Positions 1 through 64,000 of a DNA stretch of 64,000 bases are shown in pieces. Made by a program: the position numbers and the translations under genes. Under the pieces are notes generated by a model, which did not search any database, was not told where the DNA came from, and saw only the letters and a list, made by a program, of their open reading frames with translations. The stretch lies in contig CM119373.1 in the NCBI GenBank assembly GCA_051294905.1, forward strand, positions 1,676,001-1,740,000, given 5' to 3'. Position 1 is the stretch's first letter. The number at the start of each line of letters is the position of its first letter. The DNA is from Botryllus schlosseri. Lineage: Eukaryota.

Positions 1-381
1 GCACTAATCGCGTTTTACCAATCTTCTTTCGAAATATATATCCGCGATCTGAAAATAATGCATGGATACAACGTTGCGTTGAGTTTCCTTATCCAGCTCA
101 ATTTGAAAAATAATCTCTGGATTTATATTGCCTTTGTAAGTGACTTCATATCTGATAATTACTAATTTACTAGGGAATATTTTCTGTGCGGAGCCTAATC
201 GTCGTGGTGACGATAATCGTTCTGATTCAGACGACAAATTAGTAGCCGAACGCTTTATATAACCGCGAGTCAGACAAGACTGAACGAAGTTGATTACCGA
301 TAAATAAATTCCGCCAGCGGTTTTTTTTCGGCAGGCGTGTTCAACCTTATAATCACGGCGGCATTTCACATTGTTTCACAG

Positions 382-450
382 TTTTACAGCCGCCAGTTAC
401 GCCCGGGCGGCACCGCATCAGCGCATCCCAAATCTCGCCCAGCCAGTCCC
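382..450 (+). CDS. Possible additional upstream phase-1 exon (LQPPVTPGRHRISASQISPSQS)
   Basis: Acceptor ttgtttcacag, GC-rich open 69 nt, phase 1 to 1; donor gtataa is weak. Confidence 0.3.
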
Positions 451-634
451 GTATAAACTTTAATGAATACTGCGAAGCTCCGCGTCTTGAACATCTACTG
501 TTATTATTGCTGCAACCTCGACGCATCTGCATTATTGCAAAATTCCCTAGTATTCGTACATTTCGTAAAAAAACGGGGCATCAGCTACCTATATGGACAT
601 AAAGGCATTTCGTGACATATTCTAGACTCTAGAG

Positions 635-1458
635 CAGTGATTCTCAAACTGTGTGCTTCGTGAGATTAGTTTGCCGCCAAAGATTCTCAGGTGTGCCGCG
701 TATCATTTTTTCATACATTTTAAAAATGAGGGATTTAGGCTAGCATATCCGACTTGAACGCGTTCAAATTGCTTCATTGCTGATAAATAACCACACGTGG
801 CCATTGCAACGGAACCAATCCAATCACGGCATTGCCGATGAGTTGAGTAATTGACACATAACATGTGGACTGTTTCAAAGCAAGTCTTTACTTGTTTCAA
901 ACTCCCAATGAATCAACTCACAATCAAAAAAATTGCTCAGCATAGCGTTGGCACACGGCCTCGACTTCATCGTACACTGCAATATAAATTCTCAGAATTT
1001 GTTGTTCGCGTTACGTGGGTTGATTGCATGTCCAGCAATAATTTTGCAGAGCAACAGATGATTGATTTACGAAACTCTACGTTTTTTAAACGGTGTTTGG
1101 GTGGGTTTTGACTGTCTTCTTCAAAATCCTATACCGGTACCATGATAGGTACAAAAGCAATCTGAATTTTATTGCGATTTTGATCTTCATGACTTGATAT
1201 GAACATTTGTTTATTGGTTTATCGTTTTGGCTAAAATTAAGAAAAAAAAACTATTCAAGAATTAAGAAAGACTACTTGAAAATGAAATTGACGACGATAT
1301 GTTTGTCAGAAATGCAAGCTGTTTCAGTCGTATAAAGAAGAATAGCCATCGTATTACCACGTATAATATTTTCAAAATGCAACTTTCTTGTAAGTGTGCC
1401 AGGGGTGTTTTATAATTTTTCTAGTGTGCCACATACCGAAAAAGTTTGGAGACCGCTG
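635..1458. mobile_element. Non-autonomous hAT (Charlie-like) element
   Basis: TIRs CAGTGATTCTCAAACT / AGTTTGGAGACCGCTG; TSD ctctagag / atctagag. Confidence 0.75.
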
Positions 1459-2268
1459 ATCTAGAGTGTGCATTTGCGGGGGTCATGTGATCATCACAGT
1501 CCTGATTTCACAGAGGACGCTGTTTCTCAATAATTGTCCATTGCTGTCTTCCATGTATTCGTAGCTGCTCAGCATTTCTGGTGAATGTTCCCTGAGATCA
1601 TAGGTCTTTTTTGAGTAATACCAGTTCAAAATTACAAGACAGAAATATTAATTTACGGTAGGGACATCTAGATATCCCTGATTTACAGTAGCGAGACCGC
1701 TGTTGCCATTTACACCATAAACAAACTGCGCTAGTTCTGATGTCGCTATTGGCTGCTGATAAAATACTCGTCCTGAATAGTGGTGATTTATTTGTCACCA
1801 GTCTAAAATTATGTGTATCTTAGTACACAGTAGACGGCGCTTATGACTTCATGGATCGACCATCGGCAAGGGGTTCTACCTGTGGCAAACAATGACTCAC
1901 GGACGATTAAATTTGTTTTATGAACCCGTGACAAACTATTCAAATCCAGGAAAGATGGATATAAACTGGACACTCTCTTGGTACAACGGGGTTTGCTTAT
2001 GGATATCACGCAGAGTATATTAAATAGGTAAATCGACCGTCCCATGAAAATCCAGAAATTTCTGAACCTAGCCGAACGCAGTGAACTACTGAAGTTCGCA
2101 GACCGTGAGAGTTCGGTCTGAGTGACCTCATTACCGCTGCACAGTAAATCCATTTACTTGTTCGTATTACGTTGTCTGCACACTACTTACATCGAATATG
2201 TCACACCAAGTTCAAAGATAATAGGTCTGAGATTGTGAACAATTCACCATGCAAACTTGCATTTTTAG

Positions 2269-2328
2269 ATAAGCAGCGAACAATACGTGCTGGAGGAAGC
2301 GGAAGAAGAGGAGCATCGAACGAAACAG
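2269..2328 (+). CDS. NLR N-terminal exon, module copy 1a (xKQRTIRAGGSGRRGASNET)
   Basis: gcatttttag|...|gtagcc, 60 nt, phase 1-1; paralogous to 9302-9361 with the same length and frame. Confidence 0.7.
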
Positions 2329-2499
2329 GTAGCCTAGATTTGTTTTTCCGACCCTCGCGATATTCATCAGCTGATATCAAGTAATGCTAGCGTAGCGTGC
2401 CTGATGCGTATAAATCTATGTGCTCACAGCATTAGCTGTACCGGCTCGTGGGTGTATCTATATCGTTCATCTGCATAATTCCGTGATTTACCTTGGTCG

Positions 2500-2682
2500 C
2501 AATGTTCCCTCTGAGCCGCGTACGCGCGCAATTGCTCAGTGCTGACACGGTCTCTGCGCACAGAAAATCTAAGCTGCGCACAAAACTTCCGAAGTTTTTA
2601 ATCGTTACGCACTGTAGTCCAAGGGACCGAGCAGTGAGTTGATGAGTGTGCGCAGACTCGTGAAAAATTAGAGGGAACATTG
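2500..2682. mobile_element. MITE family A
   Basis: TIR CAATGTTCCCTCT / AGAGGGAACATTG; inverted copy at 6947-7140. Confidence 0.85.
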
Positions 2683-2774
2683 TTTGATTGTACCGCCGGC
2701 TTTTACTATAGGCTATTTAGTTCTTCTGCACTAATAAAAATATCATTCGTCGGTGACTGGCATTTGCTTTTCAG

Positions 2775-2837
2775 AAGGAAACCAGGCGTCATCGTGCCTG
2801 GATGAAAGCGGAATATCTGCAACAGCGCAGGTCACAG
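2775..2837 (+). CDS. NLR N-terminal exon, module copy 1b (EGNQASSCLDESGISATAQVT)
   Basis: gcttttcag|...|gtaatg, 63 nt, phase 1-1; paralogous to 9597-9659. Confidence 0.75.
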
Positions 2838-2883
2838 GTAATGAAGTCCTATACATTACCATACCCGTTCGTTATATTATGAG

Positions 2884-3523
2884 TAGGTCGATTTTTTTGA
2901 CCTGATATACGGAAGATTTTGACCTAAAAAATCAAAATTTTGACACTTTTTGACCTTCACAATCTTAATTTCGACCAGACTGTGACCAAATGTATGTTAA
3001 TTAGGTGTTTTCCCAAATAATGGCAGAATTGTACAACTTATTTTCGTTTTTGGTTTGAACTGTCTGTCCTTACGAAGAAGTTTGATCTGAAAAAACTTTT
3101 GAGACTTGAAAACTTACAAATTTTTGCATGAAAAAAATTATTTCAGCAAAATCTGAAACTACAATTTCAGTGGTGACATTACGTATTATTGTAGAAATAA
3201 TTGAAATTTGAGAACGACGAAAGATACTTTCCTTCATTCTCTGGTGGAAAGTGTCTCTATTAATAACTAGCTTGCCAAGAATGGAAAGAACGTTCAACCT
3301 TTTTTTTCAATTTGACCGTTCTTCATTCACAATGATAGGCCAATAAAGTAAGCTACACGCTGTAAAATGTCATATGATAAGTTCCTCCATATAGCCTTCA
3401 TCGACAGTGTAAACAACTCCGATACAAACGAAATGCAGGTTGCAAAATAATTGATTTTGTAAACAAATATTACAATTTTGACAAAATTTTGACTTATTGT
3501 GACACGTCAAAAAAATTGCCCTA
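2884..3523. mobile_element. hAT MITE family B (TTTTGAC subterminal repeats)
   Basis: TAGG...CCTA ends, TSD attatgag / attatcag; homologous to 17567-18431 and a partial inverted copy near 60450-60795. Confidence 0.8.
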
Positions 3524-5572
3524 ATTATCAGTTCTATCGCTTGTGTGTAAATTAGGTACGGCTGCGGTCAATGCAGGTTCACGGTTTGATGTAGGCATCA
3601 ATTATTCAACTTTGCACTCAACTGTGTGTAAGGCTGAAGTCTCAAACTCAAATGAGCTTGCGGGCCAATTTCCTAGTTTTGATGACGCCGCGGGCCGCAT
3701 CAGCATCAATAATGAGGATATTCAATGTATTTCCGAGTAGGCCTTTTCTGACGGGACCTTGTAGATAGGGATTCCACAGTCATCTTAGATGTATAATGTA
3801 CTATTGTATATCACGCTTGACACGGAACAAATTGATATTATCAAATATTTGAAAAAAAATTGTTTTTTAGGGGGGCATAATTTTTTTCATTAATCTGTTA
3901 TATGCATCATAGGAGAGTATGCATCATGCACCCCATGTGATTCCAATGAGATATCATGTTGCCCCTGACCATTTTCAACACAATTTATGATGGTACCTAC
4001 ATGAAAATCAGAAAGCCCATTCACATAAAATCGCGAATAGCACCAATACTATTTTCCAGTTAAATTAATTGGCCATGACAATATTCCAGAGCATATAGGC
4101 CTAATTCCACAATGCATCTCGTGCACCCTGGTGTGGTGTTTCGTACCCTGATGGGGTTTAAGGACCCTGGTTAAGAACCCCTTGAATAAAGATGTTCAAT
4201 TGGCAAAAAATTCATTGGTGTAACAGCTGTAGAGCGTACTAATACCTTTCTCGTCACCGATAATAAAATGGATAAAGAGAACAAACAACACCCAACATGT
4301 AACCAACTATACGTCACGGTGATCACAGAATGCAAATGGTAGCCATACAAACCTGTTTATAGATAGCTACATATTCTACGCATAGCAAGCAACCATGTTT
4401 TGATATATTACTATTCCCCATGACAGTTTCATAGATTGTTTCTCCATAGGAATACCAAGTCACCGTTCCGAGTCGCAAATCCTTGTCTGATTTTACCGTG
4501 AGAGCTGACTCAACTCAAGTAAATTTTATTACCTCGCCCATTTTATCCCAAATCGAGTAATTTTACGAGATGGTCGCACCAAACCAAATCACAATTTTCA
4601 GTCATGAATCATCAAGGGTCATGTTTTATCATCATGAATTAGAAATGTGACGTTATCATATCTTCTACTGCATGGTAGCTTTTAAAAGTGATGTGATAGT
4701 GAAGTTTGTCGAGATTTCAGTGATCTTTATAGTAGTTTTAGGATGAACTTCAAGATCTTATATCTAAAAAAGATATATGGCATCTTGAATATATTGTTGA
4801 ATACTTGAAATTCCCAAATGCCGTCGCGGGCCGCATGCGGCCCGCGGGCTGCGTGTTTGAGACATCTGGTGTAAGGTGTTGCACGAGTAAATTATTTTCG
4901 CACATTATAATGGTAAAAAATCGAACTTTCCATATTTTAGGCATCACTCTCAGATATTGTCAGCAACAAAGGGCTACTTCTTTTGCAGATTACTCAATTA
5001 TGTTTTGCCTACTAATAATAGGCCTACTCCCAAAAAGTGGTCATGTTTTTTGAATGCTGAATGCTTCCACTATTACTCGATAGTAATCCCAAGAAAGTCA
5101 ACTCACCATTGTGGTTTGAATTTTGTTATGTAGAGTGTAGATTTTAACATGTATTAGAAATCACCTCGTCTAGTTGTATTTAATAACAAATTTATGGCAT
5201 CACCTGTAGTTGAGTATCCACGCTGAGTAATACAAACTACTTTATACCTTAGTATTAACTACGTTTATATATGTCAAGAGGCGTCATGCAATGTCATAGC
5301 ATTGTAAACTTGGTCTGCAATTTGCATACTTATAATACTACCCATCCTAATAAGAGTACCCTCAAACATGATTCGTACTTTAAAATATACTTCACACCAT
5401 GAATACTCTATACTCTATAGTTGACTTTCATGTGGATATTCCATTAACTTCCACGTACGTTGATTGAACGCAGTTGAGTAGGTTAGAGATTATACAATAC
5501 TGCACACTACTCTTTTACGTTTTGATTTATATCTTCGCTACTTGATGATATACGTTTTATAATTTTTTTCAG

Positions 5573-5623
5573 GGGAAGGGAAAACATTTCGTTCAGTAAT
5601 GGAGAGAAAAAGATTTTTTGAAG
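5573..5623 (+). CDS. NLR N-terminal exon, module copy 1c (GEGKTFRSVMERKRFFE)
   Basis: tttttttcag|...|gtgatg, 51 nt, phase 1-1; paralogous to 10387-10437. Confidence 0.72.
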
Positions 5624-6067
5624 GTGATGATTCGATATCGCAAGACACTGATATTATTTAACAGTAGCGAGACCACTGCGATCATTTACATTACACCATA
5701 CAGAAACTATGATAATTCTGACCCATCAGCTGTCCACTGATTCATTCCTCGTTTTGGATAGCGATGATGTATTGATCACTAGTCTAAGACTATCTTAGGT
5801 TGGACTTCGGGAGATTTGAAATGATATAACGCTCTTTGACTATGCGAACTAGGGGCTACGTAAACTAACTGAATGATTACGATCGTCCATGATCTGACTG
5901 AATTCACCGTCAAGAATTGTGATCCCACGATAAAACACCCAAAAGTCTTACGAAGATTGTGAGCTATGCCAAATATTTCATTCAAAACTAATGAATATCA
6001 TGTTCGTCAGGCTTTCAAGCGATAGCATCACAATGCCGTGTGCCAATACTAGGTATAGGCTCACCCG

Positions 6068-6574
6068 TAGGACTGGCAAAAATCGAGTAAGCCTACCGGA
6101 GTGATTTGATTCTGAATCACGTATTATGTTCCGAGTCGAGTATTCGAGTATCACTCATTATGTCGTCACAACGAAATTAAGATGTCAAAGTTTAAATATG
6201 TACAGTTTTTGCCACCACAAAAATATAATGCCTGCTCTCTATCACATTAAAGATACTTTGGTATTTTGTCGACTCTACCGATTTAATTGGACTTTGTTAC
6301 AATATTGTGGGAGGATCATGACTTCGGAAATATTTTTCCAGTAACGGTCGTACCTTTGTACTATATGTTTCGCATGCTGCGATCCGGCCAATCAAGGTTT
6401 CAACGCTTCTACAGTAGAAAACATCATCGAAACCATAATTATCGTTGATAAGATTAGTAGCGAGGAGCGCATAATTTCAGTACTCGAAAAAATCGTCATT
6501 TGCTACTCGACTCGAATCATTGGAATAATCACTCGATTCCGATTCGAGTGCTCGAACCATTGTGCTCAGTCCTA
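6068..6574. mobile_element. hAT MITE family C
   Basis: TAGGACTG...CAGTCCTA ends; homologous along its length to 28082-28598. Confidence 0.85.
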
Positions 6575-6946
6575 CTCATCACAAGATCTGGTAACGCAGT
6601 GAGTGTAAAAAAAAAACTACTCCTTGGAATGGCGTATCTGAAATGAAAATATGATTATATGATTACCTCAGGAATAGTAGAGCATAGCAATTGTAACAGT
6701 GTGCACGATGCTCCTTATACAGATCAGCAATATAATCATACTATGTCGTATATTCACATCGGCGGGATAATGCTTGTAATCATGAGCTGTAGATACCTGC
6801 AAAGTGATACCGTTATAAGTAGGAAACGTTTACAAATCTCATGAATATTCAGAAGAATCTAGTCCAGTGCAATGCTCTAAATCCTTTTTCGTCATGGTAC
6901 ACCCTTTTAAGGTTTACTCGAAGAGTCAAAATTCTTACCCCCTAAC

Positions 6947-7140
6947 CAATGTTCCCTCTAATTTTGTCGAGTCTGCGCACACTCACCAACTCACTGCGCA
7001 GACTCTTACACAACACTGCGAAACGACTAAAAAAAAGATCATCACTTCGGATTTTTGTGTGCGCAACTTAGATTTTCTGTGCGCAGAGACCGCGTCAGCA
7101 CTGCGCATTTGCGCACGTTCGCAGCTTGGAGGGTTCATTG
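6947..7140. mobile_element. MITE family A copy
   Basis: Perfect 8-bp TSD CCCCTAAC; TIRs as in 2500-2682. Confidence 0.88.
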
Positions 7141-9301
7141 CCCCTAACCACATAATACACCGATTCTGTGGTAAGCCTTATTCGGGGGTGTTCAACCTTT
7201 TTGCTATTCGCGGGCGCATTTCGACCACATATGTAGTATACGACAGCAGCCCAGTGGTGAGTCCTCATGGCCGTTGTGGTGTTCTCTGCCTTCACTGTTT
7301 TCTTGAGCTATACCTTGTGGATACAGGTCTGTACATGTTGGAGCCACCATAGACTAACTATATATGACGCAACTGTCGCGCGGATCACGAACATTTTTCC
7401 AGCGTCATGAATGAACGTCGTCGATGATGTGGAAAGTTTCGCGTATTTTACTGCCAAATATATTTATCCATAACAAGCCCACGTGATCATATTAACCAGT
7501 AGATTTGTTGGAGGGGGTGTCTTCCAAACTTTGGATCAACAAATCAATGATAATGCATATTCCGATTTCGGTAATCACTTTGTTGCCTGTTGTTATTTCT
7601 CGACCTCCCATAAGGATTGTCGCTATAGCCATGATTCTGACTCGGTATTTCTATATGGAGCGCATCACTCGGCTATGATGCGTTTCGCTTTTGTACGGTG
7701 GTGCTCAGATTGAAAGGACAGTATTACATTAAAAAAAAACATTCAAGTCACCCAGAATCGCGTTACGCGTTAAGAGAACTTTTATTCGAGTTAAAATCCC
7801 ACGGAGGTTGGGGAACCAATTCAAATTGCTTATAGACGGCTGCCAACACAAGCTAATATAAATATGTGTTGACGGCGGTAGAATTATAATTTCGATTTTA
7901 CGGGTGCATGTGGCCGTACCGCCGCAGGATGCACACCTCTGGCTTGATCAGAATAGCAATGAGCAAGGTTGCAACTTGCTAAATGCTAAATACTAAGCAG
8001 GAGTTAAGGTTACCAGACCACCATCCGTCCTGCAATTATAGACACTGCGTCATTTATCAGCATCTGGCATGAACTACCAATTTTAAATTTTTGAGCCATC
8101 ATGGCAGTTTCCTAGGGGATTTTTATATGGACCAGTGGTCGGCAAACTATGGCTCTTTTGGGTATAAGATATGGCCCTTTGCCAAATATTTATTTTTGTA
8201 CTGAATTGGTCAATATTGCAGCGACTTGTTGGTAAATTTTCATGGCGACCAGAATAATTATTCTCGTGGCAGTATAAACATGTCTTTGATAGGTAGAGAC
8301 AATGCCGTCTTCAGGTTTAGGGGCTCGGACCCCCTATTTTCGAAATCCTCAAATTTAAGTGACTGTCACGCCGGCGGAAAATATCACTCGCGAATTCTAT
8401 GTGCCCGACTCGAAGTCTTGCACTGTGCGGTACGTTGATTAATCGAACAGCATAGCAGACATGGCGACGCCCATTTAAAAACGCAGTTTTCAAATACACA
8501 TTGTCTTCCTGATCTGTGATGTGAAATGAACAGTTGTGGATGCGTCATTCACAATTACAAACTTGAATTAAAACAGCGCAATAGCTATCCACTTTCTTGA
8601 TTGGTAAGTATTTAGCTCTGTGTAGTACCGGTTATTAATAGGGTTGCGTTTAAAACAAATGATTGTTTAAAACATCTGAAGCTCTTTTAAAAAATTGTGT
8701 TTTTATTTCAAGTTGTAAAATTATGCCATAATGGTGTAAATATTCTCCGAAAACATGTTAAATGAGCCTATACAAACAACTACAACCCGATTTTCCCCAC
8801 GTGTACGATATGGGATGGTTGGAACCCTCAGAATAGCTATAGCACGTAGGTATTTTGTCAAAAGAGCTGTATTTACGATATATTATCAATTGTCAACGTC
8901 AATCCACAATTACGTCACAATTGAACATTCATGACGACATGGTCTAAAACAATTCAATAGAAACATGTTTTAAACAAGGACCTTGTTTTAAAGATGTTTG
9001 TTTTGTATTGATTTTGTTCTTTAAGGCAAACTTAGTTATTAGGGTGAGATATTTACAACACCCATGAATATTCAGAAGAATCTAGTCTAGTTTCTACCCA
9101 ACAGCAACAAATTACTTAGTTTCGCAGACCGAGCATAATCGAAATAGAACTATATGGTTATTACCATTCCACAGTAAATTATTTACTCGTTCGAATTAGG
9201 TTGTGTGACGACTGTATAGTCTGAACATCCCACGTGCCATATAAAGTTAGAAGATATTCTCGATATTCGGGTAATTCACAATTCAAGCTTTCACTTCTCA
9301 G

Positions 9302-9361
9302 GTAAGCAGCAAGCATTAAGTGCTGGAGGAAGCGGAAGAAAAGAACCGGCGAACGAGACAG
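9302..9361 (+). CDS. NLR N-terminal exon, module copy 2a (GKQQALSAGGSGRKEPANET)
   Basis: cacttctcag|...|gtagaa, 60 nt, phase 1-1. Confidence 0.7.
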
Positions 9362-9596
9362 GTAGAATTTCATCTTTTCGCTCTGGGTATTCCGTTTTAC
9401 TTGTATGAAGTATGGTCATGATCCGTTCAAGTAAATATGCTCGTAGTATTAGACGCCCTGGATGCTGGATGTATCGATAGCCTTTGTAGGCGTAATTCCG
9501 CGATTGACGTCGATCCTGTCGTCCCGGTCAGGCGATATAAGCTTCACCGAGACTATTAAAAAGCCCATACATTTATCACTGTCATTCGCCTTTCAG

Positions 9597-9659
9597 GTGC
9601 AGATCAGCTGTCATCGGGCTCAGAAGCCAGTGCCGGGCGTGCAACAACGCATGTGGCAG
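9597..9659 (+). CDS. NLR N-terminal exon, module copy 2b (GADQLSSGSEASAGRATTHVA)
   Basis: cgcctttcag|...|gtaatg, 63 nt, phase 1-1. Confidence 0.75.
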
Positions 9660-9819
9660 GTAATGAATTCCCATATTGCCCCCATTGGCAAGGTTATTAG
9701 ACGTGTGGCTAGATAAACTCGTAAATGAGGCAAGTCTACGATTCGTGTTGACCTAAGCAGCATCTTAGTGGACAAATTTTTGTTTCCACATCCACTTGAA
9801 GTTGCTTTGACATGTTACT

Positions 9820-10266
9820 TAGGCTTACCATACGTCCTCTTTTAAGAGTATTTGTCCTCTTTTTTGACTTTTTGAAAAGTGTCCTCGGAGGACGCCCTTT
9901 TGTCCTCTTTTTTGAGAATTTGTCCTCTTTTTTGAAAATATAGGTCAGATATAGAGCAAATTGCGAGTGAAATGTCGCAAATTAGCACAGAAGTGACGCT
10001 GCGGCGGATATTTCGGAGTGAAAAACGGTGAATTTAGCTCTGATCGAAAAGATGACCTTTTTTTTTTTTTTTTTTTTATTCATTCACCTGGCAATGTGGA
10101 GAAAAAAACGGTATTTTGAGCTCTGAGCGTAAGTGATGACCTTTTTTTTTTTTTTTAGTCAACCGATCACAATGTGGGAAAAATTCACCGGTTTTTGAGA
10201 ATTCTACTCCGGTTTTGCATCTTTCAAAGTGTCCTCTTTTTACATTTTCAAAATATGGTAAGCCTA
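9820..10266. mobile_element. hAT MITE (TGTCCTCTTTT repeats)
   Basis: TIR TAGGCTTACCATA / TATGGTAAGCCTA; perfect TSD ATGTTACT; related fragment near 53032-53290. Confidence 0.9.
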
Positions 10267-10386
10267 ATGTTACTGAAGATATTCCGCATGGGATTGATGC
10301 GAGGAGTTGAACTGGTTAAAGCTATTACAATACTTATTTGGCTACCATATATAACTCTTTATCATATTCGTTCATCATCTTTACAG

Positions 10387-10437
10387 AAGAAAGGAAAACA
10401 TCCCGTTCAGTCATGGAGAGAAAACGATTGTTTGAAG
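10387..10437 (+). CDS. NLR N-terminal exon, module copy 2c (EERKTSRSVMERKRLFE)
   Basis: catctttacag|...|gtgaaa, 51 nt, phase 1-1. Confidence 0.72.
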
Positions 10438-12739
10438 GTGAAAAACATTACATCCATTCGAACAGATGAATCATGTAGTTATGCATCCGACGCGCTATGA
10501 AACTTAAAATATATACGGACGTGAAAGGCAAAACAAGTCGACAATAATTCGTTGTCCTTCGAAAATAAATCACATATGGAAAATACCAAGCCCGTTTCAT
10601 TCAACATTCAAATAGTACTGTCTGGAAGCGCATATCGAACACAGGCGTGAACGTTGCGTCCACGCCGTCTTCACAGTGAACACGGTTCATGCAAAGATGC
10701 ACTCGGTGACTTCATGAAAGCGTATTTTATGCTTTCTAATATTTATATACTATACAACCATCCCAAACAATCGTTAAAAGAAATCAATTATACATACGGA
10801 TGATTTACAGAAATGAGTCGCCCCTATGGGGAATAGGAACGCGTGCGTCCAATCATGGTAACCCAGTTTATCATTACATGCACGTCCAATGTAACTAGCA
10901 AAAATTCATTCATTAAACATAAAATATTTTCATGCTTTACACGTGTAAGAAAAAAAATGCGCGGCCGGCCGATGAAAATCAATAGACTAGTCTTTCGTCC
11001 TAAAATTGTGTTATCCCTCCGTTCGATACGGAAACATTGTGTTTTGGTAGTGATGAAATTGTCCGTCTCAGAAAATACGATGAAACCGCTATGCAGACTC
11101 GATACCAGCGTTTGGTGGGCAGACGGCCGGTAGGAAGTTTCAACATGCGATTCTGCAAATTGAAAAAAGATCTGAGACGATAATACCCTGACCATAAATA
11201 ACCGGCACATGGGAGCCTGTTCCTTAGATATTGACATATTCAGGAGCTGAAACGTCAGATACCGAATAGTCCTGTCCCTGTCACCTGTACTGGGCGCTAC
11301 AAGTGCGAGCCGTGGACCAAAATGATGCGCCCTTTAAACATACTGATCTTGAATCCAGGTCGTATAACGAAATGAAACCTTCTTTTAATTTGGTCTGATA
11401 AATGTGGCGATTCGATGTTTTTGATTACCGACAATGTTTACCGTAGGTAACGACATAGTAACCTTCCACGATATAATTATTAAAAACGACGTCGACCGAA
11501 GCAAGCCCAGCTCAAAAACTGTATGAATATAGTCTTAGGCGTCCAGCAGAAGCGTGGCTCATGTTCTGTAATCAGTAATTGTGTTAACTAAACTTTCGAA
11601 AACACCACCTCCATCAACGCTAATAGTAAATTTGGTCACTTGGGCTGAGAAGGGATCATAATAGTATTAATATCCTCAAGCACCATATAATTGATATTAT
11701 TCAGTCATATCGTGCGATTGACAATCTATATTCATTGTACACTGACTGCTTATAGCCAGGGGTACTGCGCTCAAAATAGGATTTGTTCTCAAGTCTTTTT
11801 CTTCAGAACCATGAACCATATTCGGAAAGCTGCTTAAATATTTTAAGACATGCGCCATCACTCACCACACTCTAATTGCAGCTATATACGTATGTCTGTA
11901 TCATGGACATCACTTGTCATAGCTTCACCCGAAGAGAGATGAGATGCATTGCTGAGTAAGAGTTCTTTGACTGGACGCGACATTATCATATTTGTTTAAA
12001 AAAAAAGCTGTTTCCTAATTTTGTTGCCTCATCGTACGGTCACAGCCAAAGTTTGCTTCGGATGCGATTGAACTTATTATAATTCCATTCCCCTCCGCTT
12101 ATCTTTGTAAGAGTTGATTCCGGCACCAGTTCATATCAAATTGATGGCGCAGACTTTCAAGACGCGACCACGTATTTCAACAGTTCGAGACAGGCTTCTG
12201 GCATGTAACTGCAGAGAAATTATATTCGTTAGGTGAATTCACTTTGAAACGAATGAAGACGTCTTTATCAATTATCAATTAGTATGATTTTCATTTACGG
12301 AAAAGTGCAGTTTCAACAGCTTATATTAGGTAAATTCGTTCAATGAATGGAATTGATCGAAAACTGTATCTCGTGTATTCATTTGATTCGTAATAAATTG
12401 CACAAATTTGCATCGTGCAATGGCGCAAATGCATCGATTTATTTATATCAAGTGGTAGATATTCAAACATGAAGTTGATTGATATTTATCAGCCCATTGT
12501 AGTATACATCAGCACTATCACAAAATAGCATCGATGCCACAACATACATTTCTGACGATAGACGCGAATTATTCACATAGCCCCCAACCACCATCGTATG
12601 CGTTTCGGGAAAATTATAACTAATAATAAGTAATAAATTTGTCACGTGATCACTAATCACTGCGATTTAATAATTTGTGGGCGGATCAGATTTATTTTTG
12701 TGGCCAACTGTTAATTCACTGCTATATTTGTTGTTTCAG

Positions 12740-12814
12740 AAAAGAACCGCCGTACCCAATCGCCTGGAAGCTCAGCAGAAATGTTGAAGAAAGATCGTCT
12801 AAATGTGAAAGCCG
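12740..12814 (+). CDS. NLR N-terminal exon (EKNRRTQSPGSSAEMLKKDRLNVKA)
   Basis: ttgttgtttcag|...|gtaagg, 75 nt, phase 1-1, open. Confidence 0.75.
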
Positions 12815-13750
12815 GTAAGGAACAATCATGTTTGCTTTGAAAACGGAAGACGTTGTTCGTCACCGCGTCGTACATATTGGCGTCGGCGGTGGCTCGTCCC
12901 CTAGGGCAACTGAGTCTGCCCATGTGCTGTAGCAATATTAGCTACAATATAGTATAGACCTATATTTACATTTGCATCTGCCCAAGACATAATACACAAT
13001 ACGATACAAACGACAAAATACGATGGAACAGTCAGATAAGAGTAATGGGAAACGAGAAAATACGGCGTAATGCCCGGTGACACGGAGTTCGAAATTGATT
13101 TTTGGGCGCCTTTCCTTGACGCCGTAAGAAGAGTAACACAGGTGGAGTGTTCCAGATGAAGCTATATACGCTTCGGATACTGGCAATAATAATATTGTAC
13201 AGCGCAGATTACGGAAGACGTGATTTAACTCCACAGACTCCCCTATATTAAACAACATAGAGCTGAGCGGCCGGAAGTTTAGAGCTGAACCAATATATGA
13301 ATATGAAAAATGAGCGAGGGGAGCCAAGCGTTATATGCCGAATGCTAATTACAGTCCATTCGTTTATTCAAATATATCCTATACTATGAGAATGCGGGTA
13401 GTAAAACCTATGATATCAATCTTGCATTATCTGGTATTGTTACATTTCAAAACATCAATGTACCCGCTTTAACATGTGGATTCGGCACGCTTCAAGGCAT
13501 CCATTTGGATTCTGCATTGTGCGACACACCTAAACACTGAATTGTGAACCCGCTACTAGTGTTGTGACTGTGTCGTAAGCCGCACACAGCGCCATTCACG
13601 TCTCTAGTCTTTATGATGAAATGACGAAAATAATTGGAATAGGGTATATATTTGACTTGAAGATTGAAGTTTTGTATCTCGCATGGAATTTTGTCACACT
13701 TCGGTGCCACAGTCCTGAACGGTGTCTGACTGGATCAATTCTTATAACAG

Positions 13751-13804
13751 GGCAATCTCAGCGAGGTCAGGACACCAAGAATTCGCCAGAACCTGATGGT
13801 GCAA
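13751..13804 (+). CDS. NLR N-terminal exon (GQSQRGQDTKNSPEPDGA)
   Basis: cttataacag|...|gtgagt, 54 nt, phase 1-1, open. Confidence 0.75.
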
Positions 13805-14176
13805 GTGAGTTCCTCCATAAATTAGTCGAAATCATGGTAATTGGAAATCTTACATGGATGAATAAATTCTACCATGTTCTTTCAAATCGAATCGAATTCA
13901 GTACGTAATACACAATTCCGAAATGTTTGAACACTGTTTTTTTTTAAAATTCAATAATATTCCAATTCCTTGAACTGGTGGATTTAGAAATACGCTTAAT
14001 AATGACCCCAAGTGGTATGTGGTATCCTGGTTAAGAATCCATGGTGTAGTGCATGTGAAGAATTAAATTTCCACGGCGAACGTGCGGTACAGAACACATA
14101 GCTTTTTCTATACTGATGTCGCTGTTATGTTTTTTCCAATCTACCTTCGGCTATGGCTAAGTAATGCCCTCATACG

Positions 14177-15469
14177 CAGACTTGGACAACTAGATAATTT
14201 TAGTTGTCTAATTTCAATAAATTAGAGCGAAATGCAAGTAATCGAATTCTAATCTAGTTTGCGAAATGTTTCTATGCTCTAATTCCAATTCTAATTCTAA
14301 TCTAATTTTCGATTTGTTGTGTTCTAATTCCAATTCTAATCTAATTTGCGAAATATTCCTATGCTCTAATTTCAATTCTAATCTAATTTATTGTTTTACT
14401 AAAAATGCCGTCTTTTCGCGGCATTTTGCAGCGAGTTAACAAGAACATCCCTCTTGCAAAGGGAATCTAGTGACAAGCCGCCATTGCATCACTTACACCG
14501 TATAGGATCATGATAGTAGGTATTGTGCAACGAATGATAGTCATGCTGGCAATATAGTCTGCAAACATCATTCCAGTTTCGATCACAAACAGAACAACAG
14601 CGAAAAAAAGTGCAATCACAGGTTTGTTCACTTTCATGCCCTCAACTACACCAACAAAGAAGATGATGGTTACTTCATATCTAACCAAAGAAAATATATT
14701 AGAGGATGAGGTGGAAAGATATTTCGCAGCAGAGAGTGTGATCTTGGACTGTGATGTTTTGAGTTACTGGAAAAGAGAAAATATTTTTCCTCATCTGCAG
14801 GCTGCTACTGTTCGAGAACTCGTAGGCATCACCCTGGGTCGATTTCTAAACGTCTAGGTCTTGGAAGTGTTCAAGCCATCGCACGTCATGGAAATATGCT
14901 TGTTCCTATCAGCTGACTCCACATCTATGGAATGCTTTTGCCATCGCCGGAGCCATTTCAGCTAGTGATGAATAGTGATATTAGGCACAGGCAAATAGAT
15001 TTTTTGAAAAAACAACACTAATAATTTGAAACTGAAATCAATTTCATCAATTCAAAATCCGTTATTCCGCGTTCTTCCCAAATCACGAATCAGATCGCCG
15101 ACCGCAAAATATGACCTCGTGGGCCTCATGTTGATGACCCCCTGGTATACAGAACAAAACGGACCAAGCTTGGTGTACAGACGTTCGCCATAACCATTGT
15201 CATGGTTGTGGGAATGCACTTGATATGAACTGAACTGTTGGCTGTATTTATTTCTCATTCATAATTTCATTCAATTTCCACGTTTTTGCGATTTCAGTGA
15301 TTCTAATCCTATATATCTGTGTAGCTCTAATTCTAATTATAATCTAATTTTGAAAACAACGTGTAGCTGTAATTTTAATTCTAATCTAATTTGGGAAAAG
15401 TTGTGTAGCTCTAATTCTAATTCTAATCTAATTTGGAAAATCTGTAATTTTTCTAGTTGTCCAAGTCTG
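14177..15469 (+). mobile_element. Internally deleted hAT (Ac-like) element with C-terminal dimerisation-domain remnant
   Basis: TIR CAGACTTGGACAACTAGA; perfect TSD CTCATACG; TTCTAA/TCTAAT subterminal arrays; ORF 14624..14857 EDEVERYF...DVLSYWK...FPHL; partial copy near 63130-63280. Confidence 0.9.
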
Positions 15470-15667
15470 CTCATACGTAGCCTGCGTGAAAATTGTGATA
15501 AGTGTGAAACACTTCTTCAACTAAATCAGCTAGACGATTAGGTTTATATAACAGCGAATAAAATTATTATAAGGAAATATACCATACCGCATATCACAAA
15601 TGGAATTTACGATCAATATAAATATATATCGATAATCATAAGTTACTGGGTTTTGTATTACCAACAG

Positions 15668-15760
15668 ATTATGCAACATTAGCCGAAGGCGATCAGGTCA
15701 ATCAAAGTTTTGAAAACAGCACAGTGAACGTTGTTGCAGGAGACCAATACATCACCAATG
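15668..15760 (+). CDS. NLR exon with candidate amyloid-signalling motif (NYATLAEGDQVNQSFENSTVNVVAGDQYITN)
   Basis: ttaccaacag|...|gtaagc, 93 nt, phase 1-1, open; not in the ORF track because it is short. Confidence 0.8.
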
Positions 15761-16409
15761 GTAAGCTACGTGAAACTTTCCAGCCTGCACGATATTGACT
15801 TTTCTGCACCGCACTTCGAGTTAACTCGGGGTAAATGAAATATATCGGGATCGACGTCACAGTTTAGCTTTTTATTCATTGATATATTTTGAGAATATAG
15901 ATATCGGATATGCTTTCTTTATCATAAAAACGTCTGCAGGAACGCATAAACCTGCATGTCCCTAGATTTATCAGAACACGTGCATCACGCTCGATGAAAA
16001 GTTAACCTTAATTCATCCACTCAAGCTTGATGCTGACCGATCGAAGACCATTAATTCTGCAATCGGCAAACATCTGTTGAATAATCTGATTTGTGCGAAT
16101 AATTACCGAGACGACAAATTTCGGGTTATTGGGCGGGGCCGTTCACACTTCCACTTGTGTGCCTTGGAGTCGACTTTTATCAAAATACACCAACCGAAAC
16201 TCTATCAACAGAAGGAGTTCGTGTACCACCTAGGAATAGTGCAATGAACGCTCTCTCATTCGATGTTTCATGCTGGCGACGTCATATTTTGTGATACGAT
16301 TGTTGATATACAATGTTCTCTCTTATTCTCTACTAGGTGCTGACGATTACCCCTGACGAGTGTCAGCCGCAAATATAGTCGCGTTAATTTCAATATGAAT
16401 ATACTATTG

Positions 16410-17380
16410 CAGTGGTTCCCAACCTTTTTCGTCTCGTGGCCCCCTTGGCCGATATTTGAAGTGATATTCCCCCCATATGAAAAATTTGCCTGTGACAAAA
16501 AAAGGTGCTTCTTAACGCACAACCATTTGTTGACTGAGCAATTGCTGGATAATCATATTCAGATATGTCCGAACTATGACGAATGCGGACCGCACTACAC
16601 TGTGGTAAAGTACAGCTAAATTTGACCTGATTTTACCGTATAGCCGCTGACGAAAAATAAATCACCAAGTCCGCTTGCTATGGCCTTGAGTCGAATCGAT
16701 GAACTTTATGTTTTCACATTAGCTCATATGTTGACTTGAAAAGGTAAACACTTTCGGCAGTGGCCTTGTGCTGAATTCGGCGTGACGTTTTCCTGCTTAG
16801 TAGCAATTTGGTCGGGAGGCTGTCGCGGGCCCAACGAAACCGTCTCGCGTGCATCACTTCATCAGGGGGTGTAATATCTACGGAAGGCATTTAAATATGC
16901 ACCCAGCTGAAAATCCGCCAAATAAACATACAATTGTAAAGAATTAGTTTCTACATAACAGTTCTACCATAATAATCTAAAAATCTTGTGAACCCAGTTT
17001 GTTTGTTTAGTTCATGGTGTGTGTTGAATACTATGGTCATTTACACCAGGCCAATTTCCCCATTTTTTAATTCCGTAGCGGCCGACTTATAGAACGGACA
17101 ACTTACAGGCTTTATAAGACACCGCTAACACGAATGAGATGGCAAGGAGGAGCCTAGATAAACCCCTGACACTTAGGTAGGGATTCTTGAGTCGATCTTG
17201 GTTGGACTCGAACCCAGAACGCATTGGTGTTGCAGCTGTAGAGTTTACCACTACGCTATCTCACCACACATTGTGAACCAAGTGTGTCTTCTGATGCAAC
17301 GTCAAAGCCAGATTCCCCCTAAAAATTTCGAAATTCCCCCCAAGGGGGGGAATCCCCCCCCCCCCGGTTGGGAACCACTG
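16410..17380. mobile_element. hAT (Charlie-like) non-autonomous element carrying nested fragments
   Basis: TIR CAGTGGTTCCCAACC / GGTTGGGAACCACTG; perfect TSD TACTATTG. Confidence 0.88.
17105..17268 (-). mobile_element. tRNA-derived SINE (tRNA-like head at about 17198-17268)
   Basis: Minus strand GTGGTGAGATAGCGTAGTGGTAAA...CTGCAAC...GGGTTCGAGTCCAACCA: Pol III A box and B box; anticodon stem does not pair well; 3' boundary approximate. Confidence 0.65.
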
Positions 17381-17566
17381 TACTATTGAATCATACATGA
17401 TAAACCGAGGAATGATATAAAATAATACCAAGGTACAACCTGATAGATATTAATAATTATGGCTTCATTATTTGAAAAAGTAAATTCTGTTCATATTGTA
17501 ATTTTCTCAAAAATGCCGCTTGTAAAATTTTGCGAACCTTGAATCATGTTGATTATTAGTAATAAT

Positions 17567-18431
17567 TAGGGCGTTTTTTTACCTTAAAAAAGGTAAATTT
17601 CGACCTAAAAATTTAAATTTTGACTTATTTTGACCTAACCAAAATGAATTTTGACCAAATTTTGACTTAACGTATGCAAATTAGGTGTTTTCCCACATGA
17701 TGTTAAAATTGTACCACTTATCTTCATTTCTGGTTGGAACTGACTGTCCTAACGAAGTGGTCTGGCATGAAAAAACGATTTTGGCTGAGAAACATGCAAC
17801 ATGTTACACGGAAAAACAAATATTTCAACGAAATCTGGCCATATGAAGAATTCCAGTGGTTACAATATGTATTATGGTAGAAAAAATTAAAAAAATTTGT
17901 GGTACAACGAGAGATATTTTCCTACATTCTTGGGTAGAAAGTGCATGTCCTTACTAAGAAGCTTGCCAAGGACGTTCAACAGCAGCAGTTGTTGGCTGAC
18001 AACACTCAAGATGTGCGTACACTGCTGGTGAAACACCGTGTTGCTTCATTCTGACAATGTTGTCTACATCACAATTTTTCATCAAGCGCTTCTTAATATA
18101 AAAATGATGCAATGCGCAATAAGTCTTTCTGCAGTTAGGATATTGCGGTACGTTGACCATAACACCATGTTTACCTACTTGTTTTATTTGACCGTTTATG
18201 ATTCACAATGAGCAGATAATTTGCCGTTTACAACGGTAGGCCTATAACATAGGCTACAAGCTGTAAAATATCAAATGATAAGTTCACCGACAGTGCAAAA
18301 TCGACGATACGAACGAAATGCTGACGTCAAAAAACTTTTGACTTTATGAAAAATTTTGACAAATTTTGACCTAACGCTACAATTTTGACAAAATTTTGCA
18401 AATTTTGACATGTCAAAAAAAAACCACCCTA
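17567..18431. mobile_element. hAT MITE family B copy
   Basis: TAGGG...CCCTA ends; perfect TSD GTAATAAT. Confidence 0.88.
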
Positions 18432-18619
18432 GTAATAATTTATTACACGGAAATACTTTCCTCTGCTGCTGCTCTTCGTCTTCCAATAGGCTATATATAC
18501 AACAGAGTCAATCTTGACACCTATGGGGCTCTCCCCGTCAACGGAGTTTGACGAATCTGCTTCTTTTAGAACTAGGTTAAGCCCATGCATTACTCATTCA
18601 CAATTTGCACTTGTAACAG

Positions 18620-18691
18620 AAATCCATGTGACGCCACCATCTGATATCCCAGAAGATAATTTGGAGCAAGAGCGATTGCGATTAGAAGCGG
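18620..18691 (+). CDS. NLR linker exon (EIHVTPPSDIPEDNLEQERLRLEA)
   Basis: cttgtaacag|...|gtaggt, 72 nt, phase 1-1; lies within ORF 18514..18801. Confidence 0.8.
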
Positions 18692-19221
18692 GTAGGTACC
18701 TCGAATTTGATGTTAACGCGATGCAGGGCCATATCGAACTGCTGTTAACGGAATGTCATTCCCTAAAGCTGAACATCTGTTTCACGTCACAGTCTGCTTA
18801 AAAAATGTAAAAGGCAAAAGTAAATGGTTCGTTTCAAAACAGTAATTGTCAAACTGGGGTGGGATGGTGGGGAAGGGGGCGTGAACGCATCTGAAAGGCA
18901 GCGTGAAGCCGTCCAAGAGAAATGAAGTTTCTTGAACTCGAATTGAGTTTACGTTGACAGGAAAGTCCAAGTTTCAGCAACGGTAATAAGCATACTCATA
19001 GTACGATTTGAATGTCATAGCTGGTCGTAACAACCATACATCGATGTTAGAATGTGATGATACCGGACCTTGCAGCGATTAGATGATGTCTAAAAATTAA
19101 CAGTGATTGGTGAATTCATGTAGGGGTTCGTAGATGCTTCTGTGTTCCTTCTGTGAAGGATCTGTACAGCCTGCGTAGAACGACACGAAGTTATCAAGAA
19201 ATAAGATGTATTCGTATGAGG

Positions 19222-19940
19222 CAGGGGTGGCCGGCCTTTTCGGCCGATGGGCCACATATAACTGACGAAACATTGTCCAGGCCACTCTCCTCGCCATGCG
19301 CGAATATTTTTCAAAGTTTATAGGTCAATAATATTGTTCCTTGAGTGAATTGCGGGTCTGCTGTAAATCGGTCGGCTCATTTTGCAAGGACAGGATCATT
19401 CGGCATTTGGACATATCGATATCGAAAACTTCGGCGAACGTGCGTGAATCATTTTGTGCCTAGAGGTTTCATAGTCGACGGTCTTTCTGCGAGCGCCAAC
19501 GCAAGGTCGCCTGTTGGACGACACTTTCTCTCGTAATTGCGAATATAGTTCCACTCACTCTGGTACATTCGGCGTTTTTTTTCATTTTCAGGACAATGTA
19601 CGACAGGTAAAAATATTAAAAGCAAGAAATCGAATGACAACATATTGTGCGAAGCGTGAAAACTTTTGTTACTTGAGATAAATATACCGCAAAATATGTT
19701 ACTTTATTGTAATATACGAAGATCAACCAAGAATATGACTGACCCATGAATCTGCTAATGCGTCGGAAGTGATATTTTGGTCATCAGCATCCCAAGTGTT
19801 GCCGACATACTAATCAAATTTTAGGTTGGCCTTGCAAGTTCACAATCTGAGCAATATATTTTTTCTAATGTAACTAATTTAGAAAATTACGTCGCGGGCC
19901 ACCCAAAACCTTCTCGCGGGTCACGGGTTGGCCTCCCCTG
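19222..19940. mobile_element. hAT MITE family D
   Basis: CAGGGGTGGCC / GGCCTCCCCTG ends; homologous to 51170-51898. Confidence 0.8.
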
Positions 19941-20728
19941 GTATATGGTCATTTCATATGCCATGTATTATAAGACTTCTGTATCGAAGAAACAATGATT
20001 TAGATTTTTAATCTAAGTGTGGCAGAACGTCAAAGAATAGCCACTCCTAGTATATACTCAATTAGGACACATTTTTATAATGCCACTCTCAAGAAGGACA
20101 TCTTATGGCAGCCCAAAAGTAATAATTTAATTAGTCACTTGCGGAATACCTGCGACCCGTAGACAAGAATTGTTTTTTTTCCTACATAAATGTGTCAAGT
20201 TTGGAAGGCGTGCTGCTTATGGTCAGGTACGATTGAGCCAAGCCCAAGTCAGGAAATAGAAGGTATTACACAGCAAAATCGCTAAAATATGTTTATATGT
20301 TGCGTGTTACCATTTTACATGATTGATTTTGGCAAATTATTCAACTGATAGTTACCTCCAGCTCTTATTTATGGATATGTGTATATCCTTAATTTCAGAT
20401 CCATCCACTTAAACTATGCATTGGGATTGTAAACCTTCAGATTGCTCTTTAAATATAAGTATCACATTGTACTGAAGATGTAATATATAATTAATTCAGT
20501 ATCATATTTGTTGTATGTTGTATATAATTTTATTATACCACTTACCGGTTAATGAAATCACAATTTCAAAATTTTCAACGATGAACACCGTGTAATAAAG
20601 GTTGCGAACTCCTGATGTAGAGCAAGCAGACAAAACTATATACTAGAAATATATAATTCCCACGTTGCTGGCCGCCGTGTTCCGTTTGTTCATGACCGTG
20701 TAAAGTTGAGAACTAATATTGTTTACAG

Positions 20729-21861
20729 TGAAGGGATTTTTAGCGAAGACGAAACATCATTTACTAAAGGAGATAGGTGGACATCTTACCAAAAAAGCCC
20801 GACCTACCATGATGGTTGTCGACACAAAGGGTACAAGTGCAGCAGATCATCATGCTGGAGGAAAGTCATTATTCGGCCGTGATCTGGAAGAAATCAGTCT
20901 CGATCAACTTCACGATTCAGAACATCAGATAACTACCAAGCATGTCCTGATCCTCGGAGAAGCCGGGGCCGGGAAATCCACTCTTTCCAAAATGTATAGC
21001 CTGGCTGTCGCCGAGGGCAACGTCAAGACTCTTGACAGCGTCCAACTCGTTCATTTCGTATCTGCCAATAAGCTACAACCTCGTAGCCCGACTACTGCTT
21101 TTCGTCTGTTATTCACCGAGCAAATGGCTCACGACCCTAAGACTGAACTGAGCCCTCGTGAACAAAAATATGGCGAACAATGGTTGGAAAAAAATTCTTC
21201 CATGATGTTAATAACAATTGACGGCCTCGATCAATGTTTGGAAGAATTCGGCAGTGATAAATACCCTAGAGTGATAGCGACCACCCCCGCAAAAGCCAAC
21301 GACATCATCGCAAACATCATGTCCGGCAGTATATGGCGCGATGCTCGCGTTCTTACAACATCGCGCTGGAACACCTATTGGAGCATTACAGTTGATCAGG
21401 AACCTGGCAAAGTAGTAGGTCTCAGAGGACTAGACGACAAAAACTTGAAAGACATCGCGTTCACCCAATCAATTGACGGTGATCTAATGCTGTCCCAACT
21501 CGAAAATTCTTCACCTAAATTGCTGTCTTTGTGTCGAAATCCCATGTTTCTCAACTATACGACGAAATTGTTTCAAAACAACCGCAATAGCCTACCAGAT
21601 AGCCTTGCTGGTCTCATGGCAGCATTCTTCCGCGAATTTCTTAGCTCTCAATCCGAAAAATACTACGGTCAAATTACAAAGCTAGGTTATGACGCAATGC
21701 TGGAAAGTAAATTCGTTTTCCCACCCAGCTATTTGAGCATCCACGGAATCGATTCAAAGCTTCTCGATGACTTCCTGTCTACCGGAGCCATACTCGAGGA
21801 GGGTCATAAGACCGTTAAGTCATTCAACAAATCATCCGAGTTCTCTCATCAAACGATGCAG
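20729..21861 (+). CDS. NACHT NTPase exon (NBD, HD1, start of winged helix)
   Basis: ORF 20719..21885: Walker A GEAGAGKST, Walker B LITIDGLDQ, sensor-1 VLTTSR, GLRGL, LCRNPMFL, FSHQTMQ; gtttacag acceptor (phase 1), gtgagt donor (phase 0). Confidence 0.95.
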
Positions 21862-22000
21862 GTGAGTGTTGATGTAGCATTTTAAAGCTAAATGAAATTA
21901 TCTCTTTGAAATTACTTTTCGTGTGGGACTCAGTAGTCTTGCAAAAAAAGTCATGATTGCTCATAATGTATACCCTTGCTGTCGTCACATTCCCCAAGAG

Positions 22001-23742
22001 CAGGGGTGGTCATTCGGTCAACCTGGGGCCGTAGAATGAGAATTATGAAATTGGCCCACCCGAAAAAGCATCATCAGCAGAGGTGGTCAAAGTAGTCAAG
22101 AAAGCTACTCAAGTAGAAGTAGAAGTAGCGACGAAAAAATCTACTCAAGTACAAGTAGAAGTACTTCTTCCACAAGCAACCTCAATCTACTTGAAGTAGA
22201 AGTAGAATTGACCGACTTTAAATCTACTCAAGTAAGTAAGTAGTTGTGAAAACGATCGTAATTCGTTCGCATGGGTTGTCAAAAGGTGCAAATTGAGCTA
22301 TGCGAAAAGGTGTCGAGCTTAATTCATATTGATGCATATCACGAGGTATTCAATTTTCGACAGCATAAGCATTCGTCCGCATAATGGGATGAAAATGATG
22401 ATATTGATATGGAAATGCAATACTAATCCTATGTTTAATCGAACAGCACGTTTTGGAAAATATCATGGTATGGCGCACTCCCCCATATTATAAGGCCCGT
22501 AGTTTAGTCGAAGAGCAATACGGAGAAGTTGTATAGGATACGGAGTAAACACTTGGCGCGATTAGAAAATGTGAATAAAAATGCCATATTGTGTAGCTTT
22601 ATTTCCAGAAATAAAAGGTATTACTACACTTGCTTTTATACTTCAACATGTATGTTATCCGGACAAAGAGCTGATATCAATTATAACTCAAAATATATGA
22701 TACTGGGAATTGAAAGTGAAATATAAATACGAATTATAAAAGCGGAAATTGTATTTCATGTGTCTTTAGTCCAGAAAGTTTCAAAGGTGGCATGCTAAAA
22801 CAGCTCTAAAACTAACAAAAGTTAGATTCCACTTTTCCAGATTAGGATACGCCATGGACTGCTAGATTACGATATGATAGGGAAATGCTAGATTGCTAAA
22901 CATCAGTTTCAAAGGTTATGATGAGCCATATATATACTGTGATGAAATGTTTGATATGGGCAAAGGGAGACAATGCGGTGTGAACTGAACCATGCCAACC
23001 CGCTACCTAAATTATATTCACCGAAACTTTCGCGAAATCATGCTGGTTACTCCGTATCCACGGAGCGCGACGAAAATTCTGGGCTTTACTCAACTTTTAT
23101 GAAAATTAAATGTTGATACTCCTTGAAAACAGCCCCGAAATTCCTCAGGCTATCTTCCTGATCGGAGGATTAAACTACTTCTACTTGACAAACTGAAAAT
23201 AGCGAAAAGTAAGTAAGTAGATCACAAAAAATTACGAAGTAGAAGTAGAAGTAGTGAAAATCAGATCTACTTGAGTAAGTACCAGAAGTAGACGAAAACT
23301 ACTTGAGTACTTCGAAAAAGTAGAAGTACTTCGTTACTGACCACCTCTGATCATCAGTAATAACCTGCCCTAAATTTACGAAAAAACTCCCTCGTCAACT
23401 CTACAAGTGAATCTGATCAGATGGACTGGGAAAGGATAAATATTTGATCGTAATATGTGTAACTGGTAATTTCAATGAAGAAATTCATTTAGAATTCGAA
23501 TAACTCTTCAACGCGACTGGCGCGACCAAAATCGAATTCCGGTATCTATTCATAACATGCCTATTTGCGATTTCGATACGTATGCTAAATCGATAACATA
23601 GATTAGTCCGGAAATGGGCATTGGCAGTTTAACATGGTAATTTGGCGTCCAGTCAACTCATTACAACTAATCGCCAGAATGCGTCCGTAGGCTACAAGTA
23701 GTCGAAATGCGGCCGTGAACAGTAAAAGGTTGGTCACCACTG
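22001..23742. mobile_element. hAT-type element containing a nested element
   Basis: CAGGGGTGGTCA / TGGTCACCACTG ends; degenerate TSD cccaagag / ttccagag. Confidence 0.6.
22078..23349. mobile_element. hAT non-autonomous element with AAGTAG/TACTCAAGTA subterminal repeats
   Basis: TIR CAGAGGTGGTCA / TGACCACCTCTG; perfect TSD ATCATCAG. Confidence 0.9.
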
Positions 23743-24161
23743 TTCCAGAGTTATGCATAAACGATGGTAATCAATATCTATTTTCGTTAAATTTCATTCC
23801 AGATCATCCCACTTTTCCATTCACTTTTTATATTAGGAAAATTTGCCGGCACGTCAGTGATGGTGCAAACAAACTTCGATCCACGGATCAAATGTCACAT
23901 GGAAACTAATTTGACACTAGTTTTATCCGATCCACGAAACAACATCATCGCGAGCCAGAAATGTTGGATCCGGCTTTCCTCTCAGCCCGGAAACGTTCGA
24001 ATACATTTGAAATGAAGCTTCATAAAATGCGTGTTGTAGTGTACATAAAGTGTATCATGCGCAGCATGTGCAGTGCATGAGTGTCAAGTAGCCTACCAAA
24101 TATAAGGCGGTTATTCTACCATCTATCCTTGTATCTGCAAGATATAAATCTGAATGTTCAG

Positions 24162-24324
24162 GAGTTTTGCTGCGCGTTACACGTCCCGAATTTGCCGATA
24201 GAGGAAATAAAGGCGTTCGTTACAAACGAACTGAACGACAGTAGAATGGAACTGACAAGACAACTTCTGTACGGGTTAATTTTGGATGACAAAGTTACCG
24301 AACCGATGACCAACTACCTTGCAA
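24162..24324 (+). CDS. NLR winged-helix/HD2 exon (EFCCALHV...RQLLYGLI...NYLA)
   Basis: gttcag|GAG TTT completes the FxHxxxQEFxxA motif; gtaagt donor; phase 0-1; 163 nt. Confidence 0.92.
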
Positions 24325-25147
24325 GTAAGTTCATTCTGGAACCTTCTATTATAACTAAAAGCATGTCTTGGCACTTGTTCATAATCATGCACATTCTTCA
24401 AAAATCTCGCGCACAAGTCTCCGGGGTAGAGGCAAAGTACCAAAGCATCTCCTGAAAAATGAAGTTGCTTGCGTACCCCAGTTTGAGAACCCCTAAACTG
24501 CGGCACACATAACACTATATCGACTTCTGGTAAAATAGAAAAAATATCGATTACGGGAAATGATGGATTTTGATGTTAATATTTTCTTTATTCACAGTAA
24601 AACTGGTAAAGACACACATAATCCGGGAAGCAACCTGCCCCCAAAGGAAAATGGCGAGATTGGAGTAAATTGTTAAAATTTCAGTAATACACTCAAATTA
24701 TTATTCCTGTGCAATACATGGAGAAGTCAGATTACAGAATTGCAGCAGATGAAGAATTGACACGGGTTACAGGGCAGAGGTAGAGATGATTGAAAATGAA
24801 GAATCGAAATTGTAGAAATAATGCTGTGATTCACAAGTGCAATTTTAGTCCAGTGGGGCATTCAAGGCCTTCCGAATAATGTGCACAGTAGGGCTCTTCA
24901 AAAATGACTTTTTTTCTCAAATCGTACTGGCTACTTGATGAAAATGTTAGGTTTCCTAATTTAAGCCTACACACAAAATTTAGTTCAATTCCAGCCAGTA
25001 ACCGCTTTGCTACAGGAGAATAAAGTTTCTATTTATTATATAATAATAAATAATAAAAAATTTGAAAATTTTCTGTTCACCCCACGAAAGTGTTAGGCTG
25101 TCTCTAGAAACGATGGTGGTGCTGGTGCAACCAAGGAGATCCGGTGC

Positions 25148-26001
25148 TTAGGTGGCTCGGAACACACCTAATCGACAACAGAAGGCCTCACACATGGCAA
25201 CCGAGGCGGCACTGGGAGGATATGAATACAATCATGAAGGAAATGGAATACAAGAGGGAGTACATCCCTCTGAAAGGAAACACAAAACTGTATAATGCGG
25301 CAATCGCACTGAAGGGAGCGATAGAGATAAGAGAGATGCAGGGCCCCAAGTGGGAGAACATTCAGCACAGAATACTAACCCCACAACAGAATGACATGAA
25401 CTGGTCGGTAGCCTTCGAGTTACTGAACACAAATGAGAGCCTGTACGCGAGGGCGATCACGGATACAAGAGAGTGCGAGCTATGCCAAAAGTACAGAGAA
25501 ACAACAGTACACCTGCGCACGAAGTGCGAAGAGGCCATAATACCGCTAGAACGAATCACCGAGGCATGGATCAAGGCAACAGGGCAGATCATCGAAACAA
25601 GGAACTTGAGTACCATCATACAGATGAACCCAGGGGGAGCGCTCGATGAAGACCAAGAGGCAGCCCTTGCGATAGCGATTACATCCTACAAGCAGGCTGT
25701 AAGGATGGCACGAACTAAAACAAAATTTGATGGGAAAAAAACAGGACATAAATGGATAAGCAACTCGATAAAACAAAGATTGAGACTGAGGAGCATACCT
25801 CAGAGGGAGGAAAATCTCGAGAGAATATTGGAAACTATTCGAAATGAGATCTCCTGAAAAAAAACGGGTGGCAAGACTGAAAAGAGTACGCAGAGATCAG
25901 AAAAAAAAAACAGAAACAGGAAGGAAAGAAACCCTAGCCAACGCTATGTGTTCCTAACGGGAACAGGCGTACCGCGAGAAAGGGCCAATACACCAAATGC
26001 T
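25148..26001 (+). mobile_element. 5'-truncated non-LTR retrotransposon (Tx1/L1-like ORF2 C-terminus with CCHC zf-RVT)
   Basis: ORF 25144..25857 CELCQKYRETTVHLRTKC; 15-bp direct repeat AAGGAGATCCGGTGC at 25133-25147 and 26002-26016. Confidence 0.8.
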
Positions 26002-28081
26002 AAGGAGATCCGGTGCCGCTGAGGCAATAGGCTTACCGTAAATAGTAGTAAATTTTTGTAGTACATAGGCTAACCTTTTCACTTAGGTTATTTTTCTTCT
26101 CCCTCTTCCTCCTTTTCATCGTCGTTGGATTTCTGCTTCAACTTAGAGTCTTCTTCAGACTCACTACCTCTCCCTCCTGGGACTTGACTCGTCTTCGTGA
26201 GTCAAGTCTCAGGGAGTCTGTTTCTATCTCCACTAGAGCTTGACTCGTTTTCGTGAGTCAACTCTAGTTGGAGTCTCGATCGCGTGAGTCAGGACTTGTC
26301 GAGTCTTTCCTTTAGAGCAGGGGTGGGCAAACTTTTGAGTTCGCGGGCCGCATTCAACATCTGAATCCATTCGCGGACCGTACTATATAAAATTGGGATT
26401 ATAAACCAAAATGCAATATTTATATTTGATTATATAGTGAGGACATTGAGATAATATACGTATGTGCTCATTTAAAACAAGCCAACATTGCTTTGGTGAT
26501 ATCGTACACGCGTCAGAAACATATAGTGGCGAGATCTCATAGACTGTTGGACATCAATAACAAATTTGTCAAACTTAGAGATGGAAGTCGGTTGGCCCGA
26601 TTGTTAGAACATGATTGAAATTTAAATATGTGAGAAGCGATCTGTTGATTTGCTAATTCCACATTTGGTTCAGTTCCAGGACACACAATGCCGACAGCAT
26701 CCATGTTAGCTTCAAACACGCTTCTACTATGTGTAGATAAAATATGAATACCCCAATTGTACGCATACAGACAACCAGTGGCGGCTCGTCCTATAGGGCA
26801 ACTGGGGCATTGCCCCACCTAAAATTCTGTTCAATAACAATTTAACCATTTATAGACGCACAGCGCTCAATATATACCGAGATCACAGCGAAACCCGCGT
26901 TCTTCTTGTGCTTTCGCTTGCAAATGCCCAATTGCCCATACATAGAGAAGTCTCTGCGAAAATCGAATTCTCTTCTGTGTTTTCGCTTTGTGAATGCCTA
27001 GCCGGGGCTTGCCCCGGTAGCGCTCATAACAAGCTTTCACTATCTATTCTCTCAAAGCCGCGCACAATTAAGAAACCGTGATTTAGTCTCTCCCATTCGT
27101 AAAATGGCCGAGCAACCGGGGCAAATATGCCTGGTCGCCCCTAAGGTGTGATGTAACAATCGTATCTATATCTGAACTCGGATACCGTAATATGCGTCGA
27201 GTCGACCTTTGCTGGTATAGGTCGATTTTCATGGTGTTTCAAACCATGATAATTCTTGAAACTTGGTATGTCATGTCGTGATGGTGGTATTTAACACTGT
27301 ACTAAGTTTCAGGGTTTCTACTCAAAGTTTAGGGTAGTAATTCCGTTTCCAAAGTCGAGTTTGTGCTGATCCGTCATGTATCGCAAACAGATTTTACTCA
27401 AAAGCCGGTATTGGTATCCATTGATTTTAACGATGCTCCTTAGCTAGATCCGTCATGAGCTTTTACATGGTATGTCTTGATTTTAGTATCGAACGCTGTG
27501 CCAAGTCTCAAGGTTGATACTCAATGATTAGGGCAGCAATTTCGTAATCAAGTTCGAGTATGGTAGAGATGTGCGCTGATCTGACACTTAGCCTACCTAA
27601 CGCATTGCGGATTTCACGCAAAAGCCGGTGTATCTGTGTTCCATACTGAGATAGGTGATGAGATGATGATATCATGAAACAGTTTACTAACATCCTCGGT
27701 TTGCATTCAAATATTTAGTTTATTTTATATTCTCCAATGTCAATTTCACCGTGAAATTGTGGCCTTCGGGCCATTTGCTCACAATTACAACCCCTGTCAA
27801 GCGCGATAGCTGTTTCGTTTTCGATGGCGGCTAACAGCTGATCGCTTGATCAGCCTATTCCTCAGTAAATTTTACGCAAAATTCGTTGTTGGTCTGTTCG
27901 TATTAATTTTGACAGTGTACCATACCGAAAACGGTCATGAGGCTACTTCTCGATGATTTCATGTAACAGTGTACCAAGTTTTCGGCTTTCATCCACGTAT
28001 TTATTCGGTAATATATTTTCCGAAGGCGATTTTGCAGCAGACATATAGACACTATAGACCGTAAGCCGTATGTGTCGTGTG

Positions 28082-28598
28082 TAGGGCTGGGCAAAATCGA
28101 GTACCTGAGTGATTCGATTCTGAATCACGTAATATGCTTCGAGTCGAGTCGAGTAATCGAGTATCACTCATTATGATGTCATAACAGAATGTAATATGTT
28201 CAAGTTCAGATATGTACCTTTTATGCGACCACAGAGAATATAATGCCTGTTATCCATCACATTAAAGATACTTCGGTATTTTTTCGACCATACCGATTTC
28301 ATTGCACTTTGTGACAATGTTGTTGGATGATCATGATTTTGGACATGCGGTATTTCCAGTAACGTTCGTAGCTTTGTACTTTACGTTTCGTAAGTTACGA
28401 TACGGCCAATCAAGGTTTCAAGGCTTCAACAGTGAAAATTAGTATCGGGACTGTAATTATCGTTGATAAATTAACTTTTAGTAGTGAGGAGCGTATAATT
28501 TCAGTACTCGAAAGAATCGTATTTTACTACTCGACTCGAATCATTAAAATTAATACTCGATTCAGATTCGAGTACTCGAATCATTGTGCCCAGCCCTA
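28082..28598. mobile_element. hAT MITE family C copy
   Basis: TIR TAGGGCTGGGCA / TGCCCAGCCCTA; perfect TSD GTCGTGTG. Confidence 0.9.
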
Positions 28599-28865
28599 GT
28601 CGTGTGACAGTCTCCAGCCTCAAGGCCAAAATGGCCAAAATCTCCCAAGCTGTACCGGGACCGAATTTCCGAGGCTGCTATCCGTAGTTCTTCAGAATGA
28701 TGTTTTGGATTCAATATGACATTTCCTTGTCCAATCTATGAGATAACAATTGCGTATGTGTCCGAACTCGTTGACCTTTCCAGTTAGGCATACGCAATCT
28801 CTCGATTTATAGTCATTTCCATTTCTGCAGATAAGTAGTCAGGTCAAGTGCGAACATGAATCGAC

Positions 28866-29789
28866 GTGAATCGTGTTGAATCTTTGCTCCGTACGCCGTT
28901 TAGGCAGCTGCCTTTAGAGCAAAAATTAGAGCTAAAGCGACTAGGTCCGTATCAGCCTAGAAATTGCCCATTGATCCAATCGTACGCCGGAGGAAAACGC
29001 ACGCCTTTTCTTCAGCGCATTTCGATAAAAATGAATGGCTTACTTATAGCGAGGATAAAAACGCCTTGTTTTGCTTTTACTGTCTTTTATTCGACAGTGC
29101 CGGTACCGGAAGCAGTGGCTCTTGTTGGAACAAAATTGGTTATCGCGATCTGAATCATTTGTCAGGGCGTGTGAAAGCGCACCAAAAATCCCAAGTGCAC
29201 ATGGCTAGTGCAGTTAAATATAAATTGTTTGGCGGAGTAAATGTAATGTCGCAGCTCAATGAAAGTTATCGCGTATCAGTCTGCAAGCACAATGAGCTTG
29301 TAAATAAGAATAGGCATGTTCTCTCTCGGGTGATTGATGCCATTAAATTTATTGGAGTTCATGAATTGCCCCTTCGGGGCCACGATGAGAAGGAATGCTC
29401 TCTCAATAGGGGGGTGTTTTTGGATCTAATTAAATACACGGCTTCCATGGATAGCATTTTGCGCGAACATCTCGACACCGCGACAGTAGCTAAGTGTACC
29501 TCAAAGACTATTCAAAATGATGTGCTTGATTCTATATATCACATCTATCTACAGCATTTGTTTACCGAGATTGTTGACGCTGAATTTCTATCTATTCAGT
29601 CTGACGAAACAACTGACATTACGTGTTTGTCACAACTAGTCGTGATTTTTCGGTTCACGAAATTTGGTATGCCAGTCGAACGATTCCACAGCTTTGTGGC
29701 TGTTGACGATCGCACTGCTGTAGCAATTTCTTTCGTATTAAAAAAACATTACAGCCCTATTCAGTTGAGTCGAAACTTATTGCGCAAAC
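28866..29789 (+). pseudogene. hAT transposase pseudogene (ZMYM1-like)
   Basis: WLTYSEDKNALFCFYCLLF zinc finger, LPLRGHDE...NRGVFLDL, SKTIQND, SIQSDETTD; frameshifts near 29000 and 29745; cut at KLIAQT by the P-like element. Confidence 0.9.
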
Positions 29790-32693
29790 CAGGGATATCT
29801 AGACTACGGGATTGATAACTAGTCACGTGACCGCGTACTCTGTTGACGGAATGAGGGCATTCTTGACAAACAGGAGTTGAGGTGGAGTGTCGTTGGGCTC
29901 GTAGTTCAGTTTGCGTTCGTTGTTATTCGTTAATTCGGGGCTACATACTGATCGCCAGGCATCTGCGAGATAAGTTAAGGACATTGTACGTACATCGTAG
30001 CTAGCTGGCAACCTTCGCCTGTCTCATAAACCTTGTGCGAAGCGTCAATGACGGTCGCGTTTTGGCAGTACCGGTACTAATTCTAATTCTAATTTGGGTT
30101 TTGCGTTCATCGTTAACTTCGTCGTTACTGGTGATATAAGAGATGGACTGACCGTAGATCTTACTGAAGTGAGCTAAGATAAGTTTCCATAGTGTCAATG
30201 TTCGAGCGTTACCGTGGCTACTCAGTCGTTCAGTTTTTCACGCGCGAGCAGTACCGGTAACTACTCGAGTCGTTCAGTTTTTTCCATGCTGGAGAGGTAC
30301 CGATAATTGCGGGTGGCTACTCATGTCATTACGTTTTACCATGTTGTACAGTACTGGTAGTGACTGACGGGTTTGTATACTCGTTTGTTTTTTGTCTTGA
30401 CATATAGCAACTGATGCTATACTGAATATAGAGAGACGGGCCTACATAGGCGTTCGGGGCTTTAGGCCTTTAGGCTTAGAGGCTCTTAAACCTACACGCC
30501 TATATCATGTAATTTCCATTTTATTACCTTAAATTGATAGAAGTAACCTTCTTAGGCTTGAATATATCTAACGCTGACACTACGAATGACGAATGGGATA
30601 TACATGGTGTGTCAAATCGCCGTACCGGATAAAAACCCAGAAAAGGTGCTACATTAGAGGAAAACTCAGTTTTACATGGACGCCTGTTTGTTTTGCCACA
30701 AGAGCAAAATTCATGCCAGAAATGGATTAGAGCGATTCCACGCAAAGATTGGATAGTCACTATATACACCAGGGTGTGTGCAAAGCATTTCTCTCTTGAT
30801 GACTTCATGGAAGATACCCGTGATTGTGATACAAGCAGCACCCGCCGAAACAAACATGAATTTCAGAAATTATCAAGATCGAGTTTGAAACTGGGTGTTA
30901 TTCCTCATATTTTCACGAAACTGTCGGAGTATTTGAGTGCATCCAACCCCAAATGTCGGAGTAACAAGCAAATATTTATGCATGAAAAATTGGAAAATTA
31001 GATTCTCTGAAGGAAAAAATTAAGAGTGAGACACTGCCATCCGGATATAGTTCTGTGTGCAATGTGCACTAATGATTTGCTGCAATTTCACTGGATGGAG
31101 ACATCAGAGAATGAATGGAATGAATCCTCCCACTGCTGGTCATGAGGATATTTAGGAGTGTCGCGCGATGCCAAGTTCGTCCATATACGAAAATTGTATG
31201 AACTTCAAGAAGGCCTTCCCGTCAAAGCTGCTCAGAGATTGACAAAAGTATCTTTGAATCCTAGCGGTATTGCCCGAACGTCGCCTATACATTCTCCTGG
31301 TGTTTTCAGTGAGAGCACTGTGATTGGGCTTAAGGCATAGGCAGTCCCTTTATGAAGGAGCCTCTTGCAAAGTCTCTGTATTTTTACAAACTGTGCGTTA
31401 TCTGGAATTCATCACGTTCCTGAAAAGTCCTAATTAAGCTTCCAGGAAGAGAAATCCATTCTACATGCCTTTACAAGAAATGGAAGGATGTGTCCAGTGT
31501 CCATCCTAGCTGAACAAAGCCATAACTATATTCAGGGAGTGGCAAAGATCGGGCAGAGTTGGGCTCACTAACGAAACCTTTATGGCTTGCGTTCAAACCA
31601 TAACCACAGTCCTTGCACTGTCAAAATACCTTCAACAGCGACATGACGGGAGTATTTTCTCACCGGAAAGGTCTAGAAGACAGATCCCATTGAGGCTAGA
31701 TTTGGCATGGGGCGAACTTTTTCATGTCCGTGAAACAGTAACTGCTCGCAGAAAAGAAGTTCAGCTGCTTGAGCTTACTTCAGCAGCATGGTTTGAAGAG
31801 TATTTGACCACAACTGTGTTACAACCTGCAGAAGATTATAAATGGTTGGTGAGTTTTCCGTTGAATTTTATCAAAATTGAAGAGACCGGTGTTATATATT
31901 TTGTCAGTGGATACATTGGCCGATCACTTTCTGTCCGACGAAAGTACATGGATTGCAAAAAATTGCTGATAACCGGCCGTGATGTTCCGGATTTGGATTT
32001 ATGCTTCCGAGAAGAATACAAACAATAAAAAAATAGCTGATTGAGGTGGACTTGCTGAGCCTACCGAGCTATGCTTTGCAGTAACGCTTGCTGTCAAATA
32101 TTTACCATCATAAGTGATTCAATCGACATGAAGCAAAAAATTGTTTTGTTGTCAAAGCCAAAGATTTGTTTTCACGGAGGCAACTCACGAGATGGTTTAG
32201 TTGTCCAGCCTAATGCGCCCTCTTTTGAATAACTGCTGTTAATCTGGTCATGCAAACTGCAACTCCAACGTCCAGACAGCTTTCAATTGCTTTGGGAAGA
32301 ACGAACTTGAGCGATTCAACAGCAAACCATCTCTTGTGCCGCCAGCAAAGAAACTACGTAAAACTATGAAGCTTGCGTCAATGATTGACATGATCAGAAT
32401 TGATGGTATTGCATGTCCTGTAACAGTTTATCTTGTGTTTCTAATCAATAAATTGCATGCGATTCCACGAGAATATTATAATAAAGAAAAGTATTTGTGA
32501 CGTCATAGTCGCTATGACGTCATGGTCACTATGATGTCATCAACAATTTGCTATATAACTTGAAGGAGTAAAAGTGAGCAACAGTAGGTAGCGGCGGTAG
32601 GTGCAGACAGCAGACCTCATAGATAATGTGAATTTTGCCCTCATCACGTAACAGGCAAAAAAGAGTTATCAATCCCTAGTCTAGATATCTCTG
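29790..32693 (+). mobile_element. Decayed P-element-like (THAP) DNA transposon
   Basis: About 30-bp TIRs CAGGGATATCTAGACTACGGGATTGATAACT / AGTTATCAATCCCTAGTCTAGATATCTCTG; THAP motif (KWIRAIPR...VCAKHF...GVIPHIF); P-transposase motifs VFSESTV, GLTNETF, DPIEARFG, YFVSGYI; many stops and frameshifts. Confidence 0.88.
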
Positions 32694-33324
32694 GGTTTTG
32701 GCCAACAAACCACTGATAAAATGCGGTGCTAAAACATAAGTGTCGACAAAACCTTGGCAAAAAATAGCCAATGCTGGATGGCCAAACCATTCGATATGGA
32801 TATGCTCCGTTGTCGGCACGGAATAGTCCCGTTCTTGCAATCTGAATAGACAGTAGTACAACTGTACCACGCAGAGGAATTTAATTCTCGAGCTCCTAGA
32901 CCTTTTTGTCAGCTTTCAGAAACTCTTCCAGCAAGCATTTTTCACTCGTGAGAAATACCAAGTATTTTGTTTAGGAGTACAGAACAGATTTTACACCTGG
33001 CCATCCAAGCACTACTAGACGTTTGTGTACAAAACTTGTTTGGCCGAGAAGGGTTTTAGTCAAATAGTTGAAATCAAAACGAGCGAAAAAACTAGCCCGT
33101 TTGATGAGACACTTGATAGCTTAAGCTACGTAGTACCCAATTTGTTGCACATCTGAACAAATAAATGTTGTATTTTCATCTTCTTTTTGTATAGCAATTT
33201 TCGGTTACTTCGTGCGAATGAAACTTATTTCACAAAAAAGTGCGAATGAAGCTCAAAAAGGTTGAAAAGCACTGCTATAAGCTATAAGCTAATTCAGGAT
33301 TGAAAACATGAGTTTAACATGACG

Positions 33325-33511
33325 TCAATGCAGTGACTTGGACTCTGACTCGAGTCATAACACTATTACTCGGACTTGACCCTTTAAACGGTGACTTGGA
33401 CTCGGACTCGACTCGGTGATGAATTGAAAATGACTCGACTTGACTCGAGTCAATACCACAAAAGTAAGATTGACTCGTGACTCGGAACCATGTGACTTGG
33501 TTACAACCCTG
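33325..33511. repeat. GACTCGAGTC-rich subterminal fragment of a hAT MITE
   Basis: Repeated GACTTGACTCGAGTCA motifs ending in ACAACCCTG. Confidence 0.6.
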
Positions 33512-33559
33512 TGTAATCGTACCAATTTTTGGTCGAAGTGATGATGTTGAAATGTTTGC

Positions 33560-34265
33560 ATAATTCAAGTTGAATTTAGTGACCAATCCTATTGTGTCGC
33601 CATGTGTATTCGCTAGCTGCAAGTGCACCACAGCAGGGCATGAGATGTGCTACAGTTTCATTTTGGTTGTGGCACATACTGCACTTGCCGTCCGTGTTTT
33701 GCTCCAGAATTCTTTTGCGGTAGTATTTTGTAGGAAGCGATTGGTCTTGTGTTGCGAAAACGAATCCTTCGCTTGCCGGTTTCAGGCCAGAGCTGGATAG
33801 CCAGGCCCATGAAAGCTCGTCTACATGGGGCTGTGAAGTTAACTTCTTGTGCTGTCCGTGGAGAGGCATCGACTCCCACATCGTCTCTCTCATTTTGAGT
33901 GCTGCTTTTGTTATTATTGTGGGTTTGGCAACAGTGTTTTCAGCAGTTGTACAGCAGTTTTTGCCTTCTCTGGCGTACTTGTCGTGTCGGTAGCTCAGAG
34001 ATTTCGTTTTGCGCTGTTTGTCTTCCTGTGCAATTAGTTTACAGTAAATGCTATCGCTGTTGTTGACGTACTGTGACAAGCCGTGAATTTCCGTTTTGAA
34101 AGTTTGTTCAATTTCTTGAAGTCCTCGACCGCCTTTTTTTCTGGGGATGTACATTGTACAGTCTCTCTCACGCAGTCTCCGGTACGCTCGCTTTGTCATA
34201 GCTTCTTTGCTGTACTGTTTCATTCTTCTTGCACTCTATCAGTCTCTTTCAGGCACTTCATCAGC
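33560..34265 (-). mobile_element. R4/Dong-like non-LTR retrotransposon fragment
   Basis: ORF 33576..34223: YIPRKKGGRGL, PLHGQ, SEGFVFATQDQ, CSMC...ETVAHL..C...Y..RHN. Confidence 0.85.
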
Positions 34266-35144
34266 TGATCATCGTTTCTGTTGCTACGGAATCATAGCTG
34301 TACCACTACCATTGGTGTCGTGACGCTGGCGCTTAATCAACTGCGCCACTCGTTTCCCACTAATTTTGGTGTAAAAACGTGCCTAAGAAAGTAACTAGTG
34401 AACTGCTACTAGTATATTGTCGTAGTCCAGACCGCGGCATGTCCGTGTGATTGAATATGGAAATTCCATAATATATGTCGTAAGCAGAACCATGACACGA
34501 ATATTTGAATATCCGTTTTATGCTGACAAATTCGTTTCTCTCCCAATCCGGTCAAAGGTAGGCGAAACCCACGTGTTCGAATTAGGCAGATTTTACTGCA
34601 CCTATGTATGTGTTTCAGATGATTGTATGCCGTGAATATGCTATTTACTAGGGATGGTGTGAACGTGATGCTCATGTTCGCGATCTGGGTATGAAACTCA
34701 GACATTCAGAGGTTCACGTTCACAAACGAACCTTGGTAGGTTCTGCACTGTGAACCTTTTTCACATATTCCGATTATTCATGTCATTATAACAAATTTGG
34801 TTGAAATTCCTTGCATTTCAACTGCGTGACACTCTGCGCATGGCGCTGGCAGCATAAAAAATCAACACTAAACGAACATGCATCTTGACAATCTCATCAT
34901 GGTGTCCCAGTGTTGGGATCAAGTCCCTACCTTCGAGTCACGAGTCATCTCGAGTCATAGCACATTTTGACTCGAATCAAGTCAATCGATTTTCGAAGGT
35001 GACTCGAGTCAAGTCAATTAACTCGTTTTTTGAAAGTTACTCAAGTCAAGTCACGAGTAAAGTCACAATTCAAGAGAAATTGAATTTTCGAAGTATGAGT
35101 GAAGAGCTTCTTGGAGGTACAGAACTTCAATATATAATTGAATA

Positions 35145-35376
35145 ATATATTCATATAGGTATGAACCCGAGTATTTTCGGCTGACACTCGTCAGGGGTAA
35201 CCATCAACAACTATTAGAGAATTTAAAATAACATTGTTCATCAACAATCGTAACCTCATATTTTGTGATACGATTGTTGATATACAATGTTCTTTCCAAT
35301 TCTCAACCAGTTGATGACGATTACCCGTGACGAGTGTTAGCCGAAAATATTCGGGTTCATTTCAATGCGAATATAC
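35145..35376. mobile_element. Palindromic MITE
   Basis: Arms ATGAACCCGAGTATTTTCGGCTGACACTCGTCA / TGACGAGTGTTAGCCGAAAATATTCGGGTTCAT; partial copies near 16283-16405 and 40075-40140. Confidence 0.75.
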
Positions 35377-35410
35377 TGTTCAGAAGTATGAGTGATGATT
35401 TATATATAGT

Positions 35411-37604
35411 CAGGGTTGCCATCGACGTCGACCCAAAACTAACGACAGTCGACAAATTAGATTAGAATGAAACAGCGTTTTTGTACATACTTTTTAGTTA
35501 TACGACCCGTGGCATATCCCATTCCATACTTTTCGTCCGAAACAATATACTCCAGCAACTCCTTGTTATTAGAAAGAGCTTCATGGATCTCACGACAGCT
35601 CAGGTCAAGGTTTACCCTTACTCAGGGCAGTTCGTCACCCCCCCAAAAAACGTCGGTCCTGGCCCCTCCCCCATAGGGCGATAAACCAAACTTCTTCACC
35701 TCGTCAGAGGCGTCAACCAATATTGAAAAAAGGCCGTAAACCAAGTTTAGACAAAATAATTTTTGAGCGCATGGAGCCAAAACTCCGATAACAATGCTCG
35801 TAGTCTTGGTCCTGGCCGATGAAAACTTATTTGCGATGTTGGAATCGGGGAATATTGCTTTGAACAATTACGATGCGCAATCGTTGGTGAGGAATGATTG
35901 CTGGTGTTTGACAGTATGGGAATGCTCATTGCTCATGTACCCTCTGCAGCAGCTGCCTTGTAGTCCAGGCCTGGGCAAAGTGCGGCCCGCGAAGCTATTC
36001 TGTGCGGCCCGCGAAAGGTTCCTTGGAAATCAAAACATAAAACTTGCTTTTTGAATGACTAAAACTGGCTGTATCAAATGAGCAGGAAATTCGTTTACTT
36101 TGAAGCATGTTCAATTGTTCACGCCACGATAACGCTGCCTCCGTACCTCCGTACCCTACGAACGCATGCGTAGTCCAGTCCAGATTCAAAATAAAGGCAA
36201 CGTGGCAAAGTATGAGTAGCAATTGAAGACAAAAGAAATCGCTCATTTTATATGGTTTAGTTCAAACCTTCCTTGTTACCATTGTCAAATTACGCATTAT
36301 ACGATATACAATTAAATAGTTTATTCAGAAGAGTGGCGCGAAGCCGAAGTTTATTGAAAAAAATTTCGCGCTTCGCGCGATATACCCCAGCTTTGAGAAC
36401 CACTGTTTTAAATTCATAATCGAAGAACGTGGATAGGGGTTTTAAGAAAGCAAAAATGTATCGTATTTAACAATGTTACGATTCTTACGAATCATGACAG
36501 CAAATAGATATTTTTTAATTAACCGTCACTTTCTCATTACCTAATATCAGCACATTCACTGAGCAGCATTAATTAGGAATGTAATTTACAAATAAAATTA
36601 AAATACGCTGGAGAATATAGCTAAAATTTTCCACTCGGCCCGCCAATGTATTTATGTTTTTCATTTGGCCCGCGGAGAAAAATAATTGCCCACCCCTGTT
36701 GTAGTCTGTGGTCGTTGGTGCTGATCGACCTGTGGAAAATTATTCATCGACTGGCCCAAATTAATCATTATGACAAACTTCTTGTGTTTTGGGATATCAA
36801 TGTGAGTTGAAATACCTGTCTTTTCTATGACCTCCAGGTTAATGTCAAAGTGCAAAGTGCAAAACACTCGCGCCCTTCAAGCTTCGTTAGATACATTTGA
36901 ATTCTCTCTCATAATCGTCACGGAAAACGTTTTCACGCCTGTTCAATTTAATTAATCAGATTTAGCCTTATGAGTAGCTGAAACTATATGCGCAAGAGCA
37001 ATATAATTTAGAATATTTTAGCAATGATTTATAGCTTTACTACATTCCAACCAATGTGTCGACTGCCGTTTTTCTCTACGCAATAACTGCTGCCCTCCCC
37101 ACAGATTGAGCTTATTCTGCTGTAGACCAAACAGCAGGAATCTGGTACTGCTCTTTACTGCTAAAATGACGTGCGCTGCGGTAGCTTGGTTCAGACGAAA
37201 CTGCTATACCACTCACTGCCCTAGCTATCTTACCACTTGAAAGTCAAATCTTGTGGTATGTACGTCACGAGAGTTCCTTTCATATGTTGTTGTTGTTTAT
37301 TAGAAAGAAAGATTTGGCGCTTATCACCTGTTGGTCTTTTGCGCCACGACCAAGAATTGCGTAATAAAACCTTTTATATGTGATGTTATAAAATCTCGAC
37401 GAAAAAGCATAATTTTGGAATATCATGCAACACAGATACCAGAGGAAAACGATCGATATTCTGTAGTGGTTGAAAATAAGACAAAATAAGGACGCAAGCC
37501 GAAAATAAGGACAATTCTTGGAAATAAAGACAGTTAAGTTTTCTAAGACATAGCCCTTCAAAACGAGGACAAATCTTAGAAATAAGGACGGTATGGCAAC
37601 CCTG
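35411..37604 (-). mobile_element. hAT-type element with transposase remnant
   Basis: TIR CAGGGTTGCCA / TGGCAACCCTG; minus ORF 35622..35867 FKAIFPDSNIANKFSSARTKTTSIV...FSILVDAS. Confidence 0.75.
35966..36698. mobile_element. hAT MITE nested in 35411-37604
   Basis: CAGGCCTGGGCAA / TTGCCCACCCCTG; perfect TSD TTGTAGTC. Confidence 0.85.
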
Positions 37605-38394
37605 TTATTATTCAATACATTTTGCTCACTACGTGAAGAATAGATTAATTCGCCATTTATCTTGAATCAAATAACGAATATAAAGTTGAATACATGCAAA
37701 AAGGCGTTATATCACTCACGCACACGTTGAACTGCTAATAAAATACATGAGTAACTGCTGTTAAGCTATACATGCTACTGCTACAGTCTGTTATCATAGC
37801 TAAAAGTGAGGACCGAATACGAAGCCCCGAATAGTTGAAACAAATTGAGATCGTACAATACACTACCCACCCATCTACACATCCGTGAGAGCATAAACAC
37901 ATAAATTGTATTCGCTCGATATAAATCATACAAGAGGGTTGGTAAAGGTCAGCGCTACGCAATGTAAGCACCGACCTCGTCTATGAAACACAGACACGTT
38001 GCTAGTAGTTTAATCTACTACTACTATGACTACATCAGCTGATGTGATCATTTCGTTTGCGGTCAATTTATTTGTGATGAAGCAATGCAGGATGAGTGAA
38101 ACGTACTATCAGTGAATGACTGGTTTCTCTCACAAGTGACTCCGGCTTATCGCGGACACTCCGTACATACAAGAGATACAGCGATTTAATCGGCACCGTT
38201 TACCTGATGACTTGAAGTTGACTTGTGAATTTTGCTTCGGGTCACGAGTCAATCGACATTTCAGAAGTGCCGAGTCAAGTCAAGTCATTTGGGTAAAGTG
38301 ACTCGAGTCAAGTCAAGTCAAACGAAAAGTTGACTCGAGTCTGATACGAGTCAAGTCATGACTCGAGTCATCCCAACACTGTGGTGTTCTATAT

Positions 38395-38935
38395 GGTGTG
38401 GATACAGGCTAATCTCATACTTGCCATTTGGCTAAAGGTAATTTGACGGTAATTTTTGACGCGCTAGCCAAGTATTAAATTGGATAAAACGGATATCAAT
38501 TGAAAGATACCGCGTTACTGATTACGGAAATATAAATTGGCCTTGGAACTCCTCAAAATCAGCATTGTATGTTGCATTGTAACGGAGTTTGGTATTGTGA
38601 CGCAGCCATGCGGTCTGAGAAGCGCAGGAGCAAGCGAAAATGTGAATGCCCAATCGGTGGCGCAACAATGATCAATACGCTTGAGGTTTGTCCTGATCGT
38701 CACCTGCTCCCAGACGGCATGGTTACGTCACAATACCAAACTATATTACAATTCAGCACCCGAGACTGACCACGAACAGGATAAAATTTATATTTCTGCA
38801 ATCACTACCGCGGTAGCCTTCAATTAATATCCATTTTATCAAATTTCGACCGGTCAAAAATTATCTTCAAATTGTCTTCAGCGAAATAGAAAGTGTGACG
38901 TAGACCAATTTCACTGAGCCGTGAGGTTTGCTAGT
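38395..38935. repeat. Interspersed repeat family (related copies near 56405-56770 and 62165-62400)
   Basis: Shared segments such as AAAGTGTGACGTAGACCAATTTCACTG, GACACAAGCAAATCTCACGG and ACTGATTACGGAAATATAAATT. Confidence 0.6.
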
Positions 38936-39636
38936 TGGGTTTGAATTAGCAATGTGACGTCACGTGACATCATAGGCCCACGTTCGCGTTCACACAGAAG
39001 CTTTTAAAAATGATCAAAAAGGAGCCTGAGCCTCTCAGAGGTTCGCACCAGCACTACTATTTACCAATGTTGATATATGCAGTATTTCGCAGGAATAATG
39101 TGTTTAAAGTACTAACCCGCTTGATCCCTTTTGTCCCACCTTAATTATGGTGAAGCGTGGTACACTCTGCTCTAAGTCTGATTACATCAAGTGAAATCCG
39201 CTAATTCATCGGGAACCATTGACCTCTTGACAAAGGCGGAACCGGTGTTAAAATCAATTAATTACGTCCCTATATAGCCAATAAGCACATTAATGACTTT
39301 GAAGTATATATATTAGGAGTTGAACCGCAATATTTTGAAGAAATCGTGGGGAGTCGGGTGAAATCATGAAATCTAGGTTATCTAGTATTAGTTAAACTAA
39401 GATATGGACCATATGGGCAGTTATCGGTCAATTTTTCATTTCAAGGATTTGATGAAAGACGATCGACATGAATCTCTCGTGATGTGGAATGTGAAATTTT
39501 TCGGCTCACAATGCTTTACTGCGTAGACTGCATAAGAGATATTTACATCATGTCATGCAACCTATCTTATGGCTCATATTTTTCATATTGTCCGATCTTT
39601 CAAATGTTGTTTTTAACATGGTGATTTATTTAACAG

Positions 39637-39956
39637 ACGGAAAAACTACAATCCAACAGTGCAGGAAAATACTAATGGATCAACTTGATGTCATGATGGA
39701 ACATGGTACCATAACAGACATTCAAACAATCAAGCTCCTTAGTGAATGTGGAGATGATACTATGAATAGTGTGAAGACAAAAGTACAAAGAATCGTCATC
39801 GAGCTTCCATACTTGCTGCAGAATGATCGCATAATATTGGCTTCAATGATAAAAAGATTATCACCTCTCGCCAAAGTGAAGTTCAAGCAATTCCATTTGG
39901 AGCCATCCTTGATTCAACCCGTGAAAGGATTCCTTCCTTTTGTTGATGTTTTTGAG
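39637..39956 (+). CDS. NLR HD2 / LRR-start exon (NGKTTIQQCRKIL...IKLLSECGDD...FVDVFE)
   Basis: tttaacag acceptor, phase 1 matches the previous exon; gtaatg donor, phase 0; 320 nt within ORF 39555..39968. Confidence 0.85.
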
Positions 39957-40279
39957 GTAATGTCATGATTAGGACAGCCGAATCGTGGAATTGGATCTGC
40001 ATGCAATCATTCCAAATTATTCACTCGTTGACAAAATGGTTGATTTCATTTGTAATTTACTAACTAGTATAATAATATTGAAATGCACCCGAATATTTTC
40101 GGTAGACACTCGTCAGGGGTCATCGTCAGCAACTAGCAGTAAGTATTTCTTTCGGAATGTGCGATCTTTCATGCCTGCTACGGAATAATATCATAGTAAT
40201 GACTTTGATCATTAGAAAAGCATTCACATTTTAGGGATGTGATTTCATTTTTACAAAGTTTCTTTGTTGTTAGATCTAA

Positions 40280-43200
40280 TATGTGCTACACGTCGGTGGT
40301 TTGCTTCATTCCAAATAATCAGCACGGATAAGAGCCCTGATGTGCAAAATGATTCTTCAGCTCACCGAATCCTCATACAAGTTACTTCACTCTATATATG
40401 CCACTTCATCTTTGATTCAAACAACCAATGAAATCGATCCTGCTGAGGAACGAATAGATCCAATTGATTATGTGACCAAGCCCAATTTTAAAATCACTCC
40501 TTCCCTACAAACCATATCGTACGCCTTCTCAAAGTTGATAAAAACAGCTAATACGGATCTCTTGTTCCATATTGACTTGTATACATTATCGTGTATAGAC
40601 ACATCATGCATTCAGTGGTCGATCTTCCTGGTATTAAATTACTCTGGTTGATGTTGAAAAAATTACTATCTGTGAGCCACTAATTTAACCTTTCAGTTAC
40701 AATTCTTTCCCTAATTTTGCATAGGTTGCTGGTAAGCGAGATTGATCGGTAGGATGGCGCAGCGTTAATTGGTTTACGCTGTTTTAGCAGAGGAATGATT
40801 ATGGAATGTCTCCAAGAGTCTGAGCACTGTTGAGATGTGCAACATTTGTTTATAGATTTCAGTAGTTTAACTAAGCAATCTGTGCCCAAATCCAATATCA
40901 TCTTTGAGCATTAGGGTTGTCCAAAATTTGGAAAATCTCAAGAATGATGGGTATCAATGTCTCATTCTATAGATTATTGATAAAAAACCGCAATGAGCCT
41001 GGAATAAGCTCACAGGAAAGTTGTTAAGATTTGTCGCAAAGCGTTTGAAAGTAGCTACCGACGAGTGGGCGTACCAGCGACCATAGAACGGCAACAAGAC
41101 TAGTAATCACGAAATCACGGCTCTCGATTGGCTAATCGGCTATGCTTCAGTGATCACAACGGTAGTGGCTTGCTGATCAGTTGTTAAAGGAGTCTACTAA
41201 CGGCGGTGATTCTGTAAGCGCATTGTAGGTTGGTTGGCAGATAATGATTTAAGATTGATTCAGGACATGTTGAGTGACTAGATACATGATAATGAACAAA
41301 CAACAGCTACTTCACACAAACTTAAAGCATGACTGGCTTACTGTGAAGGAAACCGCCGTAGCTTACACATGTCTGTTTTGACCGATGGATAGCACAGAAC
41401 ATGCGGAGAAATATTGCAAAGGCGCTTATGCAAGAGGCGAACGAATTTCTTGTCTCAGAAGAGATGCATCATAGTTGAATACAAATATAAAGCTTAACAA
41501 TGACACTACTTGGTCTGATCTTATTAGGCTCCAGTCGTGCTGTATAACTCAAGTCTTGAATGCTCTAAGGATTGGCTGAATCAGTTTTATGCTGTGGACT
41601 TATTAAACTCTTACAGCAAAATGAATTCACTGGTTGAATTCACTGGTAAGTGTTGTCAAAGTCGTCAATGAGGCCGTAGAAAGAGGTGTAGAGGTAAGCA
41701 CAGACTATGCTGGATTGCTGGTATGACCAGCAAAAATACAGTACATCTTAGCATGTCCTGAAGAAATCTTGAATCATTACCGGCTGTAACACTACAAATC
41801 CTGGAATGTAAAACGAGCTTAAAATGCAATGAAGCAGTGCGATAGTTACATTTCTTCGTGGTTCCACCAAGCTATATGGTCGGCCAATATAACATCTTCT
41901 GAGCAGATAAGATTTTGTGCGGCATCCATCTCACGTATGGTGTGCTGTACCAGTTTGCGATGACTAATATACTTTACTTACGCCCAGTCTGACGTATTTG
42001 CAACCATAACTAGGTATTTCTTGGATTTATATCTAGTTCTCAAAGAGCACAATCATTCGCCGTTTCACCTCTGTCATGCCTGCAATTCTCTGAGGCTAAG
42101 TTAAGCTATGCAATCAAACTGTCTTTTTAATGGGCATAATAGCATAGTCTGTGCTTATACCTTTTAACTCTTTGTGCGGCATCATTGACGACTTTGACAG
42201 TCCCCAGCATATACGGCTGATTCAGCCAATCCTTAGGGCATTCAAGACTTCAAATATACCACGACTGGAACCTAATAAGATCAGACAAAGTATAGTGTCA
42301 TTGTTCAGTTTTATATTTGTATTCAATGATGATGCATCCCTTCTGAAACAAGAAATTCGTTCACCACTTGCATAAGAGCCTTTGCAATATTTCTCCGCAG
42401 GTTATGTGCTATCCATCGGTCAAAACAGACATGTAGGCTACGGCGGTTTCCTTCACAGTAAGTAAGCCTGTCATGCTTAAAGTTTGTGGGAAGTAGCCGC
42501 TGTTTGTTCATCATCACGTATCTAGTCACTGAACATGTCCTGCATCAATCTTAAATCCTGATATGCCAACCAACCTACAATGCGCTTACAGAATCACCGC
42601 CGTTAGTAGACTCCTTTAACAACTGATCAGCAAGCCACTGCCGTCGTGATCATTGAAGCATAGCTGATTAGCCAATCGAGAGCCGTGATTTCGTGATTAC
42701 TAGTCTTGATTCCGTTCTATGGTCGCTAGCACGCCCACTCGTCGGTAGCTACTTTCAAACGCTTTGCGACAAATCTTAACGACGTTCCTGTGAGCTTATT
42801 CCAGGCTCATTGTTGTTTTTTATCAATAATCTATAGAATGAGACATTGATACCCATCATTCTTGAGATTTTCCAAATTTTGGACAACCCTATTGAGCATA
42901 GTCTTACTTGAACCGGAGATGTGTTTTTCCGCGCTTCAGGATTCTTTTGGAACTCTTCCCAAGTGAATGGAGAATTGATATCCTGACTGTCTATTATATT
43001 CTTGTGCAATGCACACTGAATTTCCCTTTCTACCGCGCACCGAGAATGTTCGATGGTTCAGGATTACGGTCGCGACATGCTGATGCAAAGTGGCGAGCGA
43101 GCTCCTTTGCTTTGTCGATGTCCTCAATCAGTATTCCATTGGAAGAGTCAATGTTTTCGAGATAGGCATTGATCGAATAATCCTCCAAACTTGTGATGAT

Positions 43201-43600
43201 TTCGAGTTGCTCGTAAGTCCGTTGCAAAACTTCCTCCAGAAATCTAGTTTGGTTGTGAGTATCGTTCTCATCGCTATGGCCTACTGACGTCGGAAATTAA
43301 TCATTTCTCTCATGCGGAAAGTTTATTTCGTTTTTAAGTATGCCACCTCTTTAAGTCGCATAGCTTTTGAGCATTCCTTGTTTCACCAAGGAACGTTTTC
43401 CGATTTGGTGAAGGTTTGGTCATCGGGATAGTTTCAGTGGTTGCTTGAATGGTCGCGTTAGTTACTGCGTCAATAGACAATTAATCAGGCCCTCCTGAAG
43501 CGAATGAAAAATATTTGTGTGCATTATTGTCTTTAAATTTGTCCCAATCTGCATTTCGGAATGATCAAGAGCGGTGCTTTTCAACCTGTGTGGCAGTTCT
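40280..43600 (-). mobile_element. Decayed LINE (I/Jockey-group-like RT region) interrupted by a long-TIR element
   Basis: WRHSIIIPLLK...SYRSISLTSNLCKIRERIV (40680..40901); INSPFTWEE, DKAKELARHFAS, VPW; frame is restored when 40912-42899 is removed; outer limits approximate. Confidence 0.85.
40912..42891. mobile_element. Foldback-like hAT element with about 750-800-bp inverted arms
   Basis: Arms at about 40912-41711 and 42141-42891 are reverse complements; terminal TAGGGTTGTCC; perfect 8-bp TSD TTGAGCAT. Confidence 0.92.
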
Positions 43601-45295
43601 CACTTGTGCGAATGAAAAAACTGAAGCGCGAATGACGAAGGTGGTGAAAATGGTGCGAATGAAAATCGTGAATAAATTTTTAAATTTTCTGACGTGGAAT
43701 TATTTAAATAAAGGTAGTGAGCTCAAATGCGCCTACTTTCCTTACCATATTTTTCAAGACAGAAGGCAAAATGTCTCAATACAAACATGTGAATTTTTAC
43801 CCTTTCGACAAACTGGAACCTCCGACACATCTGTGTCAGCTCTCAAAAACGGTTTCTGCCAGCAAGCATTATTCCCATGCGAAAAATATGCTGTATTTGG
43901 ATAGGAATGCAGAACAGATTTTAAGACCTGGCTGGTCGTGATACAATCTGGTTCGGAGGAATGTAGACGTTCATAATGGAAATTTACCCCTGCTCTGATA
44001 GCTAACGTTTCTACTGGAACAATCTCTCCCATGTTTATATCGCTAAAAATTTATCTCACATTATATAAAGAAACAAATTTCACCACCGTGGATATTTCGG
44101 TCTTTCCTCAATGAATTGTAATTCGTAATGTTTGGTGCGTATTTGGTTACAAGTCGAGTCGTTTGTGACGCAAATGGTAACTGGTTTCGATGAAATGCTT
44201 AACAGTAGAACGACCCGAACTTTGAACTACCAAGTGGTTTTTGACGCATGTGGAATTTTTTCCGATTAAATGCATTCAGGGGAGCTAAAAATCAGCACAA
44301 AGAACAACAAACGGCATCCGAAACCATTGTTCATTGCTCGCAGCTACTTGCAATATTTTAGACACACTTTAGTGCAACACTTATAATAAATCGCCGTTTT
44401 TGAGTGTGACATATCAGTGTTGTTCTGGTGCGCATTTGGTATTTGAGCATGGTCTTTAAGAAATTGGAGTAGGTTTATCATCATTTATGGTTCTTGCTGA
44501 CATATCACAATGCTCATCAACTAGGATTTGCATAATGCAATCTCGCGACTAATACTTGATTTGGTATTTTTATAGTATCGGCGTTTTGGCAAGTAGTAGA
44601 TCAATCACATTCTAAGAAAACATGCATGGACCATCGTCGACTTGCTGGTACCCTTAGAAAATACTGCCTTACCACCTGGTCAATAATATCCCCATGGCTT
44701 TGTTTTGTTATAACCTTTAACCGCCACTGGTTTCATGTTTGTGTTGTTTCTGAAGGAAACAGTTACCTACGGTTGAAGTGGGCTCAATGTCTATGTGTAC
44801 AACTTCGATCTCTACTACACTTGCATCTCGCCTTATCGACGAGATGATATTTTTTAAAGTGTGGCTACATGAAGCTGCTTGGCCTGGGTAGCTTAATTCA
44901 AGCAACTTCTGTCAATAGTGTCAACTGCGATTTCTTTTTTTCACCAAGCGTATACAGCCACATTCACGCAACATTGTAGAAGATGTGTCCTGTCTTATCC
45001 TTGCCTAAATATGAGACGGCCTTGTACAAATACTTGATAGCAGCAGCATGAAGCCTCTGAAATTTTACCAATTATTTTTTGGCATTTTCACCATGTAATA
45101 ATTGAAAACTTCCATAAACATGCTCCTTGAGAGGGTCTGAATAACCATAATGCACTCAGTCCTAATATGCACTCAATTTACTAGATCAAGCCCCCTCTCC
45201 GATGATCGATCTCGTAGACTAGAGAAGATGCCCTTCGCCCTTGTATAACCCTGGTATATTAGAATGGACTATAAAGATGTCGGCTTGGTCTAGTG

Positions 45296-46517
45296 CAGGG
45301 GTTCTCAGCCCTTTCTTGGCCGTGGCCCATTTTCAAGTTTGAAAATGTGCTGTGGCCCTCATTTTATTTTGGAGCAATAATTCTGTTCAATGCGTGGTAA
45401 TCGACAGCGTGGATATGCCCATTTCTCTTAAATATGCACATTTTTCTCATAATTTACTGATGTATACCTCTCGGCCCATGAAATCACACGAACCGCGACG
45501 AAAATTTTCATGTCTAATGAATATCCTCTAACAAACGACCAACGAAATAATCTTGAGCACCTTCGAGCTCCCGCGATTGGAGGTTTGGGTGCAGAAAAGA
45601 CGGCCTTGGTAGATCATATGCTAACACATTGTGTATATTATGCTCGTCCGCTGCTCCATTCGCGTCGCGAAACACAATGATCAAATCCACGCATCCGCTG
45701 TGTGATTGGGATTTTAGTTCCACTATTGTGAGGAATAATATAATCATTCTGGGTCAGCTTCAATCAATTCATTGCTGAATGGGGTACTACAGAAAAGTGG
45801 CAAGCGATTCATTGAATATGCATGCTGTACAATGCACAATGTATGTCTTGTACCAAACCAACTTAAGTTGCGTTGTCAGAATATTCAATTCAGAAATTCA
45901 ATAATTTTCATGTCTCTTGAATTATGTAAATTGATTTCTAGGGCGGACATTTAAAACCGACTCCAAGGATTAATGCGCTCCGCTAAATCCTTAATCCATT
46001 ACGATTCGTTGCGGTGGTCCAGATACCTCCACCAGAAGTTTCTAATACTTTTTAATGACGGCTATTTTTATCTTACAATAATACGATGACTTGTCTAAGT
46101 ACAGTAAATCTATACCTCTATTGCACTTCATTCCGAGATTATTGCACACCCCTCTTTCAACGGCATACGACATATGACCCTGCCGCAATACTTGGTTACT
46201 TCAGCATTACCTTCCAATTATTATATACTCGAAATAATTTTAGTTGCTGTTCGCCGTAGGTTGTCATAGCTAGTGGAAAAAGCCGCCGTTTCTCCCTCCC
46301 GATTTTGACTTGAACATGCTGACTCCTTACGTGCCTCTAAGTCGCATCAGATTCGGATGAAAAACTTTACGTAGCCTACGTATAATTGGATAATATGAAT
46401 AGATTTATAGCGATTAGCATAACAAATATAACTAAACTTACATTAATTCTAAAAAATTTCAAATAGCTTTGTGGCCCACCTCAAATGCTCCTGTGGCCCA
46501 CCCTTTGAGAACCCCTG
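45296..46517. mobile_element. hAT (Charlie-like) non-autonomous family F
   Basis: TIR CAGGGGTTCTCA / TGAGAACCCCTG; perfect TSD GTCTAGTG; homologous to 58600-59784. Confidence 0.9.
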
Positions 46518-47572
46518 GTCTAGTGGTACATTTCAATTGGCATGTCCTGTAACACGCTGAGCTTCAGTAATATAATATTACAGAGACTCGATGACTCGGA
46601 AAGAGGAAGATAGACTTCCTTACAAGGGATATTGTTGCTAATACAGTTAGACCAAGATACATAACGAGTGTCAAGAATGTGAAAATGCGATGCTTTGCGG
46701 TAAAAATCCTGTAATGTGTCAAAAAAGCCTAGGTTCTAGTACTTCTGTGTAAAACTTTTTTATTTGTACTAGACGAGTGATGAAAATCATAGGTAAGGTG
46801 GCCCACATAAATATATATTAAATTCAAGAAGTTTCAGCTGAACACTGCAGGATTTGACTGAATGCCAGCTCTTCAAAAATGAAAATGCGTCAATGTTCGT
46901 ACTAGTGTTAAACTCGTTTACTAAGGCGCCCTCTGACTCTTATTCAGTGTATTTAGGTAAGTTACACCTACTAAGGTCCATGCTATTTGTCTCCTTTGCA
47001 GCTGCAAATTGCGTTGTTTGCGATGACGTGGACAAGTTAGGAACATATTTATGTATATCTCGAGGCTGTTACATCGAAATGTGTGCGCTAGCAGGTGCTA
47101 ATATGATCGTATTATTGGTGTACCCTTCGTCAACAATACGTTGTACAGACGTGGACATTGCATGGTATGTCGAAATTTTCCCGGGGTATTGAGCGATAAT
47201 GGCGTCAATTTGCTGTTTTTTTTTCATCCGCTATGTATAGGAGCTTATCCTGCATAACCTCGGCTATAAAGTAGAATAATGGGCACTTCTTCTCACTCAT
47301 TCCCCACACATCCAGAAGTGATCACCATGAAACCAATAAATGATTTCAATGAACATGTGAAAATTTATCAACGTCAAAATACAATGACCTTTTTGACGCA
47401 CCATCACATTGAAAGCTACCCCCTGCAGGGTCTACTACGTGAATTTTACGCCAAGACGGGTTGAACCAAAGGTATAGTAATTGGAACTCAATCTTTATAA
47501 ATACATTGTAACTGTCTACCGTACCTTGTCGGCACAGCATTCTTCCCCAAACGACTTCTTCCGCCAACACGG

Positions 47573-48496
47573 CAGTGTTGGGATCAAGTCACTACCTTCG
47601 AGTCACGAGTCATTTCGAGTCATTGCACATTTTGACTCGAGTCAAGTCAAGTCAATCGATTTTCAAAGGTGACTCGAGTCAAGTCAAGTCACTCGATTTT
47701 TGGAGGTGACTCGAGTCAAGTCGAGTCAAGTCAAGTCAAGTCACGAGTCAAGTCACAATTCAAGTCAAGTTGCCTTTTCGAAGTAGGAGGCATGATAACG
47801 TCATTGCATTTTGCTAGCTGTCTGAAATACAGAATGAGTAGTCATTGATTTTGAACCGATGAACGAATATAAAGTTAAATATACATGCAAGAAGGTGGTG
47901 TATCGCTTACATAAGAACTGCTAAACCTCAGTTTATAGTTACCAGCCAAGATAGAGAATATATAGCCTACGAATTGATAAGATGCAATACATTACGCATT
48001 TACAAATCGATATGATACAATTCGAGCCTGCGCCAATGGTTGAGGACTATATAAACTATATTCGAATTCAGTTTCAATAAAACAAGAAGCTTGATTAAGG
48101 TAAAACAGAGAATAGAAATTACTTTACTATACTAGTTTACGACAACGTAAGCTGTAAGCTTCGATCACTTCGTTTGCGGTCAATGTATTTATGAGAGAAC
48201 AGTGGAGGCTCAGTAAAACGCACGTTCATTAATTAATTGGTCGCTCTCACGGGTTACACAAACGTTTCGCGAACATATGCAAGATCCAGTGATTTTGATC
48301 GACACCGATTACTTGATGACTTGTAATTGACTCGTGAATTTTGCTCCGAGTCACGAGTCAATCCCCATTTCTGATAGGCCGAGTCAAGTCAAGTCAAGTC
48401 ATTTTAGCAAAGTGACTCGAGTCAAGTCAAGTCATACGAAAAAGGTGACTCGAGTCTGACTCGAGTCAAGTCATGACTCGAGTCATCCCAACACTG
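47573..48496. mobile_element. hAT MITE family E, uninterrupted copy
   Basis: TIR CAGTGTTGGGAT; perfect TSD CAACACGG; CAAGT arrays. Confidence 0.92.
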
Positions 48497-49416
48497 CAAC
48501 ACGGTAAATAGCACTTTCTGGAAAATGATCAGAGCAGATGACCAACGATTCTGCTAGCAACCAGTCTTTTCTTCTAATACATTCTATCCATATTTCTTTC
48601 AGGGATTCATTTGGTAGGAAAGCTGCATTGTACGGGTCATTCTATCAGTTCACAAGCAATTGTATAAAGCAAAGCACACCAAATTGACCATTCTTTGTTA
48701 TAACGATGATAAAAGTAGCAGGAACATAAGTGAAATTATTTTGTTTGATTCAATTGTATCTGTTACTTTGTACCCCAGATAGATAGGCTGTTAGGTAATC
48801 TTCTAAATCCAAAGCTAAAGGTAAATCTAGAAAAACAATTGTTCGAATAAATCGAACGCCTCGCACACACAGAGGTATAATTACCTCAACTACAGAATTT
48901 GCAATTTGAACAGTACCGTATTGTGCGGCATCTGGCATCAGAAAAAGATGAAAAAGACGTTCATTTCTTAACTATGCTGGGCAAAACCCATAGGCCGTTA
49001 ATTATACCTTTCCCTCTAGTCCTATACCTCCTACCCACACAACAATTTTAAGCAAGGATTGAGTACCAACTAATTATTGGCTAAACTGCCCATACAGAAT
49101 ACAAACAGTGAGCTAAGTCGACATGCTACTACAGATACTGATGAACTGATATGGTGCAGGGACTGCAGGCATAGTCTGTTGTGATTCAGGGCTTTGGAAC
49201 CGGAGCCCCGGAGCCGTGCATTTTCACTGGAGCTGGAGTCGGAGCAGGAGCTAAACATAAAATTCAGCCGGAGCTGGAGCCCGCTATTTGAGGAGTAGCT
49301 CCGGCTCCGACGTATTTCATAAGATGCTGTTCTATATGCAACAACCACATCTGCTGATCTATCATAATTGAACAGCAGGCCTGAATTTTAATGCTGTTCA
49401 CAGCAATGGGATAGAG

Positions 49417-50981
49417 CAAGGGTCGGCAACCTACGGCCCGCGGGCCGGATCCGGCCCGGCAAGCGAAATCGTCCCGCCCACGACATAATAATTAGTTATC
49501 ACAAGAATACGGCCCCACGTTTCATAATGAGTTTCAATCTGCAGTGCAGCACTGCATGAAAAGAATGAGGCATTGCTACGATATAATAGTAGCCTACATC
49601 GTATTAGTCTACTGGTATGCCATGAAACGAAGGTGGTTGAAGTAGGAGATGGAGATAGACTAGACTGCCATCAGTGCTTATCAATCGGGTGTATTTCGCA
49701 ACCGAAGGTGTTCCATACTTCTTTAAAGGGTTTACCACTCTAACGGGGTGTGACAATAAAGGTGTCCTTCCTTTGCTTCAAAAACGCTTGGAACATCTCA
49801 GACGCAATGACGGAATTTTAAACTGTTCAATTATAGATAACCATAGCCTCCGTATGTTAGTCAGCCTATATCTATAGTTTAATTCTCCAGAAGGCATTTT
49901 GTGCCAAGACAACAAACCTGGATAGTGTTTTGGCCACAATGGTGAAAACTGTTAATATGATTTTTGTCTCATTAACTGAATCAGATACGCCAGTTAGTAC
50001 TAGAAGCAGAGAATCAATATAGCGATGTCCTGTATAGGCCTATAACTGTCATGCAGCTATGCATACACGAGTGTATGAACTGAGAAATGAAATAGCAATT
50101 TTCCTCGAAAACACTAATATCGCCGACTCATAATCTTGTAATCGAAAATGGGTGTCTAATCTTGCTTTCCTTTTTCATTTAATGTCACATCTGAACAAAT
50201 TGAATTTGTAACTTAAGGGAAAAACAACTAAATACGTGAGATGTTGAGGCGCATTCAAAACAAATCTGTGACTCTGGAAATGTCAACAGTACAAATAAAA
50301 TTATGCTCACTTTCCTATACTGAAGGAGAGAAAACCTAGTACCAACACTACATTTGTAACTGTGATACGAAATTTAACTACTGAATATTCACCCGCTTTT
50401 CCGACATTCCTTCTCTACAAAATGAAATCTGACTATTCAGTAGTCCGTTTAATGTGGACGCCAATACCATTGCCTGAAAATTTCGAATGTGCCTTTCTGA
50501 AAGGCGATGCAGTTGAATTGAATGACAAATTTCATACAAAGAGCATATCGATGCATGACTTTGACGAAGAGAAATTGATCTTTATGCCAGCTTGACCAAC
50601 AATGCAAAAGAAATTGCATCGATTTTTGGAAGCACGTGCGCATGTGAACAATAGTTTTGAACAATGAAATTCACGAAGAGCAAGCTATGATCACCTATTT
50701 CGGACGTCTCTTTTAAATAGGGTCTGATTCTTGTTTCATCTGACTTGTTACCAGAAGTTGAAAACCATTCACAAAGCAAGCTGCGTCAATTGTCACATTT
50801 ATTCTGTGTTGTTGAAGTGTAAATACATGTGTCTTCTGAATGGTATGATTGAGATTGCAGCAATGTAGGATAATATATACCGAAGTGAGCATAAAATATA
50901 GTACTAAGAATTATTCCGGCCCGCCAAGAAGTTGTACGCCCGAAATTTGGCCCGCGACTAGCAAAAGGTTGCCGACCCCTG
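49417..50981 (+). mobile_element. Decayed Buster/SPIN (GTF2IRD2-like) hAT element
   Basis: TIR CAAGGGTCGGCAACC / GGTTGCCGACCCCTG; remnants RVYELRNEIAIFLE, WVSNLAFL...HLNKLNL, IASIFGSTCACEQ with stops. Confidence 0.85.
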
Positions 50982-51169
50982 ACATAGAGTAAAGTGCGTT
51001 CTAGTGCAGCAATGACGTTATCAACAATTTTCAAATATTCATTATGACGTCACATGCCGGCACCGCGGCACCTATGTCTTAGTTGCGACATCGGATGTTG
51101 CTGACGGCTGACAGACTCAAGATTACTATAGATAACTAACCTATGGGTAGATTTATAATCTATATAGAC

Positions 51170-51898
51170 CAGGAATGGCCAACCTTTTCGGCTACAGGGG
51201 CACATGCAATTGACGAACGAGTGCGCGGTCCACTAGCCGCGCCAAGCGGGTAAAATTTCAAAGTTTATAAATAAACTAGGTCGATAATATTATTACTGGA
51301 GTATATTGCGGGTCTACTGTACCGTACCTATACCGCCCGCTAGGCTCAGTTTGCAAGGACACGACTGTTCGGCGTCTGGCCACATCGATGTTGAAGGTCT
51401 CCGATGATATGCAACAATCATTTTGTGCCTACATTTCACCGTCGACGATCTTTATGCGAGCGCAAACGCGAAAATACTTTCTCCCGTAATTGCGAATACA
51501 GTTACACTCAATCGGATAAATTAGGCGTTTATTATCATTTTCGGTAGGGAGTAAGCTACGAAGCAAGAATTCGCGTGACAATTAAACACGCGAAGCGTGA
51601 AGAAAAATTTCTCTACTATTTTAGTTTATTGTAATGTACGACGATTTACTGAAAATGTGACTGGACCCTTGATCTGCCAATGCGTCGGAACTGATATATT
51701 AGTCATCAACATCCCAAGTGCCGCAGCCATATTAGTCATCAACATCCCAAGTGCCGCAGCCAGACTTGTAATTTTTGGTTGGCATTGCAAGTTCACAATC
51801 TGAGCAATTCATTTTCGATAATATAATAGGAAATTACCTCGCGGGCCAAGCAAAACCCTTTCGCGGACAACATTTGGCCCGCGGGCTGACCACCCCTG
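51170..51898. mobile_element. hAT MITE family D copy
   Basis: Perfect TSD ATATAGAC; homologous to 19222-19940. Confidence 0.88.
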
Positions 51899-53669
51899 AT
51901 ATAGACAAGCCCATTCGATAATTTCAGAGCTGGACCCGGAGCTGGAGCCGGAGCAGTGGTAATAATGCGGATCCGGAGCTAATGTACGCTAGAAGAAAGC
52001 TCCGGAGCCGGAGCTAGAGCAATTTAAATTTATGGCTGCTCCAAAGCCCTGGTGATAATACCGTCATTCATATACCTGTGACAAAATGTTCTGGTATAAT
52101 GGCAATTTCACATGGCCCATTCATTACAACTGTGGCTTATCTGGACATTGCCTGTGATGGACAGGTGAAATTTAAAATAGAAAGTAATTCAAGGATAGTC
52201 CTCCCGGTCTGCTTACCGTATTCTGCCCGTCACTCACCTGTGAAATGTTCTTGGATACCGACGCTTTACCAAGGACTCTTCATCGCTACTACCATCGCTA
52301 TTACTTCTTATATGACTCCGTGGATATATTTTTCTGCACCCATATAGGCGCAACAAACACTACCACCAGAACGAGAGATATCTTTGACATGTCGAACTAC
52401 ACAGATAACACATATATAAACACGAGAAATTGGGCTGAAACAAATCCTGAATGTTACGACAATTATTAATTCAAAGTTCCATTCGTATAAAATACTACAA
52501 ACCTATTAGGATTCAAATATAATAAAACACTGGACGCTTTTTTTTATAAGCGCCTGCACTAAATCGTCCAGCTTACTACCCACAATGCAACTGCTTCTAT
52601 TGATCACGCAAATTTGCTTAGCCTGAGATAGCAGTAGTTTTGGGCTTGGGAATAACGAAGAAGTGCCAAATAATGTTTTCAAGCGAATCGTGGTGTTTCC
52701 GTCGCTCGTAAGGGTGAGAGGTGAAGGTGCGGAGCTTTTTACATGCCAGTATGGGGCGAGCTTGGGACGTTCGATATGGAGCATTCGTGCGATGCAAGTC
52801 TTCATTAGGTTCATATGCTGATCCTGGCGAAGTAGAAAATTCGTATTGTGATTGGATATAAAGAGCCCGAGTGTCTCGCAGCTGTCTCGCCTGCAAATAA
52901 TTAAATTTTTTATCGGTCATCATTGCTTTTATCTTTGCCTTCTTCTTTACATACGCCGTAACTCTTATCTACATGCCTCATCTCACATCTGGTACATCGC
53001 TGCGCACTACGACAATGTTTGGCCTTTTGATTAGGTTACCATATTTTTGAAATCTGAAAAGAGGAAAGTTTTTCAGAATTTTCAGACTTGCAAAACCGGA
53101 GGAGAATTCTCGAAAAACGGTAAATTTTTCCGACTTTGTGGTCGGTTGACCAAAAAACGGTCAACTTTCGCCTTTCAGCTCCCGAAATACCCGCCAGAGC
53201 TTCACTTCGGTGCTGATTCACCAATTTTGCAGTAGATATGGCCTAAATTCCCCAAAAAGAGGACAAAATCTCACGGGACAAAAAGACGTCTACTAGGCTT
53301 TGATTCTCCGTCGGATCTTCACGAAAATCGACGCACTTACTCTACGCGTTGATCACTCAAGATCTGTTTCGAATCGTCATCTGACATAAAGGTTTATATC
53401 AGTAATGACTCCACGAACCTCTGGCGTTCTCACTTTATGCAGTTCGACCGGATATTCCAATTTTTGTCAGCATCTTCAAGATTATTGCAAGCCAAAAGAT
53501 TAGATAGCGGTTTGGGTTACTGCAATTTACCCAAAAAATCAACCAATGGCAAAACTTTCATTTCACTATAAGATTCATCATCATCATCATTGGTTTATTA
53601 GCAATTTTATCTGTTCAATACACCACAAAAAATGCGTTACAATGAAAAGACAGGAAGGTGTCGAAGTGA

Positions 53670-54828
53670 CAAGGTGGGCAAACTACGGCCCGCAACACTG
53701 TTCTGTGCGGCCCGCGAGAGTCAAAATAAACTTTTTTAAATATTGATAAAATGCGTACTAAAAATCGAATTAATGCAGGGACTTGATTAAACTTCTTCTT
53801 AGTATATTTCACCATGATAATTCTAAGGCAGTGGTTCTCAAACTGGGTGGCGGGCCCCCTTGTGGGCATGAAAGCATCTGAAGGGGGGCACAGAGCTGAG
53901 CTAAACCGAAAAAAAATTTCGCGCTCGGCGCAATATACTACCAATTCATAATTGTTGCTCTGTATTTGTCTGAATTTCATATTTCAAACTATCTCATCCA
54001 CGGTCGCGACCTTCCATGCCGTTACGCAATCCGTTAGGTCTGCTAGCATCATGGCTGCGTTTTGTGATGTGACGATTAGGGGGCGCGAAATCTTTCACCA
54101 TCATAAGGGGGGGGGGCGTGTCTTAAAAATTGAGAACCAATGTTTGAAGGTAAACAATTCCTATGTTCTTTTTTATGCTTAATTTCTGGCGCGACAGCCG
54201 ATATCAAGGCCCACGCAGTTTGAAAGTTTTCAACTGCTAAACATCACAGAAATCATAAACTAGATTGACATAATTCGGATCACGAGTGTGATTTCAGATT
54301 GGTCACGCTAGTTTTAATTATTTCGGTGATATGCTAATAAAAACGATTTGCGTGTGTTTTAGGTAGATTCGTTCTCTGTATGCGTAGAACTGGGGTTTTA
54401 ATATATTATATCTAAAGCGTGTTTGACGCTAATATGGTTGTGATGCTGTCAGCATTGTGCGTCATGAAACTGAACCAAAACTGGAATTACTAAATCTATG
54501 AACAGATCGCTGCTCACAGATTTAAATTTCAATCCTGTTTTAAGAATCGGGACAACCGACTGTCATCTGTATAGTTTTGACAAATTGCTTATTGAGGTCG
54601 ACCAGCCTATGAAATATCGCAACTATGTTTCTGACGCGTGTACGATATCATCAATATGCAATGTTTGTTTTGTTTTATATAAGCACATATATTATCTCCA
54701 TGCCCTCACTATGTAATCAAATAACAATATTGCGTTTTGGTTTATAATTCCAATTTTATGTAGTGCGGCCCGCTAGTGGATTCAGATGTTGAATGCGGCC
54801 CGCGAGCTCAAAAGTTTGCCCACCCCTG
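53670..54828. mobile_element. hAT MITE(s), with a nested Charlie-like element at about 53829-54142
   Basis: GGTGGGCAAAC / GTTTGCCCACCCCTG ends; right part is the inverse of about 26318-26560; inner CAGTGGTTCTCAA / TTGAGAACCAATG. Confidence 0.65.
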
Positions 54829-55750
54829 GCTTAGGCAATGTAAAGAGGAGGCATGCACACTGAATGAAAGTAAAGAAGATAGTATAGAAAAAGAAAGCGA
54901 CAAGAAATGGGGCGGCATGTCATGGGAAGCGAGATCGATAGGTCAGTCGTGGTCCGGTGATCTTGAGGATGGACTGTATTTATTTAGTAGTAATTGCTTG
55001 TATTTCGACTTGAATGTGGACATGCTCGTCGACTGTCGGATGGCCGGCGGGATCCCCCAAGTAGACGATGATTCCCGTTGTTGATTGTAACCAGGTCATA
55101 CTGACCTAAGGGTTTCGTTATTTCTTTAACAACTGCAGCCAAATTAACATACGCGACCACAGCATCACTTGCCATATCTTTGAACGCAGGTCCTTCTAAA
55201 ACATCGCTAGCGGAACGCTTCTGTGTGCCGCTTATGGCTAGGCATCTGATGCCGGATATATTTGTCGACGAGTTATGTCTATGATCACTACTGATATACC
55301 TACAAATATAACGACTACACCTGGTTTTGAGACGAACATCCCTTGTAGATGTCGTAGCAGTTGTACCTTCCGTTGTTTAGCATAGGTCATAGGACGTCCT
55401 TGTTCGACAACGTTCACCACTCGAATGGACCAATCATCATATTTTTGCAAATTCCATCGTTTGCGAATAATGGAGCCAACACTATCCGTGATATAATGTA
55501 TAATACTATTTGCATGGTATCGATGGCATTCCAGTGATGAACAGAAGGTCTGGAGGTAATCTGTAATCATTGACTGATCCGGCCCGCGAGCGATCGGAAC
55601 TTTTGAATCCAGCCGGCGACCCAAGTTATGTTTGTTGAGCACGTTCACTTCATCACGCAATCACACATCTTATTGAACAATTAGGTTCATGTGCTTCATG
55701 TACGAAGCGTCATTGTTCAACCAGTAAGAATAATAAATAACTTTTTTCAG

Positions 55751-55918
55751 GTTGAAGTAATGGCTATTGAGGACACATACTTGGCGCACGAAAGTCTTGT
55801 CGGGTATTTGGATATTTTTCGACAGTGTCATAGCAGCCATATCTTTCTGTATGATTGTAATCTGAACAAGGAAAAATTCTTGATGATTGCGCAAGACTGC
55901 CAGAAACTTGGCATTCAG
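55751..55918 (+). CDS. LRR-like exon, 2 repeats (VEVMAIEDTYL...IFLYDCNLNKEKF...KLGIQ)
   Basis: cttttttcag|...|gtactg, 168 nt, phase 0-0; hxhxxCNL LRR signature. Confidence 0.82.
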
Positions 55919-56116
55919 GTACTGATAATTACATCTCCATTTCATGTACACACTGTATATTTACGCGATACAGTTTTAGGCCTAGTCAGTAAATTAGAAT
56001 TGATAAATATGCAAACGTAATCGGGTTATGGTGGCACGTCCTAGTCAAGCCTGGGGGTGGTTATTACCACCAATTCGAATTCGATAAATTAATTTTAAAT
56101 TAAGTAGCCCCTAATT

Positions 56117-57089
56117 CAGGAGCGGACAACTTCACCAGTCGGCGGGCTGGATATTGGAAAATTAAATACTTGACGGGCCGGATTGCTGAATCGATACATT
56201 ATTTGCCTATTTATCCATATATATAAGGAATAAATAGTATTTGATGAATGTATTTTAACGACAGCAATGTCACATCACAGCCATTTCTCGTCGATAATGA
56301 CTAATACAATGTGGATTTGAGAACAGCATTGTCATACAGGCGCCCCAATGCCTGCTTCTCTCTGAACAATTAACACACGGTACAATCATAGTTTCTTATA
56401 TGCTATAGACACAAGCAAATCTCACGGTTTTGACATTGTGACGCCACAATTCTGTGTGGAAAAACGAAAGAGAAACTAAGAAGAAAGAGCCTGACAGCAT
56501 TGTTGCGTCACAATTCAAAACTAGATCACAATGCGAACTACAAGGCTGGTCTTTGGGGGTTCCAGGACTATGAGCAGAATAAAATTTATATATTCGTAAT
56601 CGGTACAGTGGCAGCTTTCCATTGATGCCCGATTTATCGAATTTAGTGCTCGGCAAGCCGATCAAAAATAGTCATAAAGTTCCCTTTGACCAAATGGAAA
56701 GTGTGACGTAGACCAATTTCACTGCACCGTGAGATTTACATGTGTCCACACCATATAGGACGCTATGGTACAATCCTTAATTAAGATCTCAAGGCGTTCG
56801 GTGGTTAAGCCCGGTACCCCAAATTAACCAAGATATCAATCCATTAGGATTGACTACATCGTAAATGCCGATATTGCAAGTCTTCTCGCTTCGACGTACT
56901 TACGCGTAAGCTCCACTTTCGCACGCAGCGCACACACGTATAAAAACATACAGTCACTAAAACTTGACGTTTAAGCAAGCAGTGGGGGATCTCGGCAGAC
57001 TTGGGCCGTGGCCAACATTTCATATGAAACGGGAAACTGTCCGCGGGCCCGACGAAATCCCTTCGCGGGCCGTATATTGCCCGCCCCTG
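56117..57089. mobile_element. hAT-type MITE with nested repeat
   Basis: CAGGAGCGGACAA / TTGCCCGCCCCTG ends; GCGGGCCG subterminal motifs. Confidence 0.55.
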
Positions 57090-57273
57090 CTTTAAAGAGT
57101 TATATTCCCGTTTCTTCGCTATAATAGGCGTCCCTTTACCCCTGATTTGGTGTCCCCTGGTTTCAAATATATTTTGTTATCGATAGACAGCTGATCCAAA
57201 TGTTGAAAACTGGCGTTTAGCACCACTTAGAAACATTTACAATATCATTGATTATGCAATTGTTATTCATTAG

Positions 57274-57441
57274 CCCTCACATCTGGATATATGGGATGCT
57301 ACAATCTCAGCCGACACTTACCCCGAAATTGCAATTACACTCAAGTCTATCGGTTGCGAAAGGATCATCTTCAATCGCTGTAATTTGACGAGGAACAAGC
57401 TGTTGGAGTTCTGCTCCGGATGTACAGACAACGATATATCT
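57274..57441 (+). CDS. LRR-like exon, 2 repeats (PSHLDIWDATISADTYPEIAITLKSIGCERIIFNRCNLTRNKLLEFCSGCTDNDIS)
   Basis: ttattcattag|...|gtaagt, 168 nt, phase 0-0; aligns without gaps to 55751-55918 with CNL at the same position. Confidence 0.85.
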
Positions 57442-58599
57442 GTAAGTTTATATTGCGTATGGCAGGGATGGGAAATTATTCCACGCTGGCCAAATGAGAA
57501 TGCAAAATAGGTTGGCGGGCCTAGCAAAAAGTTTAAACCTATTTTTAGACAAATTTCGGGACAGCACAAGAAAACCCCGTTTTTGACGTGTATTCGTACC
57601 GATCAGTTAAATATAGCAATTCTAACATTTTGACCCTTGTCGCCGTACGCTTTCGCCCCCAATCGCCCCAATCTTTTCTGAAAATCGCCCAGTGACGGGC
57701 GATACCGCCAAAGTTGGGAACCACTGACCTACACTGAATCCACTCTAAACGTAGAAAGAAAACTACTTGTACTCAACTACTCTCCGAACCGATATAAGTA
57801 ATAGAAAGAAAAAAATGTACTTTTTCTGAATATTCTACACTCAATTCTGACACTGAACACCAGATATTTTAAAGTAGTGCAGGGATTTCTGGGTATTGCT
57901 GGAGTAGAAGCAGAGCTTACCAAACTATTAGGTTTAATTGAATGGCTACATAACCTGGAAATCATGTCCTGGCCAGTAGCCATATGAGATCTTCCTAATC
58001 TTCCTATTACTCGAGACGAATATATTTCAGACGTTTATGCGAGTGGGTTTAGCAATGAATCTCCTCGATTTTCTCGAATGGAATTGCTGTCATTGTACGT
58101 GATAGTTGCAAAATTTCTTGCAACAAAATAATTCCATCACGCTATGCTATGCGAGATATCCTGAAGATAGCTTGTACAGATCCTTGTGTTGACCGTCGTT
58201 TGTTGGCAAAAACGGTCGATATTAATTTTTTCGTTCGTCGAAATGGTCGGCTCTCACCACACTTCAGTTCTTGCAATCTTTGTTAATAGTTGTACATATG
58301 CTGTACTAATGCGACCTACAGAAGAAAACAATGCACGCCAATTTAAATCTCGTGCGTGGGACATGTTGTATGGGGCGGTGTGAAGACTGTTGTCTCAGCG
58401 TTCTGCATGTCATACTTGTCCATAAAACGTAGAAGGCGAATATTAAAAATACATTCTTGTTGATGTGTGTGGCTTTGGTCACTGGCCAATCAAATGATCA
58501 CACGGCCTGAAAAGTGGAAAAACCAATGCTGTAAATGATGTACCTAAATGTTGTACCTAAAATGTGTGCCGCCACAGATTCTCAGCTGTGATGCTAGTC

Positions 58600-59784
58600 C
58601 AGGGATTCCCAGCTATTTCTTGGCCGTGGCTTATTTTCGGGTTTGAAAATGTGCTGTGGCCCACCTCTTATCTTAGAGTCGTAATCCCGATCCATGCGTG
58701 TTAATCGACGGCGCCGATATGCCAATTTCTCTAAAATCTGCGCATTTTACTGTTAATACGCCGATTATATTTGAATGTAGACGTCTCGGGACATTGAATC
58801 GCGCGAAGCGCTACGAAAAGTTGAATGAATATCCTCCAACAAACGAACAACGAGATAATCTTGCGCCTCCTCGATCCCCCCTCCCAAATTTGGGATTTGG
58901 GTGCGGCAGTTACAGCCGTGGTAGAACATAGGCTAAACCTCCTGGGTATATTATGATCGTTCGCTGCTCCATTCGCGTCGCGAAAGACAACGATCAATGA
59001 TCCACTGTGATTGGGGTTTTAGTTCCACTATTGTGGGGGATAATATAATCATTCTGGACCACCTTCAAATAATGCATCAATGAATGGGGTACTACAGAGA
59101 AGTGGAGAAGGAGTTTTTTAATATGCGTGCTTAACAATGTACATGGTATGTCTTGTATGAACCCAACTGGAGTTGCGATGTCAGAGTATCTAATCCAGTG
59201 ATACAATCAGTTCATGTGACACTTACAATATGTACAATGATTTCCAGACCGGACATTTTAAACCGCTAAATCCTCAATCCATAACGATTCGTTGCGGCGG
59301 TGCAGTATACCTCCGCCAGAAGTTGCTAATAATTTGCAATTATGGCTATTTTTATCTTACATAAGTACCACCTGCCGAAGTACAGTAAATATATAGGCCT
59401 ACATCGATTGCACTTTATTCCGAGTTTATTGCACACCCCTTTCAACGGCATACGACATATGAGCCTATCGGAGTGCTTGGTTACTTCAGCATTACCGTCC
59501 AATTATTATATACTTCAAATTATCTTAGTTGCTGTTAGCCGTAGGTTTTCATAACCAGTGGTAAGAAGCTGCCGTTTCTCCCTCCCGTTTTCTACTTGTA
59601 CAATGTACATTCTGACTCCATACGTGCCACTACGTCTCATCAGACTCGGATGCAAAGGTTTATGAATATATTTTCAGCGCTTAACATAACGACTATAGCT
59701 AAACTTACATTAACTTTAAACTTTTCTAAATAGCTTTGTGGTCCACCTCAAAAGCTCCTGTGGCCCACCCTCTGAGAACCCCTG
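58600..59784. mobile_element. hAT family F copy
   Basis: Perfect TSD TGCTAGTC; homologous to 45296-46517. Confidence 0.9.
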
Positions 59785-61899
59785 TGCTAGTCGATCAGGG
59801 ATTTTGGAAGAAACACTGTATATTATTGAATATCAGGCATGCAGACATGCACAAACAAATTAGGTCCTTAGTCAATCATTCGGAAGCCTAATTGATTGAC
59901 GAAACATCTGGATTTTTTAAAAGCATTTTTCACGAAAAGTTTTGGATGTCTCCTTCCAATTCTAATGCCATAAAACGTGCAATCAAACTTTTACTGTCAT
60001 GCGCCTTATACATTGTTGTGTAAACCTGTTTCGTGTTGAATGAAATTGAAAGAAACCGAAAGGCACTGCTAGAAAACGACGAAACGCGACAATATATGTC
60101 AATGGCCATATGGCCATTGCAGGCTGAACGAACATTTGCACAGAATCGGATGCCACGAAATGGATTATGTGAGCTGTTCGCACAGCCTGGATCAGTGGAA
60201 CATTGCCTGCTAAATGTCAGTGATACTCGACTAGTAGATAATATATCACCGAAGCTGGAAGGAACCATGGCGTTAACATTGTATTATTACAAATTCTTAC
60301 TAGCCCTTTTACTGCAACGGCTATCATAGAATTTGCACTCCTGTCGAATCGAATAATTTAGAAGTCTTGTTCTTATCAAACTTTCGGCCTGGTGCACAAA
60401 GCCCACAGTAGCCGGGCAACAATAAAAAAACACTTTCTACCGGAGAATGTATCAAAGTAATTTTTTAAAATTAATTTCTATGATAATACGTGATGTAATT
60501 ATTGGAATTTTTCACAGGGTCACATATCGGTAAAATAGAAAATTGTCATATCCAAATTCTTCAGTTTTTTATTAAAAAAGTTTTTTTTTCGGGCCAAACT
60601 ACTTCGTAATGACAGACATTTCCTACCAGTGATGAGGATGAGTAGAACAATTCTAATATTATATGAGAAAAACACATAATAGGCGTACGTTAGGTCAAAA
60701 TTTGGACTGAATTAAGTTTCTAGGTTCAACAAATGTCAAAATTTGGATTTTTCACGTCGAAATCTTCCGTCTTATAGGTAAAAAAACCGATCTAGTAATA
60801 ACATACATATAAAAATATTTCGTGAAATAAAAAGAACAGAAAATTCGACAAAGAAGAAACAAAATTCTATGAAAACACTCACGAAGAAGATGGCCGTGTA
60901 ATATCAAGATATCGCCTTCTCCAGATTTTCATGAAACACTCTTGAACCGTCGGAGGTTGCGTCACTGTCTTTCATTAAGAAATTGTGGCGGTAGCATCGT
61001 GAAATCAAAACGAATATTCACAATACAATTAACTGGCACACAAGCTAATCCATTTTAAAATTGGAATCTTGATACCTAAACGAAAAACAATAAAAATAGA
61101 AACCGTATTGCAGTATATATTTTCACAAAGTACTAGCATGAAAAATGATGTTTCACTTGATAAGGTATTAATAGGATTTTGCCAAAGGCGACTCCAATGA
61201 CTGAATTCATCTCTAAGACGTCTGAGTTTTTTAAATTGTCCGTTTTCGGTTTATCAATTCTGGTAGTAAGTGGAATCATACTAGCTTCAATTATAGAGTA
61301 CGGTCGCAACCTTTATTTAATATATTATAAATTCTGATGATTTTTGCAGACACAGATTCAAATTAATCACCGTAGTTGACTTCGAACTTGCGACCATGAT
61401 TGGTGTATTTCATCATTCAGAAATGGTCAGTGATGATGAATATATTTTTTGAAATTAATTTTGCCTACTTTCAGTTCCTACTCAAGAAGTTGTGTTTTCA
61501 AATTACATCCACTTGAAGTTACTTCTGGAACATGTTATTTTGCAAAATGAAAGTAGCTATATAGTGTTTCGTTTTTATGACTTTTATCAATAAAATTTTT
61601 GAAATTGCGTCACAAAATACCCTCTGTATCTTGCAATTTCGAAACTAGTCTCACATTTGATTGACCACTGAAAGTATTTTAGACATAAAATTCGGATAAT
61701 CTACTATTACTACTAAATTCACAGAAACTTCTTTTTAAGATACCATTTGGACTTACTACTTCTACTTGACATAGCTATTACTCGCGATATTTTTCATTTC
61801 ATTGCCTCCCTCCACTAATTACATAATTACATGGAATTTGATAATTATTTACTTACTTATGCGTGTGAGACTGTAGTGTTTGAAAGCATTATGCAGAGA

Positions 61900-62080
61900 G
61901 AGATTGCAAAATGTCAGCGGAAGTTTCATCGCCGTAATTTCTGTATCGACAACACACTGTTTTCAAAAATATCAAAGAAGCCACGAATTCAATGTAAAAA
62001 CATACATGGCCTACACGCCAATGCATGCCTTCCGCTCGCCACGGGAGAGCAAACATTTGCATTGGATATTATTATAAATA
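61900..62080 (+). repeat. Interspersed repeat, second copy at about 63530-63730
   Basis: Shared AATATCAA.GAAGCC...TCAATGTAAA..CATACATGGCCTACAC...TGCATGCCTT.CGCTCG. Confidence 0.65.
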
Positions 62081-64000
62081 ATCCACGGCATATCATATAT
62101 ATACCACGGTATTCTCTGGAGGCCTATACCAATAAATCGGAACTGTATACTTTATTGTGCTACCATAGTGTCCTATGTGGTGTCGACACAAGCAAATCTC
62201 ACGGCTCAGTGAAATTGATTCACGTCACAATTTCCATTTGGCTACAGGCAATTTGACGGTCATTTTCGACCGGCTTGCCGAGCATTAAATTTGGTAAAAC
62301 GGGAATAAATCGAAAGCTGACTCCGCACTGATTACGAAAATATAAATTTTATTCCGCTCGTGGCCCTGGAACTCCCACAATCAGCCTCGAATTTTTCATT
62401 GTTATGGAGATTGGCATTGGGACGCAACAATGCTGCCCCAATATTGCAATATTGAGACAAAATAGTCCACCCAGTTGAGCAGCCATGTTGATCAAACACA
62501 ACATTAGTACAACAACGAGCTCACTAACATGGTTGATGGGCAAGGGTACTACGAAAGGAGTAACATTCTATCAAGGAATTAGTCTATATATAAAACATGA
62601 AATATTTAAATCATTAACTTCATTTTATTTTGAACTATGAGCTGCGCGCGATACTTGACGAGGCTTATTAGTTACCAACTAATCTATACTGGGGATAGGC
62701 AGACATGGTACTAACTGAAATACCATCTCATCATAAGGACTGATCTTGTGGGAAATCACTAGGCCGTTTTTTTAACGTCTCGGTCATGGTAGTGTCTGTG
62801 CCATTGTACGTCAAGGCAATATGCTCATTGTTTAATCAGCTTACCCACCAACGTTTTCGTGGCCGAAGTCTTTTCAGTTAGTGACGAATAGTGTTGTTGG
62901 GCACAGGTCAATAGCTTAATTTGAAGCAACTACTATAATTTGATGCTTTATCATCGCCTTCTTCCAAAACCACAAACCAGATCGTCGGCCGCATGTGGCC
63001 GCGTGTTCGTGTCTTCGTGACCCCTGACCCCCATGCTTATAGGAATGCACTGTAATTTGACATGATCTGTGCTTGATTTTGATTTATTTTTCATTCACAT
63101 TTTCATACAATTTCCAAGCATTGGCGAATTCAGTAATTATAATTTTAATTCTAATCTAATTTGGGAGAAGCTGTGTAGCTTTATTTCTAATTCTAATCTA
63201 ACTTGGGAAAATTGTGTAGCTCTAATTCTAATTCGTATCTAATTTTGAAAACCTGAAAATTTTCTAGTTGTCCGAGTCAGCATTCATTGATTCGATAACC
63301 GTGTAATTCCATTGTGACTCAACAAACTTGACAAAATAAGAGGTCAGTGCAGAGTGGTCGATTGTCGCTTCATTACAAAGCATTCGTTGTTTTCAATAAA
63401 ACTTTCTTTCTTTGACGATATTACCAGTATTTGCGCAAAATGTCCTCGCGGGTTGCATGTTCGGGACACAGGCTTAGAGCTTGTTAATTGCTGTTATCAA
63501 TATTATTGCTGGTGTAAATAAAGCAAAGAATTGTCAGCGTCGACATGACGTTACTGGTTTATTGCGAATTAATCTTCATCTCCGGTATTTTTGAATTGGC
63601 AGCACAACATTTTCATGAATATCAACGAAGCCCGAAAATCAATGTAAATGCATACATGGCCTACACACCATTGCATGCCTTACGCTCGTTGCAGGCAGGC
63701 AAACGTTTACAGCGGATCTTAATATAAATAAGCAGCAGCTGAGAATTCAATACTCACAGACGGGATTGCATAGTATATTTTCCACACAATTTTGATATCT
63801 GAAATCGGTTCATCGTACAAACGGTCTGTTCGAATTCACATCCCGTCGAGAATCAACATCTGTGACTTTTCAGTGTCTCCTGATAGGAGAGCAACTCTTC
63901 AAGAAATTTTATAAACCATAAGGTATTCTTTATTGCAGTCTTAACATAGAGGTACCCTATGTAAATAGATTGATGTAGCTATTATACAATTCATTTAATA

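Follow-up and report, generated by a model that had tools for sequence, protein, structure and literature searches.

In the zebrafish NLR-B30.2 (NLR-C) family, as described by Howe et al. (2016, PMC4852459), NACHT lies on one large exon and is preceded by an extension of several peptide modules of ~30 amino acids, each encoded by one exon; the types of module have been shuffled from one NACHT subgroup to another, and their copy number varies. In Branchiostoma floridae, RHIM-NACHT proteins carry a short motif before NACHT, and the same account has tunicates apparently lacking RHIMs (Kajava et al., 2014, PMC4262963). Fungal NWD2/HET-S and bacterial NLR-associated amyloid motifs are likewise described as short motifs N-terminal to an NTPase, and for such signalling motifs of NLR-like proteins homotypic templating is expected after receptor oligomerisation (PMC5485727; PMC4518210; 10.1101/2020.01.06.895854).

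Here we analysed a stretch of 64,000 nucleotides from the ascidian Botryllus schlosseri (contig CM119373.1, positions 1,676,001 to 1,740,000; hereafter, the window). The exon at 20729-21861 on its + strand matches the NACHT domain PF05729 of Pfam (E = 1e-13, 51.9 bits against a cut-off of 26.7) and contains the Walker A motif GEAGAGKST in frame. The initial annotation had proposed that ten tiny symmetric exons are spliced in frame into this exon, and the DNA bears this out: all ten lie between 2269 and 18691 on the + strand, with the proposed lengths, AG before and GT after, and phase 1-1 (Table 1). Their spliced join stays open into the NACHT exon, giving 592 amino acids in total, and the pre-NACHT stretch is, as had been claimed, 214 amino acids long and rich in G/S/A/E/K/R (fraction 0.55). 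The further argument that any subset of exons could be skipped without a frameshift is arithmetically correct. No stop arises at any junction either, because the first base of each junction codon is always G or A, followed by AA, GG, GT, AT or TG. The open frame directly upstream of e1 contains no in-frame ATG, and a search of the window and the 20 kb that precede it yielded neither a start codon nor a first exon. The introns between the mini-exons are packed with repeats.

Table 1. Exons of the pre-NACHT tail, the NACHT exon and the next coding exon, in window coordinates
Feature	Positions	Strand	Length, phase and remarks
e1, module A (KQRTIRAGGSGRRGASNET)	2269..2328	+	60 nt, phase 1-1; weak G/GTAG donor
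e2, module B (GNQASSCLDESGISATAQVT)	2775..2837	+	63 nt, phase 1-1
e3, module C (EGKTFRSVMERKRFFE)	5573..5623	+	51 nt, phase 1-1
e4, module A copy 2	9302..9361	+	60 nt, phase 1-1
e5, module B copy 2	9597..9659	+	63 nt, phase 1-1
e6, module C copy 2 (ERKTSRSVMERKRLFE)	10387..10437	+	51 nt, phase 1-1
e7, module D, basic and Ser-rich	12740..12814	+	75 nt, phase 1-1
e8, module E (QSQRGQDTKNSPEPDGA)	13751..13804	+	54 nt, phase 1-1
e9, conserved motif exon (the 'amyloid-like' exon of the initial annotation)	15668..15760	+	93 nt, phase 1-1
e10 (IHVTPPSDIPEDNLEQERLRLEA), final exon ahead of NACHT	18620..18691	+	72 nt, phase 1-1
NACHT exon	20729..21861	+	1133 nt; entry phase 1, exit phase 0
Next coding exon (EFCCALHV...LLYGLILDD...)	24162..24324	+	163 nt; acceptor ttcag/GAG, donor A/gtaagt; extends the NACHT module

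The phase-1 acceptor of the NACHT exon lies at an identical position in 11 of 12 paralogue loci, which requires an upstream phase-1 donor in each of those 11. At least 27 paralogues of the exon are at least 45% identical across its entire length. The coding exon that follows is 85% identical to its counterpart in one paralogue region (par2, see below) and has no Pfam match, and none of 13 frames downstream of the NACHT exon contains a C-terminal repeat domain (LRR or other). The locus is probably the 5' half of a single NACHT (NLR-type) gene that belongs to a large family specific to the ascidian lineage.

Judged by design, the closest analogue is the set of N-terminal peptide-repeat exons of zebrafish NLR-B30.2. 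On the description given for zebrafish, both have short single-exon modules that stand before NACHT and are shuffled among paralogues, a likeness that does not imply homology. Compared with the zebrafish repeats as described, the ascidian modules are shorter (17-31 amino acids) and of at least seven sequence types, and one of them is a motif conserved across the family. The FISNA extension found no match on the ascidian NACHT exon.

We favour, with a probability of about 0.6, the reading that the ten exons form a modular tail of a single gene, in which e1-e8 supply a disordered linker, e9 and e10 are constrained and the e9 motif has a putative homotypic role. The small phase 1-1 modules would have been duplicated, lost and reshuffled among paralogues in the DNA; because the exons are symmetric, modules could be gained or lost without breaking the frame. 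Most of them (e1-e8) would act as a Ser/Gly/Arg/Lys/Glu-rich linker with weak or absent amino-acid constraint, setting the reach and perhaps the regulation of the tail, while e9 and e10 would be held under strong constraint, e9 as a motif of ~28 amino acids prone to beta structure. Oligomerisation of NACHT may then cluster the e9 motifs into a homotypic beta-strand surface that recruits downstream partners. We infer this homotypic-interaction role for a motif that matched no known interaction family.

Chance frames of this type are plentiful (805 candidates in one scan, 427 in another), so the existence of a frame by itself proves nothing. A splice-site matrix was trained on 22 paralogue exons, excluding those of the window, and used to score 427 + strand candidates. 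Eight of the ten exons fell within the top ten: e8, e6, e7, e9 and e2 took ranks 1 to 5, and e10, e5 and e3 ranks 7, 8 and 10; e4 and e1 ranked 30 and 85. A score of 14.8 was attained by 10 of the 427 candidates, versus 1 of 459 on the minus strand. The reciprocal matrix, trained on the window exons only, retrieved the paralogue exons, with 0-2 matches on the control strand. Furthermore, all exon types recur among six paralogue regions (par1 to par6), where they remain in phase 1-1, have lengths that are multiples of 3 and keep their AG/GT borders. With the window included, copies were conserved in 10/10 cases for the e9 type, 6/6 for e10, 4/4 for e8, 5/5 for e1/e4, 3/3 each for e2/e5 and e3/e6, and 2/2 for e7; this test is lenient, because the borders were the nearest in-phase AG and GT. 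The exons align across paralogues and most flanks do not (pooled identity 0.68 versus 0.33 and 0.20, by a crude method).

Comparing exon structure across paralogues, as the initial annotation had suggested, showed the same exon types and phases with a variable number and order of modules. Within the window, e1-e3 and e4-e6 are a duplicated triplet of which only the exons are still alignable; e3 and e6, for example, are 84% identical and their flanking DNA is unalignable. All five A-type copies (two in the window, one in par1 and two in par2) are 60 nt long with AG/GT borders, the par2 copy being 85% identical to e4; the par1 copy is not independent, because it lies within a recent 91% duplicate. 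The exon e2 has a 63-nt homologue in par2 (19671-19733) and sits within 624 bp that are missing from an otherwise collinear, 91-95% identical block of par1. Copies of e8 occur in par1 (twice) and par3, and all six copies of e10 (par1-par5 and the window) are 72 nt long with the same borders. In order, par1 holds modules A, E, F, E, F, G, par2 holds A, B, F, A, B, F, G, and par3 and par4 each hold E, F, G. The more distant par6, on another chromosome (contig C1) and with a NACHT exon only 54% identical, retains the order A/B, C, D, motif, NACHT, which matches e4-e7, e9 and NACHT of the window. A copy of e6 (84% identity, borders unchanged) is found there at C1:24704266, and the NACHT exon follows 10.5 kb downstream. 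The par6 homologue of e7 is 75 nt long, also with the same borders, and a DNA search of the genome with e7 found only e7 itself. Because the triplet is duplicated and the number and order of modules differ between paralogues, the N-terminus has been diversified at the DNA level.

Diversity could also be generated in RNA, if the mini-exons were cassettes skipped in many combinations so that one gene yields a repertoire of N-termini with or without the e9 motif. The freedom to skip any subset without a frameshift or stop agrees with this proposal, as does the weak G/GTAG donor found in all five A-type exons, including the low-ranking e1 and e4; weak splice sites are typical of alternative exons. 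However, strong purifying selection acts on e9 and e10, and both occur throughout the examined paralogues, which favours their constitutive use, and the differences between paralogues are hard-wired in DNA. Moreover, the modules that vary are linkers of low complexity, and so their shuffling would add little diversity. We therefore regard combinatorial skipping as distinctly unlikely. Four RNA runs of 1.0-1.9 billion letters each gave a bin depth of 0 on the NACHT exon and no reads on the mini-exons. Almost all reads placed on the region were partial repeat matches (e.g. 2478 of 2495 in run X4), and none of the 15 read joints listed (of 38 in all) had GT..AG ends.

The modules differ in their selective constraint. 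For e9, pooled pN was 0.16 versus a pS of 0.62; the corresponding values were 0.21-0.33 versus 0.39-0.89 for e10, 0.21-0.23 versus 0.39-0.41 for e8, and 0.27 versus 0.56 for e7. By composition, the tail falls on the disordered side of the charge-hydropathy boundary (0.382 versus 0.415). Several linker modules contain basic-x-x-Ser sites. Between e1 and e4, and between e2 and e5, pN was close to pS. Inclusion of e1-e6 in the mRNA is thus the least certain part of the favoured model, because amino-acid constraint is absent in these two pairs; lacking purifying selection, and with the poor splice scores of e1 and e4 in addition, they could be relics. A broader version of this idea holds that the mRNA contains only the proximal exons (e9, e10 and perhaps e7 and e8), that e1-e6 are decaying remnants of partial duplications and that an unrecognised start exon lies between e6 and e9. 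The failure to find a start codon upstream of e1 and the repeat-filled introns would fit as well. Against it, length, open frame and AG/GT borders are kept in every A, B and C copy, pN is well below pS for e3 (0.08 versus 0.31, e3/e6) and e6 (0.16 versus 0.39), and the splice matrix places four of the six among its ten best candidates of 427. The C-type exon of par6, far more similar to e6 than the two NACHT exons are to each other, stands in the same order on another contig. We consider it doubtful that e1-e6 as a whole are relics.

The initial annotation had also noted that no death-fold domain lies adjacent to NACHT. This stands for the + strand frames of at least 45 amino acids in the interval that starts 20 kb before the window and ends at the NACHT exon, a search that shorter or very divergent exons would escape: none of the 174 frames matches a death-fold or TIR domain (CARD, PYD, DD, DED or TIR effector), and matches above the curated cut-off were to retrotransposon domains only. 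Such a layout is not exceptional in this genome, in which at least 67 of 151 NACHT loci carry the e9 motif upstream. The motif, with the consensus xAILAEGDQVxQxFxNSTVNVVAGDQYI, has 116 matches genome-wide, 71 of which are followed on the same strand by a NACHT locus within 30 kb, against 2 located downstream of a locus and none in antisense orientation to one. The other 45 are without a listed NACHT locus downstream, the NACHT lists (at least 27 paralogues, at least 151 loci) being lower bounds. All 12 distant copies examined are phase 1-1 exons, and an hhalign comparison of alignments A1 and A2 (99.1%) identifies e9 as a homologue of the motif exon in distant NLR subfamilies. AlphaFold2 predicts a beta-hairpin for e9 (pLDDT 77.8). 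The e9 motif is thus known from many NACHT genes of this genome, at the position held by a death-fold domain in other NLRs.

This position raises the question of whether e9 is a divergent RHIM and the gene a tunicate counterpart of the amphioxus RHIM-NACHT proteins. In both invertebrate chordates, as far as the amphioxus proteins are described, a short non-globular motif stands before NACHT where a CARD-like six-helix domain would be usual. The ascidian motif is short, beta-prone, N/Q/V/G-rich and flanked by disorder, and some paralogues have two copies of it, as is possible in RHIM proteins according to that account (PMC4262963). Nevertheless, it fails every RHIM test that was run. There was no Pfam match for e9 at E up to 10, and RHIM was found in 0 of 12 distant copies, which gave one unrelated weak match to DUF3577. 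Profile searches of all PDB sequences with the motif listed no RIPK1, RIPK3 or HET-s chains, and an HMM search of 1.84 billion proteins returned only short look-alike frames and repeat proteins. The core tetrad of RHIMs is I/V-Q-I/V-G, whereas the core of the ascidian motif, T-V-N-V-V-A-G-D-Q in alignments A1 and A2, reads V-N-V-V-A-G. The apparent lack of RHIMs in tunicates, as reported in PMC4262963, also speaks against this identity, which we judge very unlikely. In the Pfam and PDB profile tests e9 thus matched neither RHIM nor HET-s.

A more far-reaching proposal is that e9 encodes a homotypic signalling module, possibly amyloid-like and restricted to tunicates, that replaced death-fold and RHIM modules and occurs in at least 70 NLR genes and also in partners outside the NLR family, the NHL-propeller genes of contig C8 among them. 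Like the motifs of NWD2/HET-S as described, e9 precedes the NTPase domain in a protein of NLR type. No sequence match was found. NLR-associated amyloid signalling motifs (HET-s, PP, sigma, BASS) are defined by their recurrence on a separate effector protein, usually encoded nearby, and the sole ascidian lead to such a partner is the NHL-repeat cluster. Motif exons lie 4-8 kb upstream of three of the four tandem NHL-repeat loci on C8, which are recent duplicates; the phase at the candidate NHL acceptor is mismatched, and the NHL frame contains an ATG of its own. Overall, we hold this proposal to be unlikely. If it were true, receptors that have oligomerised would act as templates for their partner proteins, in the manner of NWD2/HET-S in fungi, and the array of mini-exon linkers would tune access to the e9 motif or switch it by exon skipping.

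The best named relative is Styela clava LOC144429750 (NCBI name; P0001, 1271 amino acids), for which PF05729, PF17776 and PF20720 are the only Pfam domains listed. Its N-terminal region spans ~300 amino acids before NACHT and shows no alignment with the mini-exon tail, and the e9 profile found nothing in this protein (hmmsearch with all filters off, best domain -3.3 bits). Over 91% of the NACHT exon the two share 25% identity, and both end at the same ...SHQT(M/I)Q position.

Enumerating AG...GT segments open in phase 1-1 recovered, at the lengths given in the initial annotation, all ten mini-exons (e1–e10) claimed to precede the NACHT exon of one NLR-type gene. When joined by coordinates, e1–e10 ran in frame into the NACHT exon without a stop. 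The 592-aa product has 214 aa ahead of the NACHT exon, as in the proposed tail of ~214 aa, and G, S, A, E, K and R make up a fraction of 0.55 of this tail. The junction codons along this chain encode E, G, G, G, E, E, G, N, E and V. With G or A as the last base of every exon and AA, GG, GT, AT or TG as the first two bases of the one that follows, no stop can arise at any junction, and the claim that any subset can be skipped without disturbing the frame is arithmetically correct. Genes of such design are invisible on open-reading-frame tracks, and gene predictors will truncate them.

Positions of the mini-exons, the borders of the NACHT exon and the following coding exon, in window coordinates; letters denote module types.
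Feature	Module	Position	Strand	Length	Remarks
e1	A	2269–2328	+	60 nt	
e2	B	2775–2837	+	63 nt	
e3	C	5573–5623	+	51 nt	
e4	A	9302–9361	+	60 nt	
e5	B	9597–9659	+	63 nt	
e6	C	10387–10437	+	51 nt	
e7	D	12740–12814	+	75 nt	
e8	E	13751–13804	+	54 nt	
e9	F (motif exon)	15668–15760	+	93 nt	
e10	G	18620–18691	+	72 nt	
NACHT exon acceptor		20729	+		ttgtttacag/TG, phase 1
NACHT exon donor		21861	+		CAG/gtgagt, phase 0
Next coding exon		24162–24324	+	163 nt	85% identical in a paralogue

The NACHT exon lies in a 391-aa open frame (20710–21885, +) that matched Pfam NACHT (PF05729, E = 1e-13, 51.9 bits against a cut-off of 26.7). Public protein searches with the NACHT exon gave only two matches: the nearest named relative, Styela clava LOC144429750 (25% identity), and a 420-aa frame with 51% identity, which was set aside as genomic because it reads through both splice sites. 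The interval between the NACHT exon and the next coding exon is 2.3 kb in the window (21862–24161); the corresponding aligned blocks in par2, an own-genome paralogue region, are only ~34 nt apart (31609–31643), and that intron may be tiny or absent in par2. Beyond the 163-nt exon lie transposon-type frames (25108–25857, 28961–29815 and 30633–30998, +) from the families zf-RVT (7.4e-06, slightly under the cut-off), DUF4371 (5.3e-18) and THAP (1.4e-10), and an open frame on the minus strand (33576–34235).

Phase 1-1 candidates were frequent by chance, numbering 805 in one enumeration and 427 in a splice-matrix scan. The splice-site matrix, trained on 22 paralogue exons and none from the window, ranked eight of the claimed exons 1, 2, 3, 4, 5, 7, 8 and 10 among the 427; e4 came 30th and e1 85th. 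A score of at least 14.8 was reached by ten candidates on the + strand, namely eight claimed exons, an alternative e2 donor and one extra candidate, and by one of 459 in the minus-strand control. In the reverse test, a matrix built from the ten window exons recovered paralogue exons, and control strands gave 0–2 matches. Moreover, homologues across six paralogue regions (par1–par6) were again phase 1-1, bounded by AG/GT and a multiple of 3 in length, with tallies, which count the window's own copies under a lenient border-finding rule, of 10/10 for e9, 6/6 for e10, 4/4 for e8, 5/5 for e1/e4, 3/3 for e2/e5, 3/3 for e3/e6 and 2/2 for e7. The e1 copy in par1 adds no independent evidence, since window positions 1–2672 are a 91% duplicate of par1. 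Pooled identity, by a crude method, was 0.68 for exons and 0.33 and 0.20 for the flanks. Own-genome DNA searches with e6 (two matches) and e7 (one match) were insensitive, and even e3 was missed. We did not accept as an exon an extra phase 1-1 candidate at 10159–10257 (+, 99 nt, score 17.7, containing 'FENST'), which has a poly-T acceptor and sits inside a repeat that draws many partial repeat-type RNA reads (depth up to 68 at 9437–10103 in run X8).

Next, we considered whether the modules belong to one gene. In 11 of 12 paralogue loci, the phase-1 entry into the NACHT exon is at an identical position, therefore each gene needs an upstream exon ending in phase 1. In par1–par5 the NACHT exon is preceded by an e10-type exon, always of 72 nt. 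The best argument that the distal modules also belong to the NLR gene is the order kept on another chromosome, in par6 (contig C1), whose NACHT exon is only 54% identical to that of the window. There, an exon fusing types A and B is followed in turn by one of type C (84% DNA identity to e6), one of type D, the motif exon, perhaps a counterpart of e10, and NACHT, which matches the order of e4–e10 minus e8. The 75-nt fused exon (L035:7707–7781, KQHMIHSGRRRLREPTDCTTTHGT) looks like a fusion of an A and a B module, which implies that module borders themselves change between subfamilies.

e1–e3 and e4–e6 are a duplicated triplet, with exon identities of 82, 59 and 84% and introns that no longer align (446 versus 235 nt; 2735 versus 727 nt). 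Comparing exon structure across close paralogues, as the initial annotation had proposed, we found that module number and content differ: A, E, F, E, F, G in par1; A, B, F, A, B, F, G in par2; E, F, G in par3 and par4; and two F and one G in par5. Furthermore, e2 sits in 624 bp absent from the par1 block, which is otherwise 91–95% identical. Collectively, the triplet duplication, the differing module content and the e2 insertion show that the tail diversified in DNA as symmetric exons were gained, lost and shuffled. The initial interpretation is partly supported: the modular mini-exon tail without a death-fold domain is real and its diversification is shown for DNA, with combinatorial splicing as a possible further source. 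The tail is a clean example of symmetric exons permitting rapid modular change of an immune receptor.

We also noted that identity between window 1–5411 and par1 (C3:1400997–1404545) is a mosaic, 91–95% over the 5' flank and e1 but only 81% between the NACHT exons, which suggests partial duplication or gene conversion. Relative to par1, the window carries insertions at 2672–3296 (including e2) and 3633–4869. Two motif exons per gene were present in par1, par2 and par5 (L018/L019, L022/L023, L031/L033), and one par1 copy is only 75 nt, stopping directly after the ...VAAG turn.

By Nei-Gojobori counts, pN and pS were 0.16 and 0.62 for pooled e9, 0.21–0.33 and 0.39–0.89 for e10, 0.21–0.23 and 0.39–0.41 for e8, 0.27 and 0.56 for e7 versus par6, 0.16 and 0.39 for e6 versus par6, and 0.08 and 0.31 for e3 versus e6. 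The proximal modules are constrained as protein. For e1 versus e4 the values were 0.18 and 0.15, and for e2 versus e5 0.40 and 0.41: modules A and B have kept their exon form but not their sequence, which fits either a disordered linker or relics in decay. Judged from composition, the tail plots as disordered relative to the charge-hydropathy boundary (mean hydropathy 0.382, boundary 0.415), and the NACHT exon as folded.

None of the 174 + strand frames of at least 45 aa, from 20 kb upstream of the window to the NACHT exon, matched a death-fold or TIR family, which bears out the claim that no death-fold domain is adjacent. The sole matches over curated cut-offs in these frames came from an LTR retrotransposon 16–20 kb upstream (L017:418–3696; RVT_1, RT_RNaseH_2, RT_RNaseH and Integrase_H2C2). 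No in-frame ATG occurs in the open frame ahead of e1, and an upstream search for the start exon, also proposed in the initial annotation, yielded 16 ATG-to-donor candidates, none conserved or convincing. An open segment in phase 1-1 (L016:5243–5287, GHDPRGQKINPSSE), ~4.76 kb ahead of window base 1, resembles the e8-type module of par3 (QKPRGQNVNPSSEPIA) and may be a relic or a sign that the tail has more modules beyond the upstream edge of the window.

Four bulk RNA runs (X4, X6, X7 and X8) aligned to window 2100–22099 at 92% likeness gave a depth of 0 in the NACHT-exon bin 20776–21442 and of at most 0.07 in the next bin. Nearly all aligned reads matched repeats over part of their length, and GT..AG ends were absent from the 15 joints listed, of 38. 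The weak G/GTAG donors of all five A-type exons are at most compatible with alternative use.

Ten copies of the motif exon (alignment A1) gave the consensus xAILAEGDQVxQxFxNSTVNVVAGDQYI. Searching the 495.5-Mb assembly from which the window comes with a single motif copy returned 116 matches (E up to 1). Of these, 57 lay at most 30 kb upstream of one of 109 NACHT matches, in the same orientation; with the union of 151 NACHT loci as reference, 71 of the 116 did so, two lay downstream and none on the opposite strand. A motif lay upstream of 67 of the 151 NACHT loci, the motif and NACHT lists both being lower bounds. These counts make the motif the lineage's common pre-NACHT element, and the impression that the layout is unusual does not hold for the B. 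schlosseri genome. The 12 motif copies examined that come from distant NLR subfamilies or lack a listed NACHT were all phase 1-1 exons, homologous to A1 (hhalign 99.1%, E = 5.8e-19).

AlphaFold2 with A1 predicted e9 to be a beta-hairpin (strands 9–13 and 18–22, mean pLDDT 77.8). A complex of four e9 copies, predicted with the alignment unused, scored 0.02 against a mark of 0.32, and a protein atlas search gave uninformative, unnamed clusters (best score 0.79). The usual description of an NLR is a death-fold or TIR domain, then an NTPase, then repeats. The present family would represent a chordate lineage with a short conserved beta-prone motif as its putative signalling end, set in a disordered mini-exon tail, and the motif is a concrete candidate for ascidian NLR signalling without death-fold adaptors.

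Pfam searches at E up to 10 gave no match for e9, e10, e7, e2 or e5, and only one unrelated weak match for the 12 distant motif copies. Profile searches of all PDB sequences placed no RIPK1, RIPK3 or HET-s chain among the matches listed, and as a RHIM family member the motif failed every test run. An HMM search of 1.84 billion protein representatives found 15 proteins (E up to 0.001). Eight of the 11 examined are single-stretch frames of 40–107 aa (P0004, P0006–P0009 and P0012–P0014) that look like the same exon in B. schlosseri or a close genome; the remaining three are multi-stretch repeat proteins, and the other four of the 15 are long and also multi-stretch. The e9 profile did not match the Styela protein LOC144429750, and a by-eye likeness of e9–e10 to its N-terminus was dropped, being unsupported by hmmsearch or blastp.

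According to Kajava et al. (2014, PMC4262963), amphioxus RHIM-NACHT proteins carry a RHIM in place of CARD-like domains, and tunicates appear to lack RHIMs; set beside these proteins, the e9 motif is alike by position but is no RHIM by sequence tests. In zebrafish NLR-B30.2 groups 2–4, as Howe et al. (2016, PMC4852459) describe, several repeats of a ~30-aa peptide precede the NACHT exon. In design, the ascidian gene is a lineage-specific variant of this type, with modules that are shorter and more varied and with one family-wide motif; its layout resembles fungal amyloid-signalling NLRs more distantly. Among the titles listed by literature searches on ascidian NLR N-termini, none concerned such a motif.

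Motif exons also occur on contig C8 (3863738, 3917728 and 4008646, +; phase 1-1, 138 nt; regions L039/L050, C8:3863338–3869200, L038/L049, C8:3917328–3927820, and C8:4008646). Each is followed on its own strand, after 4.2, 8.3 and 7.2 kb respectively, by an NHL-repeat locus (Pfam NHL up to 1.9e-14); these three loci belong to a tandem set of four. These copies count as one event because they are 85% identical tandem duplicates. The longer motif-NHL gap contains an LTR retrotransposon (L049:1176–5337), closely similar to the one upstream of the window. In the one copy examined, no frame of NACHT size separates the motif exon from the NHL frames. An ATG of its own is present in the NHL frame, whose lone candidate acceptor has a phase that does not permit a direct join. 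At C8 the motif may have a carrier outside the NLRs, or two adjacent genes may have been duplicated together.

Follow-up and report, generated by a model that had tools for sequence, protein, structure and literature searches.

The window, meaning the whole stretch of 64,000 nucleotides that was analysed (C3:1676001-1740000 of a genome of 495.5 Mb in 219 contigs, which was searched as well), contains an NLR gene on the forward strand. The exon of main interest, which we call the motif exon, lies at 15668..15760 (+); it is 93 nt long, has phase 1-1 boundaries and encodes (N)YATLAEGDQVNQSFENSTVNVVAGDQYITN. The boundaries were read from the sequence as ...ccaacAG/AT TAT GCA ... ACC AAT G/GTAAGC, where the slash marks a splice site. 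The acceptor AG at 15666-15667 (…ttaccaacAG/) is canonical and polypyrimidine-poor and the donor GTAAGC at 15761-15766 is strong. The peptide contains no proline; asparagine and valine occur five times each, glutamine and threonine three times each and glycine twice. Two pseudo-repeats, LAEGDQV and VVAGDQY, stand 17 residues apart, and the exon holds one full 17-residue unit and one truncated unit. We searched the window with a profile of 30 paralogous motif copies and obtained a single match of 56.4 bits, the next best reaching 6.3 bits.

The motif exon is joined in frame to its neighbours. Its trailing G and the AA of the linker exon at 18620..18691 (+; 72 nt, phase 1-1) form a codon across AG/GT sites. 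The linker exon encodes EIHVTPPSDIPEDNLEQERLRLEA, is rich in prolines and acidic residues and is poorly conserved, and its own trailing G forms an in-frame codon with the TG of the NACHT exon, again across canonical sites. On the upstream side a splice-site scan gave a candidate spacer exon at 13713..13804 (+) with a tentative acceptor, which is Pro/charged and reads …SQRGQDTKNSPEPDGA; …PERCLTGSILITGQSQRGQDTKNSPEPDGA. It ends in phase 1, so that its last A and the AT of the motif exon make up an Asn codon, and it is conserved at two places in one paralogous locus. All four exons inspected in this gene are free of stop codons and have intact splice sites and phases. The first-pass annotation had described a symmetric 93-nt exon, Pro-free, rich in N, V, Q, T and G and with two G-D-Q pseudo-repeats, lying between Pro/charged exons and one short linker exon ahead of NACHT. 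Every point of this description holds, and the observation is confirmed at the sequence level.

The NACHT exon occupies 20729..21862 (+) and ends with the donor CAG/GTGAGT. It is open throughout and matches the Pfam NACHT profile at 1e-13, with 51.9 bits against a cut-off of 26.7. The stop-free open reading frame (ORF) of 391 aa has an intact Walker A (GEAGAGKST) and an intact Walker B-like motif (ITIDGLDQ), and its paralogues are 75-77% identical. The nearest protein matches are ascidian NLRs (Ciona, Clavelina) at 22-29% identity. The next conserved coding segment is found at 24156..24326 (+; the bounds are those of the conserved stretch), contains …FCCALHVPNLPIEEIKAFVTNELNDSRMELTRQLLYGLILDD… and is 84% identical to a paralogue; it is the one further conserved exon that we found downstream. 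Upstream of NACHT none of the 63 plus-strand ORFs of at least 45 aa (1-15.6 kb) showed a CARD, PYD, DD, DED or TIR domain, a scan that small split exons could escape. The motif exon is the sole conserved N-terminal module found in the NLR of the window.

In order to see how widely the motif occurs, we compared the 30-aa window peptide with the genome in six frames and obtained at least 150 matches with E values down to 3e-7 and identities of 50-84%. The linker-exon peptide gave only two (itself and one at E 1.4) and the peptide of the upstream exon three. The first-pass annotation had made its case depend on conservation of the motif relative to the neighbouring linker exons, and these numbers agree with it. 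NACHT matches numbered at least 124. Among the matches listed, 75 of 150 motif copies are followed by a NACHT match within the next 25 kb of the same strand, and a motif lies upstream of 72 of the 124 NACHT matches; these association counts are lower bounds. Of the motif loci for which no NACHT is listed we sampled 14: two have a NACHT ORF within 10 kb, one has a kinase, three have retroelement ORFs and eight have nothing recognisable. At some loci the motif is still 60-70% identical where the NACHT domain is only 22-28% identical to that of the window (C1:2486831 with NACHT at C1:2483911, C16:1510052 with NACHT at C16:1505944). Some genes carry tandem motif exons ahead of one NACHT, and in one paralogue the pair of spacer and motif is repeated.

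The 30 best copies align without gaps over the core A-x-L-A-E-G-D-x-V-x-Q-x-F-x-N-[SAT]-T-V-N-V-V-A-G-D-Q. In most of them an AG lies 2-6 nt upstream, and in at least two (L007, L020) there is none; the usual end is …(V/T)-I-N-G/GTAAG in phase 1. Across the 406 pairs of 29 distinct copies we counted substitutions and found pS of 0.59 and pN of 0.19, a pN/pS ratio of 0.31. Variability was 0.13 and 0.11 at first and second codon positions and 0.33 at third positions, and in the ungapped flanks the mismatch rate was 0.68-0.72, which is near random. As pS is near saturation and pN low, third positions are about three times more variable and the flanks are unrelated, we conclude that the motif exon is coding sequence which purifying selection has maintained over a long time. 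We also considered whether the exon derives from a transposon and rejected this: distant copies have unrelated flanks, while position and phase before NACHT or kinase exons are conserved. From these sequence comparisons the exon appears to be a phase 1-1 cassette spread by exon shuffling, and the motif is probably the N-terminal signalling module common to a whole family, a large NLR expansion specific to the lineage of this ascidian-like genome.

Two orphan copies on different chromosomes, L035 (C3:16440084) and L037 (C1:4469876), have only about 210 nt in common. Both read in frame beyond the motif as …NITV-x-x-Q-x-x-LN-x-G-x-x-SLSST, followed by a stop, and no conserved neighbouring exon was found at either of them.

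Outside this genome, a profile search of a library of 1.84 billion representative proteins returned no annotated protein with the motif. There were 15 matches, ten of them short ORFs without names from Logan/ENA contigs and five long multi-stretch repeat proteins. Three of these five were looked up, two having bacterial names and one no name; the long proteins, of which at least two are bacterial, were rejected as relatives of the motif, as beta-strand repeats match such a profile by chance. An ESM Atlas look-up of the long form of the motif described below gave a best score of 0.78 to unnamed clusters and no lead. Literature searches on tunicate RHIMs and on tunicate NLR expansions brought up no description of the motif.

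We then compared motif copies with themselves at all offsets against within-sequence shuffles, and 17 was the only strong offset. The periodicity reached z = 14.4 for 30 short cores and z = 6.3 for ten long-form copies, where none of 500 shuffles attained the observed value; both z values are overstated because the copies are related. The repeat unit can be written as hydrophobic-A/V-x-G-D/E-Q/N-hydrophobic-x-Q/N…. In the long form of the exon, which has about 47 codons, a third unit …N-K-V-V-x-N-I-T-x-A-E-G-E-A… follows, glycine is invariant at positions 6, 23 and 40, and seven of the eight copies examined have an in-phase donor (CAA G/GTGAGT and variants). An AF2 model of the 47-aa long form built from 27 sequences had a mean pLDDT of 60, which is low confidence, and zero secondary structure. 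This result fits a disordered monomer and gives no fold. A complex prediction for three copies of the window motif with the kinase-linked motif of L040 (see below), run without controls, gave a score of 0.02 and a mark of 0.34, which speaks neither for nor against an assembly.

Next to consider is whether the motif belongs to a known family. A Pfam scan of four motif copies at E <= 10 returned no family, with RHIM, HET-s_218-289, Ses_B and NACHT_sigma all included. Run against the whole genome, the Pfam RHIM profile (PF12721) gave three matches (E 2.6-9.4), none of which reached the cut-off or fell on a motif copy, and a profile of 28 motif copies found none of 177,635 PDB sequences at E <= 10. 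The core tetrad of the RHIM is V/I-Q-V/I-G (excerpts of PMC12119088). The family consensus T-V-N-V-V-A-G-D-Q misses it, with Asn in the place of Gln and two residues between V-N-V and Gly. As the Pfam scans, the PDB profile search and the tetrad all fail, the motif lies outside the RHIM family by all tests applied, and the remark in the first-pass annotation that it is not a canonical (I/V)Q(I/V)G RHIM was right.

If the motif has a signalling role, a matching copy might be expected on a separate class of signalling protein, as the first-pass annotation had proposed with kinases and caspases among its candidates. We found such copies ahead of Ser/Thr kinase exons. In four genes the cassette lies 1-3 kb upstream of a kinase exon in the same splice phase, donor phase 1 facing acceptor phase 1 at four of four loci inspected; for two further pairs of motif and kinase there is proximity only. 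At L040 (C3:57.9 kb) the motif exon …STLAEGEQITHRFTNSTVNVVGGDQF… scores 46 bits and ends TTC GGA G/GTGAGC. The acceptor atttcAG/GT TGG… 1.15 kb downstream, near C3:56.7 kb, opens an ORF of 284 aa that ends in a phase-1 donor and forms an entire protein kinase domain (Pkinase 2.3e-43, profile positions 16-263) with VAIK, HRDLKPSN, DFG and APE. In L051-L053 a variant of the motif, A-x-LAVGENV-x-Q-x-F-x-NS-x-INVVSGNQ, precedes the kinase exon by 1.2-2.8 kb, and their kinases are 39-41% identical to that of L040 with DMG replacing DFG. Because L051-L053 are close paralogues of one another, the link to kinases amounts to about two independent events. The window exon and 74 nt of its upstream intron align over 170 nt with the region of the L040 exon (74.7% identity, E 7e-28). 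This alignment covers the exon and its intron flank, and we therefore infer that exon shuffling copied both as one piece between genes of the NLR and kinase types.

The kinases belong to an expansion of at least 59 copies (E < 1e-28), of which about six among those listed have a detectable motif. Their best solved relatives are IRE1 kinase domains (1.6e-29) and not RIP or IRAK kinases. The nearest annotated relatives are two fish proteins, P0028 and P0029 (32-34% identity, E 2e-25 and 8e-24), with a CARD at residues 4-90 (Pfam CARD 1e-11) followed by the kinase. Among the matches listed, no motif-kinase gene stands side by side with a motif-NLR gene. Large tandem clusters of single-exon Ser/Thr kinase domains, with IRE1 as best solved match, occur at C3:16.1-17.6 Mb and 20.0-21.7 Mb, and most of their copies among the 59 or more listed are without a detectable motif exon. 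One further candidate, P0020, a 492-aa uninterrupted ORF on a Logan contig that is 45% identical to the kinase, was rejected as support for the motif as its N-terminus scored 2.9 bits (E 0.018 among 35 proteins).

The proposal that caspases might carry the motif found no such support. With coordinates compared by eye, none of the 70 caspase matches in the genome has a listed motif copy on its own strand at a distance of about 15 kb or less, and the same is true of the 111 Death and 18 TIR_2 matches. A caspase-like ORF of 257 aa recurs with identical scores on many chromosomes, each time about 16 kb from a Death-domain match (C13:24710226/24726282, C16:14429888/14446023, C4:18143713/18159766 and C1:36392876/36371542 are examples), and many Death matches form inverted pairs about 10 kb apart. 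The caspase-like and Death ORFs look like a dispersed multi-copy unit.

As the same tag fronts more than 100 NLRs and a few protein kinases, the motif probably couples the receptor to the kinase via self-association, and this self-association is possibly amyloid-like. The reading that we prefer, and rate a little short of an even chance, is that of a lineage-specific homotypic beta-stacking motif standing in for death-fold domains on both receptor and kinase. Oligomerisation of the NACHT domains would gather the motifs, and the gathered motifs would stack into a cross-beta or beta-solenoid-like assembly. Such an assembly could recruit or template the same motif on kinases and perhaps on other NLRs, and the recruited kinases would be activated through induced proximity. 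The motif would then fill the role played by death-fold domains or RHIMs in other animals. For so short a peptide beta-stacking is the most economical explanation because of the pseudo-repeats, the tandem copies, the lack of proline, the disordered flanks and the presence on receptor and kinase alike. A more specific version, which we consider rather unlikely, would make the motif a prion-like element evolved in ascidians, a beta-solenoid with 17-residue rungs that was exon-shuffled and replaced the death-fold on more than 100 NLRs and on a kinase family of the CARD-kinase type. An activated NLR would template the motif of the kinase, and the system would be an animal-specific counterpart, reached by convergence, of the RHIM necrosome and fungal NWD2/HET-S signalling.

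A serious rival is a non-amyloid interaction element that forms no cross-beta polymer: a short linear motif or small beta-hairpin that docks on an adaptor or a folded partner, or a lid that folds back on the NACHT module to inhibit or regulate it. Strong conservation and selection suit any specific binding element, the searches of Pfam, RHIM and PDB gave zero similarity to curated amyloid motif families, and the AF2 model has no strands. The conserved charged E and D (LAEGD, AGDQ) would also be unusual for a dry amyloid core. However, one would not expect to meet an autoinhibitory lid on kinases too, no candidate for a folded receptor domain was found, and 17-residue pseudo-repeats, up to three of them, together with tandem exons are typical of stacking motifs and not of docking peptides. 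On balance we regard this explanation as unlikely, its standing as a rival notwithstanding.

A separate question is whether the gene copy in the window is active, and here we turned to RNA data. Over 20529-21576, at the NACHT exon, the RNA depth was zero in four runs with the same species label, 6-13% of each being sampled. None of the predicted splices matched any of the 15 joints listed out of 23, and an index of RNA runs queried with the NACHT exon listed no run. About 98% of the placed reads matched only in part, in repeats of the dispersed or tandem kind, and none gave depth on the exons of this gene copy. Sizeable depth was confined to 9525-10572, where it rose to about 27 per strand class and nearly all reads are partial matches with fixed differences; this stretch resembles a dispersed repeat that is transcribed and not an exon of the NLR gene. 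A 42-bp tandem repeat forms two related arrays upstream of the motif exon at 14245-14389 and 15319-15440, and these arrays collect reads with odd joints.

The downstream part of the gene bears on the question too. The gap between the NACHT exon and the segment at 24156..24326 measures 2.3 kb here versus about 115 nt in a paralogue. Just beyond the known exons of the NLR there are transposon-type ORFs on the plus strand at 25108-25857, 28961-29815 and 30633-31001, with matches to zf-RVT (7e-6), DUF4371 (5e-18) and THAP (1.4e-10), which may interrupt or bound the gene; an RT-like ORF lies on the minus strand at 33576-34235. We found no C-terminal repeat family (LRR, WD, TPR) among the 68 covered of the 77 plus-strand ORFs of at least 48 aa at 24.3-48 kb, where small exons could escape. 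The copy in the window may be silent, inducible, decaying or a pseudogene. The zero RNA depth, the long intron after NACHT, the neighbouring transposon-type ORFs and the lack of repeat exons among those ORFs would all suit a silent or decaying copy, with the family motif functional elsewhere and idle here. The open exons with their intact splice sites and phases, the 391-aa NACHT frame and its Walker motifs speak against such a copy, as do the small share of each RNA run that was read and the often weak or inducible expression of NLRs. We therefore hold this explanation possible but doubtful for the window, on the sequence and the runs covered.

The weakest alternative, that the motif is a true, highly diverged chordate RHIM descendant acting exactly like a RHIM, is very improbable: the motif shares the architectural position of the RHIM in amphioxus NLR-like proteins (excerpts of PMC4262963) and, like the RHIM, is common to receptor and kinase, and V-N-V-V-A-G followed by D-Q-Y faintly recalls V/I-Q-V/I-G (excerpts of PMC12119088), but the Pfam RHIM profile recognises neither the peptide nor the motif sites of the genome, the PDB profile search at E <= 10 gave zero chains, the tetrad is missed with N replacing Q and two extra residues before G, the solved structures nearest to the kinase are those of IRE1 and not of RIP/TKL kinases, and the motif is N-terminal to the kinase.

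What a homotypic stacking motif would mean depends on its setting. Most tunicate NLRs are without CARD, PYD or DD domains. Tunicates appear to lack RHIMs according to excerpts of PMC4262963 and are reported without RIPK1-like proteins in excerpts of PMC12119088, so the niche seems vacant in this group. One short module common to an NLR expansion and to kinases amounts to a concrete, testable wiring from receptor to kinase. If amyloid or beta-solenoid stacking is true, the motif would be an animal amyloid-signalling motif of independent origin and a clear example of such a motif being exchanged between genes for receptors and effectors by exon shuffling. If stacking is false, a large family of immune receptors is still defined by this N-terminal module, which has no name and which current gene annotation misses.

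Among named proteins the closest receptors are the Ciona 'NLRC5-like' protein P0001 and the Clavelina proteins P0002 and P0003, which share a homologous NACHT domain at 22-29% identity. P0001 and P0003 have no death-fold domain at the N-terminus and P0002 has a TIR. Unlike the NLRs described here, they show the motif only below detection, the best E values being 0.35-1.2 among 35 proteins scanned. At residues ~51-64 of P0002 and P0003, A-x-x-N-Q-V-L-Q-T-M-x-N-A faintly recalls the first half of the motif, which at E 0.35-1.2 (n=35) is not significant.

In the vertebrate RHIM system (RIPK1, RIPK3, ZBP1, TRIF), sensors or adaptors and a kinase share a short motif, and assembly of the receptor recruits and activates the kinase. 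The arrangement found here is similar in that one short motif occurs on receptors and on a protein kinase. It differs in that the kinase is not of the RIP type, IRE1 being the best solved match, and in that the motif precedes the kinase. The V/I-Q-V/I-G tetrad (excerpts of PMC12119088) is absent, and an amyloid state is here only a possible one.

The amphioxus Branchiostoma floridae has a RHIM-NACHT-repeat protein in which a short non-globular motif at the N-terminus of a NACHT protein likewise replaces a six-helix domain of the CARD kind, and RHIMs of amphioxus and other invertebrates are sometimes in tandem and have unstructured flanks (both in excerpts of PMC4262963). The first-pass annotation states that animal NLRs typically use CARD, PYD, DD or BIR domains instead; taken as a rule without exceptions this is too strong, these RHIM-NACHT proteins being in print. 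Unlike the amphioxus RHIM, the motif here fails the RHIM profile and tetrad, has internal pseudo-repeats of 17 residues and occurs in a lineage reported to appear RHIM-free in the same excerpts.

Short motifs at the N-termini of NLRs are known from fungi and bacteria (excerpts of PMC12261475). The HET-s/NWD2 HRAM, PP, sigma and BASS motifs occur both on an NLR N-terminus and on a separate effector protein of the executioner type, and the present family too has one motif on receptors and on a second class of protein. As in HET-s there are pseudo-repeats in one chain, and the composition is likewise G/N/Q-rich and Pro-free. The period is 17 and not 21, however, Pfam returned zero family matches, and the partner is a kinase and not a pore-forming or lipase/phosphorylase domain. 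In further contrast, the motif is N-terminal on both receptor and effector, and adjacency of receptor and effector genes is not seen among the matches listed.

The fish CARD-kinases P0028 and P0029, which are annotated as hypothetical or unnamed, offer the nearest parallel on the effector side. They have a homotypic innate-immune module directly N-terminal to the same type of kinase, the difference being that theirs is a folded CARD and that here the module is a motif exon of 30-35 residues. Since these kinase relatives carry a CARD at this position and the NLRs of other animals carry death-fold domains there, the motif occupies the place of a death-fold homotypic domain on both the NLRs and the kinases.
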